From Candidatus Eiseniibacteriota bacterium (lineage in GTDB: Bacteria > Eisenbacteria > RBG-16-71-46 > JABDJR01): a stretch of DNA of 64,000 nt. The translations under genes and the position numbers were made by a program. Where the stretch lies: the NCBI GenBank assembly GCA_963762255.1, contig CAVXKA010000001.1, positions 800,001 through 864,000 of the forward strand. The letters run 5' to 3'. The notes beneath the pieces are model-generated. The model searched no databases, was not told the origin of the DNA, and worked only from the letters and a program-made list of their open reading frames with translations. Each line of letters starts with the position of its first letter. The stretch's first letter is position 1. Below are positions 1-64,000 of this stretch, one piece after another.

Positions 1-2
1 GT

Positions 3-1322
3 TCGTCCAATTACCCCCTGACCCGCATCTTCGGTCTGAGCCACGATACGGACCGATCGCAGCGCCTCGACTGGACGGTTCCCTTGAACGGCGAGCCGGA
101 CGGCGTCGCGAAGGCGAAGGTCGGGGTGGCGCACCGGACCAAGGACCGCGGTTCCGACTTTCGGCGATTCGGCTATCGAAAGATCGGGCGCGAGAAGGTG
201 GATCTCGCGCTATCTCCGGAGGAAATTCTCAGCGAGTCGAACCTCGACAAGGGGATCTACCGCTTCGAGGAGCTCACGCAGGCGAACGATGCCTACACTG
301 CCGACCAGAGCATCGACGCCGCGTACTTCATGGTGGATATCCCGCTCGCCTCGCGGATCCGTCTCGTCACCGGCGCGCGGTACGAAAGCGCCGTCCAACA
401 CGTGGATGCCGCCAGCAGGTTCGTCAGCGTCTCGTCGCCCCCCATCGTGGTGGAGCAGCGGGACCATGGCTGGCTTCCGTCGCTGAGCCTGGCGGTAAAG
501 CCGCACATCGACATGAACCTGCGGTTCGCCTATTCGCAGACGCTCAACCGGCCCGAACTGCGCGAGCTGAGTCCATTCTCCATGTATAACTTCGAGAGCG
601 GCTACTCCGAGACGGGGGATACGTCGCTCGTCACCGCGAGACTGAACAACTACGACTTCCGCTGGGAGGTGTTCCCCGCCCCCGGCGAGTTCTTCGCGCT
701 GGCCGGCTTCTACAAGCGATTCGATCACCCGATCCAGCAGTTCGTCTTCCCCACGACCGGCACCTACGAGTTGCGGCCGCTCAACGGCGACCGGGCCGAT
801 CTCTACGGCTGGGAGGCGGAGTGCCGTCTCTCGGCGGTGAACCTTTGGAAGGCGCTCGACTGGGCGGTCGACCTCGGCGAGGTTCCCGCAGCCATGCTCC
901 GCTGGAGCGTCATGGCCAATTACAGCCGCGTGACCTCCGAGGTGCGCCTCGATTCGGTGTCGGGCACGCGGGTGAAGATCCCGTTCACGGGGCAGTCACC
1001 CTACTCGGCCAACCTGGGGCTGTTCTACGCGAGCAAGCGCGGGAAGTTCGAGAGCGGGCTTCTCTACAAGACGTTCGGGAGGCGGCTCGACGCCTACGGC
1101 TCCAACGTGCTCGGCAACATCTACGAGTATCCACCCCGGTCGCTCGACTGCACCCTGAGCTACGGCCTGAGCCGCTCGAGTCGGATCAAGTTCTCGGCGG
1201 AGAACCTGCTGGATAGCCCCACCGAGTTCCGCCAGAGCGGCTTCATCACGCAGAGGTACAACGAGGGCACCACCGTCGGGCTTGCCGTCAGCTATCAACC
1301 CGCCGAGCCCGAAGAGGAGTAA
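3..1322 (+). CDS. TonB-dependent receptor, C-terminal barrel (5' end outside the window)
   Basis: Frame is open from position 3. Barrel motifs LRFAYSQTLNRPELRELSPF, NYDFRWEVFP, FYKRFDHPI and IKFSAENLLD. Confidence 0.85.
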   Translation, partial: SSNYPLTRIFGLSHDTDRSQRLDWTVPLNGEPDGVAKAKVGVAHRTKDRGSDFRRFGYRKIGREKVDLALSPEEILSESNLDKGIYRFEELTQANDAYTADQSIDAAYFMVDIPLASRIRLVTGARYESAVQHVDAASRFVSVSSPPIVVEQRDHGWLPSLSLAVKPHIDMNLRFAYSQTLNRPELRELSPFSMYNFESGYSETGDTSLVTARLNNYDFRWEVFPAPGEFFALAGFYKRFDHPIQQFVFPTTGTYELRPLNGDRADLYGWEAECRLSAVNLWKALDWAVDLGEVPAAMLRWSVMANYSRVTSEVRLDSVSGTRVKIPFTGQSPYSANLGLFYASKRGKFESGLLYKTFGRRLDAYGSNVLGNIYEYPPRSLDCTLSYGLSRSSRIKFSAENLLDSPTEFRQSGFITQRYNEGTTVGLAVSYQPAEPEEE

Positions 1323-1328
1323 TCACCC

Positions 1329-2126
1329 ATGGCAGAGTTCACACGCGAATGCGCCTTCGACCACCGCCCCGACCCGCCGGCCCTACAGGCCTGGAAGGGA
1401 GATTGGATCGGCGGCGTGGCCGCGTTCGTTCTGCTGCTGGCCATGCTGCTGGTTGCCTACTCGGTGCATGTGAGGGATCGGTCGCAGGGCACGACGCCAT
1501 CGCCGGCGGCGGGACCGTCGAACACATCCGAGTTCCGAGTTCCCGCCCCCAGGGATGCCGAGTACGCCGACTACCAGGAGATGCTCAAGCAACCGATGTT
1601 TCGCTCTTCGCTGGAGAACTCGCCCGGCTTCGCGCCCCCGTACGATCCGGAATGGCGCTCGGTATTGACGGGGCGCCGGAACGCCGGGCCCGTCGACCTC
1701 GACTTCGTCAACGGCGCGGGATCGCTCGAAGAGCTGGGCCGGTTCGTGATGCTCGCCGCGCTGGACGGCGACGGGCAGGCACTCGTGGGGCTCGCGGTCA
1801 ACAAGGACGAGTTCGAGTTGATCCTCTGGCCGGAGTTCCCGCAGAGCCGCCCGTATCTCCATATCCCCTCCGGGGAAGGTTGGAGCTTCCATTATTCGGA
1901 TCTGACCAAGGGCATATCGAGGGGCGGTCTCGCCCTCATCGGCAAGCCCTACACCTTCGTCGGCATCCGCTCGGGAAGCGCCCGCGAGTATGCGAATTTC
2001 CGCTTCCTGGAGGACGTGGTCCTCATCTGCCGCGATGAGAGCACGGGCGCCACCGAGGAGTTCGGCTTCGTAGGCACGGTGGCGGAGCGCGATGGCCGCT
2101 TCAAGGTGTACCTGTACGAGGAGTGA
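1329..2126 (+). CDS. Hypothetical single-pass membrane protein
   Basis: One hydrophobic helix (VAAFVLLLAMLLVAY). Follows the receptor gene with an AGGAG RBS. Confidence 0.7.
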   Translation: MAEFTRECAFDHRPDPPALQAWKGDWIGGVAAFVLLLAMLLVAYSVHVRDRSQGTTPSPAAGPSNTSEFRVPAPRDAEYADYQEMLKQPMFRSSLENSPGFAPPYDPEWRSVLTGRRNAGPVDLDFVNGAGSLEELGRFVMLAALDGDGQALVGLAVNKDEFELILWPEFPQSRPYLHIPSGEGWSFHYSDLTKGISRGGLALIGKPYTFVGIRSGSAREYANFRFLEDVVLICRDESTGATEEFGFVGTVAERDGRFKVYLYEE

Positions 2127-3399
2127 TCCCACCCGACGGCAGCGTGTGCCGCGCCAGCCAGAACCCCAGCGCGGCCAGGAGACCGATCGACGCGATCGCG
2201 CTCCAGAGGATCGCCGGCGAGCCGCTCCACCGATCGTAGAGAACCCCGCCGATGAACGGCCCCGCCGACCATCCGAACGACGCGGTGAGGCCGTGCACGC
2301 CCATGTACCGCCCTACCCGATCCGGCGGCGCGAGGAGCGAGACCAGGGCGATCGACGGCGGCGAGACGATCAGCTCCCCCAGCGTCAGCGCGGCCATGAT
2401 CATGAGCAGATGCCAGTAGGTGCCGGTGAACGCCACCATGAAGAAGGCGCCCGCGTACACGAGCGATCCCAGCACGAGCGCCGAGGGAAGGCGCAGGCGG
2501 CGAAGCGATCGCGTCACGACGAGCTGCAAGGTCACCACCATGAACCCGTTCAAGCCGAACATCACGCCGAGCTGCGCGGTGGTGACGTGCAGCCGGTCGG
2601 CCGCGTCCACGGCCAGCGTGGAAAGCCACTGCGACATCGTGACGAAGATCAAGAGCGACAGCCCGCAGAAGAGCAGGAAGCGGCGATCGTGGCGGATCTC
2701 GAAGATGTCCATCCACTGCGGGCGGCGGCGCCTCGGCGGGTCATCCGCCGGGACGGCGCGCGCGAAATCCGTGGGCCGGGACGCAGCCATGGTCTCGGGC
2801 ACGAACCGCCGCACCAGCCAGGCGGAGAAGAGGCTCGTGATCGCTCCCAATAGGAAGAGCCATGCGTAGCCCACTTCGGCCACCACGCCGCCGAGCATCG
2901 GCCCGACCCCCCAGCCGAGGTTATGCGCCATGCGCATGAGCGCGTAGGCCTCGAGACGCTTCTCGGGCGGCGCGAGATCGTTGACGGCGGCGTAGGCGAC
3001 GGGTTGATAGAACGCCCCAGCGACATAGGAGACGACCAGAATCGACGACGCGGCCCAGAAATTGAGATGCCGGTAGACGGCCAGCGCCATGACGGCGAAG
3101 CACAATGCTCTCGCCGCCTGCCCCCACACCATGATGCGCACGCGGCCCACGCGGTCCGAGAGATCCCCCGCGTACCCCTGGAACGCGGCGCGGACCACGG
3201 CGGTGACCAGGAAGAAGGTGCCCACCAGCGACATGGACACGCCGAGTTCCTCGTGAAAGTAGAGGCTCACGAAAGGGACGATCATGGCGAAGCCCATCGC
3301 CGAGGCGATGAACCCGCCGTAGAGCACCCAGAGCCGCCGGTCGTAGCCGCGAAAGACGGCGCGGGTGCCGAGAAGCCAACTCTGGACGCCTTCTCTCAA
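2101..3399 (-). CDS. MFS transporter
   Basis: About 12 TM helices and motif A GDLSDRVGRVRIM. TTG start chosen from a GGGAG RBS; the rest of the 712-aa track ORF is antisense to tdk. Confidence 0.85.
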   Translation of the reverse strand: MREGVQSWLLGTRAVFRGYDRRLWVLYGGFIASAMGFAMIVPFVSLYFHEELGVSMSLVGTFFLVTAVVRAAFQGYAGDLSDRVGRVRIMVWGQAARALCFAVMALAVYRHLNFWAASSILVVSYVAGAFYQPVAYAAVNDLAPPEKRLEAYALMRMAHNLGWGVGPMLGGVVAEVGYAWLFLLGAITSLFSAWLVRRFVPETMAASRPTDFARAVPADDPPRRRRPQWMDIFEIRHDRRFLLFCGLSLLIFVTMSQWLSTLAVDAADRLHVTTAQLGVMFGLNGFMVVTLQLVVTRSLRRLRLPSALVLGSLVYAGAFFMVAFTGTYWHLLMIMAALTLGELIVSPPSIALVSLLAPPDRVGRYMGVHGLTASFGWSAGPFIGGVLYDRWSGSPAILWSAIASIGLLAALGFWLARHTLPSGGITPRTGTP

Positions 3400-3498
3400 G
3401 AGGACATTCTCCCGGGCCGGAGCCTGTCCCCGGCGCGCGTTATAGTTTACCCTCGGTGGCGGTTGAACTGCGATCATCGCCCCCGGAGGTCGACGCCC

Positions 3499-4095
3499 GT
3501 GCACCACGTACCCAAGGACATCGGCTGGATCGAGGTCATCTGCGGCAGTATGTTCTCGGGCAAAACCGAGGAGCTGATCCGCAGAGTGCGCCGCGCTCAG
3601 TACGCGCGCCAGAAGGTCCAGCTCTTCAAGCCGGGGATCGACACCCGCTATGCCAGCGCGAGCATCGCATCCCACGATCAACGCATGCTGGAGTGCGTCC
3701 CGCTGGAGCGAATCGCCGACATCCACCGCCATCTGGAGGCGGACACCGAGGTGGTGGCGCTCGACGAGGCGCAGTTCTTCGACGAGGAACTGGTCGCGGT
3801 GTGCGAAGAGATGGCCAACCGCGGGCTGCGGGTCATCGTGGCCGCGCTCGACCAGGACTACCTGGGCCGGCCCTTCGGCGCGATCCCGCGGCTTCTGTGC
3901 GTGGCCGAGTACGTGACCAAGAGCCTCGCCATCTGCGTGCGCTGCGGGAACCCGGCCAATCGCTCGCAGCGCCTGCGCGGAAGCCACGAGACGATCCAGG
4001 TGGGCGCGGGCGACGCTTACGAGCCCCGCTGTCGGAGCTGCTTCCGGCCCGAGGTGATCGGGCAGGAAGAGCTGGGGATGGACGAGAGCGGCTGA
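3499..4095 (+). CDS. tdk: Thymidine kinase
   Basis: GSMFSGKTEELIRR P-loop, DEAQFF, CxxC zinc motifs, YEPRCR. GTG start after GGAGG. Confidence 0.95.
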   Translation: MHHVPKDIGWIEVICGSMFSGKTEELIRRVRRAQYARQKVQLFKPGIDTRYASASIASHDQRMLECVPLERIADIHRHLEADTEVVALDEAQFFDEELVAVCEEMANRGLRVIVAALDQDYLGRPFGAIPRLLCVAEYVTKSLAICVRCGNPANRSQRLRGSHETIQVGAGDAYEPRCRSCFRPEVIGQEELGMDESG

Positions 4096-4123
4096 GCGAC
4101 GCAAGCGCGCTGAGGAGCAGGGT

Positions 4124-6469
4124 GTGTCCACTGCCGAGGTTCTCACTCCGCGACGATCCGTAGCCGCCGACCTTCGGGCGGTCGCGCGGCGCGTTCCGTT
4201 CACGCTCTTCATGGTCGCCGGCATCCTGCTGGTGACCACCGCCAGTCGCTCCCTGCTCCACCCCCTGCGTCCCGAACTCCTCGACCGTTGGGGATTCGGT
4301 TTGAACGCGCTCCGCAGCCTGGAGCTCTACCGGCTCCTGACCGCGCCGTTCGAGGTCTATCGCCCTTACATGGTGATCACGATCTCGGCCAGCTTGCTCC
4401 TGGCGGTGGGGGCGTGCGAGGTCGTGCTGGGCACGCGCCGCACCGCGCTCGCGGCCTGGGGGAGCATCCTCGCCGGATACGCTGGCACCTACCTCCTCTT
4501 GTGGCCGGCGACTTCCTTCGGGTGGGAGTGGGCCGGCGAGATGACCCGGCACGCAGATGTGGGGGCTTCGGCGATGATCTTCGGCGCGCTCGGCGCGCTC
4601 GTCCCCAACCTCCCCCTCGCCTACCGCCAGCGCGCGTTCTGGGCGGTGTGGATCTATCTCGTGGGGATGCTCGCGTTGGAGTTCAAGGTCTGGGACATCA
4701 ACCACCTGCTCGCGTACCCGATCGGGCTTCTCGCCGGCCGAAGCCGCCTGCGCGGGCGCGGCGAGACCTGGTTGCCGACCATGCCCTCGATCCGGGTGGG
4801 CCGCCGCGAGCGCCCGGCGGTGACGGCCTGGCTGGTCGGGGTTATGGGCTTTCTGACCGTGCTCTCCTCGCTGACCGCGCCTCGTTACCCGCTCTTGCGC
4901 TGGGCGGAAGAGAGCATTCCGATCGAGCTGGAGCATGCAGGCCGCCACGCCAACCTCGTGCTCGGCTTCGCGCTCCTATTGTTGGCGCGAGGCCTGAGTC
5001 GTCGGCGTCGCCAGGCATGGAGTCTCGCGATGGTCGCGGTCGGTTCCGCCATCGTCCTGCACCTGGTGAAGGGGGTCGACTGGCCCGAAGCCACGCTCGG
5101 ACTCGCGCTCCTCGCCCTGCTCGTTCTCTGGCGCGGCGAGTTCACCGCGTCCTCGGATCCTCCCAGCGTGCGCGACGGCTACATCGGGCTGGCGGTTGTC
5201 GTGCTCCTCTTGCCGTTCTACACGTTGCTCGGCCTCCACCTCTTCCGCATTCATCCCGCCGAAGGGATCACGCCGTTCGTCCTATTGCGGGAGACGGGAT
5301 GGCGGATCCTCTTCGCCGACGCCACCGGGGTTGTGGCCGGAAGCCATCATCAGGCGTGGTTCTTGAATTCAGTTTCGGTATTGGGGTGGGCCGGCGTGCT
5401 CTACGCGGTAGTGATGACCGCGCGCGGGGCGGCGGCGCCGCCGCGCACGCTTACCGATCTCGAAACGGAGCGGCGGCTGGTCGCGCTTCACGGACGCACC
5501 GGCACCGACTACATGGCGCTCTGGCCCGGCAACAGCGCCTTCTTCGCTCCCGACCGCGGCGCGTTCATCGCCTACCGCCAGTCCGCCGACGCGGCGCTGG
5601 CCCTCGGCGACCCCATAGGCGCTCCCGCCGGATGCTCGGCCGCGATCGCGGGGTTCCGGGAGTTCACACAGCGGGCGGGAGCGTCCCACGCGTTCTTCGC
5701 CGCCACGGAGGCCATGCTTCCGCGCTATCAGGAACTCGGCTACCAGAGCATCAAGATCGGCGAAGAGGCGGTGGTGCCGCTGGCCGGGTTGGAGTTCAAG
5801 GGCAAGGAATGGCAGACGACGCGCACCGCGATCCATCGCGCCGCGCGCGAGGGGATGACCTTCCAGATGTTCGAGGGGGGCTCGGTGCCGCCCGGCCTGC
5901 GGACGCAGATGGAGGAGATCGCCGACGCCTGGCAGCAGGAGAAGAAGCTCCCGCCGATGGGTTTCACGCTGGGTCGCGTCGAGGATCTCGACGACCCGAA
6001 CGTCTACGTGGCGGCGGTGCTGGACGCGCAGGGAGAAGTGCAGGCTTTCGCCGATTGGCTTCCGGTGCCGGCCACCCGCGGCTGGGTGATCGATCTCATG
6101 CGCCGTCGCGCAGAGAGCATGAACGGGGTGATGGAGTTCCTGATCGCCTCGTCGCTGCTCTTCTTCAAGGCCCGCGGAGACCGGGAGGCGAGCCTCGGAA
6201 CCGCCCCGCTGGCCGATCTCGTGCCGGGCGAACGCGATTCCCTCTTCGAGAAAGTGATGGGGGTCGTCTACGAGCACGGCGGGGCGCTCTACCAGTTCCG
6301 CACGCTCTTCGAGTACAAGGCGAAATTCCGGCCGGAATGGCGGGGAACCTACCTCGTCTACGAGCACGCCGGCGATCTGCCCCGAGTCCTGCTCGCGCTC
6401 TTGCGCGCGTACTTTCCCGATCTCAGTCCCAAGGTGCTGGGCGAGATGATAGGTGCCGCTCTCTTCTAG
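4124..6469 (+). CDS. MprF/LysX-like aminoacyl-phosphatidylglycerol synthase (DUF2156) with rhomboid-like N-terminal membrane domain
   Basis: ALGDPIG, KIGEEAVV, IDLMRR, NGVMEFLI, SLGTAPLA and YKAKFRPEW motifs. N-terminal DVGASA and HLLA helices. Confidence 0.85.
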   Translation: MSTAEVLTPRRSVAADLRAVARRVPFTLFMVAGILLVTTASRSLLHPLRPELLDRWGFGLNALRSLELYRLLTAPFEVYRPYMVITISASLLLAVGACEVVLGTRRTALAAWGSILAGYAGTYLLLWPATSFGWEWAGEMTRHADVGASAMIFGALGALVPNLPLAYRQRAFWAVWIYLVGMLALEFKVWDINHLLAYPIGLLAGRSRLRGRGETWLPTMPSIRVGRRERPAVTAWLVGVMGFLTVLSSLTAPRYPLLRWAEESIPIELEHAGRHANLVLGFALLLLARGLSRRRRQAWSLAMVAVGSAIVLHLVKGVDWPEATLGLALLALLVLWRGEFTASSDPPSVRDGYIGLAVVVLLLPFYTLLGLHLFRIHPAEGITPFVLLRETGWRILFADATGVVAGSHHQAWFLNSVSVLGWAGVLYAVVMTARGAAAPPRTLTDLETERRLVALHGRTGTDYMALWPGNSAFFAPDRGAFIAYRQSADAALALGDPIGAPAGCSAAIAGFREFTQRAGASHAFFAATEAMLPRYQELGYQSIKIGEEAVVPLAGLEFKGKEWQTTRTAIHRAAREGMTFQMFEGGSVPPGLRTQMEEIADAWQQEKKLPPMGFTLGRVEDLDDPNVYVAAVLDAQGEVQAFADWLPVPATRGWVIDLMRRRAESMNGVMEFLIASSLLFFKARGDREASLGTAPLADLVPGERDSLFEKVMGVVYEHGGALYQFRTLFEYKAKFRPEWRGTYLVYEHAGDLPRVLLALLRAYFPDLSPKVLGEMIGAALF

Positions 6470-7368
6470 GGTCGCTCGGGTGCGGCCGGCCCGCCGAGGC
6501 TCGCCAATCGCTCGCGGAACGGAACGCACGCGAAGCGCGCTGCGATGTCCGCAAACGTCGTCTCCAGGAGCGCAAGCTTCTCGTCGAGGTTCCGCGCCAT
6601 ACCGGGATGCCGGGTGAGCCGGGCATCGACGCCGTCCTCGGCGAGCCCGAGGGCGTCCACCGCGTGGAGCGTGTAGGACAGGGGCACATCGTGTCGCGCG
6701 AAATGGTCGAGGTGACGCAGGAAGACGTCGCGGGAGAGCCAGTAGCGCGAAGTGTGATACAGCGGAAACCGGAACGCGCCGGTGACCGCGAGCGGAAACT
6801 CGATCAGGCCTTCACGACGATGCGGCCGGCGATCCAGCGTGAACGGCCACATCCGCAATCGCAGTACGGCGCGGGGATCGCCGCTCTTCATCGCGAGTGC
6901 GAGCCGAGCGGGGATCAGCCAGGGTGTCGGATAGCCGGAAGCGTCGTAGCAGTAGCCGGCCTCGCGCAATGCCCGCAGCACGCGACCATCCACGTCAAAG
7001 TTAGGGGCTCGAAAGCCTAGAACCTCGACGCCGGTCGCGCGCCCGATCTCCTCCCGGCTCCCGGCGATCTCCTCGTGCAGCGCATCCTCATCCAGCCGCG
7101 AGAGGGACATCGCGTGCGAGCGCGAATGACTGGCCACCTCATGACCCGCCTCGATCAGCGCGCGCAATGCCGGCGCCTGTTCGGCGGCGTCGCGGCCCAC
7201 CACGAAGAACGTGGCCCGCACTCCCGTCTTGGCGAGGATGCCCGCAATGCGTGGAAGTGCGCGGGAGTAGACGAGCGGGTCGGGCGCGAGATGCCGGTGG
7301 CCGTAGCCGAGAAGGTGGAGATCGACGGGGTCGACGTCCACGTTGACGGTGGCGGGGGGACGGCGCAT
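6466..7368 (-). CDS. Polysaccharide deacetylase family protein
   Basis: NVDVD, RATFFVVG, GHEVASHSRSH, GFRAPNF and YDAS motifs. Confidence 0.85.
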   Translation of the reverse strand: MRRPPATVNVDVDPVDLHLLGYGHRHLAPDPLVYSRALPRIAGILAKTGVRATFFVVGRDAAEQAPALRALIEAGHEVASHSRSHAMSLSRLDEDALHEEIAGSREEIGRATGVEVLGFRAPNFDVDGRVLRALREAGYCYDASGYPTPWLIPARLALAMKSGDPRAVLRLRMWPFTLDRRPHRREGLIEFPLAVTGAFRFPLYHTSRYWLSRDVFLRHLDHFARHDVPLSYTLHAVDALGLAEDGVDARLTRHPGMARNLDEKLALLETTFADIAARFACVPFRERLASLGGPAAPERP

Positions 7369-7663
7369 CGGGGATTCCCTTCGACCCTCGGCGCTTGCCC
7401 GTCCTTGGGAAGCGCCGCAACGGCCGAGGCGGAGCTTAGGGCAGCGCTTACCGAAGCGGCAACAACCATGCGCCGGGCCTGCGGGCGGCCCCCAACCCGG
7501 CCCCGCCGGCGGTCCGTGACGGATTCCGACCCTGTCCCGCTCCAGAGCGCGAAAAGGCGGCCGATAACGACCGATGAGGTGCCCCATGTCGGGGGACACC
7601 TTCGATTTCGCGCGAGTCCCGGCGCGAAAGCGCAGCGAACGACCATCCGGCATGGAAGCGCCC

Positions 7664-8986
7664 ATGACCCTGGAAGCAGCGGTGATCGGAGGCGGGATCT
7701 CCGGCCTCGCCAGCGCATATCGCGTGGCGGGACTAGGGCATCGCGTCACCCTGTTCGAGAGCGAGGACTCTCTTGGGGGCCTCGGGGCGTCGTTCCCCTA
7801 CCGCGACCGGCATCTCGAACGCTTCTACCACTGCATTCTTCCCGACGACCACGCGTTGCTGAGGCTCATCGGCGAGGTCGGACTCGCCGGCGATCTCGAG
7901 TGGAAACGGGTCGACATGGGCTTCATGTACCGGGGGAAGCTCTACCCACTCAACACCGCGATCGACTTGCTTCGCTTCACGCCGCTTTCGCTGGTGGAGC
8001 GCGTCCGAATGGGGTTGATGGGGCTGCGCATACGATCCCAGGGTCTGCGACCGGAACTCGACGACGTCACCGCCGCCGATTGGGTGCGCAAGCAGGTCGG
8101 CGAGCGCGCCTTCGACGTGTTATGGAAACCGCTTCTCTCCGCGAAGATCGGCGACGAGTACCTCGGGCTGCCCGCGCTGTGGCTCACCACCCGGATGAAC
8201 CGCGAGAAAAACACCAAGCTCGAGGTGAAGGGCTGTCTCAAGAACGGCTACCGGTCGCTCATCGACTCGCTGGGGGATGCCTTGCGAGCGCGCGGCGTGG
8301 ACATTCGTCTTCGCACCCGCGTGGAGGGAATCGCGGATGACGGAGACGGGCTGCGGCTCCGACTCGCCGGCGGCGCATCGCCCCGCTTCGACTTCGTCGT
8401 TTCCACGTCGCCCATCTCCGCGTTTCAGCAGATGTCGAAGGGGCTTCCGCTGCCCGCGAAGGTGTCCGATCTCCAACTCGACTATCAGGGCGTGATCAGC
8501 GGCGTCTTCCTGATGGAGCAGCCGCTGACCCGCTATTACTGGATGCCGTGGGTCGACAGCGGCACCACCGCGCAGGGCGCGGTGGAGATGTCGAACCTGG
8601 TGCCGCTCGACCGCGCGCACGGGCTTCACGTGACTTATCTCGTCAACTACACGCATCGCGACAGCGCGCTGTACCAGAAGGGCGACGCGGAGCTCCTCGA
8701 TCTCTACCGCGCCGACCTGGAGCGTCTCTACCCGAAGGCCGCGGCTACGGTTCGCGATCAGTTCTTGTTCCGGGCGCCGTTCGTGGAACCGATCTGGACC
8801 GTGGGCTACAACGCGCTACGGCCCCCGACATCTCTACTACCGGGGCGCCTCTACCTCGCCAGCACCGCCCAGGTCTACCCCCGCGTCAACTCCTGGAATT
8901 CCTGTTGTCAGGTCGTGGACGAGATGATGCCGGCGCTGGAGGCGGAGACCGCCGCGCGGCCGGCCGATCGGATGTTGCGAGCATGA
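7664..8986 (+). CDS. FAD-dependent oxidoreductase (amine oxidase/HemY-like, glycan-locus type)
   Basis: VIGGGISGL Rossmann motif, LGGL, ERFYH. Confidence 0.85.
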   Translation: MTLEAAVIGGGISGLASAYRVAGLGHRVTLFESEDSLGGLGASFPYRDRHLERFYHCILPDDHALLRLIGEVGLAGDLEWKRVDMGFMYRGKLYPLNTAIDLLRFTPLSLVERVRMGLMGLRIRSQGLRPELDDVTAADWVRKQVGERAFDVLWKPLLSAKIGDEYLGLPALWLTTRMNREKNTKLEVKGCLKNGYRSLIDSLGDALRARGVDIRLRTRVEGIADDGDGLRLRLAGGASPRFDFVVSTSPISAFQQMSKGLPLPAKVSDLQLDYQGVISGVFLMEQPLTRYYWMPWVDSGTTAQGAVEMSNLVPLDRAHGLHVTYLVNYTHRDSALYQKGDAELLDLYRADLERLYPKAAATVRDQFLFRAPFVEPIWTVGYNALRPPTSLLPGRLYLASTAQVYPRVNSWNSCCQVVDEMMPALEAETAARPADRMLRA

Positions 8987-9804
8987 TCTACGTGATCTTT
9001 CCGGCATGGAACGAGGAGCGGACCATTCGTTCGACCCTGCTCGCTCTCTGGCGCGCCATGCCGGGGCGGGAATCGGAGTATCGGGCGGTGCTCGTGAACG
9101 ACGGAAGCACGGACCGCACCGTGGCCGAAGCGGAAGCAGCGGTGCGAGAGAGCGGCGGCGCGTTGCCGCTCACCGTGATCGGGCACGAGACAAACCGAGG
9201 CCTCGGCGCCGGTCTCTGCACGGGCATTACCTGGTGTCTCGATCACGCCGCCGACGGCGACGTGGTGGTTACCCTCGATGCGGACAACACACATCCGCCC
9301 GCGACCATTCCCGCGCTGGTGGAGAAGCTCGACGAGGGCTACGACATCGTCATCGCCTCGCGCTACCGCCCGACCTCCGTGGTGCGCGGTGTGCCCGGTC
9401 ATCGGCTGATGATCTCGGATAGCGCCCGGATCCTGTTTCGCGTCCTCTACCCGATCGCCGGTGTGCGCGACTACACCTGCTGTTTCCGCGCCTTCCGCGT
9501 GGGCCTGCTGCGACGCGCGTGCGACCTCTACAACGATGAGCTCTGCACCGCGCCCGGGTTCGAAGCGGTGATGGATCTGCTGTTGCGCCTCGCCGCGCTC
9601 CATCCCCGAGTGGCCGAGATCGGCTTCACGCTCGACTACGGCGGCCGCGTCGGTTTCAGCAAGATGAAGGTCGCGAAGACCGCCCGCTCCACGGTGGGGT
9701 TGCTCCTGAGACGACGCTGGGAGCGCATGACCCCCCAGCGGCGCCGTCCCGCGAGCGTGCGCCGCGCCGAGGCGTCCGCGCGCCGACGAGCGATCATACC
9801 TTGA
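8983..9804 (+). CDS. GT2 glycosyltransferase (polyprenol-phosphate sugar synthase-like)
   Basis: PAWNEE, VNDGSTDRT, NRGLG, LDADNTH, IASRY, RDYTCCFRAFR. ATGA overlap with the upstream gene. Confidence 0.88.
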   Translation: MIYVIFPAWNEERTIRSTLLALWRAMPGRESEYRAVLVNDGSTDRTVAEAEAAVRESGGALPLTVIGHETNRGLGAGLCTGITWCLDHAADGDVVVTLDADNTHPPATIPALVEKLDEGYDIVIASRYRPTSVVRGVPGHRLMISDSARILFRVLYPIAGVRDYTCCFRAFRVGLLRRACDLYNDELCTAPGFEAVMDLLLRLAALHPRVAEIGFTLDYGGRVGFSKMKVAKTARSTVGLLLRRRWERMTPQRRRPASVRRAEASARRRAIIP

Positions 9805-10874
9805 TGATCGCGGTTGTGGTGGGCACGCGGCCAGAGATCGTCAAGATGGCGCCCGTGATCCGCGCCGCGCGCGATCGGCGTGTGCCCTGCCGCGTGCTTC
9901 ACACCGGACAGCATTACTCGTTCTCAATGGACGGGGTGTTCTTCGAGGAACTGGGGCTGCCGCCGCCCGACATCAACCTTGAGGTCGGCTCGGGAAGCCA
10001 CGTTCGCCAGATCGGAACGATCCTGGAGCGCTTGGAGCCCGTGCTTGCGAGCGAGCGACCGGACTGGGTGCTGGTCGAGGGGGACACGAATTCCGTGTTT
10101 GCCGCGGCGCTAGCCGCGCAGAAAGCGGGCATGCGGGTGGGGCACGTCGAGGCGGGTCTGCGATCCAACGATCGCCGCATGCCCGAGGAGATCAATCGGA
10201 TCCTCACCGACCATCTCTCCGAGCTGCTCTTCGCCCCCACGGAGACCGCGCGTCACACGTTGCTGGGCGAGGGCGTGCCCGAAGCCCGCATCCGCGTCAC
10301 CGGCAACACCGTGGTCGACGAGCTGGAGAGACAGCGCGGGCGCGCCGAGGCCGCCGGCGTCCCCGAACGCTTCGGCGTCGCGCGCGGGCACTACGCGGTG
10401 GCCACGGTGCATCGCGGCCGGAACGTGGACGATCCGACGCGGCTGCGGGGGATCCTCGACGGGTTGTCCGCGGTGTCGCGCGTCCTGGATCTTCCGGTGC
10501 TGGCCGCGCTTCACCCGCGCACGACTGCGCGCATGGAGGCGGAGGGGCTTGTCGCCGGTGCCGGCGTGCGGACGCTGCCGCCGCTCTCCTATCTCGACTT
10601 CCTCGGGCTGCACGCCGCCGCGGCGCTCACGCTCACCGACTCGGGCGGACTGCAGGAGGAGGCGTGCTGCCTGCGGGTCCCCTGCGTCGTCCTCCGCGAC
10701 AACACCGAGCGGCCGGAGGCGATCGAAGTCGGCGCCGGCATGCTGGCCGGGGCCGACCCCGCCGCGATCGTCGACTGCGCGCGCACTATGGTGGCGCGGC
10801 CGCGCGATTGGCCCAACCCGTTCGGCGACGGGCACGCCGCCGAACGCATCCTCGACGCGCTCCTGGCTTCCTAG
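9804..10874 (+). CDS. wecB: UDP-N-acetylglucosamine 2-epimerase (non-hydrolysing)
   Basis: GTRPEIVKMAP, HTGQHY, GDTNS, HVEAGLRS, MPEEINR, TDSGGLQEEA, NPFGDG. Confidence 0.95.
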   Translation: MIAVVVGTRPEIVKMAPVIRAARDRRVPCRVLHTGQHYSFSMDGVFFEELGLPPPDINLEVGSGSHVRQIGTILERLEPVLASERPDWVLVEGDTNSVFAAALAAQKAGMRVGHVEAGLRSNDRRMPEEINRILTDHLSELLFAPTETARHTLLGEGVPEARIRVTGNTVVDELERQRGRAEAAGVPERFGVARGHYAVATVHRGRNVDDPTRLRGILDGLSAVSRVLDLPVLAALHPRTTARMEAEGLVAGAGVRTLPPLSYLDFLGLHAAAALTLTDSGGLQEEACCLRVPCVVLRDNTERPEAIEVGAGMLAGADPAAIVDCARTMVARPRDWPNPFGDGHAAERILDALLAS

Positions 10875-10922
10875 ACGTTTGCCGCGCCGTCCTGGCCGCC
10901 GGCGCGGCAAACGCGAAGCCGC

Positions 10923-11861
10923 CTAATTCCCCGAGGCGTTCTTCAACTGCCGGTAAAACTCGCCCTTCGTGGATAGGATGAGCCACGTGTCGTCGTCGAG
11001 CGTGGTCTGGTACGTCTCCATCGTCTTGAGGAACCCGTAGAACGCGCGCGCGTCCGCGGAACGGTTGTAGGCCTTGGCCGAGATCTCGGTGGCGCGGGCG
11101 TCGGCGCGGCCGATGATCTCGCGCGCCTGCTTGTAGGCCTCGGACTGGATGCGCTTGAGTTCCCGCTCCCGCTCGCCGCTGATGCGCGACGCCTCGCCTT
11201 CGCCCTCGGAGCGGAACCGCGATGCGATGCGCTGGCGCTCGGCGATCATCCGCTCGTAGACCTTCTTGCGCACTTCCTCCACGTAGTTGATGCGCTTGAA
11301 CTCGAAGTCGAGGATTTCGATGCCGAGGTCTGTGATGCGTCCCTGCGACGCAAGGAGGATCTCCTCACGGATCTTCTCGCGCCCGATCACGATCGGCTCG
11401 AGCTGGACCTCGTCCTCGGCGACGGTCTCCCCGCGCTGAGGCTCCCGGTTCGTGCTGCGGATGAGCTCCACGAGGTCGTGCTTGGCGATCGCGTTGCGGG
11501 TCTCGCCGTCCAGGATGTCGTCCAGGCGCGTCTGCGCGCCGCGCTCGTTCTGCAGGCGCTGGAAGAAGAGCAGCGGGTCGCTGATGCGCCAGCGCGCGTA
11601 GGTGTCCACGTAGATGAACCGCTTGTCGCGGGTGGGAAGTTGATTCGAGTCCCCTTCCCACTCCAGGAATCGCCGGTCGAAGCGGTGGACGCGCTGGATG
11701 AACGGGGTTTTCGCCTTGAGTCCGGGCGTGTTGATGAGATCGCGGACGGGCTTCCCGAACTCGGTGAGGATCACCTGCTCGTACTCGCTGACCACGAAGA
11801 GCGTGTTGGCGATGACGAGCAGGACGACGAAGCCCAGAACCATGGCGCCGATGCGGATCAT
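10923..11861 (-). CDS. hflC: FtsH protease modulator HflC
   Basis: SPFH domain, VYERMIAERQRIA, EGEGEA. Paired with hflK. Confidence 0.93.
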   Translation of the reverse strand: MIRIGAMVLGFVVLLVIANTLFVVSEYEQVILTEFGKPVRDLINTPGLKAKTPFIQRVHRFDRRFLEWEGDSNQLPTRDKRFIYVDTYARWRISDPLLFFQRLQNERGAQTRLDDILDGETRNAIAKHDLVELIRSTNREPQRGETVAEDEVQLEPIVIGREKIREEILLASQGRITDLGIEILDFEFKRINYVEEVRKKVYERMIAERQRIASRFRSEGEGEASRISGERERELKRIQSEAYKQAREIIGRADARATEISAKAYNRSADARAFYGFLKTMETYQTTLDDDTWLILSTKGEFYRQLKNASGN

Positions 11862-12853
11862 GGCGCCTCCTTTCGGGGCGTCGTGCTCCCATCCAGGTTG
11901 AGCAAGGGCAGGAGCCCCTTCAGATCCTCGTCCACCACGATCTTGCGGGAGACCTTGGGCAGCACGTCGTTCATGGTCTCGAGGTAGATGCGCTTACGGG
12001 TAACCTCGGGGGCGGTCCGGTAGGCCTCGAAGAGGGCCACGAAACGCGCCGAGTCGCCCTGGGCGCGATTCACGCGGTCGAGCGCGTACCCTTCGGCTTC
12101 CTGAATCGCCTTGAGCGCCTCACCTTCGGCGCGAGGAACGACCCGGTTGTACTCCGATTGCGCCTCGTTGATGAGCTTCTCCCGCTCCTGCTGCGCCTGG
12201 TTCACCTCGTTGAAGGAGGGCTTGACCGGATCGGGCGGGTTCACGTCCTGCAGCACCACCTGCTCCACCTTGAGCCCGGTTTCGTAGCGATCGCAGAGAC
12301 CCTGAAGCTGCTGCTCGGCCAGATCGGCGACTTCCTCGCGGCCCACGGTGAGCACCTCGTTCACCGTTCGGTCGCCGACTACCTTCTGCATCACCGCTTC
12401 GCTCATGTCCCGAAACGTCTCCTGCACGTTCCGCACGCGGAACAGGAACTTGTATGGATCCACCACGCGGTACTGCACGACCCACTCCACCTGGGCCGCG
12501 TTCAGATCGCCGGTGAGCATGTTCGCCTCGGGCTCGAAGCCTTGCGTGGAGAACTCGGAGCGCACCTTCGCGACGGTCGTGCGGAAGCCGAACTCCTGCT
12601 TGAGCTGGCGCTGCACCGGCACCTTGGTCACCGTTTCGATCCCGAGGGGGATTCGGAACTGGAGACCGGGATCGGTCGTGCGCACGTACCTCCCGAAGCG
12701 CTGAACCACGCCGACCTGCTCCGGGCCGACGGTGTAGACGCTGGAGAGGATGAAGACGACGGCGATGACGGGAAGTACGAGGCCGCGCAAGAGCCGGATG
12801 GGAATGCGGGGCGGTCGAATGTCGATCGGCCCGCGGGGTCCGCCAAGATTCAT
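11858..12853 (-). CDS. hflK: FtsH protease modulator HflK
   Basis: GVVQRFG, MLTGDLN, QDVNPPDPV, APEVTRKRIYLETM. GGAGG RBS. Confidence 0.93.
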   Translation of the reverse strand: MNLGGPRGPIDIRPPRIPIRLLRGLVLPVIAVVFILSSVYTVGPEQVGVVQRFGRYVRTTDPGLQFRIPLGIETVTKVPVQRQLKQEFGFRTTVAKVRSEFSTQGFEPEANMLTGDLNAAQVEWVVQYRVVDPYKFLFRVRNVQETFRDMSEAVMQKVVGDRTVNEVLTVGREEVADLAEQQLQGLCDRYETGLKVEQVVLQDVNPPDPVKPSFNEVNQAQQEREKLINEAQSEYNRVVPRAEGEALKAIQEAEGYALDRVNRAQGDSARFVALFEAYRTAPEVTRKRIYLETMNDVLPKVSRKIVVDEDLKGLLPLLNLDGSTTPRKEAP

Positions 12854-13047
12854 CGGTGGGCCCTCCTTTCGGACGGGGTAACAGCGTGTGTCCGGCAATC
12901 ATAGGGGGTGTGGGACAGCCTGAATACCCGCTTCCCCCCAGACGCCTTAAAGTACAAAATCCAAATTACGGATCGCGCGGCACCCGTCGCGGGGCCCTAA
13001 GCTAGACGCTGTCTTGGTGCGTCCCAAAGGATTTGAAGGGAGTTTTC

Positions 13048-15369
13048 ATGAGCGTAACCGACAAGCAGGCCCTCGAGTACCACTCGCAAGGGCGTAAGGG
13101 CAAGATCGAGGTCGTTTCCACCAAGCCGTGCAGCACGCAGCACGAGCTGTCCCTCGCCTACACGCCTGGCGTGGCCGTTCCCTGTCTGGCGATCGAGAAA
13201 GATCCCGACCTCGCCTTCGAGTACACCGCGAGAGGGAACCTGGTAGCGGTCGTCACCGACGGCACCGCGGTCCTGGGGCTGGGCAACATCGGCGCTCTGG
13301 CCGGCAAGCCGGTCATGGAGGGCAAGGCCGTCCTCTTCAAGCGCTTTGCCGACATCGACGTCTTCGACATCGAACTCGCCACCACCGACCCCAAGGAGAT
13401 CATCCGCACGGTGCAGCTTCTCGAGCCCACCTTCGGCGGGATCAACCTGGAAGACATCAAAGCTCCCGAGTGCTTCGTGATCGAGGAAGAGCTGCGCAAG
13501 ACGATGCAGATCCCGGTCTTCCACGACGACCAGCACGGGACCGCCATCATCTCCGGCGCCGCGCTCATGAACGCGATGCTCATCACCAACCGCAAGTGGG
13601 CGGACGCGAAGGTCGTGGTGAGTGGAGCCGGGGCCAGCGGCATGGCCTGCGCCGCGCACTACCTCGCGCTGGGCATCAAGCGAGAGAACGTCATCCTCGT
13701 CGACACCAAGGGCGTCGTCTACAAGGGCCGCAAGGATGGCATGAACGTCTACAAGGAGCGCTGGGCGGTCGACACCGAGGCGCGCACCCTGGCCGACGCC
13801 ATCAAGGGCGCCGACATCTTCCTGGGCTGCTCCGCGAAGGGGCTTCTCACCAAGGAGATGGTGCGGTCGATGGCCGACAAGCCGATCGTCTTCGCGATGG
13901 CCAACCCCGATCCCGAGATCTCCTACGACGACGCCAAGGCGGCGCGCGACGACGTTCTCATCGCGACCGGGCGTTCGGACTATCCGAACCAGGTGAACAA
14001 CGTGCTCGGGTTCCCCTTCATCTTCCGCGGCGCCCTCGACGTGCGTGCCCGCCAGATCACCGAGGGGATGAAGGTCGCGGCCAGCCACGCGCTCGCCAAC
14101 CTGACCCGCGAGGACGTGCCGGACGAAGTGGCGCGGGCCTACGGCCTCAGCCGTCTCCACTTCGGCGCCGACTACATCATCCCCAAGCCGTTCGATCATC
14201 GCGTTCTCATCTGGGAGGCGGCGGCGGTCGCGGAAGCTGCGATGAAGGACGGTGTCGCCCGGCTCAAAATCGACATCGAGGAGTACAAGGAGAAGCTCGA
14301 AGCGCGTCTCGGCCGGACCCGGGCGGTGGTGCGTGTCCTCATCACCAAGGCCAAGAAGGCCAAGGAGCGGATCGTTTACCCGGAGGGCGAGAACCTCACC
14401 ATCATCCGCGCGGCGCGGTCGGTGGCCGATCAGGGGATCGGGCAGCCGATTCTGCTCGGCAAGCCCGCCGAGATCCAGCGGATCACCAAAGAAGAAGGCA
14501 TCTCGCTCGACGGCATCACCGTTCTTAACCCGATCGAGTTCGACCGGCTCGATGCCTACACCAAGGCGTTCTTCGAACTGCGCCAGCGCAAGGGCGAGAC
14601 CATGGCCACCGCGCGGCGCCATGTCCTGCGCCCGCAGTACTTCGGCCCGATGATGGTGCGGATGGGCGACGCCGACGCGCTCATCAACGGCATCGGGCTC
14701 CACTACCCGGAGGCGCTCAAGCCCGCGCTCGAGATCATCGGGACTCGGCCGGGGGTCAAAAAGATCGCCGGGATGACGCTGGTGCTCACGCGCGACGACG
14801 TGTACGTGTTTGCCGATACCACGGTGAACATCGACCCGACGGCGGAGGAGCTGGCTGACATCGCGGCGCTGGTCGCTGAAGAGGCGCGTATCTTCGACAT
14901 CGAGCCCAAGGTGGCGCTGCTGTCGTTCTCGAACTTCGGAAGCGTCCGGCATCCGCTGTCGCAGAAGGTCGCCGAGGCGGCCAGAATCCTGCGCAAGCGT
15001 CATCCGGAGCTGGTGTGCGACGGCGAGGTACAGGCCGACACCGCGGTGGTGCCTGAGATTCTGGCCGAGAACTACGGGTTCTCACCGCTTCAGGGCGGGG
15101 CCAACGTGCTGATCTTCCCCGGCCTGGAGGCGGGCAACATCGCCTACAAGCTCGTCCAGCGTCTCGGCCACGCTGAGATCCTGGGCCCCATTCTGGTGGG
15201 GATGGCCAGCCCGGTCCTGATCGCCCAGCACTCCGGGTTCACCGCGGCCGACGTGGTCAACATGTCGGCGATCGCTGCGGCGGACTCGGCGAGGCGCCGC
15301 GCCAAGGAAGAGGCGGCGAAGCAGCCGGCCAAGAAGGCCGCGGCGCCGGTGGGGGCGTCGCGACGCTAG
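13048..15369 (+). CDS. maeB: NADP-dependent malic enzyme fused to a PTA-like domain
   Basis: [56 protein letters not shown]-terminal LLSFSNFGS and GNIAYKL. Confidence 0.96.
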
Positions 15370-15397
15370 CCACCGCATCGACCTGATCGAACGAGGG

Positions 15398-15428
15398 AGG
15401 GCCGCTCGCAAGGGCGGCCCTTCGATTT
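15398..15428 (+). terminator. Probable intrinsic terminator after maeB
   Basis: Hairpin AGGGCCGCTC-GCAA-GGGCGGCCCT followed by TCGATTT. Confidence 0.55.
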
Positions 15429-15516
15429 CCCCCCCCCCCCCGTTGCGACAGGGGCCGCATGATACAATGTGAGCTACTCTTAAGGGCTGCCTTCCAACTT
15501 TTTGAGGGGGTGGGCG

Positions 15517-18132
15517 ATGGCTCGATTCGCGATTGCGACCCGACCCGGTGGTTCGAAGTCCTTCCGGTGTCTCCCCCGCGTTGTCGTTCCCGTCGTCTTC
15601 ATGGCAATGATGGGGATCCTGTCCTGGACCGCGGGAGAAGTGCTGAGCGCGTCACCGGTGAACGTGGCGCCTTCGGTCGAGTTCGTCACGACCCCGCTGG
15701 GTGGGGCGATCGTGCCGGCGCGCATCTCGATCGCATGGGGCGGCACCGATCCCGACGGCCTCATCGATCACTACGAGTATTCGGTGGACGTACAGGAGTG
15801 GGTCGCGACTCCGGACACGATCGTGAGCTTCGTGTTCTCGACCCCCGAAGCTGAATCCACGATGGCCGGCAGCGTAAAACTGCCGCTCGCGTACTTCCGG
15901 GGCGCTCACACCCTGCGGGTTCGGGCTGTGGACAACGAGGGTGCCACCTCCGTTCCTGCGAGCGCGACCTTCACGACGCGCACGCAAACACCGGAGGCGA
16001 TGATCACGAAGCCGAATATCGAAGCGTCGATTCTCGCCTTGGGTCCCACCATACGGATAGCGTGGGACGGGGTGGATCCAGACGGACCTCCGGAGCACCT
16101 GCGGCCGGTCGGCTATTACTACAAGTTTCTGCGCCTGGACACGCTCACCCCGCCATTCCCCATCCTCCGAGCCTCCGCCCAGATCCTCTACCAGATGGGT
16201 GGCGATTGGCTCTACTCGAGCGCGGACTCCCTGGAGCACGTGTTCTCCCTGGGGGTGCCGGGGCAGTACGTGGTTGGCGTGAGGGCGGTGGATGAATCGG
16301 GGGCGGTCGAACCGTTTCTCCGGTTCGACCGGAACGCCTTCAGGTTCCAAGCCGGGGCAGATTGGGGCAAGCCGAACCTCACCCTTCAGGAGCCGATTCT
16401 GGGCGAGTGGTCGTGTTACCAGCCCGACACGTTCGACGTGAAAGCGCCGATGTTCAGACCCCTGCGTTTCACGGTTTCCTGCGACGCGAGTGCTCAAGGA
16501 GAGACGTGCCCAGACATGCGATGGGGACTCGACCTCGCCGATCCCGCCCAGCCCGCCGGCTGGTCGGAGTGGCTTCCGGTCGGAGCCCTTCCTCCGCTCA
16601 CGTTCTTCGACCCGGCGGTGCATCGCCTATTCGTTCAGGTTCGCGATTCTTACGATGCGGTCACGACCGGGCTCCTGCGCATTGAGGTCATCGAGTTCCC
16701 CTTCGACCGTGAGGTCCTTTGGGTCGACGATTGCCGCGATGCGACCTATCCGAGAGACACCCAGCACGATGCGTTCTGGGCCTCGCTCTTCCGGGACTCC
16801 GGCCGGTTCGGGGGGGATTGGACCACGAGCACTCAGGTCTTCCGATACGAAACCTTCGGCCCCAACGATACCGGCACGACGACACCCAACCCGCCGAGCT
16901 TGGCCGAACTGGCGCACTATCGACTCGTCATCTGGGAGACCAACGGGTCCGGATACAATGGGTACTCCGGGTTGCTTGCTTCGGCTTCGGCCAGCCGCGA
17001 CCTGGCGACGTATCTCGCTGCCGGAGGAAACCTCTGGGTGGGCGGCGCACTCACCCTTGTAGCCCTGCTCCCTCCCACACCGGCCGGGCAGGCCGACTTC
17101 GTCTACCCCAAGGACGTGGCCCAACAGCCCAACAGCTTCGCCTATCGATTCATGAAGCTGGCCTCGTCTCAAATCATGAACGCGAAGGGGACCGTTCCCA
17201 ACAGTAATCTGGTCGGTGCCCTGGTGTTCCCCGGCAAGTCGCCCGTCTATCCTGCCATGCAACAGGACGTCGCCAAGGTGAGTCCTTACAAGATGTCCGT
17301 ATCTCACTGCGATGCCATCTTCGGCCCCATCTTCGCGCACGACGCGGGACTCCTCGGCGTGATCGACTCCCTCTACGCGTATCAGGCCAAAGTCACGACG
17401 AGCACCTATCATAACCGGCTTGTCGCCTTGCGCTGGCACGACCCGTCGCCTGCGCCCTTCCACGGGCGCGTACAGTGGTTCGGCTTCCCGCTCTACTACA
17501 TGAAGCAGGCGCAGGCCCAGGAGACCTTCAACCGCTCGATCGACTGGTTCCGCGATGGGGGCGCGATTCCGGTGACGATGGTCTACTTCACCGCCGACCG
17601 TCAGGATGACCGAGTGGTCCTGGCGTGGGCCGTCGCCGAGGCCTCGGATCACGTCGGGTTCCATGTCTACCGCGAGGTTCCGGGCGGCGAACGCGAACAA
17701 CTCACCGGGGAATTTCTGGCTGGCCGCGATGCCTACACCTTCACGGACCCGAACCCGCCCTCCCGAACGGTGGACTACTGGTTAGCCGAGCACGGCCGGG
17801 CGGGTGGTGTGACCTGGTTCGGTCCGGTTCGTGTAGAGGAGGCAATGCCAATCCCCGCCCTCGTGCTGGGGGCGCCGCTTCCCAACCCCTTCGCCGATGG
17901 GACGCGCATCTCATACTCGCTCCCCGCGGCGAGTCGAGTGCGGCTAAGCGTTTTCGACATCCTCGGGCGTCGCGTGATCGACCTTGTCGATGAACTCCGG
18001 CCCTCGGGGACGCACACGGCGGTCTGGAGCGGATCGGGGGAAGACGGGCGCAAGGTCGCGGCCGGCTTCTACCTCGTGCGCCTGCAGGCGGGAGATGAGA
18101 TTCGGGTGCGGAAGGTGGCTCTGATCCGCTGA
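15517..18132 (+). CDS. Large secreted protein with Ig/FN3-like repeats and C-terminal FlgD-Ig (T9SS-CTD-like) domain
   Basis: Signal-like N-terminus and two WxGxDPDG...(L/G)VRAVD repeats. C-terminal PNPFADGTRISYSLP...VFDILGRRV...AAGFYLVRL. Confidence 0.85.
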   Translation: MARFAIATRPGGSKSFRCLPRVVVPVVFMAMMGILSWTAGEVLSASPVNVAPSVEFVTTPLGGAIVPARISIAWGGTDPDGLIDHYEYSVDVQEWVATPDTIVSFVFSTPEAESTMAGSVKLPLAYFRGAHTLRVRAVDNEGATSVPASATFTTRTQTPEAMITKPNIEASILALGPTIRIAWDGVDPDGPPEHLRPVGYYYKFLRLDTLTPPFPILRASAQILYQMGGDWLYSSADSLEHVFSLGVPGQYVVGVRAVDESGAVEPFLRFDRNAFRFQAGADWGKPNLTLQEPILGEWSCYQPDTFDVKAPMFRPLRFTVSCDASAQGETCPDMRWGLDLADPAQPAGWSEWLPVGALPPLTFFDPAVHRLFVQVRDSYDAVTTGLLRIEVIEFPFDREVLWVDDCRDATYPRDTQHDAFWASLFRDSGRFGGDWTTSTQVFRYETFGPNDTGTTTPNPPSLAELAHYRLVIWETNGSGYNGYSGLLASASASRDLATYLAAGGNLWVGGALTLVALLPPTPAGQADFVYPKDVAQQPNSFAYRFMKLASSQIMNAKGTVPNSNLVGALVFPGKSPVYPAMQQDVAKVSPYKMSVSHCDAIFGPIFAHDAGLLGVIDSLYAYQAKVTTSTYHNRLVALRWHDPSPAPFHGRVQWFGFPLYYMKQAQAQETFNRSIDWFRDGGAIPVTMVYFTADRQDDRVVLAWAVAEASDHVGFHVYREVPGGEREQLTGEFLAGRDAYTFTDPNPPSRTVDYWLAEHGRAGGVTWFGPVRVEEAMPIPALVLGAPLPNPFADGTRISYSLPAASRVRLSVFDILGRRVIDLVDELRPSGTHTAVWSGSGEDGRKVAAGFYLVRLQAGDEIRVRKVALIR

Positions 18133-18163
18133 TGACAAGACGATCACCAGGGTCGGATCGGGA

Positions 18164-18763
18164 CTAGCCCTCCGGCACCCAGCAGTTCTGCGCGAAGTCG
18201 TACCGATATCGTGCGAGGCCTCCGGTCGGTCTGGCGTTGACGTCGTTCGCGCCGTAGACGGGGTGGCTTCGGTGCAGCTCTCCGTTCAGGATGCTGAAGG
18301 TGTCCTGTCCACGGTGACCGCGCGCGCCGGCATCGTCGATGGGCGCTATCTCCCGCTTCACGATCCCCGCTTCTGTGAGCGAGTAGACCGCCACCGACCC
18401 GTACGAGCCGCTCCCCGCGGATGTGGTGGCGACGATCAGGTCGAGCGCTCCATCCCAGCCCAGATCGCGCAGCCAGACGTTGGCGATGGTGCCGTCGCGC
18501 TCTCCCTGGACCTGCAGGGTGCTGCTGTCCGGGAAAGAGATCTCGGCCTGCCAGGTGCCCGCCGAGGCGCTCTCCCCGGCCGGCACCCAGATCCGCGCCG
18601 TCACCTCGCCGTCCCGCGCGGTGGCGGCGTAGCTGTAGGCCTGCTTCGCAGCGGCCCGCTCGGTCTTGTCGAGAGGCTTCAGCTCCTCTGGCTCCTTCGT
18701 GTCCATACAGGCGGAGAGCGCGAGCAGGCAGGCGATGCCGGTCGCAAGGGAGAGCTTTCGCAT
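18164..18763 (-). CDS. PliI-family I-type lysozyme inhibitor lipoprotein
   Basis: Lipobox LSAC. GESASAG, RDGTI, SAGSGSYG and GHRGQDTF match PliI conserved blocks. Confidence 0.75.
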   Translation of the reverse strand: MRKLSLATGIACLLALSACMDTKEPEELKPLDKTERAAAKQAYSYAATARDGEVTARIWVPAGESASAGTWQAEISFPDSSTLQVQGERDGTIANVWLRDLGWDGALDLIVATTSAGSGSYGSVAVYSLTEAGIVKREIAPIDDAGARGHRGQDTFSILNGELHRSHPVYGANDVNARPTGGLARYRYDFAQNCWVPEG

Positions 18764-18935
18764 CAGATTCCTCCTCCCCCGGCGGGGGGCCGAGGCCATT
18801 TTGCCTCTTTCAGCTTGCGCGGCGCTACATGTGTCGTGTTCCCCGCGAGGCTTCAACTCGGCCGCCCACCGGCCGATAACTTCTCCAGGACCGGCGGGCG
18901 GGGCCCGCGTCAACACGACCCGGAGAAAGATCGCC

Positions 18936-19931
18936 ATGACCGACAACGCCGCTTCCCTGCCGCCATTGGCCACCCTTCTGGAGAGCATCTTTCGCGATGC
19001 TCCGGAGCACTTCGTCGTCCTCGATCCCGACCTCAAGGTCTGCATCGCGGGCGAGACATTTCGGCGGTCGGTTGGGCTCGAACGTCGCCGCGACGTGAGC
19101 TTCCTCGAGACCGTCGAGCGATTCTCGCTGGGCAAGACGCGTGAGACCTTCGAGGCGCTGCGCCAAGGCAGCGGCGAACACCGCGCGCTCGAGGTCTACC
19201 ATCGACGGGCCGGCGGCGAGGCATTTCCGGTGGCGTACTCCTGGGTGTCGTGCATGGACGAAAGCGGCGCCTGCCGGGCGTTCATCGGCATCGGCCGCGA
19301 ATCGTCCGCTGAAGCACCCACTTCGACTCAGGAAGTGAAAGGCCTGCGCGCCGAACTCGAGAAGACACGGGTCGACATGGAGCGGCGGTCCAAGGAGATC
19401 GCGCGCCTGCGCGAGGAGCTGCAGAACCATAGCGCGCTCGACGAGGCGACCGGGCTCGCCAACCGGCGCACCGCGCTGGCGCGTCTCGAGATCGAAGTGC
19501 CGCGCGCGATACGCTACGGCGAGCCGCTGACACTCATGCTCGTCGACATCGATCATCTCGATTCCGTCAACGAAACCTACGGACATGAAAAGGGTGACGA
19601 GGTCGTGGTCCAGGTGGCAGCCCTCGTCCGCGAGCAGATCCGTACCACCGATCTCGCCGCACGCTACGACGGCGAGGAGTTCCTGGTCATCTGCCCGCAC
19701 ACCGACCGAGCGAGCGCGCAGTTCCTGGCCGAGCGGCTGCGACGGCGGATCGCCGAAATGTCGTTCCAGGCGGACGGGGAAGAGTTCGGCGTGACGATCT
19801 CGGCCGGACTCGTGAGCGTCAGCGGGGGGAACGAGTTCGACGTCGACGCGGTGCTGCGCGCGGTCGATCAGGCGCTGGAGTCGGCCAAGAACGGCGGGCG
19901 GAACCGCGTGCGGCTCGCCGAGGTCAGCTAG
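18936..19931 (+). CDS. PAS-coiled coil-GGDEF protein with degenerate DGEEF site
   Basis: DEATGLANRR, DIDHLDSVNETYGHEKGD, RYDGEEF, AKNGGRN. Confidence 0.88.
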   Translation: MTDNAASLPPLATLLESIFRDAPEHFVVLDPDLKVCIAGETFRRSVGLERRRDVSFLETVERFSLGKTRETFEALRQGSGEHRALEVYHRRAGGEAFPVAYSWVSCMDESGACRAFIGIGRESSAEAPTSTQEVKGLRAELEKTRVDMERRSKEIARLREELQNHSALDEATGLANRRTALARLEIEVPRAIRYGEPLTLMLVDIDHLDSVNETYGHEKGDEVVVQVAALVREQIRTTDLAARYDGEEFLVICPHTDRASAQFLAERLRRRIAEMSFQADGEEFGVTISAGLVSVSGGNEFDVDAVLRAVDQALESAKNGGRNRVRLAEVS

Positions 19932-19952
19932 GCGCCCGTCTGCGGATGTCCG

Positions 19953-22772
19953 CTAAGGGCCGAGCAGTTCGACTCTAGCGAGGTGGATGGGCTCGAAGAC
20001 CGGAGCAGTCTCCTGCCCCGATGCCCCGGTCGTCTCTCCTTGTAGCACCGCTGCCGCAACCTCATCCGGCCGCGCGTGCGCCGGCGCGTTGAGCAGCGTG
20101 CGCACCATGAGATAGCGTGCGCCGGGGCGCAGGAAGCCGAGGGCCGCAAGTCCCTCCGGCTCTTCGATCCAGCGCACGTCGAGGACCGCGGGTCGGATAT
20201 TCACCCGACGCGGCTCCCCCTTACGCGTCGTATCCCAGAGCACTTCATCGCGAACCAAGAAGCGCTGCGGGGCGGCGTCCAGGTCCGGCACCCCGGGACG
20301 CACGTGCTCCGGCTCCACCCGCACCACGTACTCGGCGGCATGGATCACCCGGGTGAGCTTCTTGGCGCCGGGTTCGAGGCGCGTGACCGCCGTGAACGAG
20401 AGCCCGTCGGGCACCACCGCGTTCAAACGCGCCATGAGATCCTCGGCTTCGAGGCGATCGACCAGTGCGATGTCCACCAGCTCGCCGGCGCTCACAACGC
20501 CCAACGGCAACGGCGGAGGAAACTCCATCACCGGTTTGGGGTGGAAGCCCTCGCTGTAGTAGGAGTTCAAGCCGGCGCGACGCAGAACGCGAGGCAGGGC
20601 CCGCACGAAATCGAGGTGCCCTGTCAGCGCGGTCACGCCGCTCACCGTAAAGCGTAGGCGATAGCGCACCGCATCGCCTTGGGCGAAGGTGCGGGGACGT
20701 GCGCCGTTCTTCTGGGCGTCGAACCGAGGCCGCGGCGCAGGCACGGGCGCGACGGGCGCAACGCCGGCGTCCGGGCCCGCGGGCAGCTCCGCCGCCTCCC
20801 CCGGCACAGCTTCGGCCGACGCGCGCCGCAGCGGCTCCAGCGCCCCCAGGCGCTCCAGGAACTCTCCGCGCTCCTCGCGCATCTGGGTGAGATCGCAGGC
20901 TACTCCGCAGTGATAACAGACGAGCGTGCGCGCGTCGGCCTCGTGCTCGGCCAGGTTCGAGTGGTGAACCTGCGCGCCGGCCGGCTTCCCGCACGGAGGC
21001 GAAAGCTTGAACTTCATCGCCCGCTTGTACTCGGTCTCCAGGAACTTCGGCTCGAGCTTCATGTCGAGGTGGTCCCATGGCGTGCGCCCATCCACCGGCA
21101 ACGTACCCAGGAAGAGCTGCACCGGGATCTCGGGGTGGCGACGCAATGCGTCCGTCCACATCGCCCACCGCAGGTGGTCGTCCCACGAATCGAACCGCGC
21201 GCCGGCGCGCCAGACATCTTCCAGCACATCCGCCATGCGCCGATCGCCGCGGCCGAGCACGCATTCGAGAAACGTCGTGCGCGGATCGTGGCGGCGGAAC
21301 TCCAGCCGCCACCGCCTCGCCATGTCCCGCAGCCCGTCCTGCTTGCGCTCGATCTCGTCGAGCGAGTCCATCGCGCACCACTGGAACGGCGTGTGCGGCT
21401 TGGGCACGTGCGAAGAGACGGCCACCGTCACGCCGACCGCCCCCGCCTTGTGGTACTCCATGCCGATCTGACGCATGCGCCGGCCTGTCTCCATGATGCC
21501 GGCCACATCCTCGTCGGTCTCGGTGGGGAGCCCGATCATGAAATAGAGCTTCATGCGCCGCCAGCCGCGGCTGAACACGCGATGCGCGGTGCGGGCGAGA
21601 TCCTCCTCCGAAATGTTCTTGTTGATCACGTCGCGCATGCGTTGCGTACCGGCTTCGGGAGCGAAGGTGAGGCCGGTGGCGCGAACGGTGTTGATCTCGT
21701 CGAGGAGATCCTCGTCGAGGCCGTACGCTCGCAGGGACGCCACGGAGAGCGAGACCTTCTCCGGGCGTAGCCGCTCCATCACGCGCTTGATGAGGGGTGA
21801 GATACACGAGTAGTCGGCGGTGGAGAGCGTGGTGAGGCCGACCTCGTCGTAGCCCCCCTTCTCCACCGCGGAGACGATGGTGTCGACGATCTCCTGCGGA
21901 TCGCGCTCGCGCACCGGGCGATAGATCATGCCCGCCTGGCAGAAGCGACAACCTTCCGTGCAGCCGCGCGCGATCTCGATGGCCATACGGTCGAAGATGG
22001 CTTCCGCAGCGGCGACGGGGGCGTCGTCGGGGAAGGGATAGCGATTCAAGTCCTCGACGATCTGGCGTACCGGGCGCGCGGGTACCCGTGGATCGACCGG
22101 CGCTCCCACCACCAGATAACCCGTGCGGTCGTCGATCGCGGTGTCGTAGAGCGCGGGGCAGTAGAAGCCGCCGAGCTTGGCGATCTCGATGAGGGTGTCG
22201 CGCCTCGTGGCGCCCGCCGCCTTCAGGTCGGCCACGCGGAGCAACACCTCGGGGAGCTTCTCCTCCGCGTCGCCGATCAAGAAGGCGTCGATGAAGGGGG
22301 CCATCGGCTCGGGCTGCGTGGCGACGGGGCCGCCGGCGATGACGAGCGGGTGCGACGCGTCGCGGTCGGCGGCTCGGAAGGGGATGCCCGAGAGGTCGAG
22401 CATGGTGAGGACGTTGGTGAAGGTGAGTTCGTACTGGAGCGAGAACCCCACCACGTCGAAGTCGCGCAACGGCGAGGCCGTCTCCAGAGTGAGCAGCGGG
22501 AGACCGCGCTCGCGCAGCTCCTTCTCCATGTCCACCCACGGACAGAACACGCGCTCGGCGGCGATGTCGACATGGCGGTTCAAGAGTGTGTAGAGGATCT
22601 TGGTGCCGAGGTGGCTCATCCCGATGTCGTAAACGTCGGGGAAGGCCAGCGCCATGCGCACCCGGGTCGTGCCGGCGGCCTTCACGACCTGGTTGTACTC
22701 CCCCCCGACGTACCGGGCGGGCTTCATAACCCGGTGCAGGAAGGAAGAGTAGGGGTGTTGGGCGAGGTTCAA
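19953..22772 (-). CDS. B12-binding radical SAM protein (TIGR03960) fused to TIGR03936/DUF2344 domain
   Basis: KPARYVGGEYN, AFPDVYDIGMSHLG, RGCTEGCRFC. C-terminal GHLDF...YSEGFHPKP. TTG start with AGGAG RBS. Confidence 0.9.
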   Translation of the reverse strand: MNLAQHPYSSFLHRVMKPARYVGGEYNQVVKAAGTTRVRMALAFPDVYDIGMSHLGTKILYTLLNRHVDIAAERVFCPWVDMEKELRERGLPLLTLETASPLRDFDVVGFSLQYELTFTNVLTMLDLSGIPFRAADRDASHPLVIAGGPVATQPEPMAPFIDAFLIGDAEEKLPEVLLRVADLKAAGATRRDTLIEIAKLGGFYCPALYDTAIDDRTGYLVVGAPVDPRVPARPVRQIVEDLNRYPFPDDAPVAAAEAIFDRMAIEIARGCTEGCRFCQAGMIYRPVRERDPQEIVDTIVSAVEKGGYDEVGLTTLSTADYSCISPLIKRVMERLRPEKVSLSVASLRAYGLDEDLLDEINTVRATGLTFAPEAGTQRMRDVINKNISEEDLARTAHRVFSRGWRRMKLYFMIGLPTETDEDVAGIMETGRRMRQIGMEYHKAGAVGVTVAVSSHVPKPHTPFQWCAMDSLDEIERKQDGLRDMARRWRLEFRRHDPRTTFLECVLGRGDRRMADVLEDVWRAGARFDSWDDHLRWAMWTDALRRHPEIPVQLFLGTLPVDGRTPWDHLDMKLEPKFLETEYKRAMKFKLSPPCGKPAGAQVHHSNLAEHEADARTLVCYHCGVACDLTQMREERGEFLERLGALEPLRRASAEAVPGEAAELPAGPDAGVAPVAPVPAPRPRFDAQKNGARPRTFAQGDAVRYRLRFTVSGVTALTGHLDFVRALPRVLRRAGLNSYYSEGFHPKPVMEFPPPLPLGVVSAGELVDIALVDRLEAEDLMARLNAVVPDGLSFTAVTRLEPGAKKLTRVIHAAEYVVRVEPEHVRPGVPDLDAAPQRFLVRDEVLWDTTRKGEPRRVNIRPAVLDVRWIEEPEGLAALGFLRPGARYLMVRTLLNAPAHARPDEVAAAVLQGETTGASGQETAPVFEPIHLARVELLGP

Positions 22773-22935
22773 GGGATGCTCCTGTGGGCGTGCGTGCGAG
22801 ACCCCGGGGGCGAGGTGGGAGAAGAGGATAGCAGAGACCGGAGGGCGGACCTTGGGTGCACACGCGGAGGCAGAAGAAGTAGGATGACCCGATGCCGCGC
22901 GTTCACAGACCGTTCGCCAGCCGAGAAAGCAGGGT

Positions 22936-24747
22936 TTGCCCGTGAGCGATGCCGCGCCTGGATTCGGAGCCCAGATCAAGAGTTACCCCAAGGCGTTCTG
23001 GGTGGCCAACACCATGGAGATTTTCGAGCGGATGTCCTGGTATGGCTGGTTCACGGTCATGGCCGTCTACGTGACCGGGAGCGTGGCCACCGGCGGTCTC
23101 GGTTTTTCGACCGAGCTTCGTGGCACGCTGCAGGCGATCATCCCCTTCTTCCTCTACCTCCTGCCGGTCCTCACCGGGGCGTTGGCCGATCGGTATGGCT
23201 TCAAGCGGATGTTCGTCATCGCGTTCCTGATCATGATCGTCTCGTATTACCTGCTTGGCCGGTTCCACTCCCTTCCGGGTTTCGTCATGGCGTTCACCTT
23301 CGTGGCCATTGGTGCCGCCATCTTCAAACCGGTGGTGGTGGGCACGGTGGCCCGAGTGACCAACGAGGGGAACTCCGCCACCGCGTTCGGCATCTTCTAC
23401 ATGATGGTCAACATCGGCGGGTTCCTGGGACCGATCGTGGCCGGACTCGTTCGCGGCTGGGGATGGCAGTATGTCTTCGTCGCTTGCAGCGGCTGGGCGC
23501 TCGTCAACCTGGTTCTCGTGCTGGTCTTCTACAAGGAGCCTCCGTCCACGAACGACAAGCGGACCCTCCGGGCCGTCCTCGACGGCCTGGTCGAGGTTCT
23601 GGGAAATATCCGGTTCTTCATCACGGTGGGTGTGGTTCTCGTCGGGTTGGTCCTGGCCAGCGTGTTCGCCAGCCTGGGTTTCCCCTGGTTCTCCTGGGGC
23701 TGGGCGTGGATCGTGCTCCTGATCTGGGTGGTGGCGAACGTCGTGTACGACCGGCTCCTCCCCTCCGGAAGCGGGCGCCCGGACTGGAGCGGTCCCAAGC
23801 GGAATCCGCTGGCGCGGAGGATGCATTGCAGCAACTGGCGTTTCGCGCTCTTCCTCTTGATCATGTCCGGCTTCTGGACGAGCTTCAATCAGATCTTCTA
23901 CACCATGCCCGAGTACATCCGCGACTTCACCGAGACGCGGCCCGCGATCACCTTTGCCGAGAAGCTCTTTGGTGAGAGCGACCCGATCGACCGGAAGGCG
24001 GGAATCGCCAGCAAGATGGCTACCATCAACGACGCCGAGTACGGAGAGGTCGTTCGCGTTGTCGGGGAACTCGCGGCGGGGCCGATGGCGCAGACGGATC
24101 TGGAGACCACCTCCAGAGCGCTTCTCCTGAGCAAGGTGCGCCTGTCCCCCGAGAGGATCCGGGCGATCCTCGATCGGGAGGGAGGAGACCCGGCGAAGGC
24201 GGCCAACCAGATGGTCATCCAGGGCCGGCAAGTGAATCCCGAGTTCATCGTCAACATCGATGCCCTGGGCATCGTTCTGTTCCAGGTCCTCGTGTCATAT
24301 CTGATGGCCAAGTTCCATCGCTTTACCACCATGATCGTGGGGATGCTGGTGGCCGCGGTGGGGATCGGCTTTGCGGCGATGGCGGGAGGGCACGGAATGA
24401 CCGGTCTCGGCGGACTCGTGTGGATCGTGGCCGGAGGGATCTTCATCTTCGCGATCGGTGAGATGATGGCGAGCCCCACTAGCCAGGAGTACGTGGGCCG
24501 GATCGCCCCCTCCAACCGCAAGGCCCTCTACATGGGCTACTACTTCGTGGCCATCGCCCTCGGAAACCTGTTCGGCGGAATCCTGTCGGGACAGCTCTAC
24601 GGCAAGCTGGCTCGCGACATGCAGCGGCCCGATCTGATGTGGCTTGCCTTCGGGGCCATTATGCTGTTCACGGCGGTCGTGTTCATGCTCTACAACCGGT
24701 TCGCTTTGCCGAAGTCGCAATCGGGCACGTTGACGCCGGGGACGTAG
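22936..24747 (+). CDS. POT/PTR-like peptide MFS transporter with central insertion
   Basis: EIFERMSWYG, GALADRYG, IFKP, FGIFYMMVNIGGFLGP, GEMMASP. Confidence 0.85.
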   Translation: MPVSDAAPGFGAQIKSYPKAFWVANTMEIFERMSWYGWFTVMAVYVTGSVATGGLGFSTELRGTLQAIIPFFLYLLPVLTGALADRYGFKRMFVIAFLIMIVSYYLLGRFHSLPGFVMAFTFVAIGAAIFKPVVVGTVARVTNEGNSATAFGIFYMMVNIGGFLGPIVAGLVRGWGWQYVFVACSGWALVNLVLVLVFYKEPPSTNDKRTLRAVLDGLVEVLGNIRFFITVGVVLVGLVLASVFASLGFPWFSWGWAWIVLLIWVVANVVYDRLLPSGSGRPDWSGPKRNPLARRMHCSNWRFALFLLIMSGFWTSFNQIFYTMPEYIRDFTETRPAITFAEKLFGESDPIDRKAGIASKMATINDAEYGEVVRVVGELAAGPMAQTDLETTSRALLLSKVRLSPERIRAILDREGGDPAKAANQMVIQGRQVNPEFIVNIDALGIVLFQVLVSYLMAKFHRFTTMIVGMLVAAVGIGFAAMAGGHGMTGLGGLVWIVAGGIFIFAIGEMMASPTSQEYVGRIAPSNRKALYMGYYFVAIALGNLFGGILSGQLYGKLARDMQRPDLMWLAFGAIMLFTAVVFMLYNRFALPKSQSGTLTPGT

Positions 24748-24749
24748 CA

Positions 24750-26438
24750 TTGCCATTGAGCATCAGGTCGTTGGCTCGAACGCTGGGACCGCTCCTTGTC
24801 GCCTTTGCCCTCATGCTCTGGCTTGGCGGGTGGTTTCTGCAGCAGAGCGTTCTGGCCAACTCCGGACGGCTGGTCTACGCCCTCGACGATGCCTACATCC
24901 ACTTGGCCATGGCCAAGAACATCGCGCTGTACGGTACGTGGGGCATCACTCCCCACGAGTTCTCGTCCAGCACGTCCTCGCCTCTCTTCACGCTGGTGCT
25001 CGGTGTTCTCGCACGGTTCGTCGGTCGGATTGAACTGCTGCCGCTGATCCTGAACGGGTTGTTCGCCTCGGCAATCCTGGTTGTCTTCGCCCGCCGGTGG
25101 GCCCCCGTGGGTGGTGGGGCGGCAACGATCCTAGCCGGTCTTCTGCTGCTTCTGTTCTTGACTCCTCTCGTTCCGCTCGCCTTGACGGGCATGGAGCACA
25201 CGCTTCACATACTGCTCTCCCTCCTGTTCTTGGGCGGCTTGTGGGACGTCCTAGACCACCGCCGGCCCGATCGATCCAGCCTTGTCGTCCTGTTCGGAAG
25301 CGCGGCTCTGCTCCCTCCGACCAGGTATGAGGGACTGTTCCTGGTATTCATGGCCTGCCTGGTCCTGCTCCTGCGCGGGAGGTGGAAGCTTTCGTTGGGT
25401 TTGGGCGCGTGCGCTTGGCTGCTCATCGTCCCGTATGGAATCTGGAGCAGGGTTCATGGGTGGTTCTTCCTTCCCAACTCGCTGCTGATCAAGGGAGAAC
25501 TGCCCTCCTTGAACAGTTGGTGGGGTTGGTTGATGGCATTGGGAGGGCGAAGCCTTCTCGTCGTCTCGGCGCAGCCGCACCTCCTGGCTCTGCTCGCCGC
25601 CTCGCTGCTCCTATTGATTTGGAGGAACCAGGGGTTATCCGCGGGCCGAGAAGGGATCGGGGACAACCCGGCCCGTCAGTCGATGTTGATCGTCTTCGCC
25701 GGCACCGTCCTCCTGCACACGCAATTCGCCAAGGTGGGAGCGTTCTATCGGTATGAAGCCTACCTCGTGGCGATGGGCATTTTCGTGCTCGGTCTGGCCA
25801 TCCTTCCGACGCTCAGGAGATCGACGCGGTCTCGATGGCAATGCGCAGGTCTGGCGCTGCTGATCCTCCTCGGGCTGACCCCGATGATGGTGCGAGGCGC
25901 AGCGGCGATGCGCGACACGGTAACCGCAACGCATAACATCTACGAGCAGCAGTACCAGATGGGCCTGTTCGTAGAACGGTTCTTCGACGGCGAGGCGGTC
26001 ATCGTCAACGACATCGGAGCGGTTGCCTTTCTGTCTGAGCCCCGCGTGCTGGATCTGGTCGGTCTGGGCAGCATCAAGGTTGCCCGGGCTCGGCTGGACA
26101 AGACGTTTACCGTGGAGTTCATCGCCGATATGGCGCGGCAAGAACATGCTCAGGTGGCCATCCTCTACCCCAACTGGTTCCCGGATTTGCCCCGCGATTG
26201 GGTGGAAGTGGCCCGCTGGTGGACTCCCGGATGCATTGCGTGCGGGGGCGAGGTGGTGGCGTTCTACGCATTGGATCGGGAGGGGGCGTACCGTCTCATT
26301 GATGGGTTGGTGCAGTTCGAGTCGGAGCTTCCTTCCGGGGTCCGGCGCTGGTTCTCCGCCAGTCTGCCTCCGGAGTTTACAGAGCGGATTCCCCCCCGCG
26401 CTCTTGAGAGCGAGGGCGGCCCCGACGGGGGCAAGTAG
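24750..26438 (+). CDS. GT-C-type multi-pass membrane glycosyltransferase-like protein
   Basis: DDAYIH after TM1, SSTSSPLF, TGMEH, TRYEG, PNS, DIGAVAF and LDLVGL. Start approximate. Confidence 0.75.
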   Translation: MPLSIRSLARTLGPLLVAFALMLWLGGWFLQQSVLANSGRLVYALDDAYIHLAMAKNIALYGTWGITPHEFSSSTSSPLFTLVLGVLARFVGRIELLPLILNGLFASAILVVFARRWAPVGGGAATILAGLLLLLFLTPLVPLALTGMEHTLHILLSLLFLGGLWDVLDHRRPDRSSLVVLFGSAALLPPTRYEGLFLVFMACLVLLLRGRWKLSLGLGACAWLLIVPYGIWSRVHGWFFLPNSLLIKGELPSLNSWWGWLMALGGRSLLVVSAQPHLLALLAASLLLLIWRNQGLSAGREGIGDNPARQSMLIVFAGTVLLHTQFAKVGAFYRYEAYLVAMGIFVLGLAILPTLRRSTRSRWQCAGLALLILLGLTPMMVRGAAAMRDTVTATHNIYEQQYQMGLFVERFFDGEAVIVNDIGAVAFLSEPRVLDLVGLGSIKVARARLDKTFTVEFIADMARQEHAQVAILYPNWFPDLPRDWVEVARWWTPGCIACGGEVVAFYALDREGAYRLIDGLVQFESELPSGVRRWFSASLPPEFTERIPPRALESEGGPDGGK

Positions 26439-26439
26439 G

Positions 26440-28062
26440 TTGATTACCGTGCGCACGCGTGTCTATACCCTCATGGGGTGGGCGCTGCTGATCCCGATCG
26501 TCTATCTGGGGCCGGTATCCCTCGCTCGCTACGCCCCCGGCGCACCGCTTATCGTGGGGATATTCTCCGTGCTCGCGCTCGGGGCGGTCGGGGTCTACGC
26601 GAGGACGAACCTCATGGACCGGGTAGCGGGAAGACTCGGCGGAGCGGCCCCGATTCTGCTGGGGTTCACCGTAGCGCTCTATACCGCGGTCTCCGTGTAC
26701 TTGGCTCATGGCCGCCTCGTCGAGTTCAGTCCGCACCTGAGTCAGTTGGGCATCTTCGCGCAGTCGGCGTGGACGACGCTTCACGGCCATTTCTTCGCCA
26801 ACACCCACGAGACGGTGGACGGTTCGTTGGGGGGGCACTTCGGCATACACTTCTCTCCTACCTTGCTTCTCTTGGTGCCCCTCTATGCCGTCTGGCCGTC
26901 ACCACTCTCGCTGATGGTTGCACAGGCCCTCGCCCTGGCCCTGGCTGTGTTGCCGCTGTACTTGCTCCTGCGTCCGCACGCAGGGTCCCTGGGGGGATCG
27001 CTGCTGGCCGCCGGACTGTTGGGTCTGCCGGTCATGGCTCGGGCCGGCCACAACGACTTCCACGACGCGACCTTTCTGCCCGTCTTGCTCCTGACCGCGG
27101 TTTGGGCTCTGGAGACCGGAAGGAGGAAGGCCTTTCTCCTGGCCGCCGTCGCTGCCCTCGGGGTGCGGGAGGACACAGGCCTGACCCTGGCGGCACTGGG
27201 CCTGTACGCCGGAGTCCGAAGGCTGGGCTGGGGACACGCCATCCGGATCGCCGCCCTGGGTCTGGTGTGGTTCCTGGTGGTGGTGCGGGTGGTCATGCCG
27301 CGGTTCTGGTCGCCCGGACTCTGGATGGACGCGCAGACATTCCTGGGATACCACTTCGGGAAGTGGGGGGATGCCCCGATCGACGTCACCGTCGCCATGC
27401 TCACGCACCCCGTGGAGCTGATTCGCCAAGCCATGGCTCGTGACCGGCTGCACTATGTCTACGGCCTTCTCCAGCCCATGCTGCTTCTTCCAGTCCTGGG
27501 AAGCCCGGCTTGGATTGTTGGGATTCCGGCGTTGGCAGTGAACGTCCTCTCCAACCACCAGTGGATGCGACAGGGCCTGAAGTACTACTCGATCATCCCC
27601 ATTCTCTTTGCCTACTTGGCGACGGCTAGAACGGCAGCCAAGCTGGCTCGATGCCCGACGGAGCTTCCCAGGCCGGCTAACGGTTTGGTGGTAGGGCTGG
27701 TAGTGATCGCGGGCCTTCTCCCCGCCCTGTTTCTCAATAGCCCCCCGGTGCCTCGACCCTCACCGCCTGCGGCGCCCACGCGGGCCGTATTGGAACGCAT
27801 TCCGCCGGATGTCGGCGTGTACGCTCCCATCGGGATGTATCCGCACTTGGTCAACCGCGAGTACGCCGCCTGTTGGGAGAGTCTGGGAAGACGGATTCAG
27901 GAACCCGGCATCCTCGGGCGCTACGATTGGATCGTGCTCTGGCCGGACGGCGATCCGCCGGATGAGTCGCGGGACGCCTGGGTGGCCGAGTGGATGGCTG
28001 GAGAACCGGAGTTCCAACGGGTGGACGGGTTCTCGCCGTTCTTGGTCTACACGCGGCGGTGA
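26440..28062 (+). CDS. DUF2079 membrane protein (GT-C-like)
   Basis: LGIFAQSAW, HFGIHFSPTL, NDFH and VRED motifs. Start approximate. Confidence 0.78.
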   Translation: MITVRTRVYTLMGWALLIPIVYLGPVSLARYAPGAPLIVGIFSVLALGAVGVYARTNLMDRVAGRLGGAAPILLGFTVALYTAVSVYLAHGRLVEFSPHLSQLGIFAQSAWTTLHGHFFANTHETVDGSLGGHFGIHFSPTLLLLVPLYAVWPSPLSLMVAQALALALAVLPLYLLLRPHAGSLGGSLLAAGLLGLPVMARAGHNDFHDATFLPVLLLTAVWALETGRRKAFLLAAVAALGVREDTGLTLAALGLYAGVRRLGWGHAIRIAALGLVWFLVVVRVVMPRFWSPGLWMDAQTFLGYHFGKWGDAPIDVTVAMLTHPVELIRQAMARDRLHYVYGLLQPMLLLPVLGSPAWIVGIPALAVNVLSNHQWMRQGLKYYSIIPILFAYLATARTAAKLARCPTELPRPANGLVVGLVVIAGLLPALFLNSPPVPRPSPPAAPTRAVLERIPPDVGVYAPIGMYPHLVNREYAACWESLGRRIQEPGILGRYDWIVLWPDGDPPDESRDAWVAEWMAGEPEFQRVDGFSPFLVYTRR

Positions 28063-28164
28063 CCCGACCCCGTGCGCGAACGCTCGGCAAGTCGTCGATC
28101 ACGTTGACGCCGGAGACGCCCGCGTAAGTGGGTCAAAGCCGGGGAGGCCTGCTACGATTCGTGC

Positions 28165-29439
28165 ATGCTGCCACATGTGGTCATCGTCGGGGCCGGTTTC
28201 GGGGGACTGGAGGTGGCGCGCGGGCTCGGCGGCGCCCGCGTGCGCGTCACGGTGCTGGATCGCAGTAACCACCATCTGTTTCAGCCGCTTCTATACCAGG
28301 TGGCAACAGCGGGTCTCTCCCCGGGCGATATCGCATCACCCATCAGGCGCGTGCTTGCCCGGTATGAGAACACGCAGGTGCTGCTGGCAGACGTACAGCG
28401 GGTCGATGTCGCGCATCGCGTGGCGGTGCTGGCCGAGCAGAGAATTCCCTATGACTACCTCGTGCTCGCAACCGGTTCCTCGCATGCGTACTTCGGTCAT
28501 CCGGAGTGGAGTCGCTCGGCACCAGGGCTGAAGACCCTCGATGACGCACTGGACATCCGCCGACGGGTGTTGACTGCTTTCGAGGACGCGGAGCGGCAAC
28601 CGGATGAGGATGAGCGGCAGCGGCTCCTGACGTTCGTGATCGTCGGAGGCGGGCCGACCGGCGTGGAGCTGGCGGGCGCGCTCGCCGAGATCGCGCACCA
28701 CACCCTTGCCCACGAGTTCCGACGGATCGACCCCGCGAGCGCAAAGATCATTCTGGTCGAAGGCGGCCCAACGATCCTATCCGCGTATCCCGAGTCCCTG
28801 CGCACCGCAGCGCGTCGTTCGCTGCGCCGGTTGGGTGTTGAGGTGCGTGAGGGCGCGGTCGTGACCGGCATCGAGTCCGGACTTGTCCGCATGAAGGAGG
28901 AGACGCTGCGGGTCGGCACCGTGCTCTGGGCGGCTGGAGTCGCGGCGTCGTCACTTGGCGCGTCGCTCGGAGTGCCGCTCGATAGGGCGGGCCGCGTTGT
29001 GGTGGAACCGGAGCTCAGCATCCCTGGGTACCCGGAGGTCTTCGTCATCGGCGATCTCGCGTCGTTCACACATGGCGGGGATCAGCCCTTGCCCGGGGTG
29101 GCACCGGTCGCGCAGCAGCAGGGCAGACACGCGGCAGAGAACATCCGGAGCATTGTGCGCGGGGAATCCCCCGAACCGTTCCAATACAAGAACTGGGGAA
29201 ACCTGGCGACGATCGGCCGAGGCTCGGCGATTGCAGACTTCGGGCGCTTACGGCTGTCGGGATATATCGCCTGGCTCGCTTGGCTCTTCATCCACGTCAT
29301 GCGCCTTGTGGGGTTCCGCAACCGCGCGGCCGTGTTCTTCGAGTGGGCCTGGGCGTACGTCACCTACCAGCGGAGCGTTCGGCTCATTACTGCGGCGGGA
29401 GACGAGGCGAGCGGGCAGAATCGCCGAGCGCCCGGGTGA
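28165..29439 (+). CDS. ndh: Type II NADH dehydrogenase
   Basis: VIVGAGFGG, HHLFQPLLYQVATA, VGGGPTGVELAG, WAAGV, IGD, LATIGR. Confidence 0.93.
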   Translation: MLPHVVIVGAGFGGLEVARGLGGARVRVTVLDRSNHHLFQPLLYQVATAGLSPGDIASPIRRVLARYENTQVLLADVQRVDVAHRVAVLAEQRIPYDYLVLATGSSHAYFGHPEWSRSAPGLKTLDDALDIRRRVLTAFEDAERQPDEDERQRLLTFVIVGGGPTGVELAGALAEIAHHTLAHEFRRIDPASAKIILVEGGPTILSAYPESLRTAARRSLRRLGVEVREGAVVTGIESGLVRMKEETLRVGTVLWAAGVAASSLGASLGVPLDRAGRVVVEPELSIPGYPEVFVIGDLASFTHGGDQPLPGVAPVAQQQGRHAAENIRSIVRGESPEPFQYKNWGNLATIGRGSAIADFGRLRLSGYIAWLAWLFIHVMRLVGFRNRAAVFFEWAWAYVTYQRSVRLITAAGDEASGQNRRAPG

Positions 29440-29483
29440 GTCCCCGCGGGCTCGCCCCATGGAACTTCGTCGGCCATCGGGGG

Positions 29484-31073
29484 ATGACAGCCCCAACAGG
29501 GTCTACTAGACTGCCCAGCGAAATGGAACGGTATCCCCGTGACCGCGGTGGCATCTCCAGAACCGATCTCATCCCCGGTGCCGTTCTAGTCGCGGCGATC
29601 TGTTCCTCGCTCGCCTTCGCCGGCATGCGTCTCGCGCACCGAAGTCTCTGGCTCGACGAGGCGTACAGCATCTACATTTCCAGCGCGAGTCTCAGCAGCC
29701 TCGTGACCTACCTGGTGAAAGATAACGGCCCGCCTGCCTATTATGTGATCCTCCATTTCTGGATGAACGTCTTTGGATCCAGCGAGGCGGCCACGAGGTC
29801 CCTGTCCGCTTTGTTCTATCTGGCCGGCGGCGTCTCGATCTTCGCCTTGGGGAAGTATCTATTCGGTCGATATGCCGCGCTCTGGTGCAGCGTCCTCTAT
29901 CTTGCGAGTCCACTTGCCATCGTCCATAGCCAGAATGTACGCATGTATGCCATGTTGGGGCTGGCGGTCATTGGCTCGACCTTCTGCCTCTTCAAGCTGG
30001 CGCGCGGGGAAAGCCGTTCTCTCGGTCGGGCCATTGCCTATTCCGCTGTGAGTGCCCTGGGAACGCTGACGCACTATTGGTTCTTCTTCGTTCTCGCCGC
30101 CCATGCCGTCGCGGCATTCGTGCTGGCTTCCCGATCGGGGCGGGTAGGGATCTGGCTCGCCATCGGGCTCGCCATGGCGCCGTTCGTGACGCTCTGGGGC
30201 CCGGTCTTCCTGGTCCAGTTGAACAATGAGTCTACGTACTGGTTCCCCAGAGTTGGAACGGCACGGGCGCTCTGGGATACGTGTTGCGACTTCTTCGGAA
30301 GCCGCGGCGCGGTGCTCATCGTCCTGGCGGTGGGAGTGTCCGTGATCGCCAGCCGGAGGCGACTCAAGTCCGCCGGCGTCTTTGCGGGCCTTCGTAAAGA
30401 CCGAACGCTTCTTGCGCTCGCGGTGATCCTTGCCGTTTCGATCCTGGTGCCCCTGGGTATCTCGCGGGTCAAGCCGATCTACTGTGCGGGGCGGTACATG
30501 ATCGTGGCGTTACCGGTTGCCTGTCTCTTGATGGGTGGACTCCTGGATCGCGTCGGGAACAGGATGGTAGTCTCAGGTCTCTGCTGCGCACTGCTTGTCC
30601 TGGCTTCGGCGCGGGTCTACCGGGATCGGACGGCGGCGGAGATCTGGTCCGATAGAATCGCGGGGGACTATCTGGGCGTGTCGGCCAAGGACGGAGATGT
30701 GATCATCTTCACGAGCCTCTCCCGGTTGCCGGTGGAGTACTACGTCAAGCGCGCGACGGGGGGAAAGAGAATCGAGGTGATCTCCTTTCCTTCGGATCCG
30801 GGTGAGAGCCCTATGGCGTTGAACGTGCGGCACTCGCCGGCTCGTGAGGCGGCTCTCCACGAGGAGTCGGAGGTCCTGGTGAGTCGGCTGACGGAGGCCC
30901 TGGAGGACGGGGCCACCGTGTGGCTTGTCGAGGAGGACGGAGACTTGGCCAGCGAGATCTTGCGTGGAGCGCTCGACGAGGTCGGAAACCCGGCAAACGT
31001 GATTCGGATGAAGGGTTCTTATCACGATGCGCTGCGGGTCTATGCGGGCCGAGGGCGTGGAGCTGCGCGGTGA
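29484..31073 (+). CDS. GT39/PMT-like GT-C glycosyltransferase
   Basis: SLWLDEAYS, DNGPPAYY, FGSSEAATRSLS, SQNVRMY, THY. Start approximate. Confidence 0.82.
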   Translation: MTAPTGSTRLPSEMERYPRDRGGISRTDLIPGAVLVAAICSSLAFAGMRLAHRSLWLDEAYSIYISSASLSSLVTYLVKDNGPPAYYVILHFWMNVFGSSEAATRSLSALFYLAGGVSIFALGKYLFGRYAALWCSVLYLASPLAIVHSQNVRMYAMLGLAVIGSTFCLFKLARGESRSLGRAIAYSAVSALGTLTHYWFFFVLAAHAVAAFVLASRSGRVGIWLAIGLAMAPFVTLWGPVFLVQLNNESTYWFPRVGTARALWDTCCDFFGSRGAVLIVLAVGVSVIASRRRLKSAGVFAGLRKDRTLLALAVILAVSILVPLGISRVKPIYCAGRYMIVALPVACLLMGGLLDRVGNRMVVSGLCCALLVLASARVYRDRTAAEIWSDRIAGDYLGVSAKDGDVIIFTSLSRLPVEYYVKRATGGKRIEVISFPSDPGESPMALNVRHSPAREAALHEESEVLVSRLTEALEDGATVWLVEEDGDLASEILRGALDEVGNPANVIRMKGSYHDALRVYAGRGRGAAR

Positions 31074-31141
31074 CGGTTCCGGGCCTGGGCCGTGATGCAT
31101 GCGTGGAGGGGTGCGGCGCCGGAGGATCGGGAGGCCAAGAC

Positions 31142-31813
31142 ATGCTGTGGACGGCCATCGAGCGCGGGCTCGGACCGCGGCGGACAAAGCCGCTCGAGTT
31201 CGCCCTAGCCCGTGAGATCTTATCGTCCGACTCGGTGCTCGACGTGGGCTGCGGAACCGAGTCCCCCCTGACCGCCCTCCCGGTCCGCCCGTCGCGGCTG
31301 GAGGGGGTGGACGGTCATAGCCCCGCGATCGAGGCGAGCCGCCGTCGCGGCGGCCACGACGCTTTCCATCAGCTCGACCTGCGCAGGCTGGCCGGGGCCT
31401 TCCCCCCCCGCTCCTTCGACGTGGTGGCAGCGCTGGACGTCCTGGAGCACTTCGAGAAGGAGGACGGTGTCCGTTTCCTGGAGGCCCTGGAGACGATCGC
31501 CGCGCGGAAGGTGATTGTCTTCACGCCGAACGGGTTCCTCTTCCAAGGAGAGGTAGGCGGCAACCCTTTCCAGATGCACCGGTCGGGATGGGACGCGGCG
31601 GAGATGGTCGCCCGCGGATACCGGATCACCGGTATCCACGGATGGAAGCCGTTGCGCGGGAGCGAGGCCGGGATCCGCTTCCGCCCGGGCAAACTCTGGA
31701 CCACGATCAGTTGGCTGAGCCAGGGGCTGGTCGAGGCCCGCCCCGCCCATGCCTTCCAGCTCTTCTGCGTCCTCGACCTCGGCGGGGATGCCGGCGCGGC
31801 GTCCGGTGGCTGA
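31142..31813 (+). CDS. Class I SAM-dependent methyltransferase
   Basis: VLDVGCG, SFDVV, DVLEHF, FTPNG, HRSGW. GGAGG RBS. Confidence 0.88.
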   Translation: MLWTAIERGLGPRRTKPLEFALAREILSSDSVLDVGCGTESPLTALPVRPSRLEGVDGHSPAIEASRRRGGHDAFHQLDLRRLAGAFPPRSFDVVAALDVLEHFEKEDGVRFLEALETIAARKVIVFTPNGFLFQGEVGGNPFQMHRSGWDAAEMVARGYRITGIHGWKPLRGSEAGIRFRPGKLWTTISWLSQGLVEARPAHAFQLFCVLDLGGDAGAASGG

Positions 31814-32648
31814 GCGCGGCGATCTTGCCATCGCCTTTCGCGTCTACCCCGGCGTGTCGAAACGGCCGGTCGTCCATGCCGGGGACAAGGCCGCCCTCGT
31901 GCGCCTGGGCCTGGCCTCCCTGCGCCGCGCGCTCGGCGGTCTCCGCGTCCGGGTCCATGCGATCCTCGACGGCTGTCCGCCGGAGTACGAGGACCTGGTT
32001 CGGGAGTACTTCCCGGGGCCGGACACCGGCGTTGAGTTCTGCGACCAGATCGGCAATCGCGCCACCTTCCTCCGGCAGGGGGAGTGGCTTCTTGCCCAGG
32101 ACTTCGCCGAGGCAATCTTCTTCGCCGAAGACGATTATTTCTACCGGCCCGACACGTTCCTCCCCATGCTGTCCTTCCTGAAGGAGGGACGGGGGATCGA
32201 CTTTGTCACCCCCTACGATCACGTGGACTACCACGTCCATCCCCTCCATCGCCGGACGAAGCTTCGCCGCGAACACGAGGGCCGGACGTGGCGGCGGGAG
32301 GCGACGACCTGCCTCACCTTTCTCACCACCCGGACCGTCCTGGGGGAGACGTGGCCCCTCTTCCGGGCCTTCGCCGACGGCGCGGCCGACAGCACCATCT
32401 GGGCCGCCCTCACCCGGATCCTCTTCTCGCCGGCGACCATCCTTCGCAACGCCCCCGCCGACCGCGAGGTGCCGGTGATCTACGCCGACGCACTGCGCCG
32501 CTTCCCACGACAGATCCTGGCCGGGAAGAGCTACGGGCTCTGGTGCCCGGAACCCGGCTTCGCCACCCACCTCGAGTCGACCGGCCTCGCCCCCGGCTTC
32601 AGCGTGGAGGAGCTTCTCGGCCTGGGCGGGAGTCGTCCGGAGGCCTGA
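31806..32648 (+). CDS. GT-A fold glycosyltransferase-like protein
   Basis: FFAEDDY DxD-like motif, PYDH, TTCLTF, ATH. Overlaps the upstream stop. Confidence 0.7.
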   Translation: MAERGDLAIAFRVYPGVSKRPVVHAGDKAALVRLGLASLRRALGGLRVRVHAILDGCPPEYEDLVREYFPGPDTGVEFCDQIGNRATFLRQGEWLLAQDFAEAIFFAEDDYFYRPDTFLPMLSFLKEGRGIDFVTPYDHVDYHVHPLHRRTKLRREHEGRTWRREATTCLTFLTTRTVLGETWPLFRAFADGAADSTIWAALTRILFSPATILRNAPADREVPVIYADALRRFPRQILAGKSYGLWCPEPGFATHLESTGLAPGFSVEELLGLGGSRPEA

Positions 32649-32851
32649 CCACGGAGCGGCCGATCAAGCGAATCTCGACGCTTCATCCCTGAAATGCCCT
32701 ATGCCGGATGGCGTTCCGGGCAGTACAGGCCCTTTCAACGCCGCAGGCCGGGATTCGCTGGATACATGGGCGGGGGTTGCAGGCTATCCCCCGGAACTCA
32801 CGGGCCTGGAGTTGGGTCTGCTCCAAGGGTACGGCTCCTGGCGGGTGGGAC

Positions 32852-32902
32852 TATACTGAACAGCAGAGCCTACTACTGGGTTCTGTCCAATTCACGTTCG
32901 GC
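32852..32902 (+). promoter_or_regulatory. Candidate cassette promoter -10 (TATACT, 32852-32857) and attI-like core site GTTCGGC (32896-32902)
   Basis: GTTCGGC is the exact reverse complement of the R'' box GCCGAAC of the first attC, as expected at the left junction of the first cassette. Confidence 0.5.
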
Positions 32903-32935
32903 CCTCTCGGCGTAATCGCCATTCCGGAAAGTTGA

Positions 32936-34054
32936 GTGAGGGAGATGGAGCTCTCGGCTGTAGATGTCCGATCGATGCGCAGCACGGACCTCTCATGGCA
33001 GACAATTCGGGACGGCGTCGAGGTTTCGTTCCTCCCGCGGCGAATGGTTCAGGAGAGTGGCTTCACTCGTGGGGCTGTGCTCTCCTGGCGATGGGATCGA
33101 GATCTGTTCGAAGGCCGCTCGCGCAATATTGCGCTCGCGCTCCATCATGCAATGCGTACGGAGATTGAGTGGCTGTTCCTGGATCTGGTCACCGTCGATC
33201 AGTCCCTCAGCTCGGAAGAACTGCTCGAGAAAGTCTCGGCGCTCGCGACGCTCTACAAGAAAGTCCCCGTCTTTGTCGCCGGCGACCGTCCCGACGTTCC
33301 GCAGAGCGAATGGGCAAGAACGTTCAGGCGCCCTTGGCTACTCTATGAGGCTAGATCCTACGCGGTGAATCCCGCAGGAGTTACATATCTCGGCTACCGC
33401 CATCGTCTATCGTCCGAGGTCGCTCCGGTCGCGTTCGCTCCCGAGCTCCAAGCCATCAGGGAGGCCGGGTTCGCCATCTACGTTTTCTATGCCATATGGG
33501 GGTACATCGGGATGCAGGACCCCGGAGATTTCAGATTCATCCTGCGGCCCTTCTATTCGCTATTCACCTACCTCCACGAGAGATTGACCAGGGACGATTT
33601 CCTCTTTTCTGTGTTTCTCGTCTGCGCGATCCACGAGCGAACGCAGACAGTCGAAGGTTGGGACGGACCGTTCGACAATGGCTATCGAATAAACTTCCAC
33701 GACATCCGCTTCGAATCGCGGTCCTTCGACCGGTTTTCGATTGGCAAACACGAATCTGCGCGCTTCTATGAGACGCTCCGAACGATCAGCCTAGACGGCC
33801 ATCCCGTCGCCGAATGGAGGAACAAGATGACGAGCAGCTTGGACCGTAACTGGGTCAAAGTTCTGCCCGATGCAGAGCGTTCACGCTTTGATGCGCTCAA
33901 GGTTCCAGACGACGTTCGGCAGGATTACGAAGAGAGAAAGAAGGAACGACTTGCCAGCCTCTTTCTCGACGCGCAGGCGGCCCGGCCACAAGTGCGCCAA
34001 CTAACAGCCTACCTGGATCGCGAAGTGTGGATTCCTTTCGAGCCAGCGGAATGA
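32936..34054 (+). CDS. Cassette 1: HET-domain (PF06985-like, TIR-related) protein
   Basis: AVLSWRW, WLFLDLVTVDQ, ELLEKVSALATLY and FRRPWLLYE occur in the order of the HET blocks ALSYxW, LWIDxxCIxQ, EKxxQVxxMxxIY and RxWxxQE. Confidence 0.7.
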   Translation: MREMELSAVDVRSMRSTDLSWQTIRDGVEVSFLPRRMVQESGFTRGAVLSWRWDRDLFEGRSRNIALALHHAMRTEIEWLFLDLVTVDQSLSSEELLEKVSALATLYKKVPVFVAGDRPDVPQSEWARTFRRPWLLYEARSYAVNPAGVTYLGYRHRLSSEVAPVAFAPELQAIREAGFAIYVFYAIWGYIGMQDPGDFRFILRPFYSLFTYLHERLTRDDFLFSVFLVCAIHERTQTVEGWDGPFDNGYRINFHDIRFESRSFDRFSIGKHESARFYETLRTISLDGHPVAEWRNKMTSSLDRNWVKVLPDAERSRFDALKVPDDVRQDYEERKKERLASLFLDAQAARPQVRQLTAYLDREVWIPFEPAE

Positions 34055-34111
34055 AATCAACCGGGGACGTGAGGGCCGAGGTGGCCGAGTTGAGTCACTG
34101 GCCAAGAGAAT

Positions 34112-34197
34112 GCCGAACAAAGCGCTGGAGCCGACGGCATGAATTTCGGTGATTATCGCAGCCTGCAGTGGGCCGCGGCTCAGCGCCAACGTTAGAT
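34112..34197 (+). repeat. attC site 1
   Basis: GCCGAAC-AAAGCGCTGGAGCCGACGGC...GCCGCGGCTCAGCGCCAAC-GTTAGAT. Confidence 0.9.
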
Positions 34198-35044
34198 GGA
34201 GAAGACTGGAAGGGTGAATCATTCTGTGCAGTCGGGGCCGTGTATCTACTGTAGAACGATCGATGCCCCATTCACCTCTGAGGAACACGTAGTTCCGGAA
34301 TCCCTCGTCGGGGATGAGCTCATTCTGCCCAGAGGCATGGTGTGCGATGTATGCAACTCGGGCGCGCTATCTGACTTGGACAACTGCCTCCAGAACTCGC
34401 CGCTTCTGGGTCTTCACCGCGTACTCTATGGCCCTGGCTTCACCAAGCAGGGCAAGAGACCGATCGCAAATTTCCAGAACGCCTTCCTCTCTCGTCACGG
34501 CGATACTCACATTCAGCTTCGTCCCAAGGACCGGACGGGGGGGATCCGCGACTTTGAGGAACTTCCAGATGGCACCTCACGATTCTCCGTTTCCCTGAAG
34601 AGGCACTTTGACCATGTCAAGTTCAGCAGGGCCCTTCAAAAGATCGGGCTCGGAGCATTCGCCCTCAAGAAGGGGCGGGATCCAGCACTAGATCAACGAT
34701 TCGATACGGCGCGCAGCTTCATACTGCAGGGAGGCACATTCCCAAGTTCGTGGATCCTGGCACTGTCCGGTCCCCCAGCGCCCGGCGGATCGCTCAGGTT
34801 CTGGGATGTCCATCCGCTCGCGCTGTTCGCGTTGGAGGTATCCGGTGTGCGGATGGGATTCCCTCTGGAGCCCACGCCACGATTGGAGGATCTCCCAGTC
34901 GCTGGACTGTTGACCAATGTCGCCTGGTTCCCGATGGATGGGGAGCACGATGACTTTGTAGTCTCGAGCCCATCGGTCGGAGCCGGGAATCAGGACGGCC
35001 CATCTAACGGGCCGCTGCAGCCGCCGCCCGCTCCTGAGGAGTAA
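34196..35044 (+). CDS. Cassette 2: HNH endonuclease (HNH_5-like)
   Basis: CIYC...SEEHVVPESL...VCDVCN...LD. The C-terminus reads into attC2. Confidence 0.82.
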   Translation: MEKTGRVNHSVQSGPCIYCRTIDAPFTSEEHVVPESLVGDELILPRGMVCDVCNSGALSDLDNCLQNSPLLGLHRVLYGPGFTKQGKRPIANFQNAFLSRHGDTHIQLRPKDRTGGIRDFEELPDGTSRFSVSLKRHFDHVKFSRALQKIGLGAFALKKGRDPALDQRFDTARSFILQGGTFPSSWILALSGPPAPGGSLRFWDVHPLALFALEVSGVRMGFPLEPTPRLEDLPVAGLLTNVAWFPMDGEHDDFVVSSPSVGAGNQDGPSNGPLQPPPAPEE

Positions 35045-35104
35045 GCTGCGGCTTGGAAGGGCGACCGGTTGTCGCGGGCGCGGCTGACCGGCAGCACGTT
35101 AGGC
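35002..35104 (+). repeat. attC site 2 (long family)
   Basis: ATCTAAC-GGGCCGCTGCAGCCGCCGCCCGC...GCGGGCGCGGCTGACCGGCAGCAC-GTTAGGC. Confidence 0.9.
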
Positions 35105-35142
35105 GAACGAAGATGGCGCAGCGAGTCAACGGCGAGAAACCA

Positions 35143-38100
35143 ATGAACCAAGCTGACCGCGTTTTCATCAGCTACAGCCACCGGGGAAGCGGACCGGGTT
35201 GGAAGGCACGGATGGTGCGGCATCTTGGTGTCTTTGAGCGACATCATCTCCTCGATGTGTGGCAGGACGGCAAAATCCGTGTCAGTTCCTACTGGGACGA
35301 CGACATCACACAGGCCATGAGCAGTGCCCGACTAGCAGTTGTGCTGCTTACCCCTGAGGCTCTCGAATCCCAGTACATCCTTGATAAGGAATTCCCATTC
35401 CTCCGTGAGTGCCAGCAGCGCGACAGGCTCTCGGTGTTCCCGGTGATCTGCGAACCGTGCGACTGGAAAGTCCATGATTGGTTACGAGCGACTCAGGCAC
35501 CGAATGAATCGAATCCCCTCTCACCACTCACCGAAGCCGCGCAAGACCGCATCTTCCGCCAACTCGCCACGGACATCGCGACAGAACTAAGCCGCGTTGC
35601 GTTTGCCGAGTTGCCGAAGTTTGACCAGCCGCCTGCACCCGAACACATCTACCTCGAGAAGTTTCCACTCACCCGTGGCCCCGGGCTGCGTGAGGAGAAA
35701 CTCATTGGCCGGGAACAGGAACTCGCCCTCCTCGACCTCGCCTTCGCCCAGCCGCACACCGCAATCGTCTCTCTCGTCGCCTGGGGCGGCGTGGGCAAGA
35801 CCATGCTCGTCCAGCACTGGCTCCAGCACCTCCAACGCGAGGGCTGGTTAGGCGCGCAGCGCGTCTATGCGTGGAGCTTCTACAGCCAGGGCACCAAGGA
35901 AGACCGGCAAGCCTCCGAAGACACCTTCCTCGCCCACGCCCTCGAATGGTTCGGCGTCCAATGCGAGCCGACCCTCTCGCCGTGGGACAAAGGACGCGTG
36001 CTCGCCGACGCCGTCGCCCGGGAACGCACGCTGCTCGTCCTCGACGGCATCGAGCCGCTCCAGTATCCGCCCGGCCCGATGGGCGGCCAACTCCGCGCCC
36101 CCGGCGTGCAGAGCCTGTTGAAACACCTGACGCGCAACGCGAACTCAGCCGATCAACACGGCCTCTGCCTTGTCACGACGCGCGAACCGCTCGCCGACCT
36201 CGCCGATTTCCAGCGGCGCGAGGCTTCGCCGTGGGGCAGCGTGCTCCGCGTGGACCTTGGCAACCTCACCGCTGAAGCCGGCGCCGCGCTGCTCCATCAC
36301 GCAGGAGCCAGCCGGGCTGGCGCGGCGGAGATCAAACCTGACGACAAGGAACTGATTGCCGCCAGCCGCGAAGTGGACGGTCACGCCCTCACGCTCAATC
36401 TGTTGGGCCGCTTCCTCGCCCGCGCGCACGTCGGCGACATCCGCCGCCGCGACTTGGTGAAATTCGAGGAAGCCGACCGCGAGGAACAAGGCGGCACAAC
36501 CTTCAAGATGCTCGCCGCCTTCGAGAACTGGTTTGCCAACGAAGGCGACATTGAAGCACGAGCCTTAACCATCCTTCGGCTTCTCGCCCTGTTCGACCGT
36601 CCAGCGGATGCGGGCTGCATGGGCGCTTTGCGAAAGTCTCCCATCATCTCCGGGTTGACCGAGCCTCTGTTCACGCTGAGACGGGATTCAAATACCGGTC
36701 AGATGAATGAGAAGCCGCTTTCTGACAAAGCGTGGAATGATGCGATTCATTTTCTTGTCGACTTTGACCTCGTAACCGTGATCGCGTTCGAACGACCTCA
36801 GATTCGAGGCTTCAATATGTTCACAGCACAAGTGATGAGATTCTACGGTCCGAACGCCGGCGTAGTGGAAGAGTTTGACACGGCTTCTGCTGTCCCTGCA
36901 AATGGCAGTTACGTTCTGGAGGCTCACCCTCTCATTCGTGAACACTTTGAGCGGCGTTTACGAATTCAAAGTCCGCACTCTTACAGGAACGGACATTCGC
37001 GCGTGTTCGAGTTCCTCAAGCAATCCGTGCCCTATTGGCCGGAAGGAATCCACAACTTGGTACCGCTCTATCAAGCCGTCTTCCACGGCTGCCGGGCTGG
37101 GGAGTATGACGATGCACGCGAACAGGTGTTCCGGGATCGCATCCTTCGCGCTACTTCCGGGCCGTGCGCGAATTACAGCACTTTTTCGCTCGGGGCTTCC
37201 GACGCGGATCTTTCTGCTCTAGCTTGCTTCTTTGAGATAGCTTGGACACGAGCAAGAGAGGCATTCTCCGATCAGGCAGTAGCTTGGATTCTCAACGAGA
37301 CAGCTTTTCGCCTTCGCGCTATTGGTAGGATAACAGAGGCCGTCGAACCGTTGCGTGCGGCTGTCGAAGCGTCCGCAAGGTTGAGCGACTGGAGTAACGC
37401 GGCGCTTGATGCTGGCAATTTGAGTGAAGTTCACCTTGTCTCGGGAGACGTAGCCGCAGCCGTAATGGCAGCGGATCTCTCCGTCCAATACGCCGACCGA
37501 GCAAAGGACAAACCTCCAACAACGAACGAATCACCGTATTGGCCGATCCACATGCGCGCCCGACTCGCCGCCGCGTTCTTTCAATCCGGGAAGAGTGAAG
37601 ATGCACGGATCTTGTTTGAACAAGCGGAGGAAGGACAGCGGCGTGCTCAGCCCGAATTCCCCGTGCTTTACTCCGTGTCCGGCTTCCGATATTGCGAGTT
37701 CTATCTTCACGGGCCTGAACGCGCTGCTTGGAGCACTACACTTCCAGGTCTCGATTTCGTCTGGGAATCTGCGGATATGTCGTTGACGTGGACAGCTCAG
37801 AAGCGGGCACGCCAAGCACTTCATTGGCTGGAGCAATTCGGTAGCCGTGGCCTCTTGGACATAGCGCTTGACACCTTAACACTAGATCGTTCGGTATTGT
37901 ACCGGACGGTGGTTGATCACTATTCAGCGCCAAACCGCGAAATCGCACTACGCATGCTGCAGGCGGCACTACCTCCGATGCATCATCAGTTCACACTGAT
38001 TGTCGATGCTTTCAGACAGTGTCGCTCGCAAGAATTCATCCCTTTAGCCCTGTTGACGCGCGCTTGGGTGCGGTGTTTGAAAGGAGACACTGCTGGTTCC

Positions 38101-38328
38101 AAAGTCGACTTGGACGAAGCGTGGGACATTGCCGAGCGCGGGCCGATGCGGCTGCACATGGCCGACATCCACCTTTACCGCGCCCGGCTCTTCTTCCGCG
38201 AGAAACCTTACCCGTGGAATTCTTCGCAGGACGACCTCGCCGCCGCCGAGAAACTCGTCAACGACTGCGGGTACCACCGCCGTGACGAAGAACTCGCCGA
38301 CGCCAAGCGCGCCATCCTAGGAGCATGA
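35143..38328 (+). CDS. Cassette 3: TIR-STAND NTPase-helical/TPR-like repeat protein (NLR-like)
   Basis: TIR VFISYSH...VWQD...SQYILDKEFP. LIGREQEL, Walker A AWGGVGKT, Walker B LLVLDGIE, VTTR, GHALTL. Helical C-terminus. Alternative start at 35113. Confidence 0.85.
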   Translation: MNQADRVFISYSHRGSGPGWKARMVRHLGVFERHHLLDVWQDGKIRVSSYWDDDITQAMSSARLAVVLLTPEALESQYILDKEFPFLRECQQRDRLSVFPVICEPCDWKVHDWLRATQAPNESNPLSPLTEAAQDRIFRQLATDIATELSRVAFAELPKFDQPPAPEHIYLEKFPLTRGPGLREEKLIGREQELALLDLAFAQPHTAIVSLVAWGGVGKTMLVQHWLQHLQREGWLGAQRVYAWSFYSQGTKEDRQASEDTFLAHALEWFGVQCEPTLSPWDKGRVLADAVARERTLLVLDGIEPLQYPPGPMGGQLRAPGVQSLLKHLTRNANSADQHGLCLVTTREPLADLADFQRREASPWGSVLRVDLGNLTAEAGAALLHHAGASRAGAAEIKPDDKELIAASREVDGHALTLNLLGRFLARAHVGDIRRRDLVKFEEADREEQGGTTFKMLAAFENWFANEGDIEARALTILRLLALFDRPADAGCMGALRKSPIISGLTEPLFTLRRDSNTGQMNEKPLSDKAWNDAIHFLVDFDLVTVIAFERPQIRGFNMFTAQVMRFYGPNAGVVEEFDTASAVPANGSYVLEAHPLIREHFERRLRIQSPHSYRNGHSRVFEFLKQSVPYWPEGIHNLVPLYQAVFHGCRAGEYDDAREQVFRDRILRATSGPCANYSTFSLGASDADLSALACFFEIAWTRAREAFSDQAVAWILNETAFRLRAIGRITEAVEPLRAAVEASARLSDWSNAALDAGNLSEVHLVSGDVAAAVMAADLSVQYADRAKDKPPTTNESPYWPIHMRARLAAAFFQSGKSEDARILFEQAEEGQRRAQPEFPVLYSVSGFRYCEFYLHGPERAAWSTTLPGLDFVWESADMSLTWTAQKRARQALHWLEQFGSRGLLDIALDTLTLDRSVLYRTVVDHYSAPNREIALRMLQAALPPMHHQFTLIVDAFRQCRSQEFIPLALLTRAWVRCLKGDTAGSKVDLDEAWDIAERGPMRLHMADIHLYRARLFFREKPYPWNSSQDDLAAAEKLVNDCGYHRRDEELADAKRAILGA

Positions 38329-38410
38329 ACCGTCATCAGGGACCTACATCTGGGAATAGGGGGCGCCGTAGATCGAAAGGTCGGCAATGGCTGCGTGTTC
38401 GGGAGCGTGC

Positions 38411-38470
38411 GCCGAACAACAGCATGCAGCGGACGGCGCTGCGCGCCGCAGCTGATGCTGGGCGTCAGGC
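38411..38470 (+). repeat. attC site 3 (short; R' mutated to GTCAGGC)
   Basis: GCCGAAC-AACAGCATGCAGCGGACGGCGCTGCGCGCCGCAGCTGATGCTGGGC-GTCAGGC. Confidence 0.85.
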
Positions 38471-38483
38471 GTCACGAATAGGC

Positions 38484-39431
38484 ATGGTGATGGCTCCATA
38501 TCAGGTGTTTGTCTCTTTCAAGAATCTTGATGGCCATGGAAACCCGACGCCGGACAGCGTGTTGGCGGCGACTGTCAGTGGTTTTCTCGCCAGTCATGGC
38601 CTTCGCGTGTTCTTCAGCAATCAGTCTCTCGAGAAGCTTGGAACAGCCGCCTACAAGAAGGCGATAGACGATGCCCTTGACGCTTGTTCGGTGCTAGTCG
38701 CCGTCGGGACCTCGGCCAATAACCTACAATCGCCGTGGGTCCAGTATGAATGGGACAGCTTCTATAACGACCTTTTGAGCGGCTTGTGGCCTCACAAACG
38801 GCTCTTCTCCTATGTCAAGGACATAGTACCGCGCGACCCGCCTCGTTCGCTGCGACAGAATCAGTCGATCGTTCACATCGACGCGACTGATGCGTCATTG
38901 ACGTCTCTGCTCAACTTCGTTCGCAACGCACTGCCAGAAGACGGTTCAGGTCCCCAGGCAGCTGCTCAAGACTTAACGGACGAGACGATCGCGTCACTAT
39001 CGCTGGTAGAGAGGCTGGCTCTGGGCATCTTGTGCTGGGATACCGAGACACCAGACGTCCTGCACGAGTCGATCCTTCCTCTCTGGCATTCTCTCCCGCG
39101 GCTGGCTCGTCGTGCATATTCGGACTACGCCGACCAAGTCATCGATCAATTCGGCGCGCTGGGGTACGACTTGGTGCCTACGGACGACAGATCCTCGGTG
39201 TTTCGCTTGACCCCGGATCAAGTGGAAGCACTCGCGGGGTACGAACACATGGAGTGGCTTGCCAGGAAAGCGGCTTTCGGGTGGCAGTATGGTGGCTGGA
39301 TGGACAAGCCAAACAAACGCAGCCCGTTTCTGGCTCCCTGGTCCGATCTTCCAGACCGGGCAAAGCAACTTGCTTTGACGGACGTTCGGTCACTTCCGGT
39401 TGCTCTTGCGGCGGCCTGGTTGCGGTTATGA
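38484..39431 (+). CDS. Cassette 4: TIR domain fused to RyR (ryanodine receptor repeat) domain
   Basis: QVFVSFKN...IDDALD...SPWVQYEW (TIR). LAGYEHMEW...GWQYG...RSPFLAPWSDLP (RyR), preceded by the half repeat LPLWHSLP...LGYDL. Confidence 0.82.
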   Translation: MVMAPYQVFVSFKNLDGHGNPTPDSVLAATVSGFLASHGLRVFFSNQSLEKLGTAAYKKAIDDALDACSVLVAVGTSANNLQSPWVQYEWDSFYNDLLSGLWPHKRLFSYVKDIVPRDPPRSLRQNQSIVHIDATDASLTSLLNFVRNALPEDGSGPQAAAQDLTDETIASLSLVERLALGILCWDTETPDVLHESILPLWHSLPRLARRAYSDYADQVIDQFGALGYDLVPTDDRSSVFRLTPDQVEALAGYEHMEWLARKAAFGWQYGGWMDKPNKRSPFLAPWSDLPDRAKQLALTDVRSLPVALAAAWLRL

Positions 39432-39468
39432 CGGACGTCGGATGGAACGATGTGATCGCAGCTGTGAC

Positions 39469-39537
39469 GCCTAACACGGCATGCACCAGGCGGCGCGCGG
39501 GGTACAGCGCGCCGCTGGTGATGCCGAGCCGTTAGGC
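39469..39537 (+). repeat. attC site 4
   Basis: GCCTAAC-ACGGCATGCACCAGGCGGCGCGC...GCGCGCCGCTGGTGATGCCGAGCC-GTTAGGC. Confidence 0.9.
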
Positions 39538-39567
39538 AGGCAATGGGGCTTGGTTACGGTGGCTGGA

Positions 39568-40035
39568 ATGCGATTCTTTCTAGTCGTCTTGATTGTGGCC
39601 CTGGGGGGATGTGGGTCCGAGTCATCGCCCCAGCAGACTGTGCCGATCCCTGACGTGACAGATGACATGACAGAGGAGTGCGAGTGTCTTGCCGTGGCTC
39701 CCTACTTCTCGGCTTCCTGTGTCGGGATTGCGGGGGCCATGCCGCACATGGTCCCATGCTGGCGCGCGATCGTGGCGCACGCAGACGGGGACGATCACTT
39801 CAGGGAACTTCTCGATCACGCGACGTTGGCTGGGCAGTTGTATGGGCTCGCGGGGTTGTACTTCACGGACCGTAGCGGTTTTGACATGTACGTTCAGCCG
39901 TACCTGGCAAGCACTGACAGCGTCCGCACGTTCGAAGGTTGCATCATCCGTCGTGTCGAGGTACGGGAACTCATGGGGGGGTTCCTGAATGGAACGACGC
40001 CAGCGGCCCTGCAGTCACTGGAGTGTCCATTCTAG
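39568..40035 (+). CDS. Cassette 5: hypothetical lipoprotein
   Basis: Lipobox MRFFLVVLIVALGGC. GQLYGLAGLY and GCII motifs. Confidence 0.7.
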   Translation: MRFFLVVLIVALGGCGSESSPQQTVPIPDVTDDMTEECECLAVAPYFSASCVGIAGAMPHMVPCWRAIVAHADGDDHFRELLDHATLAGQLYGLAGLYFTDRSGFDMYVQPYLASTDSVRTFEGCIIRRVEVRELMGGFLNGTTPAALQSLECPF

Positions 40036-40045
40036 TCAAAGGGCT

Positions 40046-40151
40046 GCCTAACGGGCCGCTGCAGCCGCCGCCCGCTCCCCCCGGGGAGTAGGATAGGGCC
40101 TTGAAGGGTGGCCGGTGGTCCCGGGCGCGGCTGACCGGCAGCACGTAAGGC
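40046..40151 (+). repeat. attC site 5 (long family; R' mutated to GTAAGGC)
   Basis: GCCTAAC-GGGCCGCTGCAGCCGCCGCCCGC...GGGCGCGGCTGACCGGCAGCAC-GTAAGGC. Confidence 0.87.
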
Positions 40152-40229
40152 AACATCGGGCAGTCGCAGTCGGTCTGTCGGGGCCGGAACCGCTGGAAAT
40201 CGCGGGTCAGACTTCGAAGGGAGGGCCGA

Positions 40230-40655
40230 ATGATCGGAGCACTTGTGGCCAGGAAAGCGCTGGCGGGCGCTTTCGATGCGTTGAACCGGCATGATCTGCC
40301 GAAGTTCATGTCGGCCTGGCGGGACGACGGGGTGTTTGTCTATCCCGGCGAAATACCTGAAAGCGGGACCTTTCAGGGCAAGAGCGCCGTCGCAGGCTGG
40401 TTCGGACATTTCTTCGAGCAGTTTCCAGGGATCAGATTCGAGATTCAAGACCTCTGCGTCCGGAACATCTTCGACCTTTCAGGCACCAACGTCGTCGCTG
40501 TGCACTGGAATATCCAGCTTACCAACCGAGAGGGACGTGTAGGCCAAAACAGCGGCGTGACGGTCGTGAACATCAAATACGGCAAGGTCTTCCTCGTGAA
40601 GGATTTCATCTTTGATCTTGGCGACAACTTCAGGCGCAATTGGAGTGCATCGTAG
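40230..40655 (+). CDS. Cassette 6: SnoaL/NTF2-like protein
   Basis: FDALNRHD, GTFQGKSAVAGWF, VVAVHW. GGAGG RBS. Confidence 0.85.
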   Translation: MIGALVARKALAGAFDALNRHDLPKFMSAWRDDGVFVYPGEIPESGTFQGKSAVAGWFGHFFEQFPGIRFEIQDLCVRNIFDLSGTNVVAVHWNIQLTNREGRVGQNSGVTVVNIKYGKVFLVKDFIFDLGDNFRRNWSAS

Positions 40656-40666
40656 CGAGCGCAGCT

Positions 40667-40763
40667 GCGTGACTGGCGTTTGCAGTCCCCGCCCGCTCAT
40701 TGGGAGTGGAATCGGCCAAAGAGCCGGCCGTCGCGCGCGCGGCCGACCGGCAGCACGTTAGAG
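40667..40763 (+). repeat. attC site 6 (long family, degenerate R'')
   Basis: GCGTGAC-TGGCGTTTGCAGTCCCCGCCCGC...GCGCGGCCGACCGGCAGCAC-GTTAGAG. Confidence 0.75.
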
Positions 40764-40770
40764 AGCAGCA

Positions 40771-41484
40771 ATGCCAAGAAGACCTCGACCGATGCGGACA
40801 CGGCGCAGTGAGCACTGGCTCCGTGCTGCCGTGAATAAGCATTCGGAGCCCCTGAATGCACGGGTGCGTACCGTTCTTGGACTTGCGCCCAATGACGCGA
40901 TCCACTGGCTCTCCCCGCTGGCGGATGACGAGTTTGCGGAATACTACGACGAGGCATTTCTCGAGAGGCTCGAGATCAGAGGACTGTCAGTGCCCCTGAG
41001 CGAGTTTTGGCCAGCAGGCGGTCCCAGGTGGGATGGGTTGGCACGCACGAGTTCTGGTGAGCACATCCTGGTTGAGGCCAAGGCATACGTGGAAGAGGCC
41101 GTGGACTACCGCAGCCGAGCCGGGGAATCCTCTCTGATCAAGATCCGCTACGCCTTGGGATTGGCGAAGGAGGCGTTCCGCGCATCGGCCGAAGGATCGT
41201 GGGAGCGGCCCTTCTACCAGTACGCCAACCGTTTGGCGCATCTCCACTTCTTGCGGGGTCTGAATGGAGTGAAGGCGCGTCTTCTCTTCTTGTATTTCGC
41301 CGATGCACCAGATGTTCCCCGGCCCTGTAGCGAGGACCAGTGGATTGGTGCAATCCGGCTGATCAACAAGGTGCTTGGGCTGGGTGAACACCCATACCAA
41401 CCGCATGTTGGACACCTAATATGGAGCGTCCAGGATCTGCTCTCAGACCAGTCGTTACAGCCGCCGCCCGCGCCTGGGGAGTAG
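40771..41484 (+). CDS. Cassette 7: PD-(D/E)XK nuclease-like protein
   Basis: FWPAGGPRWDGL...ILVEAKA...YQYANRL. Confidence 0.7.
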   Translation: MPRRPRPMRTRRSEHWLRAAVNKHSEPLNARVRTVLGLAPNDAIHWLSPLADDEFAEYYDEAFLERLEIRGLSVPLSEFWPAGGPRWDGLARTSSGEHILVEAKAYVEEAVDYRSRAGESSLIKIRYALGLAKEAFRASAEGSWERPFYQYANRLAHLHFLRGLNGVKARLLFLYFADAPDVPRPCSEDQWIGAIRLINKVLGLGEHPYQPHVGHLIWSVQDLLSDQSLQPPPAPGE

Positions 41485-41500
41485 GATCCGCGCTTGAAGG
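41442..41500 (+). repeat. Left part of a long-family attC (degenerate)
   Basis: CTCAGAC-CAGTCGTTACAGCCGCCGCCCGCGCCTGGGGAGTAGGAT...TTGAAGG aligns to the left arm and loop of attC5. Confidence 0.7.
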
Positions 41501-41519
41501 CATGACATCGGAGAGCGCA

Positions 41520-42188
41520 ATGAGGCACTGTGGACCGTGGATAGCAGCTCCTGTGATCTGGTTAGCCCTTTCCGGCCATGCGCCCCCGGTTCTTGGCGGG
41601 GAGTGCACTGAAGGGGAGGACCACTATCTTACGGACATTGAGATCCACGGATCGCAAGCGCACGACGAGAGCTTCCACTGCCTACAATGGACGGCGGCTG
41701 ACTGGAGCAAGTGGGCCGGCCCGATCGCTGGCTCCATGTTCGAGGAGTGCCGACGATCGCCGATTCGTGAACGATTGACCGCGGCATGCACACCGCTGCT
41801 CGCCGACACCGCGCGGGTGACCCTCGAGTGGCGGATCCCTCGGTACCGAGCAGCCGTGTTGCTCGCTTCGTACGGCATACCTCGCGTTGCCGACCAGGAT
41901 ATCTTTGGGATCATCACCGAGGAGATGCGAGGCCGGGGCTCCTTGGGCACGGCGGACTACATGGCGCTGGCGGCCCTTCGAGACCCAAGGACGGTGCAGT
42001 TCCTGGCCGGAGAATTCGACTCTGTCGCCTCGGTGCGTGCCCCGGATCGGCTGGAGGTGATCCGGGACATTCTGAACTGCCTCTACCATGTTCCGGGAGA
42101 TTCAGCGGTCGCTCTTGCGAAGACGATCAGTGAGAGGGAGCGCGATCCCGCGATCAAGGAGAGGGCGGAGAGGGTCATTCATCGGTAG
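41520..42188 (+). CDS. Hypothetical secreted protein with HEAT-like C-terminal helices
   Basis: Signal-like N-terminus, GGAGAG RBS, ALAALRDPRTVQFL. Confidence 0.65.
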   Translation: MRHCGPWIAAPVIWLALSGHAPPVLGGECTEGEDHYLTDIEIHGSQAHDESFHCLQWTAADWSKWAGPIAGSMFEECRRSPIRERLTAACTPLLADTARVTLEWRIPRYRAAVLLASYGIPRVADQDIFGIITEEMRGRGSLGTADYMALAALRDPRTVQFLAGEFDSVASVRAPDRLEVIRDILNCLYHVPGDSAVALAKTISERERDPAIKERAERVIHR

Positions 42189-42190
42189 AA

Positions 42191-42212
42191 CTGGCCGTCG
42201 CGGGCGCGGCTG
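42191..42212 (+). repeat. Right-arm fragment of a long-family attC
   Basis: CTGGCCGTCGCGGGCGCGGCTG matches the attC2/attC6 right arm. The terminal R' is missing. Confidence 0.55.
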
Positions 42213-42237
42213 GGTGACGGAGCGACAAGTACACCCT

Positions 42238-42855
42238 ATGCGACGTTGGTCAATCCTCGTAGCCGGCGTTTCCCAGATCGCCGTGGGCCTGTCTCAGGTG
42301 GCGGCCTTCCCGGCGATCGATTGCTTCCCGGTTGGGCCGTACGGCTTGTCTCAACAGGACTCCAGCGTTGTGTCCGGCGCGTTGAGCCTGGATGGGTGGA
42401 GCCGGATCTGTCTCCAGGTGCGAGATCCCGGCTGGGACGCGACTGATTGCGAATACGTGTACCCCACGGACGTGTTCCGCCTGGCTGATTGTCGGGAGGA
42501 CACTCTTCGCTTGGCTGGCTGCGCCGGCGACTTCGACGGTGACGGGCAGCGGGATGTTGCGCTGCTTGTCAAGCGGATCGGAGACGGTAGCGTTCGAGCC
42601 TTCGTCCGCTTGGCCAAGGGCGATGGTTTGCACACCGTCCAATTGCCGCCGATCATGGACGAGTACGGTTTCGAAAGTGACCCGACGATCCCTCCGGGGC
42701 CCTTCTGCATTCGCAAGCCAGTCTCTGGTACGGTCCATTTCCAAAGCGAATATGGGGATTACACGTACTCGCCGAAGGGAGATCTCTTGGTTCTGGGCTG
42801 GGAGACGTATGCATGGGGCGACACGGGCTTTGTGGTCGTCCACACGGCGGACTGA
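42238..42855 (+). CDS. Hypothetical secreted protein with FG-GAP-like Ca-binding motif
   Basis: Signal-like N-terminus and GDFDGDGQRDVALL. Confidence 0.65.
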   Translation: MRRWSILVAGVSQIAVGLSQVAAFPAIDCFPVGPYGLSQQDSSVVSGALSLDGWSRICLQVRDPGWDATDCEYVYPTDVFRLADCREDTLRLAGCAGDFDGDGQRDVALLVKRIGDGSVRAFVRLAKGDGLHTVQLPPIMDEYGFESDPTIPPGPFCIRKPVSGTVHFQSEYGDYTYSPKGDLLVLGWETYAWGDTGFVVVHTAD

Positions 42856-42938
42856 GTCGATGGCGTGCCACGCGCCATCGGGCGGCTTGCGCCCGGTGCT
42901 ATAGTCGAATCTACCCCATGCCTCTTCGGAGGTCGCTG

Positions 42939-43691
42939 ATGACATGTCCATGTTGCTCGTACGCGATTCGACTGCTCGTCACTTCGCTGGCTCTGATCGG
43001 GGTATCGAGCGTTTCGGCGTGGGCCGGGACCAATCCCAACGCGGTCTTCGCGCTCCACGCCAAGGCCCACACGACCAAGCCCGTGTCCATATGCACGACG
43101 CGGAGCCCGAATAGCGGCACCCCGATCCCGTGCACCAGCTACGTCACCCAATGGCCTCTCGCCACAAGCGCGGATGTCTACCTCGTGGTAGCGCGCGGCG
43201 ATTCGGTGACCGGTATCGTCGGCGCTTCCTGCGGGGTCCAGTACAACCAGGCAGTCGGCATGGGCGTCGATATGCACGGTTGGACGCTGTGCGCCGACTT
43301 GGAGTCCATCAGCGCCGGCCCCAACGGCGGATGGCCGAACTCCGGCGGCGGCAACCGCATGACCTGGGTGGCGTCGACGAACTGCCAGCGGACGGTGGCT
43401 GGCGACCAGGGCGTGCACGCGGTGGCGGGTGCGTTCTACGTCTATGCCTATGGCACGGATGTCCTCAACCTCACGGAAAACAAGAACGTGGCGTTTCCCG
43501 AACTGGCCGTGGCCAACTGCTCCGGCCATACGGACCATCTCCCTTGGGCTCGGGTCGCGTTCGTGACATTCTCGGCGGGCGGTGTACTCGAGGGCTGCAA
43601 TCCCTGCACAGAGCCCAACGCGTCCTGTGAACGACCTGTGCCTGCGCTGCCCACCACCTGGAGCAATCTGAAGCAGAGGTTCGGGGGGTAG
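42939..43691 (+). CDS. Secreted Cys-containing protein with C-terminal PTTWSNLKQRF tail
   Basis: Signal peptide ...VSAWA and GGAGG RBS. Similar to 57155-58486. Confidence 0.78.
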   Translation: MTCPCCSYAIRLLVTSLALIGVSSVSAWAGTNPNAVFALHAKAHTTKPVSICTTRSPNSGTPIPCTSYVTQWPLATSADVYLVVARGDSVTGIVGASCGVQYNQAVGMGVDMHGWTLCADLESISAGPNGGWPNSGGGNRMTWVASTNCQRTVAGDQGVHAVAGAFYVYAYGTDVLNLTENKNVAFPELAVANCSGHTDHLPWARVAFVTFSAGGVLEGCNPCTEPNASCERPVPALPTTWSNLKQRFGG

Positions 43692-44044
43692 GCCGCGCAA
43701 GGACCGAGATGATCACCGGTGGTGGGGTTCGTGACTCTGGCGAGGATGGTAAGCTCACCGCACAATCCGTCTCGCGGAGCGCCTCAATTCACATAGGGCA
43801 GGGCCAGCGCCCGTCGTAACCGGGGGTCGTCATTACTCGCAACGCGCGATAAGTCTCGGGCAGAATCTCGTCTTCCTCAGGCGTTCCTGATCGCGCTGGC
43901 GACCTTCGGTATCATTGCTCTGAGCTTCTTGAGCTTGCGGTCATCCGGTGGTCGGCAGCGCAGATCAGGGTCTTTGCCTATTTCAACAACCTGGTCCTGA
44001 TCGGGGCATTCTTGGGGATGGCGCAGTTCTGACCCAGACACAAG

Positions 44045-44076
44045 AAGGGCCGCCCCCGCGAACGAGGGCGGCCCCT
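44045..44076 (-). terminator. Probable intrinsic terminator
   Basis: Plus-strand hairpin AAGGGCCGCCCCCG-CGAA-CGAGGGCGGCCCCT just downstream of the minus-strand gene ending at 44095. Confidence 0.55.
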
Positions 44077-44094
44077 GACGGCGGTCAAGCCATG

Positions 44095-44805
44095 TCAGCG
44101 ATAGAGGGCCTTGATTCTGCCGAAGGTCGTGGGCTCGGTGGGCACGATGCACTCCTGAATATCGATCGTCGCGGTGTAGATTACGCCGCTGACGACGAGG
44201 GCGGCGTCGCGGTTGTAGATCTGCAGTTGGTTGCTGCCGCAGTGCAGGAGCGAGGTGACATCGACTCCGCCGACCTGAGTTTCCGCGGCGTAGCTGCCGG
44301 TATTGATGCTCGGAGTGACGGCGACACCATTGATATAGACGCCGTCCAGATTGGGACCGCCGTAGATGCCGTCGCCGAGGGCGTCATCGCCCGACCAGCA
44401 GAAGTTCAGGGTCGCGGACTTGATGCAGCAGGTCTGCACGGTGAAGTTCTGACAGTAGAGCGCGGAGGCGGGCGTGCCGACAGGGTCGGTGCCGATCCAG
44501 CGAGCCAGCGGATCGCAGGCGAGCTGCTGGAGCCATGCCCCGTGGGGAGTCATGACGATGGCGGGGCGGCCGGCACAGGCGGCCGCAAAGTCGGCCGCGG
44601 TGAAGGGAAGGGGGGAAAGCGCGGTGCTCCCCACCCCGACCAGCATGTTGATCTGCGGATCGGGGCTACCGATGGGAGCATTGCCGCTGCGCAGGACGAC
44701 GGTCTCCGCCGCCACCGGTGCGGCGCTGCCGAGTGCGAGCACACACAAGCAGGACACCAGGGCGATGCCAAGAACGCGAATCGCATGATCGTTTCGCCTG
44801 AACAT
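44095..44805 (-). CDS. Secreted beta-sandwich-like protein with C-terminal PTTFGRIKALY tail
   Basis: Signal peptide, WSGDD...YING...GSNQL pattern, AGAGG RBS. Confidence 0.78.
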   Translation of the reverse strand: MFRRNDHAIRVLGIALVSCLCVLALGSAAPVAAETVVLRSGNAPIGSPDPQINMLVGVGSTALSPLPFTAADFAAACAGRPAIVMTPHGAWLQQLACDPLARWIGTDPVGTPASALYCQNFTVQTCCIKSATLNFCWSGDDALGDGIYGGPNLDGVYINGVAVTPSINTGSYAAETQVGGVDVTSLLHCGSNQLQIYNRDAALVVSGVIYTATIDIQECIVPTEPTTFGRIKALYR

Positions 44806-45068
44806 GATGAGACCTCTTTGGGTGGGGTTTGATTGGATCGAACGGGAGCGACGCAAATAGACGACAGGAAGAGCCGACTCAGTTGCAAACAGGACTAGTT
44901 TAGTCGTAATTATGTGCGATGGCAAGCTCAAGCAGATGGGCCCGAAATTCTCCCGCCTGCCGGGGGGGCGATTCCGCCCTGATGGGTGCCGCAAGGCGCC
45001 CCGCGACTTCCTGCAATAGCTTCGATATCAATCACTTTCGCTCCCGTAGCGTTTGACGAGAACTCCTG

Positions 45069-45099
45069 TTGACTCGTTAGATGACAAATATTATCATCT
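45069..45099 (+). promoter_or_regulatory. Sigma70-type promoter with overlapping palindromic operator
   Basis: TTGACT-N17-TATCAT. Inverted repeat AGATGACAA-ATA-TTATCATCT at 45079-45099. Confidence 0.6.
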
Positions 45100-45143
45100 T
45101 TACCTGACAGCAGATACGCTTCCCAAGACGAAAGGGGTCCGAC

Positions 45144-45530
45144 ATGCGGATTTCCAAGAACGACGTTCCGGTCAAGATCGATGCTCCGGGCGCCGTCGCC
45201 CGCCAGTTGAAGGACTTCGGCGATGCGACCGGATACGGCAAGATCGGCGGCGAGTACTTCTCGCTTGCTGCAGGAACGGACATCACCCCCCTCCTGCAAG
45301 GGCTCAAGGACGACCTCTGCCAGGCGCCGCACTGGGGCTATCTGTCGAAGGGCGCGCTCACCGTCACCTACGCCGACCGCACCCATGAATCGGTGACCGG
45401 CGGCGATTTGTTCTACTGGCCGCCCGGGCACACGGTGCGCGCGGATGCCGACGCCGAGATCATCCTCTTCAGCCCTCAGCACGAACACAGCCAGGTCATA
45501 GACCACATTCTCGCCAAGATGCAGGGCTGA
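45144..45530 (+). CDS. Cupin domain protein
   Basis: CQAPHWGY...GDLFYWPPGH. Confidence 0.85.
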   Translation: MRISKNDVPVKIDAPGAVARQLKDFGDATGYGKIGGEYFSLAAGTDITPLLQGLKDDLCQAPHWGYLSKGALTVTYADRTHESVTGGDLFYWPPGHTVRADADAEIILFSPQHEHSQVIDHILAKMQG

Positions 45531-45662
45531 TCGCCTCGCGGTCCGCCCTGGTTGTCGCGCGACGCATGAGCATCAGCAATCGCGCGGCGCGCCACTCTCC
45601 AAGGCGGGTCCGCAAGCCCCGGCATTCAGTGGCTCGCGAGTCTGGAGTGCTAGGATTCCCGC

Positions 45663-46376
45663 ATGCCAAAGATGCTGGACGTGTTCGGAGATGTTCTCTA
45701 TCGCGCCCACGAGTGGAGAACAGAGAAGCGCTTCGATCGGAAGATCCGCCGCGGGTTCCTTCGCGAGGAGCCTCGCTATCGCCCGATCACAGAGATCGGT
45801 GAAAGCCTCTACGCTGGCGCGCCGCCGGGGTCGGTTGAGCACGCTCACATCCAGCGTTACGACTTTGCAGGCCAACGGATTTCGCCGGGTCTCGTGCTCA
45901 ACGCGGCCTGCGGCTCAGGGTATGGGAGTGAAATCCTGGGTCGATCGGGATCCAAGGTGGTCGGCGTCGATCTCTTCAGAGAGCCGCTGAAGCTCGCGCG
46001 CACGCAGTTCGGCAAGCATCTCTACGTGCGCGCCGACATCGTCGATCTGGGGATGTTTGTGTCGGATCGCTTCGACGCGGCGGTCAGCTTCGAGACCATC
46101 GAGCACATCTCCGATCCGCATCACGGGATCGGGGAGATGAAGCGACTGCTGCGACCGGGGGGATCGTTCCTCGGCTCGATCCCCATCCAGATCCTCCACC
46201 ATCCGGGAACGAATTTCACGTTCTCTCAAGCGTGGAACTTGGTGGAGCGCCACTTTCCGGGAAGCGAGCGGTTCCTCCAGGACAATCGGCGCATTCTGCC
46301 CTTCTCGGACGCGTCGTGGCGCACCGTGCGGTTCGAGAAGGACAAATTCCTGATCTTCCACTGGGTCAAGCGCTGA
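45663..46376 (+). CDS. Class I SAM-dependent methyltransferase
   Basis: HIQRY, VLNAACGSGYG, SFETIEH, RLLRPGG. Confidence 0.85.
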   Translation: MPKMLDVFGDVLYRAHEWRTEKRFDRKIRRGFLREEPRYRPITEIGESLYAGAPPGSVEHAHIQRYDFAGQRISPGLVLNAACGSGYGSEILGRSGSKVVGVDLFREPLKLARTQFGKHLYVRADIVDLGMFVSDRFDAAVSFETIEHISDPHHGIGEMKRLLRPGGSFLGSIPIQILHHPGTNFTFSQAWNLVERHFPGSERFLQDNRRILPFSDASWRTVRFEKDKFLIFHWVKR

Positions 46377-46400
46377 CCCGGATCTGTCCCCGCAATGCAC

Positions 46401-47219
46401 TCACTTCTGGGGTGGCGGGCCGCCGAGGGACCCCGTCGACTCCGGCATCGACGCGGTCTTGGGCTTGGGCGCGGGCGGGGACTTGATTTCACCCGCGTAG
46501 TCATCTCCCAACGCGTGTTGCCGGAGCGCGGTGAGGTCATGGTAGCCGACGACGGCATCTTGGATGACACCGTTGCGGTCAATGAAGAACGTGGTCGGTA
46601 TCGACGCGATGCCGGAGTATGGAAGCGGCAGGTCCTTGCCGGAGGCAACGGGGTAGTTCATGCCCTTCTTAGTCACGAAGGGCCGCAACGTGGCTTCGGG
46701 CTCCTGACTGATGCCGACGATCACCAGTTCGTCCGGTGAGATCAGGCTCCGCAACGCGACGAAGTGCGGAATTTCCTTCACGCACGGTCCGCACCATGTG
46801 GCCCAGAAGTCCAGCACGACGCGCTTCCCCTTCAGTTCGCTAAGGGTAAGGCTCTCCCCATCGAGAGTGGTGACGGTAAAGTCGGGTGCGGGCACGCCGA
46901 TCCACTCGTCGACTTTGACGGCGTTCTTCTCTACCTCCTCCATCGTGATCTTGAGTTGTTTGGCGAACTTGATGTAGAACGGGGTCATCGCACCGGCGAT
47001 GAACAGACCGATAAGGGAGAGGACAAGCCCGCTCCACGCCATGCGTCGAGCCGCAACGGATCTGCGCAGATGCAGGATCGCCAGCAGGAGCCCTAGGACG
47101 CCAAGCACTCCACCGACGAGGAAAAGGCCCAGGACAACGGCAAGAATGCCGAGCACGAGGCTCGCAATCGCGAGACCGATCGGCGGCCGGTCGGATTCGG
47201 GTGGTGCGTTCATGGTCAT
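46401..47219 (-). CDS. Membrane-anchored TlpA-like thiol-disulfide oxidoreductase with DUF4190-like N-terminus
   Basis: AIASLVLGIL TM segment, APDF, DFWATWCGPC, IPTTFFID. Confidence 0.88.
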   Translation of the reverse strand: MTMNAPPESDRPPIGLAIASLVLGILAVVLGLFLVGGVLGVLGLLLAILHLRRSVAARRMAWSGLVLSLIGLFIAGAMTPFYIKFAKQLKITMEEVEKNAVKVDEWIGVPAPDFTVTTLDGESLTLSELKGKRVVLDFWATWCGPCVKEIPHFVALRSLISPDELVIVGISQEPEATLRPFVTKKGMNYPVASGKDLPLPYSGIASIPTTFFIDRNGVIQDAVVGYHDLTALRQHALGDDYAGEIKSPPAPKPKTASMPESTGSLGGPPPQK

Positions 47220-47450
47220 GCTCTATCCTCCCGTGGCGGCAGAATATCACGGTATGCGCAAGGGGGTTGCCGGGGCCCGCGCGTCTTGGTGGTCGGCAGC
47301 GGGGAGTGCGTGACCGGCCTGCTCCGCACCCCGGCTCGGTGCTGCATGCCGTGATCCGAGGTTCTTATGTTGCGTTGCACGTACATGACAGATATACGCC
47401 TGCATCATTGTCTTGCACGCGCATTCTCGGGTTGATATTCTGCCTCCACC

Positions 47451-48491
47451 ATGAATGCCAAATCCTCCACGAGAAGAGCTAAACCGATAACCGACAACCT
47501 GATCGAGGTCCAGTCCGGCCTGCACGCCGTCCGGGGCCTGCGAGTCGGCCTCATCGATCTGGCCAGTCGTCTGACTGAAATGCACGCCGACGCGACCGCC
47601 CTCCTTGTCCTGGCCGACCCGCTGATCACCGATCGGCGCCTGGAAGAGGAGTGGGCTGCCGCCGAGCGAATCCTCCGCCCGGAGCTGTTCCAGCGCATCG
47701 CGTTGGTCGTCTCGCGGGGTGGCGGGCTCCGAGGATTTCCGCGAGATCCCGACACGACGACCCATCTCAGGGTGGAGCGCGCCCTCAAGACCGGCCCCGA
47801 CTCGACGGGCCTCCGCCTCCCGCGAGCCGACACCTACCCGGAGATTCTCAAGGTCCTGGTCGCACGCCACCTGACCGGCTCCGGACCGATAACCGCGGAC
47901 GCGCTCGCGCGAATTGTCGGCTGCAACTACCGCACAATCGCCCGCGCTCTGGCGCGCCTTCGCCCGTCTCTCGACCGGCGGTCCGATCGGCGCATCGAGC
48001 TCCGCGAATTCCCCCGCGACGAATGGGCGGGGCTTGTCGCGCTCGGCGACCGAGCCCGCACCTCGATCCGGTTCATCGACACCTCTGGACAACCCCGCTC
48101 GCCGCAGTCGCTGGTCACGCGGCTCGAGAAGCTGGGGCGCCACGATGTCGCGGTCGGCGGCATGGTCGGCGCCGCGCACCACTCTCCGAAGATCGACCCC
48201 GCCGGCAGCCCGCGCCTCGATCTCTCCGTCCACTGCCCGGCAAATTCGCTTGATCTCGCGTTCGTCGGTCGCCTCGACCCCGCGCTCTCGCGGTCGAACG
48301 ACCCGACCGTCCCCGCTGCCCTCGTGCTGCACATCGTGCGCCGCCGCGAGGCCCTCTTCGATGTGGACACGAGCGGCCTTCGCTGGGCGGACCCCGCCGA
48401 ATGCCTCCTCGATCTGCACGAAGCTCGGCTTGAAACGCAGGCGCGTCTCTTGATTGACGGGTTGGCGGCCCGGATGCGAGTCGCGCCGTGA
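47451..48491 (+). CDS. HTH-containing hypothetical protein, possibly an AbiEi-like type IV antitoxin
   Basis: HTH ITADALARIVGCNYRTIARAL, AVGG..GA, C-terminal WADPAECLLDL. Confidence 0.55.
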   Translation: MNAKSSTRRAKPITDNLIEVQSGLHAVRGLRVGLIDLASRLTEMHADATALLVLADPLITDRRLEEEWAAAERILRPELFQRIALVVSRGGGLRGFPRDPDTTTHLRVERALKTGPDSTGLRLPRADTYPEILKVLVARHLTGSGPITADALARIVGCNYRTIARALARLRPSLDRRSDRRIELREFPRDEWAGLVALGDRARTSIRFIDTSGQPRSPQSLVTRLEKLGRHDVAVGGMVGAAHHSPKIDPAGSPRLDLSVHCPANSLDLAFVGRLDPALSRSNDPTVPAALVLHIVRRREALFDVDTSGLRWADPAECLLDLHEARLETQARLLIDGLAARMRVAP

Positions 48492-49030
48492 ACGCAGCGG
48501 AGCTGGCGGAACTGATCGCCGCGGACGCGCCAGCGGATAGCGAGTTCGGCGCCCTACTCGAGTTTCGTCCGCTGATCGTCAACGGCGCGCGTCGCCCGCG
48601 CCCGGAGATGCTGGCGCTTGCGCACCTGCTCGAACACCCGGCGATCGAGCCGGATCTCGTTGGAGGCCCGTTCTACGAGAATCGCGCCATCAAGCGTTCG
48701 AACGAGGATCTCGGTCGCGTGCTCGCCATCGCGCGCCTGAGCACGGAGGAGGAGATCGTCGCGTGGGCGGCCGCCTGGGAGGACGCGCTGGAGAACTGTT
48801 TCCCTTCACGTTGGGAGTCGTTGGGTCGGCGCGTGGGCGCGGGATTGCGAGCGCTCCTCGCGAGCGACCGCGACATGAAAGAGGCCCACACCGCGTGCGC
48901 CAACGGACTCCTCGCGACGCTGCCGGTCACTGCGGAGCAGCTACGCCTCACCGGGTTCCGCCTGCTCCAGGACGCGGTCGAGCCGCTGGAGCATTCCGCC
49001 GGCGGGTGGGACCACAGTCCACCCGGGTGA
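48488..49030 (+). pseudogene. Short partner ORF, possibly an internally deleted AbiEii-like nucleotidyltransferase
   Basis: GTGA overlap with the upstream gene. Only a helical C-terminal-type region (KRSNEDLGRVLAIA) is present; no G[GS]...DxD motif is visible. Confidence 0.4.
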
Positions 49031-49068
49031 ACCGGCGGCCGCCCCGCCCGTCACAGCTCGGACCCTCC

Positions 49069-49407
49069 TCACCCCCCGATGATCTCGTTCAGGCCTTCGA
49101 TCATCCGGGTGATCACCTCGGGTGCGACGCGGCCAAGTTTGCGACCGATGCGGTCCACGGACAGCGTGCGGATCTGACTGATCTTCACCCAGGAGCGTTT
49201 GGGGAGGCCGGCCGAGCCGAGTTCCAGCGTCAGCGGGAATCCCGCCTGCTGCGGCTGACTCGTCAGCGCCACGGCGATCACGGTTCCGGACCGCTCGTTG
49301 AAGATGTCGTGGCTGAGGATGAGGACCGGTCGCATCCCTGCCTGCTCGCGCCCCTGGGCCGGATTGAGGTCGGCCCACCGGATCTCTCCCCTTAGTACTC
49401 TGGCCAT
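49069..49407 (-). CDS. mazF: PemK/MazF-family endoribonuclease toxin
   Basis: RGEIRWADLNP..GREQAGMRPVLILS...SQIRTLS..RI. Confidence 0.92.
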   Translation of the reverse strand: MARVLRGEIRWADLNPAQGREQAGMRPVLILSHDIFNERSGTVIAVALTSQPQQAGFPLTLELGSAGLPKRSWVKISQIRTLSVDRIGRKLGRVAPEVITRMIEGLNEIIGG

Positions 49408-49634
49408 TCGGACACATCCGCTGCCAGGCCCTCGTCGGCGAGGGCTTTCTCGTAGGTGGGATCCAGCTTCGCGCACTCGCGGGCCAGCCGTCCTTTTTCC
49501 AGGCGATCGAGCTTCTCGTCCAGCGCATCTTGGATGGCCCGGCTCCGATTCGGGAACTCCCTGTCGGCCACCAACCCGTCCAGCCTTTCCAAAGTCTTGT
49601 TGTCCAGTGTGATCGCGATCTTCGACTTCTTCAT
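49392..49634 (-). CDS. Ribbon-helix-helix (CopG/NikR-like) antitoxin
   Basis: KIAITLD...FPNRSRAI. Overlaps the toxin start. GGAGG RBS. Confidence 0.9.
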   Translation of the reverse strand: MKKSKIAITLDNKTLERLDGLVADREFPNRSRAIQDALDEKLDRLEKGRLARECAKLDPTYEKALADEGLAADVSEWPEY

Positions 49635-49645
49635 GGCCGCCTCCG

Positions 49646-49666
49646 GGTATGATGATATGTCATACC
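49646..49666. promoter_or_regulatory. Palindromic operator of the RHH-MazF operon
   Basis: Perfect inverted repeat GGTATGA-N7-TCATACC just upstream of the antitoxin RBS. Confidence 0.6.
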
Positions 49667-49692
49667 AGCGCGTGGAGCAAAGGAGCAAAGGG

Positions 49693-49851
49693 GTGGAACA
49701 CTCGGGGGATGAAGAGAGAATCTACGCGTTGGGGCACACCCACGCAGGCCGGCATCTCTTCATCGTATGGACGGTTCGCGAACGGGAGATCCGGGTCAGC
49801 TCGGCCCGCGACATGAGCACGAAAGAGCGCAAGGTTTATCGATCGTCATGA
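49693..49851 (+). pseudogene. 5'-truncated BrnT toxin
   Basis: HS.DEERIYALG.T..GRHLFIVWTVR..EIRVSSARDMS.KERKVY. The N-terminal FEWD...N..KH part is absent. Confidence 0.8.
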
Positions 49852-50126
49852 GTAACAAGAAGCCCCGTAGGTTGCAGAGCGAAGAAGCTGAGCGAAAGTA
49901 CTGGGAAGTGCATGAATCGACCCAGCAGGTGGATTGGTCCAAGGCCGAGCGCATCACCCTGTCCAACCTCAAGCCTTCAGTAAAGACGATCTCCCTGCGC
50001 ATCCCCGAATCGATGCTGGAGAAACTGAAGCTGCTCGCCAACCAGCGGGACGTGCCGTATCAATCACTGATCAAGGTGTTCCTGGCCGAGCGGATTCGCA
50101 AGGAATTGAAAGGCCAGGGCGCCTAG
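49848..50126 (+). CDS. BrnA/CopG-like antitoxin
   Basis: EEAERKYWE.H.S, NLKPS.KTISLR, RDVPYQSLIK. ATGA coupling to the BrnT fragment. Confidence 0.88.
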   Translation: MSNKKPRRLQSEEAERKYWEVHESTQQVDWSKAERITLSNLKPSVKTISLRIPESMLEKLKLLANQRDVPYQSLIKVFLAERIRKELKGQGA

Positions 50127-50176
50127 CGGAGCCGCGTCGTGGGAGAGGCCGTTGCTCACCCGGGTGAGCAATCGCC

Positions 50177-50238
50177 CCCGGACGCCCCGGTTCAGCGACG
50201 GCCGCGGAGCGGACCGTCCGGCCAATCGGCCGTCAGCC
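50177..50238 (-). repeat. Degenerate attC-like site on the minus strand
   Basis: Minus strand GGCTGAC-GGCCGATTGGCCGGACGGTCCGCTCCGCGGCCGTCGCTGAACCGGGGC-GTCCGGG resembles attC3 in length and layout. Confidence 0.45.
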
Positions 50239-50290
50239 GGCCTCTTGTCACATTGCAGCGTCCGCAGATCGGCAGTGATATCAACAACCG

Positions 50291-51382
50291 TTATGGCGTG
50301 ATAGCGACCTTGAGTACGCCGTCACGTTGGTTCACGAACAGGTCGTAGGCTTCTTCAATCTTTGCGAGCGGAAACCGGTGGGTAACCAGGGGCCGCAGGT
50401 CTGCTCGTTCGGCGGCCAGGACGTTCAACAGTCGGCGCATCCGCTCCTTCCCTCCCGGGCAAAGAGTCGTCACGACCGTGTGGTCGCCGAGCCCTGCCGC
50501 GAAGGCGTCCAGCGGTAGCGTGAGCTTGCCAGAGTAGACACCCAAACTCGAGAGCACGCCACCTGGCCGCAGGACGCGCAGACAGTTCTCGAACGTCGCT
50601 TGCGTGCCCAGCGCCTCGATCGCAACGTCCACCCCGCGCTGGCCGGTAGCCTCCAGGATCGCCTGAACCGGATCGCGCTCCTGGTAGTTGATGATGACGT
50701 CGGCACCCAGTTGGCGAGACATGGCGAGCCGCTCCGGCACCGAATCGACGCTGAAGATCCGGGTCGCGCCCATGAGCTTCGCGCCGACCGTTGCACAGAG
50801 CCCGATCGGGCCCTGCGCGAATACCGCGACGGTGTCCCCGATTCGGATCTGACCACTCTCCGCACCGCCGAAGCCTGTGCTCATGATGTCGGGGCACATG
50901 AGCACCTGCTCGTCGGTCAAGTGATCGGGGATCGGCTCCATGTTGGCCGTGGCCTCGGGAATCAGTACATACTCGGCCTGGCAACCATCAATGGAGTTGC
51001 CGAGCCGCCAGCCACCCATCGCCTTGCCGCCGCACTGGGCCTGTTTCCCGTCGAGGCATGCGTGGCACTGCCCGCAAGGAGTAATTGCGCCGGCGATCAC
51101 ACGCTGGCCGATCTCATAGCCCGTGACCGCCTCCCCGAGTTCCTCGATGATACCCACCGGCTCATGACCTACGGTAAGCCCTCGAGCGACTGGATACTCA
51201 CCCTTAAGAATGTGCACGTCGGTACCGCAGATCGTGGTGGTCGTCACCCGCAGCAGTGCGTCGCGCGGCCCCACCTCGGGAACAGCCTTGTCCACCAAGA
51301 CAATGCGGCCGGCCTCAGCAAAAACAGCCGCCTTCATCGTGCGGCTACGCCGCCCTGATTGCATACGATTGAGGTGCGTCAT
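50291..51382 (-). CDS. Zinc-dependent alcohol dehydrogenase (MDR family)
   Basis: ICGTDVH, GHEPVG, CGQCHAC...C, DIMSTG, QGPIGL. Alternative start at 51337. Confidence 0.92.
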   Translation of the reverse strand: MTHLNRMQSGRRSRTMKAAVFAEAGRIVLVDKAVPEVGPRDALLRVTTTTICGTDVHILKGEYPVARGLTVGHEPVGIIEELGEAVTGYEIGQRVIAGAITPCGQCHACLDGKQAQCGGKAMGGWRLGNSIDGCQAEYVLIPEATANMEPIPDHLTDEQVLMCPDIMSTGFGGAESGQIRIGDTVAVFAQGPIGLCATVGAKLMGATRIFSVDSVPERLAMSRQLGADVIINYQERDPVQAILEATGQRGVDVAIEALGTQATFENCLRVLRPGGVLSSLGVYSGKLTLPLDAFAAGLGDHTVVTTLCPGGKERMRRLLNVLAAERADLRPLVTHRFPLAKIEEAYDLFVNQRDGVLKVAITP

Positions 51383-51413
51383 TGTTCGCCTCGTGTCAGA
51401 AATGTCTGTCCGC

Positions 51414-51848
51414 CTAACGGCCCGCGTAACCCGCGGGCGGGACCGGCGCAGTCGCCATGACCGCCTGCATCTGTGCCGTGTCTACGTACTGCTGGAAGCT
51501 CGACAGCTTGCCGTCCCGAAAGCGCAGAACGTGACACGCCTGAGCATCGATGCTCTTGCCGGAAGCTTGGTAGGTGCCGGTGTAGCGGCCTTCCATCACG
51601 ACGTGTTCGCCGGCGTCGTGGAGTTCGCGTACGGTGATCGCGAAGCCGTCCCACTCCGAACCGAGCCGCATGAAGAGATTCTCAAGCACGGCCTGGGGCC
51701 CGATCCACGCCGCACCATCCGGCTTGTACGGATTGCCCTCGGCCTCCCGCCATTGGATTTCAGGATGGAACCCGGCCAGCACAGTCGGGATGTCACCGCG
51801 CGCGAACGCGGCATACAGGTCTTTCGCGAACTGAACATTGCTCATCAT
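51414..51848 (-). CDS. SnoaL/NTF2-like protein
   Basis: LYAAFARGD, IQWREAEG, FQQYVDT. AGGAG RBS. Confidence 0.88.
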   Translation of the reverse strand: MMSNVQFAKDLYAAFARGDIPTVLAGFHPEIQWREAEGNPYKPDGAAWIGPQAVLENLFMRLGSEWDGFAITVRELHDAGEHVVMEGRYTGTYQASGKSIDAQACHVLRFRDGKLSSFQQYVDTAQMQAVMATAPVPPAGYAGR

Positions 51849-51879
51849 GAACTCCTATCCTCCTTGCGTTCCCCGAACG

Positions 51880-53568
51880 CTACTTCACGAACAGCATCCG
51901 CCGCGTCTCGTCGAAATGTCCCGCCCGAACGCGATAGAAATACACACCCGCGGGAGACGGAACGCCCGATGCGTCAACGCCGTCCCAGTTGAGTATCGTG
52001 GTGCCGCTGCCGGAGGATCCCTCGTAGCGGCGCACCAATCTCCCGCGGATGTCGAAGATGGAAACCGAGTAGTCGCCTGCTTCCGGCAGATCGAAGGCGA
52101 TGGCGGTGCGCGCGGAGAACGGGTTCGGCGCATTCTGCCTCACCGCGAACGCGACCGGGCGTCCTGGATCACCGGGGCCGACGCCGGTGGTCGCCAGGTA
52201 CTCGAACCCGGTGGCGAGCGTATCGCGCGCGCCTTCCACGTCCACGATCACGTCCACCGGACCGCTCGCGCCCAGCATGGCCTGGGGAAGCGCGCAGGTC
52301 ATGATCGAGTCGCTGGGGCACTGCACGTCGGCGGCCGATGCGCCGCCGAAGGACACCGCGCGCGCGTACGCGGACGAGATTCCGAAGTTCTCACCCCGAA
52401 TGGTGATCACCGTGCCGCCGCCGATCGGGCCCATGTTGGGGGTGACGTCGAACACCTCGGGGGGCATCCACTTGATTGGGTAGCACACTTCGCTGACGCC
52501 CGGCAGCTCCAGACAGAGTGGCTCGCTGCCGCCGGGCACGCCGGGTAGGCCATCCACCACGAACGAGCTATGCCCTCCGTAGCTGAGCTCGCCGACGGGC
52601 ACGCCGCCCACGCTCGTGGAACGCTGCGCGCCGGAGCTGCCGAAGTTCTGCCCCTGGATGGTGAGGCGCACGCCACCTCGCGCGGGCATGAGCGAGGGCT
52701 CAATGCCGGTGATGACCGGTGAATCGTACGTGAAGAGCTTGGGTTGGGATGACGTCGATCCCGCGAACACCACGAGTTCGCCCGCGCCGGGATCATCCTC
52801 CGGCGTCGTGCACACGAGCATCGTCTTCTCTCGGGTGGAGCATGATGCGGGTTTGTTCTTGATCGTCACCGACGCGTCGGGGCCGAAGTTGTCTCCGACG
52901 ATCGTGATGACGGTGCCGCCCGCGGTTGGTGCATTCGGCGGGATGATCGATGACACCAGCGGCGGGTCGAAGTCGAAGGCGAAGCTGTTGGATAGCTGCC
53001 CGCTCACTGCGACTTGCAACGCCACGCGCGTGTTGGCGGTGCCGGCCGGGGTCACGCAAGTGATCATCGAGTGGCTCAGATGCTGCACGTTGCTTCCCGG
53101 CAGGCCGCCGAGCGTGACCGAGGTGGGGGCCGATGCGCGGCCGAAGTCCTGGCCGGTGATCGTGATGAGCACGCCACCCGCTGCGGGCGACGCGCCCGGA
53201 GTGACTAGACTGATGCTCGGCGAGTCGAACGTGAACGGCTCCGGCGGAGAAGATTCTCCGGTCGAGGAAAGCACGACGACATCTCTCGCGCCGGGATCGC
53301 CCTCCGGGCACGTGCAGATGATGCGCGAGAGACCCCAGTCGGTGACCTCGGCGCTCGTGCCGCCCACCGTCACCGTGCCGGCGTCGGCCGCGAAGTCCGA
53401 TCCGAAGATCGTGATCGGGAAGCCGCCGACGGTCGGGCCGTTGGTCGGAGAGATGCCGACGATCGAAGGCGGTGCGGCGTCGGCGGGCGCCACAACAGAC
53501 GGCGCCAGCGAAGCGATGAGAGCGAACGCGAACAGGAACGCGACGCGAGTCGTGACAAAGCGGCGCAT
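51880..53568 (-). CDS. Secreted protein with five IPT/TIG domains and C-terminal FlgD-Ig domain
   Basis: Signal peptide and five P.I..I.P...P..GG..ITI.G..F units. C-terminal QNAPNPF...IFDIRGRLV...WDG...AGVYF. Confidence 0.9.
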   Translation of the reverse strand: MRRFVTTRVAFLFAFALIASLAPSVVAPADAAPPSIVGISPTNGPTVGGFPITIFGSDFAADAGTVTVGGTSAEVTDWGLSRIICTCPEGDPGARDVVVLSSTGESSPPEPFTFDSPSISLVTPGASPAAGGVLITITGQDFGRASAPTSVTLGGLPGSNVQHLSHSMITCVTPAGTANTRVALQVAVSGQLSNSFAFDFDPPLVSSIIPPNAPTAGGTVITIVGDNFGPDASVTIKNKPASCSTREKTMLVCTTPEDDPGAGELVVFAGSTSSQPKLFTYDSPVITGIEPSLMPARGGVRLTIQGQNFGSSGAQRSTSVGGVPVGELSYGGHSSFVVDGLPGVPGGSEPLCLELPGVSEVCYPIKWMPPEVFDVTPNMGPIGGGTVITIRGENFGISSAYARAVSFGGASAADVQCPSDSIMTCALPQAMLGASGPVDVIVDVEGARDTLATGFEYLATTGVGPGDPGRPVAFAVRQNAPNPFSARTAIAFDLPEAGDYSVSIFDIRGRLVRRYEGSSGSGTTILNWDGVDASGVPSPAGVYFYRVRAGHFDETRRMLFVK

Positions 53569-53622
53569 GATGGTTTTCCTCTCAGGGGGACAATGCGGCG
53601 ACCGGGATAAAATAAGACCAAA

Positions 53623-53651
53623 ATAGTAGCTAATACTGGGGCCGGCGTCAA
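53623..53651 (-). promoter_or_regulatory. Sigma70-type promoter for the IPT/TIG gene
   Basis: Minus strand TTGACG-N17-TACTAT. The -35 overlaps the upstream gene's stop codon. Confidence 0.6.
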
Positions 53652-55708
53652 TCCCCTTGCGAGGCAAGCAGTTCCAGCATCTGCCGGGCCTCAGCGGAAC
53701 GCGGGTCTGCGGGGGCCGTGGCCAGAAAGTTCTCGAGGCTTCGCCGTGCCCGCGCCGGGTCGCGCACCGCGGGATGGAGCGCGAAGAGGAAGCCCTCGGC
53801 GCGCAGCACCTCGGGATCGGGCTGGAACGCGGCGTCGCCGGCCGGCCGGAGATCTGGCTGAAACTCCGAGTCGCTCAGCGGCCGCGCGTCGGGCGGCAGA
53901 CCGCTCGCATCGTGCCGGTCGAAGAACGCAATCAGCCTCGCGAACCCCGGGTGCTCCGCGGGCGTGATGTCGAACGCCTCGGGGCGGCAGAGATGGATCG
54001 CCGTGCGCGCGGCCAACTCGGCGAAGCGCGCGCGCGCGTCGGCCTCGAAGCTCCACGGATCGTAGCGGCGGAAGTAACTCTCGGTCTTCATCGCGGCGAA
54101 GAGATCGAGCGCGAGCATGGCCTGCTCACGCGGGCCGGGGGCCTGGTCCAGCCGGCTGGACCGCGCGCTGCTGTCCGCGGCCCCGCGTGCGTACGTCCGC
54201 AGCACGAACCCGGTCGGCGCGATCTCGTAGCGGGCCGCGTAGCTCGCTTCCTTGAGCCCCAAGAGCGTCACCAGACGCTTCCCCTCGAGGTGCTCGATCC
54301 ACGCGAGGTTGCCGCTCTGCGGCGTGCCGTCGTAACGGTCCTCGCGTCCGAGCGGCGACGGCAGCAGATCCGGATCGCGCCGTCGCAATGTGCGCACGTA
54401 CCACGCGAAGGTGAGCTTCTCCTGGTCCACCACCGCGACGTCGGGGCGCTCACCTTCGACAAGCTGAAGATACGCGAGTCCGTTGTGGAAGAGATCGCCC
54501 TGCGTGAAGAGCACGCCGCGCTCGGGCACGGAAGCAAGCACGCCGCGACACAGGTCCTCGGTGAGCGTGTTTCCACGTTGATCGACTGCGCGGTAGTGCG
54601 CCGCCACCGGCCACGCAAAGGCCGCCACGACCAGGACCGCAGCGGTCGCGCGCCGCCCGCCACCGCGAAGGCGTTCCAGCACGAAGGCCGCACCGAGCCC
54701 CGCTGTCAACGCGAGCACCACGTTCGGCAGGATGTAGAAACGCTCCACGACGCCGCGGAAGATGAGCGGATGCGACGGGAACCCGACCCGGGTGAAGAAG
54801 AACGTCTGCAGCAGCAGGAAGATGAGGATGATCCCGCCGAGCGCTCGGTGCTTGCGCGCCAGCGCGACCGCGCCGACGAGAGCAAGCGCTACCCCAAGCC
54901 ACGTGAACCCCTGAGGGAGTGACTGAAGATAGAGGAGCACGTGACTATGGTCGGCCGCGTGCCCCGCCTGCTCGGGATCCAGACGAAACGTGCCGTAGTC
55001 ACGGCGAAGCAGCACGCGCAGAAACGAATCCAGCGAGCGCGGATCGCCCCAGTTGAGCGCCGGATTGCGGAGCGCGGCCCACGGAAGATAGAGGAGAGGC
55101 GCCAGGCCGATCGCGGCGCCAAGCGCGCCTACGCCCAGAACCCGCCTGCGGCCGGTCAGTGCCGTCGCTACCGCCACCGGCAGCGCCAGCAGCACGAGCG
55201 TGTGGTGATGCGACAGAAGTAGCGTGCACAAGAGCCCGATGCCGAATGCCACCGCCGGCCGCGGCGACTCAGGCCAGCGGACGAACAGCCAGAGCAGCAA
55301 CGCTGCGAGAAGCGCATTCGGGGCGAACACCTCGGCGACCAGCGCGTATTTCCAGAGCGGCGCGGAGAACGCGAGAAGGAACGCGGCCACCAACCCCGCT
55401 GCTGTCGACCGCGTTAGTCGCCGCACAGCATCGGCCAGGAGCACCGCCGCCACCGCCGCGCACGCTGCGGAGAGCAAGTTCATGCGCGTCGCCACCGAAC
55501 CGATCGGCACCAGCGTGATCCAGAGGTGGCCGAGCATCGTGAAGAGGGGATAGCCGGGTGGATGGGCAACGCCCAATGTCTTCGCCACCGTGATCAGTTC
55601 GCCCGAGTCTCCGCCCGGCACCGAGCGCTGCAAGGTGGCCGCGTAAACCGCGAGCGGAATCGCACCCGCAGCCACCAAGAGAGGAAGGACGATGCGTCGT
55701 TCGTTCAC
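53648..55708 (-). CDS. DUF2723/TMEM260-like GT-C protein O-glycosyltransferase
   Basis: GDSGELI...GVAHPPGYPLF, RMNLLSA, AEVF, SHH, LYLP, NWGDP. C-terminal TPR-like helix. Confidence 0.88.
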   Translation of the reverse strand: MNERRIVLPLLVAAGAIPLAVYAATLQRSVPGGDSGELITVAKTLGVAHPPGYPLFTMLGHLWITLVPIGSVATRMNLLSAACAAVAAVLLADAVRRLTRSTAAGLVAAFLLAFSAPLWKYALVAEVFAPNALLAALLLWLFVRWPESPRPAVAFGIGLLCTLLLSHHHTLVLLALPVAVATALTGRRRVLGVGALGAAIGLAPLLYLPWAALRNPALNWGDPRSLDSFLRVLLRRDYGTFRLDPEQAGHAADHSHVLLYLQSLPQGFTWLGVALALVGAVALARKHRALGGIILIFLLLQTFFFTRVGFPSHPLIFRGVVERFYILPNVVLALTAGLGAAFVLERLRGGGRRATAAVLVVAAFAWPVAAHYRAVDQRGNTLTEDLCRGVLASVPERGVLFTQGDLFHNGLAYLQLVEGERPDVAVVDQEKLTFAWYVRTLRRRDPDLLPSPLGREDRYDGTPQSGNLAWIEHLEGKRLVTLLGLKEASYAARYEIAPTGFVLRTYARGAADSSARSSRLDQAPGPREQAMLALDLFAAMKTESYFRRYDPWSFEADARARFAELAARTAIHLCRPEAFDITPAEHPGFARLIAFFDRHDASGLPPDARPLSDSEFQPDLRPAGDAAFQPDPEVLRAEGFLFALHPAVRDPARARRSLENFLATAPADPRSAEARQMLELLASQGD

Positions 55709-55764
55709 GACGCGGGAGTATACCGGCTTGCCCAAACCGGGCCGCAGCGGGATCATCGCCGGCC

Positions 55765-56985
55765 ATGGCATCGCTCCCCCTCGCACCCCTCGTCATCTTC
55801 GCCGCGACCTATTTGGGCCTGGCTCTCGGCCGGATCCCCGGACTCGCGGTGGACCGCACCGGCATCGCGCTCCTGGGTGCGGTGGCCATGCTCGCCGCTC
55901 GCACTGTGACCGTCGAAGAAGCCAAGGCCGCGGTGGACGCGCCCACCATGATCCTCCTCTTCGGGATGATGGTGCTCTCCGCTCAGTACCGGCTCGCCGG
56001 CCTCTACGATGCGATCGCGCGGCGGCTGGCGGGCGCGCCGAGCCCTCGGCGCATGCTCGCCGGCGTGATCGTCGCCGCGGCGATGCTGAGCGCGGTGCTC
56101 ACCAACGACGTCGTTTGCTTCGCGCTCACCCCGGTTCTTGTGGTCGGGCTCAAGGGAGCGGGTCTCAACCCGCTGCCGTACCTGCTGGCGCTCGCATGCG
56201 CCACCAACATCGGAAGCGCGGCCACTCCCATAGGCAACCCGCAGAACATCCTCATTTCGCAGAAGATGGGGCTCGCGTTCGGACCGTTCGTTCTGCACTG
56301 CATCGTCCCGGTTCTGCTCTCGCTGGTGGCGCTCTATTTGATGATCGTGCGGTCGGTGCCGAAGGTCATGCCCGCGCGCACTCTCGCGACCGAATCGTTC
56401 GAAACGCAACCGCTCCAGCGCGGCCAGGCTGCCAAGGCGATCGCCCTCACCGCGGGTGCAATAGCGCTCTTCCTCACCCCGGTTCCTGCGGCGCTCACCG
56501 CGATGGCGGTGGCCGGCGTGATCCTGGCCAGCCGTCGCATGCACACGCGCACCGTGCTGGGTCTGGTGGACTGGCATCTGCTCGCGCTCTTCGTGGGGCT
56601 GTTCGTGGTGGTGCGAGGACTGGAGGCGTCTGGGTGGGTCGGGGCCGCCGCGCGGCTTCTCGCGGTGTGGGGCGCCGACCTTGCCGTGCCGACGGTATCC
56701 ATCCCCGTAGTGGCGGTGCTCGGCAACCTCGTCGGCAACGTCCCCGCGGTAATGCTGCTCTTGCCGCTCACGCCGCCCGAGCCGATCGCCGGCTACGCGC
56801 TCGCGCTGGCGAGTACCCTCGCCGGCAACGCGGTCATCGTCGGCAGCATCGCCAACATCATCGTCGCGGATCACGCGGAGCGTGAAGGAGTCCGGTTCGG
56901 GTTCCGTGAGCACCTGCGCGTCGGGTTACCTATCACGCTGGTCTCGCTCGCGCTGGCGGTGGGGACCATGGTCTGGTGGAAATGA
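55765..56985 (+). CDS. SLC13/ArsB/CitM-superfamily anion permease (YbiR-like)
   Basis: DRTGIALLGA, LTNDVVC, NIGSAATPIGNPQN, VDW.LL.LF, NVPAV, STLAGN...GSIAN. Confidence 0.9.
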   Translation: MASLPLAPLVIFAATYLGLALGRIPGLAVDRTGIALLGAVAMLAARTVTVEEAKAAVDAPTMILLFGMMVLSAQYRLAGLYDAIARRLAGAPSPRRMLAGVIVAAAMLSAVLTNDVVCFALTPVLVVGLKGAGLNPLPYLLALACATNIGSAATPIGNPQNILISQKMGLAFGPFVLHCIVPVLLSLVALYLMIVRSVPKVMPARTLATESFETQPLQRGQAAKAIALTAGAIALFLTPVPAALTAMAVAGVILASRRMHTRTVLGLVDWHLLALFVGLFVVVRGLEASGWVGAAARLLAVWGADLAVPTVSIPVVAVLGNLVGNVPAVMLLLPLTPPEPIAGYALALASTLAGNAVIVGSIANIIVADHAEREGVRFGFREHLRVGLPITLVSLALAVGTMVWWK

Positions 56986-57154
56986 CGACGCGGCAGCGGG
57001 TTGGCGGCGGAGCTTGAACTGACCCCCGTTCGGGACTACGCTGGGGTCACTTCGGATAGAGCGCTCCTGCCTTGAGCGCGAACGGCAAGGAGGCCAGACC
57101 CCTCGGCTTCCCCCGGCAGGTTCCAGACTAATCGGGCTTGGAAGGGGGCGGATC

Positions 57155-58486
57155 ATGGATCGCGCCCGTGCTTCCATTCTGTTGCTCGCAGTGTTCTTCG
57201 TCCTGGGTGTTCTCGGTGCGTCTCCCGCCGTCGCGTCGGACCGCGTCGATCCGTTGGCATTCCTAAGGCGCGCAAGCGCGTCGGGGATGCTCGATAACCA
57301 ACCCAATGCGCGTCTCGTCGCGCACGTCGTCCCCGCCGCCGCCGGTCTCGACAGCGCCGCGGCGTGCGGCCATCTGACCCCGATCGATTGCCGTTGGGGC
57401 GAGAAGACCTTCGTCACCGAAGCGCCGCTCTCCTCCGCGGAGACGCCCAACTTCTGGGTCTATCTGATCGTCACGAACTACGACACCCAATTGGGCATCG
57501 CCGGCGTCCAGTACGGAATCGAGTTCGATGGCCGGAGTCTTCAGGGAGTGGACGTCCTCGACTACACCTCGTGCAGCCATCTCGATTTCCGATCCGACAA
57601 TTTCCCCACCGACGCGGGGAGTTGGAACACCCAGGTCTGGGTGCCGGACTGGGCCAATGATCCGCGCTATCCGTGCGAGCACTCGGGATTCACGGTGGTG
57701 GGGTGCTTCACGGTGTCGGCCGCGAGCCCCGATCTGTTTGAGGTCTTGCCCCGGCAGGTGGATCGCGCGCTCAAGGTCGCCGACTGCGTACACGGCGCGG
57801 AGACGACGCTTTCCGCGGACGCCGCCGGCGCGATCGCGTTCGGCGGTGCGCTCGGCCGCGATCCGTGCTCCGGTCAGCCGGCCGAACCCGGCTCGCCCGT
57901 CCTGGATCCGCTGCCGCTCCTGATGGGTCACGCCGTGCCGATGGAGGACACTCCCGACATGAGCTGTGGCATGCCCCCCGAATTCCCCTGCGTCCAGGGT
58001 GAATCGCATGCCGGGACTCGAATCTCCCTGACAGGGGGAGCGACGACCTACGCATACGTCTACGTGTTCACGTCCTCTCTGCCGGACGACCTGCGCGCGG
58101 GGCGCGTGGGGTTCTACCCCATGACGACCGGAGGAGTGCGCATCGAGAGCTGGCTACCCTGCGCCGATTCCGAGATGACCCTTGCGGGGCCCGTGGTGTC
58201 CTACTGGAACACCGATGTCTGCCATGCAGGCGAGCGACGGCTGGCAGGGATTCTCTCGGTGAGCGCGACCGGCCCGGGAGAGGTGCGACTCGAACGCGTC
58301 TGGATCCAGGTCACGCGCTGCGACGGATCCCGATATGGCGAGTATGGCCCTCCCGCGTTCTCCGTCGGCTTCGGAGACGTCGAAGGCTCCGACCCCTGCG
58401 TCGAGCACGGCGTCGTCGCGCTGACTCCCAGCCGGGCCACGCAGCCCGCGACGTGGGGGCGAATCAAGACCATGTTCGGGAGCTAG
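57155..58486 (+). CDS. Secreted Cys-containing protein with duplicated domain and C-terminal PATWGRIKTMF tail
   Basis: Signal peptide and two H.VP...C...C...VY...FG...G.DPC units. Confidence 0.8.
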   Translation: MDRARASILLLAVFFVLGVLGASPAVASDRVDPLAFLRRASASGMLDNQPNARLVAHVVPAAAGLDSAAACGHLTPIDCRWGEKTFVTEAPLSSAETPNFWVYLIVTNYDTQLGIAGVQYGIEFDGRSLQGVDVLDYTSCSHLDFRSDNFPTDAGSWNTQVWVPDWANDPRYPCEHSGFTVVGCFTVSAASPDLFEVLPRQVDRALKVADCVHGAETTLSADAAGAIAFGGALGRDPCSGQPAEPGSPVLDPLPLLMGHAVPMEDTPDMSCGMPPEFPCVQGESHAGTRISLTGGATTYAYVYVFTSSLPDDLRAGRVGFYPMTTGGVRIESWLPCADSEMTLAGPVVSYWNTDVCHAGERRLAGILSVSATGPGEVRLERVWIQVTRCDGSRYGEYGPPAFSVGFGDVEGSDPCVEHGVVALTPSRATQPATWGRIKTMFGS

Positions 58487-58529
58487 GCTGCGGCCAGCCA
58501 CCGGACCAAGGGCCAAGAAGGAAAAAGAA

Positions 58530-58564
58530 AGCGGGCGGACGTGTCTCGCAACGCCCGCCCGCTC
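58530..58564. terminator. Intrinsic terminator between convergent genes
   Basis: AGCGGGCGGACG-loop-CGCCCGCCCGCT with an A-rich left flank, giving a U-tract on the minus strand. Confidence 0.65.
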
Positions 58565-58668
58565 TCAGGGGATGTTCGATGCCTTGCAGCGTCCGCGCCT
58601 TCGCCAGTGGGGACTCCGGCGCCGACCGGTCGGTCTAGCCAGGCTTTACAGGAACGCCCCCCTTTTCA

Positions 58669-59889
58669 CTAGTTCCCGCCAGTGCCTGTGCCGTCACAGA
58701 TCCCGTCGCGATCGCGGTCCTGAATCGGATTGCGGAGCCGGATCTTGTCCTGGTCCTTATCCTGGTCCGGAACTCCGGTGCTGTCGCAAGTTCCGTCCTG
58801 GAGTTTGATCTGATCCCGGGTCCGGTCACCGGCCATGGAGAAGGTCATGGTGCTGTCGCAGCTTCCGTCGCGGAGCCGAGACTGGTCCCCGGACTGATCA
58901 CCGTTGCCGTCCCCATTGCGGGACTCGATTTGCTTCATGACCTGATCGCCGCCGAGGGTGGTCAGGCAGCTTCCGTCGCGATCGCGGTCCTGGATCGGAT
59001 CGCGGAGCCGGATCTTGTCCTGGTCCTTATCCTGGTCCGGAACTCCGGTGCTGTCGCAGCTTCCGTCGCGAAGCTTGATCTGGTCCCGGGTCCCGTTTGC
59101 GGATGTGGTGCCGGTTTCGACTGCGTTGTCGCCGTGCCCGCGGCCATGTCGCATGTCACCGCTGTAGCCCTGGCCGTGGCCGCGCGCGCCGTGCATCACC
59201 GGCTTCAGGATGAACACCTTGCTGCCGGGAGGCGTCTCAACCACCGACCTCGCCAGATCGAACCGGATCATGATCTCGGTCACCTGACCGTCGGCGACGG
59301 TGAACCGCACACCGACCTTCAGGTACTCGTTGTCTCCGGGGAGTCCAACCGGGTACGTCTCGCCGTCCTCGGTCACCACCCACGCCTCGACGATTCGCAC
59401 CGACAGGTGCGAGTAGTCGCCCGCGGGCAGATCGAGCGTCCCCAGCAGCAACGCCAAGGAGGTGTCGAGGTCGGCCGCGTTCAGCGTCAGCGGGTCCACG
59501 AGGAATTCGATCGGGACGCACGTGCTGTCACCGACTCCTTCGCCATCTCCCTGGTGCATCGAACTGTCTTCAGAGACGGGATACACGCGGATCGAGTCGA
59601 AGGTGACGAAGAGATCGGCGAGCGGGGTGCGCTTCTTGGAACCGGAGTTCCCGTTCCCCGCGGTTGCCGTCACGCCCTCAACGTCGTCGTTGAGCGTGCC
59701 GATGGCCTGTATAGAGACCGCGAGCATGCCCAATCCGGTCCCTGCCGCCGGCGGGTTGAAGTCGTCAATCGAAACCGATCCGGGAGCGGCGGGATTTCCG
59801 TCCGAACCGCACCCCCAAATCGCGAGAACCAACGCCAGGGCCGTGATGACCGGCGCCAAGCGTTTCAGATACACGATACGTTGCTTCAT
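58669..59889 (-). CDS. DUF4382-domain lipoprotein with repetitive D/R/Q-rich C-terminal tail
   Basis: Lipobox AIWGC. LPAGDYSHL, FDLARSV and FILKPV (DUF4382). LRDGSCD repeats. Confidence 0.82.
   Translation of the reverse strand: MKQRIVYLKRLAPVITALALVLAIWGCGSDGNPAAPGSVSIDDFNPPAAGTGLGMLAVSIQAIGTLNDDVEGVTATAGNGNSGSKKRTPLADLFVTFDSIRVYPVSEDSSMHQGDGEGVGDSTCVPIEFLVDPLTLNAADLDTSLALLLGTLDLPAGDYSHLSVRIVEAWVVTEDGETYPVGLPGDNEYLKVGVRFTVADGQVTEIMIRFDLARSVVETPPGSKVFILKPVMHGARGHGQGYSGDMRHGRGHGDNAVETGTTSANGTRDQIKLRDGSCDSTGVPDQDKDQDKIRLRDPIQDRDRDGSCLTTLGGDQVMKQIESRNGDGNGDQSGDQSRLRDGSCDSTMTFSMAGDRTRDQIKLQDGTCDSTGVPDQDKDQDKIRLRNPIQDRDRDGICDGTGTGGN
58703..59093. repeat. Two ~121-bp intragenic direct repeats (58703-58823 and 58973-59093)
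   Basis: Near-identical copies 270 bp apart encoding GTRDQIKLxDGxCDSTGVPDQDKDQDKIRLRxPIQDRDRDG (first residue varies). Confidence 0.9.
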
Positions 59890-59967
59890 CCGAGTAACTC
59901 CTCTTTGCCCAGGGGATTGTTCGACCCGCCCCGCGCCATTGGCGTTTCTTACTTGGGACACCCGTGA

Positions 59968-59993
59968 GACGGCTTGACCTATGATCGGTTACA
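59968..59993 (-). promoter_or_regulatory. ECF-type promoter for the DUF4382 lipoprotein
   Basis: Minus strand TGTAAC-CGATCATAGGTCAAGC-CGTC (N16). Confidence 0.75.
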
Positions 59994-60028
59994 GGGGGGA
60001 AACCTTTCGCTCTTGGTCGGGTTTCTTC

Positions 60029-60054
60029 TGTAACTCGGGGGATCGGGCGTCGTC
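60029..60054 (+). promoter_or_regulatory. ECF-type autoregulatory promoter of the sigma operon
   Basis: TGTAAC-TCGGGGGATCGGGCGT-CGTC (N16). Confidence 0.75.
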
Positions 60055-60130
60055 GAATCGGGTGAAAAGAACCGGCGGCTCGGGAACTCCGTCCCCCCTC
60101 CCGTTCCGAACCGCGCACTGCGCGCATGGG

Positions 60131-60730
60131 GTGGTCTTGAGCGATCGTAGCCGTCTAGACCCCGCTGAGGAGTCCGATCTTCTCCGGCGGTCGCAGCAGG
60201 GCGACACCGAGGCTTTTGGCCGACTGGTTCGGGCTCATCAGGATTCGATTTACGGGCTCGTGGTCCGCATGGTGCGTGACCCGGGTCTTGCCGAGGAGCT
60301 GACACAGGACAGTTTCCTCAAAGCGTACCGGGCGCTGGATTCGTTCCGGGGCGCTTCGCGGTTCTCGACCTGGCTCTACCGCATCGCGGTCAACGCGTGT
60401 CACGACCATCGGGAAAGCTCGGCGGCGCGGCGCCGGAGTCAGGAGACGAGCCTCGATCGCCTCGAACATCACGACATGGATCCGGCGGCACCGACCGCGC
60501 GGCCCGACCAGGCGGTCGAGTTCAACGAGATGGCGGGACATTTCGACGCGGGGCTCGCGACGCTGGAGCCCACTCACCGAGAGGCGTTCGTGCTCCGCCA
60601 CCAGGAAGGTCTTGAGTACAGCGAGATCGCCGAGGCGCTCGGCATCTCCGCCGGAAACGCAAAGGTGCGGGTGCACCGGGCACGCGAGGCGATCCTCGCC
60701 ACGCTGCGCACCCGCGGTTACGAGGTCTGA
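60131..60730 (+). CDS. ECF RNA polymerase sigma factor
   Basis: GDTEAFGRLV, AEELTQDSFLKAY, FSTWLYRIAVN, EGLEYSEIAEAL, KVRVHRAR. Start approximate. Confidence 0.93.
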   Translation: MVLSDRSRLDPAEESDLLRRSQQGDTEAFGRLVRAHQDSIYGLVVRMVRDPGLAEELTQDSFLKAYRALDSFRGASRFSTWLYRIAVNACHDHRESSAARRRSQETSLDRLEHHDMDPAAPTARPDQAVEFNEMAGHFDAGLATLEPTHREAFVLRHQEGLEYSEIAEALGISAGNAKVRVHRAREAILATLRTRGYEV

Positions 60731-60733
60731 ACG

Positions 60734-61427
60734 ATGACGAACGATCGTGAAACCCGAGACATCGACCCTCGGATTCACGCCTATCTGGACGGGGAACTGT
60801 CCCCTTCGGAAGCTGCTGCCTTCGAAGAGGACCTGCGATCTGGGAAGATCTCCGGCAGGCAGTTGGATGCCCTCCAACGGATCGACATCTGGTGCCGGGC
60901 TACCTCCTCGCGGGCCCCGTCCTCTCTTGCTCGGGACGTGGGTCGCGCGCTTCGGGACCAGCGCGCGTCCGCGCCCCGGGCGTCCTCCTCCCGCGTGCCT
61001 TCTTGGCTCAACCCCGCAGGTTGGAACGTTGGGTGGACCGGTGGGTCGCGCCGGTATTGGATTCCTGCTGCGGCGGCGCTGGCGGTGCTGGCCCTGTGGT
61101 TGGTCGTTCCTCGTCACGACTCCACTGAATCTGGCCAATCTCCCCACCGAAGAAGCGATAGCCTCCCCGAATACGGTACGCTATGAGTTCCGGTTCGAGG
61201 CTGGATCCGCAGCCGAGGTGTGCCTTGCCGGCGACTTCAATAGCTGGAAGGTTTGCGATGCGCGGCTGAGCCGCGTCGGGGAGGATGTCTGGTCCGTTTC
61301 GCTGGAGCTCCCACCCGGGCGCTACGAGTATATGTTCGTCGTCGATGGCCGCTGGGTGACCGATCCCCACGCCATGGGCTTCCACGACGACGGATTCGGG
61401 AACCAGAACGCCATCCTCGTCCTCTGA
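60734..61427 (+). pseudogene. Anti-sigma factor with TM helix and C-terminal CBM48/AMPK-type glycogen-binding domain, split by a +1 frameshift near 61142-61145
   Basis: The first frame has IHAYLDGELS and TM AAAALAVLALWLVV and stops at 61186. The +1 frame has VCLAGDFNSW...WSVSLELPPGRYEYMFVVDGRWVTDP...DDGFG. Confidence 0.8.
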
Positions 61428-62710
61428 TCCTTTCGGCTTTCGCCGCAATCCTCCTGCTCGCGCTCGCGCTCTCTTCGTGCCCCGTGTTCGCGGTGTCTCC
61501 CCAATGGACCATGGGCCTCACCCTGGGTCACGACGATCAGGTGCTGGCGAGCCCCGATCTCGGGGTAGTGCGCCCGGTCTCGGAGGGGTTTCTCACCGGA
61601 TCGTCGCGCCTGTTGTTGCGTTGGACCGACGCTGCGTTGAGCCGGCGTCTGGATCTCGACGGCTCCGCCGCCGCGACCGGATACGGCTCGCAGGTGGAAG
61701 GCGGGGACACCGATCTTCGCCTCGGGGGGGCTTACCGCCAGCGACTTTCTGCACGGTGGGCGATGGATATGTCGGGCGGTGTGTGGCGATCCCGCCGAGG
61801 CGCCGCCGGATCCGTGCTCGATCTCGACCTTGCCCGCGCGGGCGCGCGCGTTGCGTGGACACCGGGTGATCGTTGGGTGCTGACCACGGGAATCCTGCCG
61901 GCCTGGTTGGGATTCCCCGAGCGCCTCGTGTTCCCCGATTCGACCGAGAGCGAATGGCAGCGTCAGCTCGATGTCTCGGCAGGCGGGCTCTACCGCTTTG
62001 ACGGCGACCGCTACGTCGGCGCCGAGTTCATTCATCGGCGGACGACTTCGAATCAGGACCGATCCGAGTACACCGGACCGCTCTTCGTACTCCGAGCAGG
62101 GGCCCCGCTCGCCTGGGGTCTCGCATTGACCGCCTACGGCAGCTACGCGCACCGCGCCTACGACGTCGCGCCTGTGCTGGCCGCGACCGACGCCGGCGCT
62201 TACGACACGCTCGGAGTGCGTCGCGACGACGGCTGGCTCGTGAGCGCATCGATCGAGCGGCGAGTCGGCAGTCGCGCGCACGTCTTCCTCGACGGGTCCT
62301 ACCTGCACCAGGCCTCGAACGACGCGTACTACGCGTTCGATCAGGCTCGGATTGCGGTGGGGATCTCGGTGGATCTCGCCGCGCCGTCACGGGCGCGGCA
62401 GGGCGGTCCCGAGCTTCAGCGGGCAGGCCCCATGGCGCCGCTCATCACCGCGCAAGGGGTCCGATTCCGCTACCGCGCGCCTCAAGCCCGAGCGGTCGCC
62501 CTGGTGGGTGGATTCAATGCGTGGGACGCCGAGCGCTCGCCCCTGGCCGGGCCCGACAAGAACGGGGTGTGGGAGACTGTGGTGCCCGTAGTCGCCGGCG
62601 TGTGGCGATATGCATTCCTGGTGGATGGGGAGTGGGTGAGCCCCCCCGATGCCCCCCGCTACGAGGACGATGGATTCGGGGGGCGCAACGGTGTCATCCA
62701 TGTGCGATAG
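61424..62710 (+). CDS. Putative outer-membrane beta-barrel protein with C-terminal CBM48/AMPK-type domain
   Basis: Signal-like N-terminus (start uncertain, CTG) and alternating beta strands ending SNDAYYAFDQARIAVGISV. VALVGGFNAW...GVWRYAFLVDGEWVSPP...DDGFGG. Confidence 0.78.
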   Translation: MILSAFAAILLLALALSSCPVFAVSPQWTMGLTLGHDDQVLASPDLGVVRPVSEGFLTGSSRLLLRWTDAALSRRLDLDGSAAATGYGSQVEGGDTDLRLGGAYRQRLSARWAMDMSGGVWRSRRGAAGSVLDLDLARAGARVAWTPGDRWVLTTGILPAWLGFPERLVFPDSTESEWQRQLDVSAGGLYRFDGDRYVGAEFIHRRTTSNQDRSEYTGPLFVLRAGAPLAWGLALTAYGSYAHRAYDVAPVLAATDAGAYDTLGVRRDDGWLVSASIERRVGSRAHVFLDGSYLHQASNDAYYAFDQARIAVGISVDLAAPSRARQGGPELQRAGPMAPLITAQGVRFRYRAPQARAVALVGGFNAWDAERSPLAGPDKNGVWETVVPVVAGVWRYAFLVDGEWVSPPDAPRYEDDGFGGRNGVIHVR

Positions 62711-62723
62711 AACGGGTTGGCCC

Positions 62724-62749
62724 TGTAACGCGAGGCGGCTCGAGCCGTC
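62724..62749 (+). promoter_or_regulatory. ECF-type promoter for the 62830 gene
   Basis: TGTAAC-GCGAGGCGGCTCGAGC-CGTC (N16). Confidence 0.75.
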
Positions 62750-62829
62750 GAAGTGGTTGAGTCCAAGAGCACGCGGGAGGGGCACCCGGTCTGGGGACTT
62801 TTGCACAAGTCACACAAGGATAGGGTGTT

Positions 62830-63825
62830 ATGAGAGCTAAACCAAATGCGCGCGGAGCGGTGGGGATGGCCTTCCTGCTGTGCGCCTTGACGGCGGGGCT
62901 GCCCGTTTCGGCTGCTGCTGCTGAAGCCGCGCCAGCCCCGGCCCTTTCCGAGGCCCTGACCGCCTATGCGACGTCGCCGCTCTCCGGCGAGCTCGCCCAA
63001 CGCGCGGGGTCGGCGGTGCGCCTCGGTGCGGACCCCGCGGCATTGGCCGAGTTCATCGCCGGCGCAGGCTCTCAGGCCGTGCCGGATCGCGATGTCCTGG
63101 CCGCGCTCACCCGCGCCGAACACCTGGCCGGCGCTCGTCTTCCCGTTGGCCCGGTCTTGAGCCGCTACATGCAGGGGCTGGCCAAGGGGATTCCCTTCAC
63201 GCGCATCGAGACCGTGGTGGACGGACTCCAGGCGTGGCTTGTGGATTCGGCGCGGCGCATCGATGCGGCCCTCCCCGCAGCGGCTGGTCGTGAGGAGGAG
63301 CGCGCCCGGCTCACCGCCATCGATCACGGCGCGTATGCCCTGAGCGTGGGCGTCCCCGAGGCGGCGCTGGATCGCTCGATCCAGCTTGCGGCGAAGGAGT
63401 CTCACCCGGTGGAGGCGGCGCAAGCCCCGGTACTTGCGCTTGGCGTGCTGGTGGCGTCCGGAGCGAATCCCGAGAAATCCTGGGAAATTGTGAACGCGGC
63501 GTGGAGGAGCGGCTACCGGGGCGAGGATCTGGAGCGACTGGGGAAGGCGCTCGGCAGGTTGAGCCGCGACGGGCAGGGCCCGCCCACGGAGGTGATCGAC
63601 CAGGTGCTGACCCAGATCAGCGGCAACGCGGGCCGCGACCGGGTTTTCGAGGGGCTCGACGCCCTTTGCGGTGACGGAGGCGGGCGAAGCACCGGCGCCA
63701 GCCCCGGTGCAGGCAAGGGCCAGGATCCCGCTCGCGACCGGCCGGACAATGACCGGGGACAGGGCGACCAGGGAGGCCACGGCGGCCACGGCGGCGGCCG
63801 TTCATCCCAGTCCCAGACCTTCTAG
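62830..63825 (+). CDS. Secreted helical hypothetical protein with Gly-rich C-terminal tail
   Basis: Signal peptide ...GLPVSA, QGLAKG motif, GGHGGHGGG tail. Confidence 0.75.
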   Translation: MRAKPNARGAVGMAFLLCALTAGLPVSAAAAEAAPAPALSEALTAYATSPLSGELAQRAGSAVRLGADPAALAEFIAGAGSQAVPDRDVLAALTRAEHLAGARLPVGPVLSRYMQGLAKGIPFTRIETVVDGLQAWLVDSARRIDAALPAAAGREEERARLTAIDHGAYALSVGVPEAALDRSIQLAAKESHPVEAAQAPVLALGVLVASGANPEKSWEIVNAAWRSGYRGEDLERLGKALGRLSRDGQGPPTEVIDQVLTQISGNAGRDRVFEGLDALCGDGGGRSTGASPGAGKGQDPARDRPDNDRGQGDQGGHGGHGGGRSSQSQTF

Positions 63826-64000
63826 GGCGCCCACCCTCCGGTGAGGGCGCTTCCCGATCCGGGCGCCGCTTGCCGGTCCGGGCGATCCGCGCAATTTCTG
63901 ACGAAGCGCCCCGAAACCTGGGGCGCTTCCCTTTTCTCCCCGCTCCGACGCTGCTAGAATAGCGGCCCGTTTGCCCCGTACCCATTCCGCATCCCCACAC

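Follow-up and report, generated by a model that had tools for sequence, protein, structure and literature searches.

A seven-cassette cluster of attC sites lacking an integrase in Candidatus Eiseniibacteriota, with conflict-type cargo that includes a fusion of TIR and ryanodine-receptor-type domains

A stretch of 64,000 nucleotides from a Candidatus Eiseniibacteriota bacterium (GCA_963762255.1, CAVXKA010000001.1:800001-864000; hereafter the window) holds a run of co-oriented genes that raises three questions: whether it is a true array of gene cassettes, whether it can still move, and whether its cargo defends the cell against phages. A sequence-only reading had taken it for an integrase-less array front-loaded with candidate immune genes, a shuffled defense library from a poorly studied lineage, this last being plausible (the phylum counts 206 species genomes). 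Window positions 32896-42228 hold a real array of seven co-oriented gene cassettes with attC-type sites between them, and the element is a CALIN (a cluster of attC sites without an integrase). This type of element is already known; what is unusual is the fusion of a TIR enzyme with a ryanodine-receptor-type (RyR) domain in its cargo.

Within ~57-141 bp, an attC site has a paired L''/L' stem with extrahelical bases and two cores, R'' (RYYYAAC) and R' (GTTRRRY). We searched the window, with filters off, using a lineage-specific covariance model (R1) trained on 19 sites that belong to another array of this genome. The left boundary and the sites are:

32896-32902, + strand: left boundary, GTTCGGC core read from the sequence; no attC hairpin upstream, TTCGGC pairs with GCCGAA at 34112
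34112-34197, + strand: attC 1, 86 bp, GCCGAAC..GTTAGAT; R1 18.0 bits, bulged hairpin with z -1.0
35002-35104, + strand: attC 2, genome-specific family, ATCTAAC..GTTAGGC; R1 113 bits, 80-91% identity to sites of the main array described below
38411-38471, + strand: attC 3, 61 bp, GCCGAAC..GTCAGGC with degenerate R'; R1 14.6 bits, fold z -2.55
39469-39537, + strand: attC 4, 69 bp, GCCTAAC..GTTAGGC; R1 19.8 bits, fold z -6.58, equaled by 0/200 shuffles
40046-40152, + strand: attC 5, genome-specific family, GCCTAAC..GTAAGGC; R1 105.7 bits
40664-40763, + strand: attC 6, genome-specific family with decayed left arm, ..GTTAGAG; R1 52.8 bits, non-hairpin, z -0.27
41439-41500, + strand: attC 7, left half, family type; R1 19.9 bits (left half only), repeat families D2 and D4
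42191-42228, + strand: attC 7, right-arm remnant and right end of the array; repeat family D1, 66% identity to the family right arm, without GTT core

Sites 1-5 have the attC anatomy, measuring 61-107 bp and folding as bottom-strand DNA into attC-like bulged hairpins that pair the cores (z -1.0, -2.1, -2.6, -6.6 and -2.5, respectively); sites 6 and 7 are degenerate and gave no attC-like hairpin in these folds. R' is canonical GTTRRRY at sites 1, 2 and 4 and deviant at sites 3 (GTC..) and 5 (GTA..). Among 43 window matches to R1 at E<=10 the seven sites rank 8, 1, 10, 6, 2, 3 and 5, the other top-ten matches being reverse-strand echoes (ranks 4 and 9) and an intragenic match (rank 7, 2576-2650). 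A search of Rfam gave 0 matches and no family fitting the sites. On its own, GTTRRRY shows no enrichment across the window (66 observed vs 58 expected), so it is the paired, structured sites and not the motif that make the case for the array. Three of the seven sites reach only 14.6-19.8 bits under the lineage-specific model, and the fold of site 1 is no better than its shuffles.

Units that circularize at G|TT are expected to have complementary ends. Reading the sequence, we found complementary ends in 7/7 cassettes, the opening bases of each pairing with the R'' end of its own attC, the signature of a circular intermediate. The three pairs quoted by the sequence-only reading are present, namely GTTAGATGG at 34191 with CCATCTAAC at 35000, GTCAGGCGTCAC at 38465 with GTGACGCCTAAC at 39464 (11/12 complementary), and GTTAGGCAG at 39531 with CTGCCTAAC at 40044, while the ends of the remaining four cassettes are complementary at 7/7, 9/11, 7/10 and 8/10 positions. 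The array starts as a bare GTTCGGC directly after a chromosomal gene, with no R1 match upstream in the covariance search of the window, and its flanks encode NDH-2, a glycosyltransferase, methyltransferases and a redoxin. GC3 is 0.63-0.71 in the cassette ORFs vs 0.73-0.93 in the flanking genes, which we count as one sign that the cargo is foreign. Another is that none of the cassette ORFs is duplicated in the genome, where tblastn gave only weak partial TIR- or RyR-domain matches of 27-31% identity.

Cury et al. 2016 (PMC4889954) describe a CALIN as two or more attC sites with spacing below 4 kb and no intI inside 10 kb. Here the widest gap between any of the seven sites (35104 to 38411) is 3.3 kb, and neither an integron integrase nor a pseudogene of one lies within 10 kb. 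No trace of IntI was detected in window positions 28000-47000 (tblastn with an intact IntI, best E 0.49), and neither an attI site nor a Pc promoter is present at the array. The best IntI match in the genome, to TIGR02249, lies 737 kb from the array and scores 107 bits vs a cut-off of 265; no IntI above the cut-off was found in the three large contigs of this 93.6%-complete assembly. That sole trace is a pseudogene: compared with the intact IntI of a relative (G006), residues 86-129 and 184-305 remain in two frameshifted frames, 81 codons cover 122 positions, and the internal deletions take in the IntI-specific extra domain, leaving no complete integron. We assign the element to the CALINs because no integrase is nearby and the only IntI remnant is both decayed and distant.

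The decayed intI lies beside the main array, 23 sites of the same attC family at C1:1538874-1560044 in which successive cassette ends pair likewise (for example GTTAGCTTG/CAAGCTAAC), and the family recurs as 7 sites at C1:486040-490613 and 2 sites at C2:1157211-1157652. The main array, with nothing but a pseudogene for intI, shares its attC family with the array in the window, so the whole genome appears to be integrase-less. Within the same class, IntI exceeds the curated cut-off in 17 of 31 related genomes. One genome of the same family (G004) has an intact-length intI at its C1:743135-744073, followed after 700 bp on the same strand by an R1-type attC (124 bits). With no working integrase detected and degenerate cores at sites 3, 5, 6 and 7, the array is probably now a fixed piece of the chromosome, frozen in its present order. 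The seven-cassette array with pairing ends and no integrase is thus confirmed by the sites, the pairs and the lack of any IntI nearby. Front-loading, with proximal cassettes the newest and best expressed, has no meaning here because attI and Pc are absent, and the shuffled library is not supported either, since shuffling needs an integrase and the sole IntI trace in this 93.6%-complete genome is a pseudogene.

As in the CALINs of Cury et al. (PMC4889954), attC sites are clustered with no intI within 10 kb, the co-oriented cassettes are mostly of unknown function, and the array shares its replicon with another integron-type element. It differs from them in an attC family common to it and the 23-site main array with the pseudogene intI, in one cassette 3.4 kb long, and in a last attC split by a 690-bp gene. 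The cargo is:

32936-34054, + strand: cassette 1, 372 aa, HET-like candidate from Atlas features and sub-threshold PF06985 in its family
34196-35044, + strand: cassette 2, 282 aa, HNH_5 endonuclease-like (Pfam PF14279)
35113-38328, + strand: cassette 3, 1071 aa, N-terminal TIR, candidate STAND-type NTPase and long C-terminal region
38490-39431, + strand: cassette 4, 313 aa, TIR and RyR (Repeat12-type) fusion, both domains over cut-off
39568-40035, + strand: cassette 5, 155 aa, lipoprotein-type signal peptide (LGGC) in the translation, no Pfam family
40230-40655, + strand: cassette 6, 141 aa, SnoaL-like (PF12680, 59.5 bits)
40771-41484, + strand: cassette 7, 237 aa (230 aa from ATG 40792), PD-(D/E)XK-fold nuclease-like, large unnamed family
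41520-42188, + strand: ORF separating the attC 7 halves, 222 aa, signal peptide, no known family

These eight ORFs include two TIR, an HNH, a HET-like and a PD-(D/E)XK-fold protein, and the 30 ORFs of the main array include no TIR, HNH or STAND; a concentration of conflict-type domains in the cargo of this array is supported. Cassettes 5 and 6 and the 222-aa ORF (a lipoprotein, a SnoaL-like and a secreted protein) have no link to defense. Cassette 1 has no Pfam match, and none to PF06985 even at E<=10 (HET cut-off 22.5 bits). Its Atlas feature score to a HET cluster is 0.98, with 29/30 matches being PF06985 clusters, and 17 of 70 scanned family members give sub-threshold PF06985 matches (E 3e-4 to 9e-3), none reaching 22.5 bits; its structural model (pLDDT 54) is too poor for use. 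Cassette 2, which starts with an ATG within the R' core and stops within attC 2, passes the HNH_5 cut-off by a hair (27.6 vs 27.5 bits). Cassette 7 has no Pfam match and more than 1284 homologs scattered across many phyla, in which D81 and E95-A-K97 are invariant among 27 sequences; an R1-like site directly follows the gene at 3 of 80 homolog loci, one of them with sites on both sides. Its model (pLDDT 88.9) is closest in fold to BstEII (Z 7.7), NucS (7.0) and SfsA (6.3), the best VIA matches being PD-(D/E)XK nucleases at middling values (Z 7.7-5.0); Foldseek found nothing at E<=0.001.

Cassette 3 exceeds the TIR_2 (PF13676) cut-off of 28 with 35.7 bits, and its NTPase stays below the cut-offs for AAA_16 (29.9 vs 32.6) and NACHT (22.3 vs 26.7). 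PADLOC matched its TIR as ThsB-like (E 2.7e-11) and gave no Avs or bNACHT match at E<=0.01, and no recognized repeat family was found in its C-terminal 600 aa. In cassette 4, TIR_2 reaches 29.0 bits (cut-off 28) and RyR (PF02026) 34.2 bits (cut-off 27.4), with a match to RyR2 repeats at E 1e-12. W83-V84-x-Y86-E87-W88 is invariant across 30 sequences of its family, E87 being the putative catalytic Glu, and PF02026 occurs in 0 of 106 other homologs. Of what the sequence-only reading had said about the cargo, the TIR-RyR protein holds, the TIR-STAND protein holds for its TIR while its NTPase part stays below cut-off, and the PD-(D/E)XK-like nuclease is upheld by its fold and D...(D/E)xK motif. 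HNH stands as a borderline pass, and HET keeps the Atlas features and sub-threshold family support while missing any Pfam HET match. The count of three TIR-fold enzymes is not supported, as it includes this sub-threshold HET; a review (PMC10197012) describes the HET-TIR relation as remote homology. PADLOC, which that reading had proposed to run, recognized the TIR domains in the cassettes and nothing else, with no full-system model (Avs, bNACHT or other) matched. Its wider interpretation thus retains the integrase-less array and the concentration of conflict domains, stripped of front-loading, shuffling and the third TIR-fold enzyme.

The RyR domain is the most interesting lead of the array. 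Like Thoeris and TIR-effector STAND (Avs/bNACHT) systems, the cargo has an N-terminal TIR whose conserved motif contains a Glu; cassette 3 adds a candidate STAND-like NTPase, and cassette 4 couples its TIR to what may be a nucleotide-binding domain. It departs from Avs/bNACHT in that no model of either matches the cassettes, and from Thoeris in having no known effector domain of that system, neither ThsA nor a ThsC-L type, with its two TIR genes in separate cassettes; the effectors of Thoeris types I-XI do not include RyR, which has 0 mentions in 10.64898/2025.12.03.692087, where Avs TIRs are named. The closest parallel to the domain is in phage RyR anti-Thoeris proteins (RyDEP; RyR Tad gp68 of phage vB_PatP_CB1), also of PF02026 Repeat12 type with an H..W pair stacking on adenine. 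The cassette 4 domain, however, is host-encoded and TIR-fused, and keeps two of six RyR Tad binding residues (H129 and W132), with M, S, L and A in place of K147, H154, K170 and D171. With no equivalents of these four, glycosidase activity is not to be expected of it, and ligand binding is uncertain.

We put at roughly three in four the probability that the array is an IntI-built CALIN of the same cassette system as the 23-site main array 737 kb away, is probably fixed, and carries cargo rich in conflict-type proteins, most of them acting as single-gene anti-phage or abortive-infection modules. An IntI-type integrase of the lineage would have inserted the seven cassettes singly, recombining at G|TT of the attC cores. 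In cassette 3 the NTPase and C-terminal part may sense a phage product and switch on the NAD-cleaving TIR domain; in cassette 4 the C-terminal RyR-type domain may regulate, or be regulated by, a nucleotide ligand; and the HNH and PD-(D/E)XK nucleases and HET-like protein may be further modules. Anti-phage defense by the cassettes is plausible. Sedentary chromosomal and mobile integrons with anti-phage cassettes (BRiCs; Kieffer et al., 10.1101/2024.07.02.601719; PMC12614218) likewise carry compact single-gene defense-type cassettes, several in a row; here integrase, attI and Pc are lacking, the defense function is predicted, and the host belongs to an uncultured high-GC phylum rather than to Vibrio or Enterobacteria.

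A very improbable alternative is that the array is still mobile, its cassettes reshuffled by an integrase acting in trans from unassembled DNA, a plasmid or co-resident cells. The assembly is 93.6% complete, R' is canonical at sites 1, 2 and 4, hairpins fold at sites 1-5, and CALIN cassettes may, according to Cury et al. 2016 (PMC4889954), be moved by an integrase encoded elsewhere; yet the three large contigs hold no IntI over cut-off, the cognate intI is visibly decayed, and the sites themselves are eroded (degenerate R' at 3 and 5, decayed left arm at 6, split 7). No joints showed either, at a cover much too thin to be telling. We also think it unlikely, though less so, that the cargo is not anti-phage, with the TIR, HET-like, HNH and PD-(D/E)XK proteins serving as inter-bacterial toxins or array-stabilizing addiction modules or being silent, decaying passengers. 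Such a reading would fit the lack of promoter-like sites in 32300-43000 (0 vs 2.0 expected) and of Pc, the unmatched full defense-system models and the decay at the array ends. However, every ORF is intact and long, one reaching 1071 aa, no immunity or antitoxin partner genes were found in the TIR, HET-like, HNH and PD-(D/E)XK cassettes, and TIR-STAND architectures are established anti-phage proteins. Phage defense has moreover been shown for integron cassettes (10.1101/2024.07.02.601719).

Equally unlikely is a single Thoeris-like signaling pair made up of cassettes 3 and 4, in which the TIR-STAND protein would sense infection and make a cADPR-type signal that the RyR domain of cassette 4 would receive, turning on its own TIR as an NAD-depleting effector. 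Phage RyR domains bind or cleave TIR-made 2'/3'cADPR, according to two 2026 preprints (10.64898/2026.05.28.727677 and 10.64898/2026.06.04.730250). A TIR-STAND gene adjoins 2/2 intact RyR genes of the genome, the other, on C3 (978 aa), preceding a TIR-NPHP3_N/AAA_16-WD40 gene by 44 bp, with a SLATT_1 protein encoded nearby. Across the phylum, RyR sits at the C-terminus behind varied N-terminal domains (TrkA_N, RelA_SpoT-TPR, AAA), as a sensor would, and the degenerate R' of attC 3 (GTCAGGC) could keep cassettes 3 and 4 joined. The pair is less likely because the domain has just H129 and W132 of the six binding residues, because among 9 further RyR loci of the phylum just 2 show a TIR gene in the stretch covered, and because TIR-STAND proteins usually act alone. 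Cassettes 3 and 4 are, in addition, separate with their own paired ends, and may therefore have become neighbors by chance as cassettes were inserted.

The metagenome contigs matching the region are low-cover DNA only. Two soil-metagenome contigs contain the attC 3 core between different flanks.

Between the genes at positions 32500-43000 of the window we found elements of 61-107 bp, one 3' of each of seven co-oriented ORFs, each beginning with a RYYYAAC-like core and ending with a GTTRRRY-like core. They are listed below with the domains called in the cassettes by Pfam, PADLOC and NCBIfam.

attC sites of the array (core coordinates) and domain calls for the cassette ORF that each follows
attC 1: 34112-34197, plus strand; cassette 1, no family
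attC 2: 35002-35104, plus strand; cassette 2, HNH_5 at the cut-off
attC 3: 38411-38471, plus strand; cassette 3, TIR_2, with AAA_16/NACHT below the cut-off
attC 4: 39469-39537, plus strand; cassette 4, TIR_2 and RyR
attC 5: 40046-40152, plus strand; cassette 5, no family
attC 6: 40664-40763, plus strand; cassette 6, SnoaL_2
attC 7: left half 41439-41500 and right-arm remnant 42191-42228, plus strand; cassette 7, no family

The sequence-only reading had quoted three pairs of matching cassette ends, and all three are located exactly where it placed them. In the remaining four cassettes the first bases complement the R'' end of the cassette's own site at 7/7, 9/11, 7/10 and 8/10 positions. Complementary ends of this kind are the circular-permutation signature of recombination at G|TT, and they are not producible by the bare core motif GTTRRRY, whose count in the window (66 vs 58 expected) shows no enrichment. 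Single-stranded DNA folds of the bottom strand gave bulged hairpins that pair both cores at sites 1-5 (z -1.0 to -6.6), and no such hairpin at sites 6 and 7.

A whole-genome motif search placed three of the window sites in a ~105-bp family that forms a long array at C1:1538874-1560044 on another part of this genome.

C1:1537713-1560044, main array: 23 attC sites of one ~105-bp family, cassettes of 0.44-1.76 kb, co-oriented with a decayed intI directly upstream

From an alignment of 19 sites, all of the main array (mean column identity 79%), we built the covariance model R1. Run with filters off, it placed all seven window sites within its ten best window matches, with scores under this lineage-specific model of 113, 105.7, 52.8, 19.9, 19.8, 18.0 and 14.6 bits; the other three were two reverse-strand echoes and one match inside a gene. 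RNAalifold detected compensatory changes in 0 of 21 pairs, as expected for near-identical copies, and this count is uninformative either way. Rfam returned 0 families at gathering score, attC or other, over the whole window. In the fetched stretches R1 located 23 sites in the main array, seven at C1:486040-490613 and two at C2:1157211-1157652. The last two groups lie on the minus strand and are additional clusters of this attC family that lack an integrase. The R1 match inside a gene, a lone one at 2576-2650 (minus strand, 18.8 bits), is within a coding region without core sites and was read as chance.

attC 7, a site of the family type, is split in its central loop, with the left half ending in ..CTTGAAGG (41500) and the right arm restarting at 42191. 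The 690 bp between the halves hold a complete gene, with its own ribosome-binding site, for a 222-aa secreted protein in which the same three databases called no family, and a short CATCGG is present at both junctions. The split may represent an insertion into the hairpin loop or, alternatively, two deletions. The ORFs at 34196-35044 and 40771-41484 extend into family attC sites and share an attC-encoded tail (..LQPPPAPEE and ..LQPPPAPGE); the former, the HNH gene, has its start ATG within the R' core GTTAGATGG.

The flanks of the array encode an MFS transporter, DUF2079, NDH-2, a glycosyltransferase, methyltransferases and a redoxin, with no integrase among them, and an intact IntI used as tblastn query against window positions 28000-47000 retrieved nothing (best E 0.49). 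The best TIGR02249 match genome-wide scores 107 bits vs a cut-off of 265 and lies at C1:1537713-1538116, immediately upstream of the main array on the same strand. Compared with the IntI of the relative G006, this trace has only residues 86-129 and 184-305 left, in two frames and with 81 codons in the shortened second block. Missing from it are the first 85 residues, residues 130-183 and the IntI-specific insertion. IntI scores over the cut-off, up to 477 bits, in 17 of 31 genomes of the class. In G004, a genome from the same family, an R1-type attC of 124 bits lies 700 bp past intI on the same strand, and the attC family is therefore part of this lineage's integron system. There, intI and the cassettes share one orientation, as in Treponema-type integrons. 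This genome appears to have lost the integrase, and its intI pseudogene, orphan arrays and degenerate cores make it a clear case of integron decay.

Under the definitions in Cury et al. 2016 (PMC4889954), the window array is a CALIN, for which that paper lists secondary-site insertion, intI loss or rearrangement as possible origins. The left end of the array is a bare GTTCGGC without a hairpin upstream, which fits the origin that we infer, insertion of the first cassette at a non-att site, a route reported in 10.1101/2022.09.11.507474. Relatives are too distant (40-49% identity) for synteny at the insertion site to be compared, and the upstream gene at 31749-32648, used as a query, had no match in any of the family's 7 other genomes. 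The gene just past the array (42920-43691) is multi-copy in this genome, with copies on C1, C2 and C3 at 66-69% DNA identity, and has no Pfam family.

The array is thus a genuine CALIN with clear limits and defence-like cargo, from a lineage that is uncultured. The kind of element is already known, and integron cassettes encoding phage defence have been published (10.1101/2024.07.02.601719 and PMC12614218). Integron-type systems with defence-like cargo are now extended to an uncultured high-GC phylum with a true IntI in those 17 of 31 sampled genomes. In integrons, position matters because cassettes enter at attI and are transcribed from Pc. Because the array has neither, its description as "front-loaded" carries no mechanistic meaning here, and the idea of a "shuffled" library fails for the present, since no shuffling goes on without an integrase. 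A scan for sigma-70-like promoters, uninformative for this lineage, gave 0 sites. No RNA sequencing runs matching the array were listed; one soil DNA run contains 0.06 of its words, in seven short contigs with 0 joints, and is silent on expression and excision.

The cassette ORFs have a GC3 of 0.63-0.71 vs 0.73-0.93 in the flanks. They have no copies elsewhere in the genome; the only tblastn matches in the rest of it were weak and partial, to TIR and RyR domains at 27-31% identity. PADLOC recognized only ThsB-like TIR domains in the cassettes, and a PDB sequence search with the two TIR domains, singly or with a 30-sequence profile, returned no TIR chain. The main-array ORFs (n=30) are small enzymes and unknowns, e.g. 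methyltransferase, M24 peptidase, GNAT, cyclophilin and dienelactone hydrolase. TIR, HNH and STAND are absent from these 30, and the concentration of conflict-type domains in the window array is therefore real, the comparison being of one array with one.

The product of cassette 1 had been called a HET protein. It carries the HET-like motifs LSWRWDRD, LFLDxVxxDQ and RPWxxxE, and its language-model features are closest to HET clusters (0.98; 29/30 matches). A profile search gathered 219 relatives at E<=0.001; among the 70 that were scanned PF06985 matched in 17, always below the cut-off, with 0 matches to other families. Cassette 1 is therefore best described as putatively HET-like, an assignment still unconfirmed. 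Its structure model (pLDDT 54) was too poor for a fold search.

Cassette 7 belongs to a family of >1,284 proteins with no Pfam model; D81 and E95-A-K97 are invariant across 27 of its sequences. Its structure model is confident (pLDDT 88.9) and best matches PD-(D/E)XK nucleases at middling scores (BstEII, Z 7.7; NucS, 7.0; SfsA, 6.3); Foldseek gave no match at E<=0.001. The homologs are dispersed from Pseudomonadales to Bathyarchaeia, and among 80 loci there are 3 with an R1-like site directly 3' of the homolog, one of them, in an Acidobacteriota MAG, with R1-like sites on both flanks. Other genomes therefore also carry this gene as a mobile cassette. A crude, uncalibrated regex for attC beside the homologs found nothing.

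In cassette 4 the RyR match is solid at 34.2 bits (E 1e-12 to RyR2 repeats). Its TIR half is of a common and widely distributed family bearing many different C-terminal domains, with RyR in 0 of the 106 other homologs found. The fusion occurs in 0 of 205 other genomes of the phylum, and none of the papers listed by a literature search describes it. A systematic Thoeris survey, which excluded Avs-type and stand-alone TIRs, contains 0 occurrences of RyR (10.64898/2025.12.03.692087). RyR genes are present in 10 of 206 genomes of the phylum, the domain being C-terminal on TrkA_N, RelA_SpoT-TPR or AAA proteins or stand-alone, and once in a prophage. The second intact RyR gene of this genome lies in a candidate conflict island.

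C3:400681-411139 (L112:5681-16139 in the fetched locus), minus strand: ThiF-like, 978-aa RyR protein, TIR-NPHP3_N/AAA_16-WD40, WD40 fragments, short RyR fragment and 708-aa SLATT_1, in this order

The 978-aa protein carries its RyR domain at its end, and its gene is 44 bp upstream of the TIR-NPHP3_N/AAA_16-WD40 gene. A TIR gene also lies within the fetched stretch at 2 of 9 other RyR loci of the phylum. These neighbourhoods are evidence that TIR and RyR are linked on the host side.

Two RyR queries of the phage collection did not retrieve RyDEP of phage DyoEdafos, and RyR Tad gp68 was therefore used as the reference for ligand residues. The C3 protein keeps H129, W132, H154, K170 and D171 and has R at K147. 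Of the six gp68 residues the cassette 4 domain keeps only H129 and W132; with K147, H154, K170 and D171 replaced by M, S, L and A it would not be expected to act as a glycosidase and may bind weakly or recognize another ligand. These same four differences weigh against a two-cassette signalling model of cassettes 3 and 4, which we consider unlikely. The wider proposal, that the receptors still missing for the nucleotide signals made by bacterial TIRs are RyR domains of the host, with phages having copied the fold as sponges and glycosidases, is to us equally unlikely. Were it true, the pathway would occur twice in this genome, as an operon (a RyR protein followed by TIR-STAND-WD40, near a SLATT protein) and as cassettes (TIR-STAND, then TIR-RyR), and integron cassettes could combine parts that move separately into a signalling immune system of two components. 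Phage RyR-type domains bind 2'/3'cADPR and in one case also cleave it, according to 10.64898/2026.05.28.727677 and 10.64898/2026.06.04.730250; this fusion and the other RyR/TIR-STAND locus are relevant to the question, posed there, of what RyR does on the bacterial side of TIR signalling. The TIR-RyR fusion, the last attC with its split and the family of HET-like proteins deserve bench testing, and the HET-like, TIR-STAND and TIR-RyR cassettes and the unnamed PD-(D/E)XK family with >1,000 members are compact, clonable candidates.

Three loci in other genomes of the phylum (L117, G019:C5; L118, G187:C135; L119, G085:C102) encode ~830-1020-aa proteins with a RelA_SpoT nucleotide pyrophosphokinase domain, TPR and a C-terminal RyR, the RelA_SpoT part of which matches the PADLOC candidate PDC-S33. 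One of these genes adjoins a NUDIX gene, with a TIR gene 2 kb off across an IS. On the phage side, the host RyR genes have a counterpart in a gene for a 138-aa RyR-domain protein (L114, G003:C17:21463-21879), which lies in prophage-like DNA 1 kb upstream of a P22-type portal gene.

Follow-up and report, generated by a model that had tools for sequence, protein, structure and literature searches.

A bacterial HET-like gene, homologous along its whole length to fungal proteins, as a candidate single-gene immune effector

The window, a 64,000-nucleotide stretch of a Candidatus Eiseniibacteriota genome, carries an open reading frame of 372 codons that begins with GTG and has an in-frame ATG nine bases further on (position 32945) as an alternative start (Table 1). 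It is a real and intact gene of the expressed type, referred to here as the HET-like gene, and lies in a stretch of lower G+C, the content falling from 0.62-0.70 at 28-33 kb to 0.56-0.62 at 33-39 kb. Three genes follow it, of which the first and second are separated by 9 bp and the second and third overlap by 4 bp. The second of these, a TIR-STAND-TPR gene, additionally shows weak AAA_16 and NACHT matches and a match to a ThsB-type TIR model of PADLOC (2.7e-11). The three genes are treated as context of the HET-like gene and not as demonstrated partners. The HET-like protein itself has no match at E ≤ 1 in Pfam, NCBIfam or PADLOC, and the defence-protein models of PADLOC-DB 2.0 likewise give zero families at E ≤ 1.

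Table 1. Position of the HET-like gene, its conserved blocks and structural parts, and the genes downstream
Feature	Residues	Coordinates	Strand	Description
HET-like gene	372 aa	32936..34054	+	ORF; 219 homologues; AF2 pLDDT 94.7, pTM 0.91
N-terminal alpha/beta core	~36-160	33041..33415	+	HET/TIR-like part; AF2 model, VIA matches
Block 1, AVLSWRWD	47-54	33074..33097	+	first core strand and the loop after it
SRN	62-64	33119..33127	+	start of first helix; S62 100/102, N64 101/102
Block 2, LFLDLVTVDQ	80-89	33173..33202	+	second strand and loop
Block 3, PVFVAGD	111-117	33266..33286	+	third strand
Block 4, RRPWLLYE	131-138	33326..33349	+	WxxxE motif, start of helix 133-142
Middle/C-terminal elaboration	~163-345	33422..33970	+	AF2 model; no family match
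C-terminal strands	353-367	33992..34036	+	strands 353-359 and 364-367 (AF2); P351 78/81
HNH_5 endonuclease-like neighbour	282 aa	34196..35044	+	PF14279 E 2.7e-06, 27.6 bits; 142 bp downstream
TIR - STAND NTPase - TPR-like neighbour	1091 aa	35053..38328	+	TIR_2 E 1.4e-08
TIR + RyR neighbour	368 aa	38325..39431	+	RyR E 4.5e-08, TIR_2 E 2.2e-06

The protein belongs to a sizeable family. When 5.8 billion clusters were searched by a word index, six relatives with 40-95% identity came up. The window protein and five close relatives were then combined into a profile, which was run against 1.84 billion representatives and matches 219 proteins when E ≤ 1e-3 is required, 163 of them at 1e-10 or better and 106 at 1e-30 or better. 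These relatives are mostly 330-430 aa long and matched from end to end. Conservation per column was counted in a 102-sequence family alignment (A3), with which the word-indexed search gave at least six matches. The initial annotation had read four sequence blocks in a set order, closing with a conserved glutamate, and all four prove to be near-invariant columns of this alignment, so that the pattern noticed is genuine and goes far beyond what chance would give. Block 1 is conserved at S50 (100/102), W51 (98/102), R52 (93/102), W53 (95/101) and D54 (98/101), block 2 at L80 (94/101), D83 (99/101), D88 (84/100) and Q89 (97/100), block 3 at V112 (95/102), A115 (91/102) and D117 (90/101), and block 4 at R132 and P133 (98/101 each) and W134 and E138 (98/99 each). 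The loop of block 2 is by order the counterpart of the BB loop of TIR domains. Apart from W134 and E138 the near-invariant residues are mostly polar, and E138 is a candidate catalytic glutamate. The conserved pair S62/N64 did not figure in the earlier list of blocks.

The state of the gene bears on whether it could be a horizontally acquired relic that no longer functions in this genome. Its G+C is below that of the flanks, the family occurs in only one of 206 genomes of the phylum, that of the window, and a near-identical database copy (95% identity, P0003 + P0127) is split by a frameshift, all of which would suit a relic. The window copy, however, is open over its 372 codons, and the one near-invariant residue that it lacks is at position 116, where G stands in place of the Y found in 95/101 sequences; the relic reading is barely credible.

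As to what the family is, the initial annotation had named HET (PF06985) and proposed a profile search as its check; in that direct search the protein is not matched at E ≤ 1 and stays below the 22.5-bit Pfam gathering cut-off, and PF06985 finds nothing at E ≤ 10 in the whole 4.14-Mb genome. Because a direct profile match is missing, the identity of the blocks as HET blocks rests on the relatives and on a language-model search, and both uphold the kinship. Among 101 of 153 family proteins scanned (the omitted 52 being mostly short fragments and one frameshifted copy), PF06985 matches 45 at E ≤ 0.1, 44 of them below the cut-off and a single one, P0148, above it at 26.6 bits. It is the only recurring Pfam match in the family, every other Pfam family matching at most one relative. 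The matches fall in the N-terminal core, most of them covering the LF.D..S.DQ block with HMM positions 27-78, and those that begin at HMM positions 3-6 start on the SWRW block. By offset arithmetic, rather than residue-level alignment, SWRW corresponds to about HMM positions 5-8, block 2 to about 40-50 and RPWxxxE to about 100, the last placement being obtained in six relatives. The block order is what we take to be the canonical HET order, which ends in a Trp...Glu block. In the ESM Atlas the best cluster (0.98, 213/256 features) comes from Ascomycota, is 384 aa long and has the name 'putative Heterokaryon incompatibility domain-containing protein', and 29 of the 30 matches listed are PF06985 clusters; the relative P0017, from Cladorrhinum samala, bears the UniRef name heterokaryon incompatibility domain-containing protein. 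Pfam includes some bacterial members of PF06985. Above the cut-off the model matches none of the 206 genomes of the window's phylum and none of the 401 genomes sampled from the phylum to which G206 belongs.

The region beyond residue ~160 had been described as unrecognised and this still holds, with zero matches in Pfam, NCBIfam and PADLOC at E ≤ 1. It is predicted to comprise five helices (167-231), a beta-meander (237-309) and three further helices (313-342), and it has conserved positions of its own at D198 (87/93), D221 (89/92) and L223 (90/92), the latter two forming a D221-x-L223 motif. Residues 206-372 retrieved from the ESM Atlas only unnamed Ascomycota clusters and a lead to DUF8212 at 0.89; the Pfam scan of the 101 relatives contained no DUF8212 match. 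The picture of a fungal domain joined to a bacterial novelty had to be given up. A profile of 393 positions, in which the window protein is combined with five close and presumably bacterial relatives, matches the fungal proteins P0038 over 9-369, P0031 over 12-359 and P0017 over 49-364, and the C-terminal region is therefore no bacterial add-on. The whole protein of ~370 aa, its C-terminus included, is homologous to Ascomycota proteins.

An AlphaFold model from six sequences (pLDDT 54.1) was set aside in favour of the AF2 model based on A3, whose scores are given in Table 1. In that model the core consists, in order, of strand 46-51, helix 63-74, strand 79-81, the loop that bears D83, D88 and Q89, helix 93-108, strand 112-115, an insert of ~17 residues, helix 133-142 and strand 149-155, with W134...E138 opening helix 133-142 after strand 112-115. 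A homodimer prediction for the protein gave a score of 0.00 against a mark of 0.42 and speaks neither for nor against self-association. Foldseek at E ≤ 1e-3 found nothing in the PDB and nothing in BFVD for this model, and a sequence-profile search of the PDB gave zero matches at E ≤ 10. VIA, for which every match lies at Z below 8 and is thus middling by the tool's own grading, places two nucleoside 2-deoxyribosyltransferases (NDTs) at the top, 6evs_B (Z 7.4, rmsd 3.4, 123 aligned) and 1f8x_A (Z 7.2, rmsd 3.9, 125 aligned), followed by the TIR domain of SARM1, 9hq0_A (Z 6.7, rmsd 3.8, 119 aligned), and by the TIRs of IL-1RAcPb, BcThsB, SpbK, MyD88, EcThsB2, RPS4 and TIRAP (Z 5.6-6.2). NDTs are Glu-dependent enzymes of the N-glycosidic bond with the same fold. 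In a second VIA search TIR-1 (Z 7.0), SARM1 (6.9) and BcThsB (6.7) stood within the top four. Overall the TIR chains score Z 5.6-7.0 with 111-139 residues aligned, the same range as unrelated flavodoxin-like proteins, and FMN reductases, generic flavodoxins and small GTPases likewise reach Z 6-7. The flavodoxin-like fold class of the modelled core is thus secure, and its specific assignment to TIR/NDT, with no match at Z 8 and with flavodoxins and GTPases scoring alike, is no more than plausible.

The alignments to TIR and NDT chains, which are only 120-140 residues long, cover model residues ~45 to 367-370. These ranges, as distinct from the coordinates themselves, suggest that the C-terminal strands complete the core sheet, with the long elaboration standing between. 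A C-terminus that apparently rejoins the core argues against a separable sensor module of the kind first proposed for it, and its own variability is the one feature of this part that might speak for a sensor role.

The remote relation to TIR domains that had been claimed has some support on the structural side, with matches at middling Z, and does not extend to profile comparison. The Pfam models TIR, TIR_2 and ThsB_TIR do not match the protein at E ≤ 1, and an hhalign comparison of the N-terminal profile with 23 TIR_2 domains, taken from the phylum, the window and the L018 contig, falls short of significance (P 0.063, probability 0.87%), the real score having been reached by 8 of 150 column shuffles. 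In this non-significant alignment SWRWD is paired with the motif of the first strand, and RPW..E with the conserved Glu column of TIR_2. A similarity of HET to TIR over ~100 residues, up to helix alpha-C, was detected with HHpred by Dyrka et al. (2014). The stretch is the same region as the one considered here.

Taken with the fold, the protein is very probably a bacterial member of a family of bacteria and Ascomycota, whose core is a divergent HET domain of the TIR/nucleoside-deoxyribosyltransferase branch of the flavodoxin-like fold. Members that are fungal by name come from Cladorrhinum, Alternaria, Leptodontidium, Monosporascus and Trichoderma, and two more, L011 and L012, are fungal by context, the former lying by a cyclin gene on a contig with 62% ORF cover and the latter by a eukaryotic aspartyl protease gene at a GC of 0.47. 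The bacterial members comprise, besides that of the window, L002 (a proteobacterial MAG), L003 (Silvibacterium) and P0021 (a Gammaproteobacteria MAG cluster), to which L006, L010, L018 and L020 are added by gene content. A tblastn search of 72,556 plasmids and 50,697 phages found no homologue.

Trees of the family, which are unrooted and in which most rows are unlabelled metagenome proteins, separate the two groups. In a FastTree tree of 90 rows all seven named fungal rows fall in one clade of 48 rows (support 98), five of the six bacterial-labelled rows fall in the other, 37-row part, and the sixth, P0021, is in the 53-row part, next to the fungal clade but not within it. A quick IQ-TREE tree of 45 rows again unites the seven fungal rows in one clade (support 96-99) and places the window protein in a clade of 12 rows (support 100) together with L002 and L006. 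This topology fits a single transfer in either direction as well as old vertical descent. Both fungal contig copies are uninterrupted ORFs, and these together with the apparently deeper bacterial part give a weak hint of a bacterial origin.

The genomic surroundings of the gene differ from one bacterial member to the next. In the window these are the HNH_5, TIR-STAND-TPR and TIR-RyR genes; L002 (the same context as L004 and L005) has a 1692-aa DpdF/GajB-like helicase 1.9 kb away as well as Mu and IS91 transposases; in L010 a Type IIG R-M enzyme is encoded at a distance of 3.3 kb and the adjacent genes are metabolic; L018 has two ThsB-like TIRs and two caspase-like genes at 0.6-3 kb; and L020 adjoins a phage-type integrase. 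Nothing recognisable surrounds L006 (the same context as L007), and L003 lies by metabolic P450 and PALP genes with nothing recognisable as defence. Defence-type neighbours are thus found in four of the seven distinct bacterial contexts, a raw count with no background statistic behind it. Within the phylum TIR_2 occurs in 41 of 206 genomes, with seven matches in the window's own genome. In genomes of the same family the upstream gene is unmatched in 7/7 and the matches of the downstream gene are all at most 47% identical.

It may be asked whether the HET-like gene works alone or forms, together with the HNH_5, TIR-STAND-TPR and TIR-RyR genes, a multi-gene system in which it would serve as an extra effector or as a maker or reader of a nucleotide signal. 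The gene is on the same strand as the HNH gene and 142 bp away from it, the next three genes are tightly packed, and all share one low-GC stretch; the 29%-identical relative L018 also has two TIR genes at 0.6 kb. No terminator-like site lies between the HET-like and HNH genes, an absence that carries little weight since the scan found fewer sites (4) than it did in shuffles (5.5). Against such a system, none of the window's neighbours recurs across the seven bacterial contexts apart from TIR-type genes (in the window and L018), no other neighbour family being shared, and the fungal members L011 and L012 sit in unrelated contexts. The gene thus has no conserved partner, its stand-alone status, as originally proposed, is borne out, and membership of a multi-gene system is improbable.

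The best explanation as a whole, to which a probability of roughly 0.5 is assigned, is that of a bacterial HET-family gene that acts as a stand-alone suicide or immune effector. A defence role is suggested by the neighbourhoods together with the patchy distribution. The narrower proposal, that this self-contained effector cleaves NAD+ or a related nucleotide in a pocket of invariant polar residues, has a little less than an even chance. According to this proposal the HET-like gene would encode a self-contained immune or cell-suicide effector, held in a variable, low-GC defence island. Once triggered, a pocket formed by S50/R52/D54, S62/N64, D83/D88/Q89, R132 and E138 would break the N-glycosidic bond in NAD+ or in a related nucleotide, E138 of the WxxxE motif would act as nucleophile or base, and the cleavage would halt the infected cell. 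The N-glycosidase chemistry is taken by analogy from the fold-mates, and the catalytic role of E138, the substrate, the trigger and the abortive-infection outcome are all put forward as presumptive.

The same fold could serve another job: the metabolism or modification of nucleosides or nucleotides, the cleavage of nucleic acids, or assembly as a scaffold that is not an enzyme. The models for a metabolic role would be a deoxyribosyltransferase-, LOG- or MilB-like N-glycosidase, as opposed to an NAD+-depleting suicide enzyme. It is indeed NDTs that head the structural matches, with MilB at Z 5.4 further down, and metabolic genes flank the family members in L003 and L010. For the scaffold variant there is the proposal of Dyrka et al. 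(2014) that HET domains are adaptors which recruit other HET domain proteins. However, occurrence in one of 206 genomes, a low-GC island and immune-type neighbours in four of seven contexts are unlike what is seen for housekeeping enzymes, near-invariant polar residues favour catalysis over a pure scaffold, and fungal HET domains induce cell death (PMC10197012). A different job for the fold is for these reasons considered unlikely.

A killing activity could also be directed outwards, the protein being a toxin aimed at other organisms, bacteria or fungi, rather than an internal immune effector. Domains of NAD-glycohydrolase type are common in polymorphic toxins, a CD38-like T6SS toxin (Z 3.4) and CD38 itself (Z 5.2) appear low in the structural list, and the family is common to bacteria and fungi. 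Such a function is nevertheless highly improbable: the translation, inspected by eye, shows neither a signal peptide nor a secretion-system marker, nor a trafficking domain at the N-terminus, no small conserved immunity gene follows across the contexts, and the word-indexed search found no longer, fused forms of the protein, although this last observation is weak evidence.

In the literature consulted, HET is a eukaryotic and mainly fungal domain, and Dyrka et al. (2014) place non-fungal HET homologues in other eukaryotes only. The mode of action of HET is termed unknown in one recent paper (PMC10890737, 2024), structure and biochemistry are recorded as not determined in another (PMC12881547, 2025), and no biochemical activity is given as known for any HET domain (PMC10890737, PMC12881547). 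Among open-access full texts no bacterial HET-like defence gene was found described. The sole bacterial mention met in the open-access literature, one sentence of a review, concerns host-derived HET genes of endobacteria (PMC10197012).

The novelty lies in a bacterial branch of the HET-like family that is homologous to fungal genes over the whole protein and resides in defence-type islands. With it comes a candidate single-gene defence family that is absent from the PADLOC 2.0 catalogue, and a compact, intron-free bacterial homologue makes a tractable protein for the biochemistry and structure of HET. A bolder view, tentative and rather doubtful at present, is that the diverse bacterial HET branch is a one-gene anti-phage suicide enzyme and that the single Pezizomycotina clade descends from a bacterial gene. 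If this were true, HET would stand with TIR, NLR and gasdermin as an immune module of prokaryotic descent, it would be a further case in which eukaryotic immunity has bacterial roots, and the chemistry of HET could be solved in E. coli.

Compared with known systems, the protein resembles the fungal HET domains of HET-E, TOL and BH in the order of its blocks and the conservation of the glutamate in the last of them. The HET-like gene also stands alone and has no NLR part, as is the case for most fungal HET genes (PMC10197012). It differs from fungal HET in falling below PF06985 detection, in its bacterial host, in a C-terminal elaboration specific to the family and in the details of the blocks, which here read SWRWD, SRN, DxxxxDQ and RPWxxxE; moreover cell-death activity is known for fungal HET, whereas in the bacterial protein it is putative. 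With the TIR NAD+ hydrolases and cyclases (SARM1/TIR-1, Thoeris ThsB, SpbK and plant TIRs) it has in common a flavodoxin-like core with the same order of strands and helices, a WxxxE-type motif in the helix that follows the third strand, and, for the gene, a place beside bacterial immune genes. Unlike TIR domains its core has ~17 residues inserted after the third strand, ahead of the WxxxE helix, as well as an interruption of ~190 residues, and has no TIR Pfam match; an NADase activity would be attributed to it by analogy. The NDTs 6evs and 1f8x give the best structural scores, at 7-9% identity within a range of 6-9% for the structural alignments, but the genomic setting and distribution of the HET-like gene are unlike those of a salvage enzyme. 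Finally, the bacterial HET-domain genes reported earlier, from endobacteria of mycorrhizal fungi, are described as derived from the host (PMC10197012). In contrast to those recent acquisitions from a fungal host, the gene described here is found in a free genome of 4.1 Mb and on a diverse bacterial branch apart from the fungal clade.

Downstream of the HET-like gene, three genes lie close together and seem to form an as yet undescribed defence operon of several genes. One of them encodes a 1091-aa protein with a TIR-STAND(NACHT/AAA_16)-TPR architecture, and the other two products are an HNH_5 protein and a protein that combines TIR and RyR domains. PADLOC matches within this cluster are confined to the TIR parts, which are recognised as ThsB-like. 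Beyond the TIR genes and within the same lower-GC stretch (0.58-0.64) comes a series of ORFs, each 184-313 aa long, that have no Pfam or PADLOC matches. Across the genome carrying the window (G000) there are seven TIR_2 matches in total, and the grouping of three of these on contig C3 suggests a second TIR-rich island.

Features of the window, of contig C3 and of two contigs encoding bacterial relatives (L002, L018)
Feature	Location	Strand	Remark
ORF in whose frame P0003 continues	window 33496-33771	+	
HNH_5, TIR-STAND-TPR and TIR-RyR genes	window 34196-39431	+	three genes, closely packed
ORF run	window 39481-45506		
595-aa protein	window 51880-53667	-	five IPT/TIG repeats, Por_Secre_tail (type IX secretion sorting) domain
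Three TIR_2 matches	C3 406900-431848		within 25 kb
Helicase fusion	L002 2-5077	-	1692 aa
Relative and flanking genes	L018 5451-11067		relative 29% identical

The HET-like gene has a 95%-identical database copy in which a frameshift around residue 213 separates P0003, which carries on in the reading frame of the window ORF 33496-33771, from P0127, which comprises the final 75 residues. Either the assembly is in error here or a closely related strain carries a pseudogenised allele. Three unlabelled family members (P0128, P0144 and P0153) possess a hydrophobic, probably membrane-spanning N-terminal extension ahead of the HET-like core.

On L002 a fusion of a DEAD/DpdF-like and a UvrD/GajB-like helicase is located 1.9 kb from the HET-like gene and adjoins SRAP as well as Mu and IS91 transposases. 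The L018 relative sits between a pair of ThsB-like TIR genes and a pair of caspase-like (Peptidase_C14) genes, and its surroundings also include an HTH regulator and a DUF6236 protein.

Follow-up and report, generated by a model that had tools for sequence, protein, structure and literature searches.

The question raised by this locus is whether a bacterial member of the TMEM260 family glycosylates the secreted IPT-domain protein that is encoded next to it. Human TMEM260 (PF11028; PDB 9RQL/9RQM/9RQN) is an ER protein O-mannosyltransferase that acts on IPT domains in plexins, MET, RON, and fibrocystins; it was identified as an IPT-specific O-mannosyltransferase in 2023, in a report the accessible part of which mentions bacteria only as holding 'distant homologs' (PMC10214176), and our literature searches turned up no bacterial member to which a substrate has been assigned. 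The window, which is the whole stretch of 64,000 nucleotides of Eisenbacteria DNA that was analysed, carries the following features.

53648..55756, minus strand: TMEM260-like GT-C membrane glycosyltransferase, 702 aa (PF11028, human TMEM260 match, AF2, Foldseek)
55157..55609, minus strand: PF11028 core with D60 and H75 (human D52 and H67) of the sugar-recognition motif, numbered on the 712-aa ORF
54419..54496, minus strand: part of the Rossmann-like periplasmic domain, D431 (human D441) to E456 (human E466), from the alignment with human TMEM260
53569..53647, minus strand: intergenic gap of 79 nt with a sigma70-like site and the ribosome-binding-like GAGAGGAAA
51880..53568, minus strand: secreted 562-aa protein in which a putative signal peptide is followed by five IPT/TIG domains and a C-terminal domain of T9SS type (PF01833, PF13860, PF18962, TIGR04183)
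53221..53469, minus strand: IPT domain 1, aa 34-116, with the sequon PSIVGISPTNGPTVGGFPIT and candidate acceptor T53
52963..53220, minus strand: IPT domain 2, aa 117-202, candidate acceptor T136
52720..52962, minus strand: IPT domain 3, aa 203-283, candidate acceptor T222
52477..52719, minus strand: IPT domain 4, aa 284-364, candidate acceptor T303
52192..52461, minus strand: IPT domain 5, aa 370-459, candidate acceptor T389
51922..52110, minus strand: C-terminal sorting domain of the FlgD_ig / Por_Secre_tail type

The original prediction placed a GT-C gene just upstream of a co-oriented gene for a secreted protein with five IPT domains, and this arrangement was confirmed by the PF11028 and PF01833 matches, with the IPT gene directly downstream on the same strand and 79 nt between the two. 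The GT-C ORF spans 53648..55786 (open to GTG 55786) and has its stop codon at 53648-53650; the likely start is ATG 55756, which gives 702 aa and agrees with the gene call of the collection. The IPT gene runs from ATG 53568, preceded by the ribosome-binding-like stretch given above, to a stop at 51880. It had also been expected to possess its own sigma70-like promoter, and one such site was found in the gap (TTGACG-17-TACTAT, 9/12 matches, 53651..53623; shuffle mean for the region, 0.3 sites), the -35 hexamer of which begins at 53651 and overlaps the GT-C stop codon. This promoter-like site makes co-transcription of the two genes uncertain and counts against an enzyme-client module; no terminator-like site was found in the 79-nt gap. 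A look through the listed RNA runs gave none that contains the stretch. A 1433-nt contig from another sample, approximately 91% alike, also spans the GT-C/IPT junction; it represents a close relative and provides no independent support.

Regarding the family of the enzyme, the GT-C protein matched PF11028 (TMEM260-like) at 106.3 bits over residues 60-210 (cut-off 24.2, E 2e-30), and phmmer against the PDB returned TMEM260 only. The human protein (9rql_A) was matched at E 1.4e-75 and 258 bits in a collinear alignment of residues 39-494 on 31-503, which takes in the GT-C core together with the greater part of the Rossmann-like domain. A profile of 61 homologues reached human TMEM260 at E 2.6e-111, and gave no significant alignment of the C-terminal helical domain with the human TPR domain. 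The genome contains three PF11028 genes, and the two paralogues of the window gene, which score only 85 and 15 bits against human TMEM260, both adjoin lipid-sugar or polysaccharide GT2 genes. The 891-aa paralogue adjoins a polyprenyl-phosphate sugar synthase; none was found near the window enzyme, which counts against the module reading.

The donor-binding and catalytic residues named in the accessible part of a report on human TMEM260 are D52, H67, R264, Y267, R355, and D441, plus E466, with D441 proposed to serve as catalytic base and so to activate the acceptor Thr (10.64898/2026.03.17.711096). All seven are present in the window enzyme, as D60, H75, R261, Y264, R349, D431, and E456, according to a correspondence that was counted by hand on the phmmer alignment, with the positions checked in an alignment of the 61 homologues (A1). 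They are kept there in 55-61 of the 61 sequences: D60 and H75 are invariant (61/61), D431 is kept in 60/61, and E456 in 55/61. Among the peptide-contact residues of human TMEM260 given in the accessible part of the source, G440, E466, F349, and V352 are conserved in the window enzyme, in which QGDL takes the place of human RGDL, VDQE being common to both; two other contacts are altered (R439 to Q and P443 to F), which counts against the module reading. Judged from its sequence, the window enzyme is a true TMEM260 relative with its catalytic residues intact.

In the AF2 model of the GT-C protein (pLDDT 92.5), the transmembrane helices extend up to about residue 391; five strands and accompanying helices come next, and the C-terminus is helical. 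For TMEM260, the accessible part of the same report describes eleven transmembrane helices, a Rossmann-like domain of five strands, and a TPR domain (10.64898/2026.03.17.711096). In the C-terminal part of the window enzyme, the only TPR match was to TPR_9 at E 0.007, below the cut-off. A Foldseek search with the model matched the GT-C enzymes ALG12, PglB, ArnT, and OST, and also AftB and Emb proteins; TMEM260 coordinates were absent among the Foldseek matches.

The neighbouring protein matched PF01833 (TIG) in five stretches (E 4e-61), and each of the five domains carries the GGxx(I/L)TIxG strand that had been read from the sequence (GGFPITIFG, GGVLITITG, GGTVITIVG, GGVRLTIQG, and GGTVITIRG). 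Its N-terminus, read by eye, is a signal-peptide-like stretch ending in ADA, and its C-terminus scores 36 bits against TIGR04183, the T9SS type A sorting domain (cut-off 23), in addition to matching PF13860 and PF18962. T9SS machinery is present in the genome as an SprA match over the cut-off and a PorU-like gene that, at 402 bits, is under the cut-off of 420; FlgD_ig-type CTD matches number 69. TIG above E 1e-3 was found in the 4.14-Mb genome only in the window IPT protein, plus one weak match (E 9.4e-4). Since this protein is nearly the sole TIG protein and there are only three PF11028 genes, chance adjacency is unlikely even in one genome.

The TMEM260 sequon has been written as Px6Px3Px2GGx3T (10.64898/2026.09.21.753134), and the pattern P.{6}P.{3}P.{2}GG.{3}[TS] fits all five IPT domains of the window protein. 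Genome-wide, in six-frame ORFs, the strict sequon occurs five times in the IPT protein and as six singletons elsewhere. The window protein and five IPT proteins encoded away from the enzyme together comprise 44 IPT domains, every one of which has GGxxxT, and the putative acceptor Thr is conserved in IPT domains with or without the enzyme. Thus, the Thr and much of the sequon represent a consensus of the fold and are no mark of glycosylation, and for the same reason they do not discriminate clients from other IPT proteins. Strict-sequon domains account for 5/5, 8/10, 3/10, 1/10, 2/10, and 2/10 of the domains in IPT proteins beside the enzyme and for 2 of 6-9 in those away from it, counts that do not separate the two groups.

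A search of 206 Eisenbacteria genomes at E <= 1e-60 identified an orthologue of the window GT-C in 35, and 24 loci were assessable, in that the enzyme is of full-length type and no less than 1 kb of sequence follows it downstream. A multi-IPT gene was located directly downstream and co-oriented at six of these (the window, L098, L104, L105, L109, and L126), three of the pairs being confirmed by Pfam. In each, the partner is a signal peptide-(IPT)n-CTD gene, and the gaps measure roughly 55-200 nt. Each of the five further genomes with a pair holds 1-4 TIG-bearing ORFs, and the multi-IPT one always adjoins the enzyme. The enzyme was present in 12/20 genomes with strong TIG (E <= 1e-11) and in 23/186 without (Fisher p 5e-6, with kin not independent), and co-occurrence at the genus level was 6/14 versus 8/69 (p 0.011). 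The remaining 8/20 strong-TIG genomes lack the enzyme; in one of these, G003, the Thr is kept in all six IPT domains. Within the phylum, the enrichment of IPT neighbours for this GT-C subfamily is strong.

The results obtained outside the phylum differed. No pair was found at the 76 loci not labelled Eisenbacteria, even at E <= 1, in a search using our own TIG profile, which derives solely from Eisenbacteria domains and could overlook distant TIG outside the phylum. A comparison by eye of two match tables for the 40 nearest genomes gave no TIG near PF11028, and TIG in the flanks of 80 cross-phylum loci was limited to L097, which is the same place as L126. The homologues from Rokubacteria and Bdellovibrionia, which score 244 and 235 bits against human TMEM260 and are about as close to it as the window enzyme, have no IPT gene within the fetched flanks. 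The neighbourhood enrichment that had been anticipated therefore held within the phylum (6/24 loci, three genera) and not elsewhere (0/76 loci, 0/40 nearest genomes). The enzyme-substrate pair was partly supported: TMEM260 relatedness with conserved catalytic residues, a sequon fit in 5/5 domains, and repeated occurrence of the gene pair within the phylum were observed, with no pairing at the loci searched outside of it.

Considering these findings, we give about an even chance to an enzyme-client module, in which the GT-C protein would be a periplasmic O-glycosyltransferase and the neighbouring IPT protein its client. The 702-aa bacterial TMEM260 member would hold its multi-pass GT-C core in the inner membrane and draw on a polyprenyl-phosphate carrier for its sugar, probably a hexose, with a Rossmann-like domain and a helical C-terminal domain in addition, the former predicted to be periplasmic. 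The IPT protein would be exported unfolded via Sec, and the enzyme would bind the extended future A and B strands of each IPT domain (Px6Px3Px2GGx3T) and transfer the sugar to the B-strand Thr, namely, T53, T136, T222, T303, and T389. Folding would come next, followed by exit through the type IX secretion system via the C-terminal domain, and the end state would be a glycosylated IPT stalk on the cell surface. The sugar, its donor and acceptor site, the sequence of steps, and the transfer itself are inferred. Recurrence in distant relatives makes this gene pair a testable candidate for what would be the first enzyme and substrate of the TMEM260/IPT kind in bacteria.

The enzyme may instead be a general periplasmic protein O-glycosyltransferase with many exported clients, such as T9SS cargo, in which case the IPT protein is at most one of them and the linkage reflects co-regulated surface functions. 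We regard this as unlikely, although several observations fit it: 18 of the 24 orthologue loci have no IPT neighbour (what follows there are unrelated genes encoding a hybrid histidine kinase, iron repressor plus FeoB, fatty-acid desaturase, porin, or PKS), the enzyme occurs in 23 phylum genomes without strong TIG, and equally TMEM260-like enzymes of other phyla lack the neighbour. Other CTD secreted proteins flank the enzyme, namely, He_PIG/Big_9 (L098), a CTD protein (L126), amylase-CTD (L104), and S8 peptidase-CTD (L005); however, such neighbours are expected by chance fairly often because of the many CTD matches in the genome. IPT genes, which are few in each genome, are nevertheless the recurrent immediate neighbour, the strict sequon is repeated in the window genome only in the IPT protein, and human TMEM260 is described as domain-specific in the accessible part of its literature. 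A non-protein acceptor, i.e., lipid, lipopolysaccharide, or polysaccharide, with the IPT protein as a surface partner that binds or is anchored to the glycan, would also explain linked genes. Many bacterial GT-C enzymes work on lipids or glycans, ArnT, AftB, and Emb appeared beside protein transferases in the Foldseek result, the paralogues adjoin polysaccharide or lipid-sugar genes, and the Thr is kept irrespective of the enzyme. This reading appears distinctly improbable to us: the equivalents of the base D441 and of the neighbouring contacts G440, E466, F349, and V352, as given in the accessible part of the source, are kept, and the TMEM260 match is far stronger than that to any lipid- or glycan-directed GT-C.

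An adjacency without function, whether by chance or as an ancestral gene order that has not decayed in some lineages, is very improbable. The pair is missing in most orthologue loci and in the closest relatives, including L004, the nearest relative of the window enzyme on the tree; a promoter-like site of its own precedes the IPT gene; genus g4 has the IPT gene beside ffh and the enzyme elsewhere; and the finding was chosen for its fit to human biology. On the other hand, if p is taken as <= 4/2500 per locus, the 24 loci should contain 0.04 pairs, and the probability of at least four is 7e-8, whereas six were found, five of which came from a search without selection for IPT. The pairs are spread over three genera and occupy four places on the tree of the enzymes (a quick ML tree requires four changes for the paired enzymes, at least three forced by well-supported branches), only the two genes are common to the window and the other pair loci, the flanks of which differ, and orientation and tight spacing are alike in all six.

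If the enzyme-client pair is real, it offers a simple two-gene system in which to study acceptor recognition by the enzyme outside the ER, it would mean that IPT-directed glycosylation predates animals, and it would add a domain-specific O-glycosylation step to bacterial surface-protein export. The pair also shows that, in one phylum at least, gene order on its own is enough to propose a client for a bacterial GT-C family that is an orphan. The bacterial roots of IPT glycosylation that the original prediction envisaged may exist; the Rokubacteria and Bdellovibrionia homologues are equally near human TMEM260 and show no IPT pairing. It is possible, though doubtful, that IPT O-glycosylation by TMEM260-type enzymes is an old bacterial periplasmic two-gene module and no metazoan invention, from which the animal ER pathway for plexins, MET, and RON descended or was acquired. 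If this were the case, the IPT protein would be the first bacterial TMEM260 substrate, and a second protein O-glycosylation route for T9SS cargo would be added.

In comparison with human TMEM260, the window enzyme is similar in length (702 aa versus 729 in the solved chain), matches it collinearly, and keeps the donor and catalytic residues named in the accessible part of the source; the predicted transmembrane core, five-stranded alpha/beta domain, and helical C-terminus are also consistent with the layout given there, with a weak TPR match (E 0.007, below the cut-off), and the five IPT domains of the neighbour fit the published sequon. In contrast, the window enzyme is bacterial and predicted to be in the inner membrane, facing the periplasm, and its donor would therefore be a bacterial polyprenyl-phosphate sugar, not dolichyl-phosphate mannose. 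Between its C-terminal helical domain and the human TPR domain there is no significant alignment, the contacts corresponding to R439 and P443 are replaced by Q and F, and its putative client is a T9SS-secreted repeat protein encoded next door.

Other bacterial DUF2723/TMEM260-like genes share the Pfam family and the GT-C fold. The paralogues in the window genome, at 85 and 15 bits to human TMEM260 versus 258, are without an IPT neighbour. The Rokubacteria and Bdellovibrionia homologues are as TMEM260-like as the window enzyme and have no IPT gene within the fetched flanks. PglB/OST (N-glycosylation) and Pmt1-Pmt2/Pmt4 (O-mannosylation) are protein-directed GT-C enzymes for which a complex with peptide has been solved; identities are only 11-17%, TM-scores are about 0.4, and the extramembrane domains and acceptor motifs are different. 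The GT-C fold is common to them and the window enzyme (PglB 5ogl was matched by Foldseek at E 3e-6, with Pmt4 and Pmt1-Pmt2 further down the match list), and they use a lipid-linked donor, as is proposed for the window enzyme. PglB/OST and the Pmt enzymes act extracytoplasmically on unfolded acceptor stretches, and the window enzyme would act on its IPT neighbour in a similar manner.

The original prediction had joined a GT-C gene to a co-oriented second gene for a secreted protein of five IPT domains, and both genes were found on the minus strand, separated by a gap of 79 nt:

53648..55756, minus strand: TMEM260-like enzyme, 702 aa (open frame 53648..55786; ATG 55756 is the start in the collection's gene call)
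51880..53568, minus strand: IPT protein, 562 aa (ATG 53568 to stop 51880)

The enzyme scored 106 bits against PF11028 (TMEM260-like, formerly DUF2723; cut-off 24.2), and its match to PMT_2 was weak. The second protein carries five IPT/TIG domains (PF01833, E 4e-61), each with the predicted GGxx[IL]TIxG strand, and its hydrophobic N-terminus, which ends in ADA, is read as a putative signal peptide. Its C-terminal domain matches FlgD_ig and Por_Secre_tail and lies above the NCBIfam cut-off for the T9SS type A sorting domain (CTD). The sigma70-like promoter attributed to the IPT gene was located as one such site in the gap, where shuffled sequences average 0.3, and no terminator-like site was detected in these 79 nt. 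In this assembly (4.14 Mb, 3 contigs, 94% complete), the pair is flanked by unrelated genes. Those on the downstream side have the same orientation and encode a SnoaL-like protein and a zinc alcohol dehydrogenase, and on the upstream side there is a divergent gene for a CitMHS/ArsB-type transporter. Window 58669-62710, which is also upstream of the pair, encodes a DUF4382 protein, a sigma factor of the ECF type (59981-60730) and a protein whose C-terminal domain is CBM48/AMPK1_CBM (61253-62710), and no link between these genes and the pair was seen. Two overlapping small ORFs at window 49456-50126 (plus strand; BrnT_toxin E 9.5e-11, CopG antitoxin E 1.3e-26) look like a BrnT/BrnA-like type II toxin-antitoxin pair.

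Regarding the enzyme, human TMEM260 (9rql_A) was its sole match among all PDB sequences (phmmer, E 1.4e-75), with residues 39 to 494 collinear with 31 to 503 of the human protein, and the profile of 61 homologues (alignment A1) matched human TMEM260 at E 2.6e-111. Residue correspondences were counted along the phmmer alignment, and the positions were checked afterwards. A cryo-EM preprint (10.64898/2026.03.17.711096) assigns D52 and H67 of the human enzyme to the sugar-recognition motif and R264 and Y267 to the donor-loading loop; these correspond to D60, H75, R261 and Y264 in the window's enzyme. R355 in TM10 corresponds to R349, and the Rossmann-like domain residue D441, to which the preprint gives the role of base in activating the acceptor Thr, corresponds to D431. 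Among the peptide contacts named in that text, E466 and G440 are matched by E456 and G430, and F349 and V352 are kept as F and V, whereas R439 and P443 of the human protein are replaced by Q and F. The eight checked enzyme residues are kept in 55 to 61 of the 61 homologues. An AF2 model of the enzyme (pLDDT 92.5, pTM 0.92) places membrane helices to approximately residue 391, followed by a five-stranded alpha/beta domain and a helical C-terminus, a layout that fits the one described for TMEM260. A Foldseek search with this model returned generic GT-C enzymes only, and TMEM260 entries were absent among the matches. The closest homologues of the enzyme (P0002-P0004 of the protein collection) are 77-82% identical, and a metagenome scan with the single enzyme protein gave, among the matches listed, one distant locus at 27% identity.

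The window's genome has three PF11028 genes, the other two of which are far less like human TMEM260 (85 and 15 bits) and both adjoin GT2 genes. An 891-aa DUF2723 paralogue with TPR repeats (G000:C1:1579073-1585374; L015:8074-14374) is followed by genes for an epimerase/dehydratase, an ArnC/PgfS-like polyprenyl-phosphate glycosyltransferase, a sugar-1-phosphate nucleotidyltransferase and an HddA-like kinase; by its gene content, this region looks like a self-contained operon for a lipid-sugar donor and a GT-C enzyme. Unlike this paralogue, the window's enzyme has no donor-type (polyprenyl-phosphate sugar) gene nearby. The 566-aa paralogue adjoins a convergent PgaC/IcaA-like GT2 gene (E 1e-120; G000:C2:353408-356711, L016:7909-11211).

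According to a second preprint (10.64898/2026.09.21.753134), the sequon of TMEM260 is Px6Px3Px2GGx3T, with variation tolerated and Ser also accepted. The window's IPT protein matches this sequon exactly in each of its five domains, which gives T53, T136, T222, T303 and T389 as candidate acceptors by position. A six-frame ORF search of the genome recovered the pattern five times in the IPT protein and as six singletons elsewhere. GGxxxT was present in 44 of 44 IPT domains from the window's protein and five Eisenbacteria IPT proteins that are not beside the enzyme, including those of genome G003, which has no orthologue of the enzyme, and thus the acceptor Thr does not track the enzyme. Judging from these domains, the Thr and most of the motif are part of the IPT fold, and because of this the sequon fit is weak evidence. 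Strict sequons are also not richer beside the enzyme (5/5, 8/10, 3/10, 1/10, 2/10 and 2/10 domains) than in the five proteins elsewhere, which have two each in 6-9 domains. Co-folding of the enzyme (A1) with an IPT-protein segment (residues 28-60) scored 0.00 against a mark of 0.32 in a run that had no controls, and we count this neither for nor against the pair.

TIG domains in the window's genome are limited to the IPT protein and one match at E 9.4e-4. Of 41 genomes, namely this one and the 40 nearest to it, 40 contain PF11028 and 21 contain TIG, and a comparison of the two tables placed no TIG match near a PF11028 match in any of the 41 but at the window; orthologues at 42-60% identity in six of the 40 have unrelated neighbours. 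A cross-phylum scan with A1 as the query and one genome per species yielded 80 loci from many phyla. Our own TIG profile, which was built from 44 Eisenbacteria domains and in the window's genome recovers the IPT protein only, missing the weak Pfam match, matched one of these 80, an Eisenbacteria locus (L097) in which a ten-IPT protein follows the enzyme on the same strand. Five genomes of other phyla with a TMEM260-like enzyme all encode TIG proteins, none of which is near the enzyme as judged by contig number and position.

Within Candidatus Eisenbacteria, the phylum of the window's genome, an orthologue at E <= 1e-60 was found in 35 of 206 genomes, at 37 places. We scanned 36 loci, the window included, comprising 24 with a full-length-type enzyme and at least 1 kb downstream, five of a shorter-matching type with enough flank and seven that could not be judged; genes in fetched loci were called with a heuristic of our own, based on ORFs and GC3, and not every start is certain. 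A gene encoding a signal peptide, IPT repeats and a CTD lies directly downstream of the enzyme, co-oriented, at six of the 24 assessable loci:

The window, family f1
L098, family f17
L104, L105, L109 and L126, genus g20 of family f10 (L126 is the same place as L097)

Neighbourhood enrichment, which had been proposed as a check on the original prediction, was thus borne out within Eisenbacteria and failed outside it, where the profile of Eisenbacteria domains detected no pair at 76 loci. Pfam confirmed TIG and FlgD_ig in all three pair loci submitted. None of the five loci of the shorter-matching type has the pair, and the 18 unpaired loci have downstream genes for a hybrid histidine kinase, an iron repressor with FeoB, a desaturase, a porin, a PKS and others. 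A tblastn search with the IPT proteins of the pair loci detected no IPT gene in the 813 bp downstream at L108 or in the 302 bp at L102, the latter being too short to judge. A hairpin-like element (CCCCTGTTAG..GGGG) just 3' of the enzyme stop codon is common to the syntenic g20 loci L104, L109 and L126 and could be a processing or attenuation signal. The secreted IPT-repeat protein of L105 (3958-7095, minus strand) matches Pfam PK_Tyr_Ser-Thr above the cut-off over 45 residues (428-472; E 1e-9, 38.5 bits), and a weaker match occurs in the IPT protein of L104.

Chance adjacency is an unlikely account of this recurrence. BLAST among 12 loci showed that the window shares the enzyme and IPT genes alone with the other pair loci, and that the flanks of L105 differ from those of the other g20 loci. 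A quick maximum-likelihood tree built from 32 enzymes requires four changes to explain the six paired ones, at least three of which are forced by well-supported branches, and the nearest neighbour of the window's enzyme is unpaired. Each of the five other pair genomes carries 1-4 TIG-bearing ORFs, and in every case the ORF with multiple IPT domains adjoins the enzyme. If a genome of at least 2500 genes has at most 4 IPT genes, the expected number of pairs at 24 loci is 0.04, and the probability of at least four is 7e-8; at the genus level, P was 9e-7 with n=12, and is smaller with the 10 assessable genera. The enzyme also co-occurs with strong TIG matches (E <= 1e-11), being present in 12 of 20 genomes with them versus 23 of 186 without, and by genus in 6 of 14 versus 8 of 69 (p 0.011), p-values that overstate the case because kin are not independent. 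A 1433-nt contig from another sample, approximately 91% alike, spans the enzyme-IPT junction and is a close relative rather than independent evidence.

Several observations nevertheless count against the two genes being a dedicated pair. The IPT neighbour is missing at three quarters of the orthologue loci, the closest ones included, and strong IPT proteins also occur in eight genomes that lack the enzyme. The genomes of genus g4 have their gene for a nine-IPT CTD protein directly downstream of ffh (SRP54), far from the TMEM260-like gene (L011:7783-11969, L012:3913-8120). Similar closeness to human TMEM260 is seen for enzymes from Rokubacteria (244 bits) and Bdellovibrionia (235 bits), and no IPT gene was found in their fetched flanks. 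Furthermore, other CTD proteins are frequent neighbours of the enzyme, and at several loci they lie within one or two genes of it:

L098:11250-14312, He_PIG/Big_9 repeat protein
L126:9559-11997, CTD protein, family unassigned
L104:13564-16773, alpha-amylase
L005:11195-14752, S8 peptidase

These proteins may hint at further clients; since the window's genome has 69 FlgD_ig-type CTD matches at E <= 1e-5, such neighbours may also be due to chance. Considering both sides, we regard the chances that the window pair is an enzyme with its client as evenly balanced.

We observed homology to TMEM260, conservation of the named residues, a match to the sequon and a linkage that recurs, and from these we infer the rest of the mechanism for an enzyme-client pair. 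Sec would carry the IPT protein across the inner membrane in an unfolded state. The enzyme, whose active site and whose Rossmann-like and helical domains would face the periplasm, would bind each IPT domain at its A/B-strand stretch while this is extended. The B-strand Thr would then receive a sugar from a polyprenyl-phosphate carrier, as an analogy to TMEM260, which acts on unfolded substrates according to the cryo-EM preprint (10.64898/2026.03.17.711096). The folded IPT protein would subsequently exit by the T9SS. The genome encodes a SprA match over the cut-off and a PorU-like protein at 402 bits versus a cut-off of 420, and its CTD content suggests that it has what appears to be a large T9SS secretome.

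TMEM260 has been noted to have 'distant homologs in bacteria' (PMC10214176), and we found no bacterial substrate of TMEM260 in the literature searched. The present study adds a comparative test of enzyme-IPT adjacency, which was positive within one phylum. Among known systems, human TMEM260 and the IPT proteins it modifies come closest, and the window pair shows the features of that system that sequence can test, namely the family match, the donor and catalytic residues, the IPT domains and the sequon.
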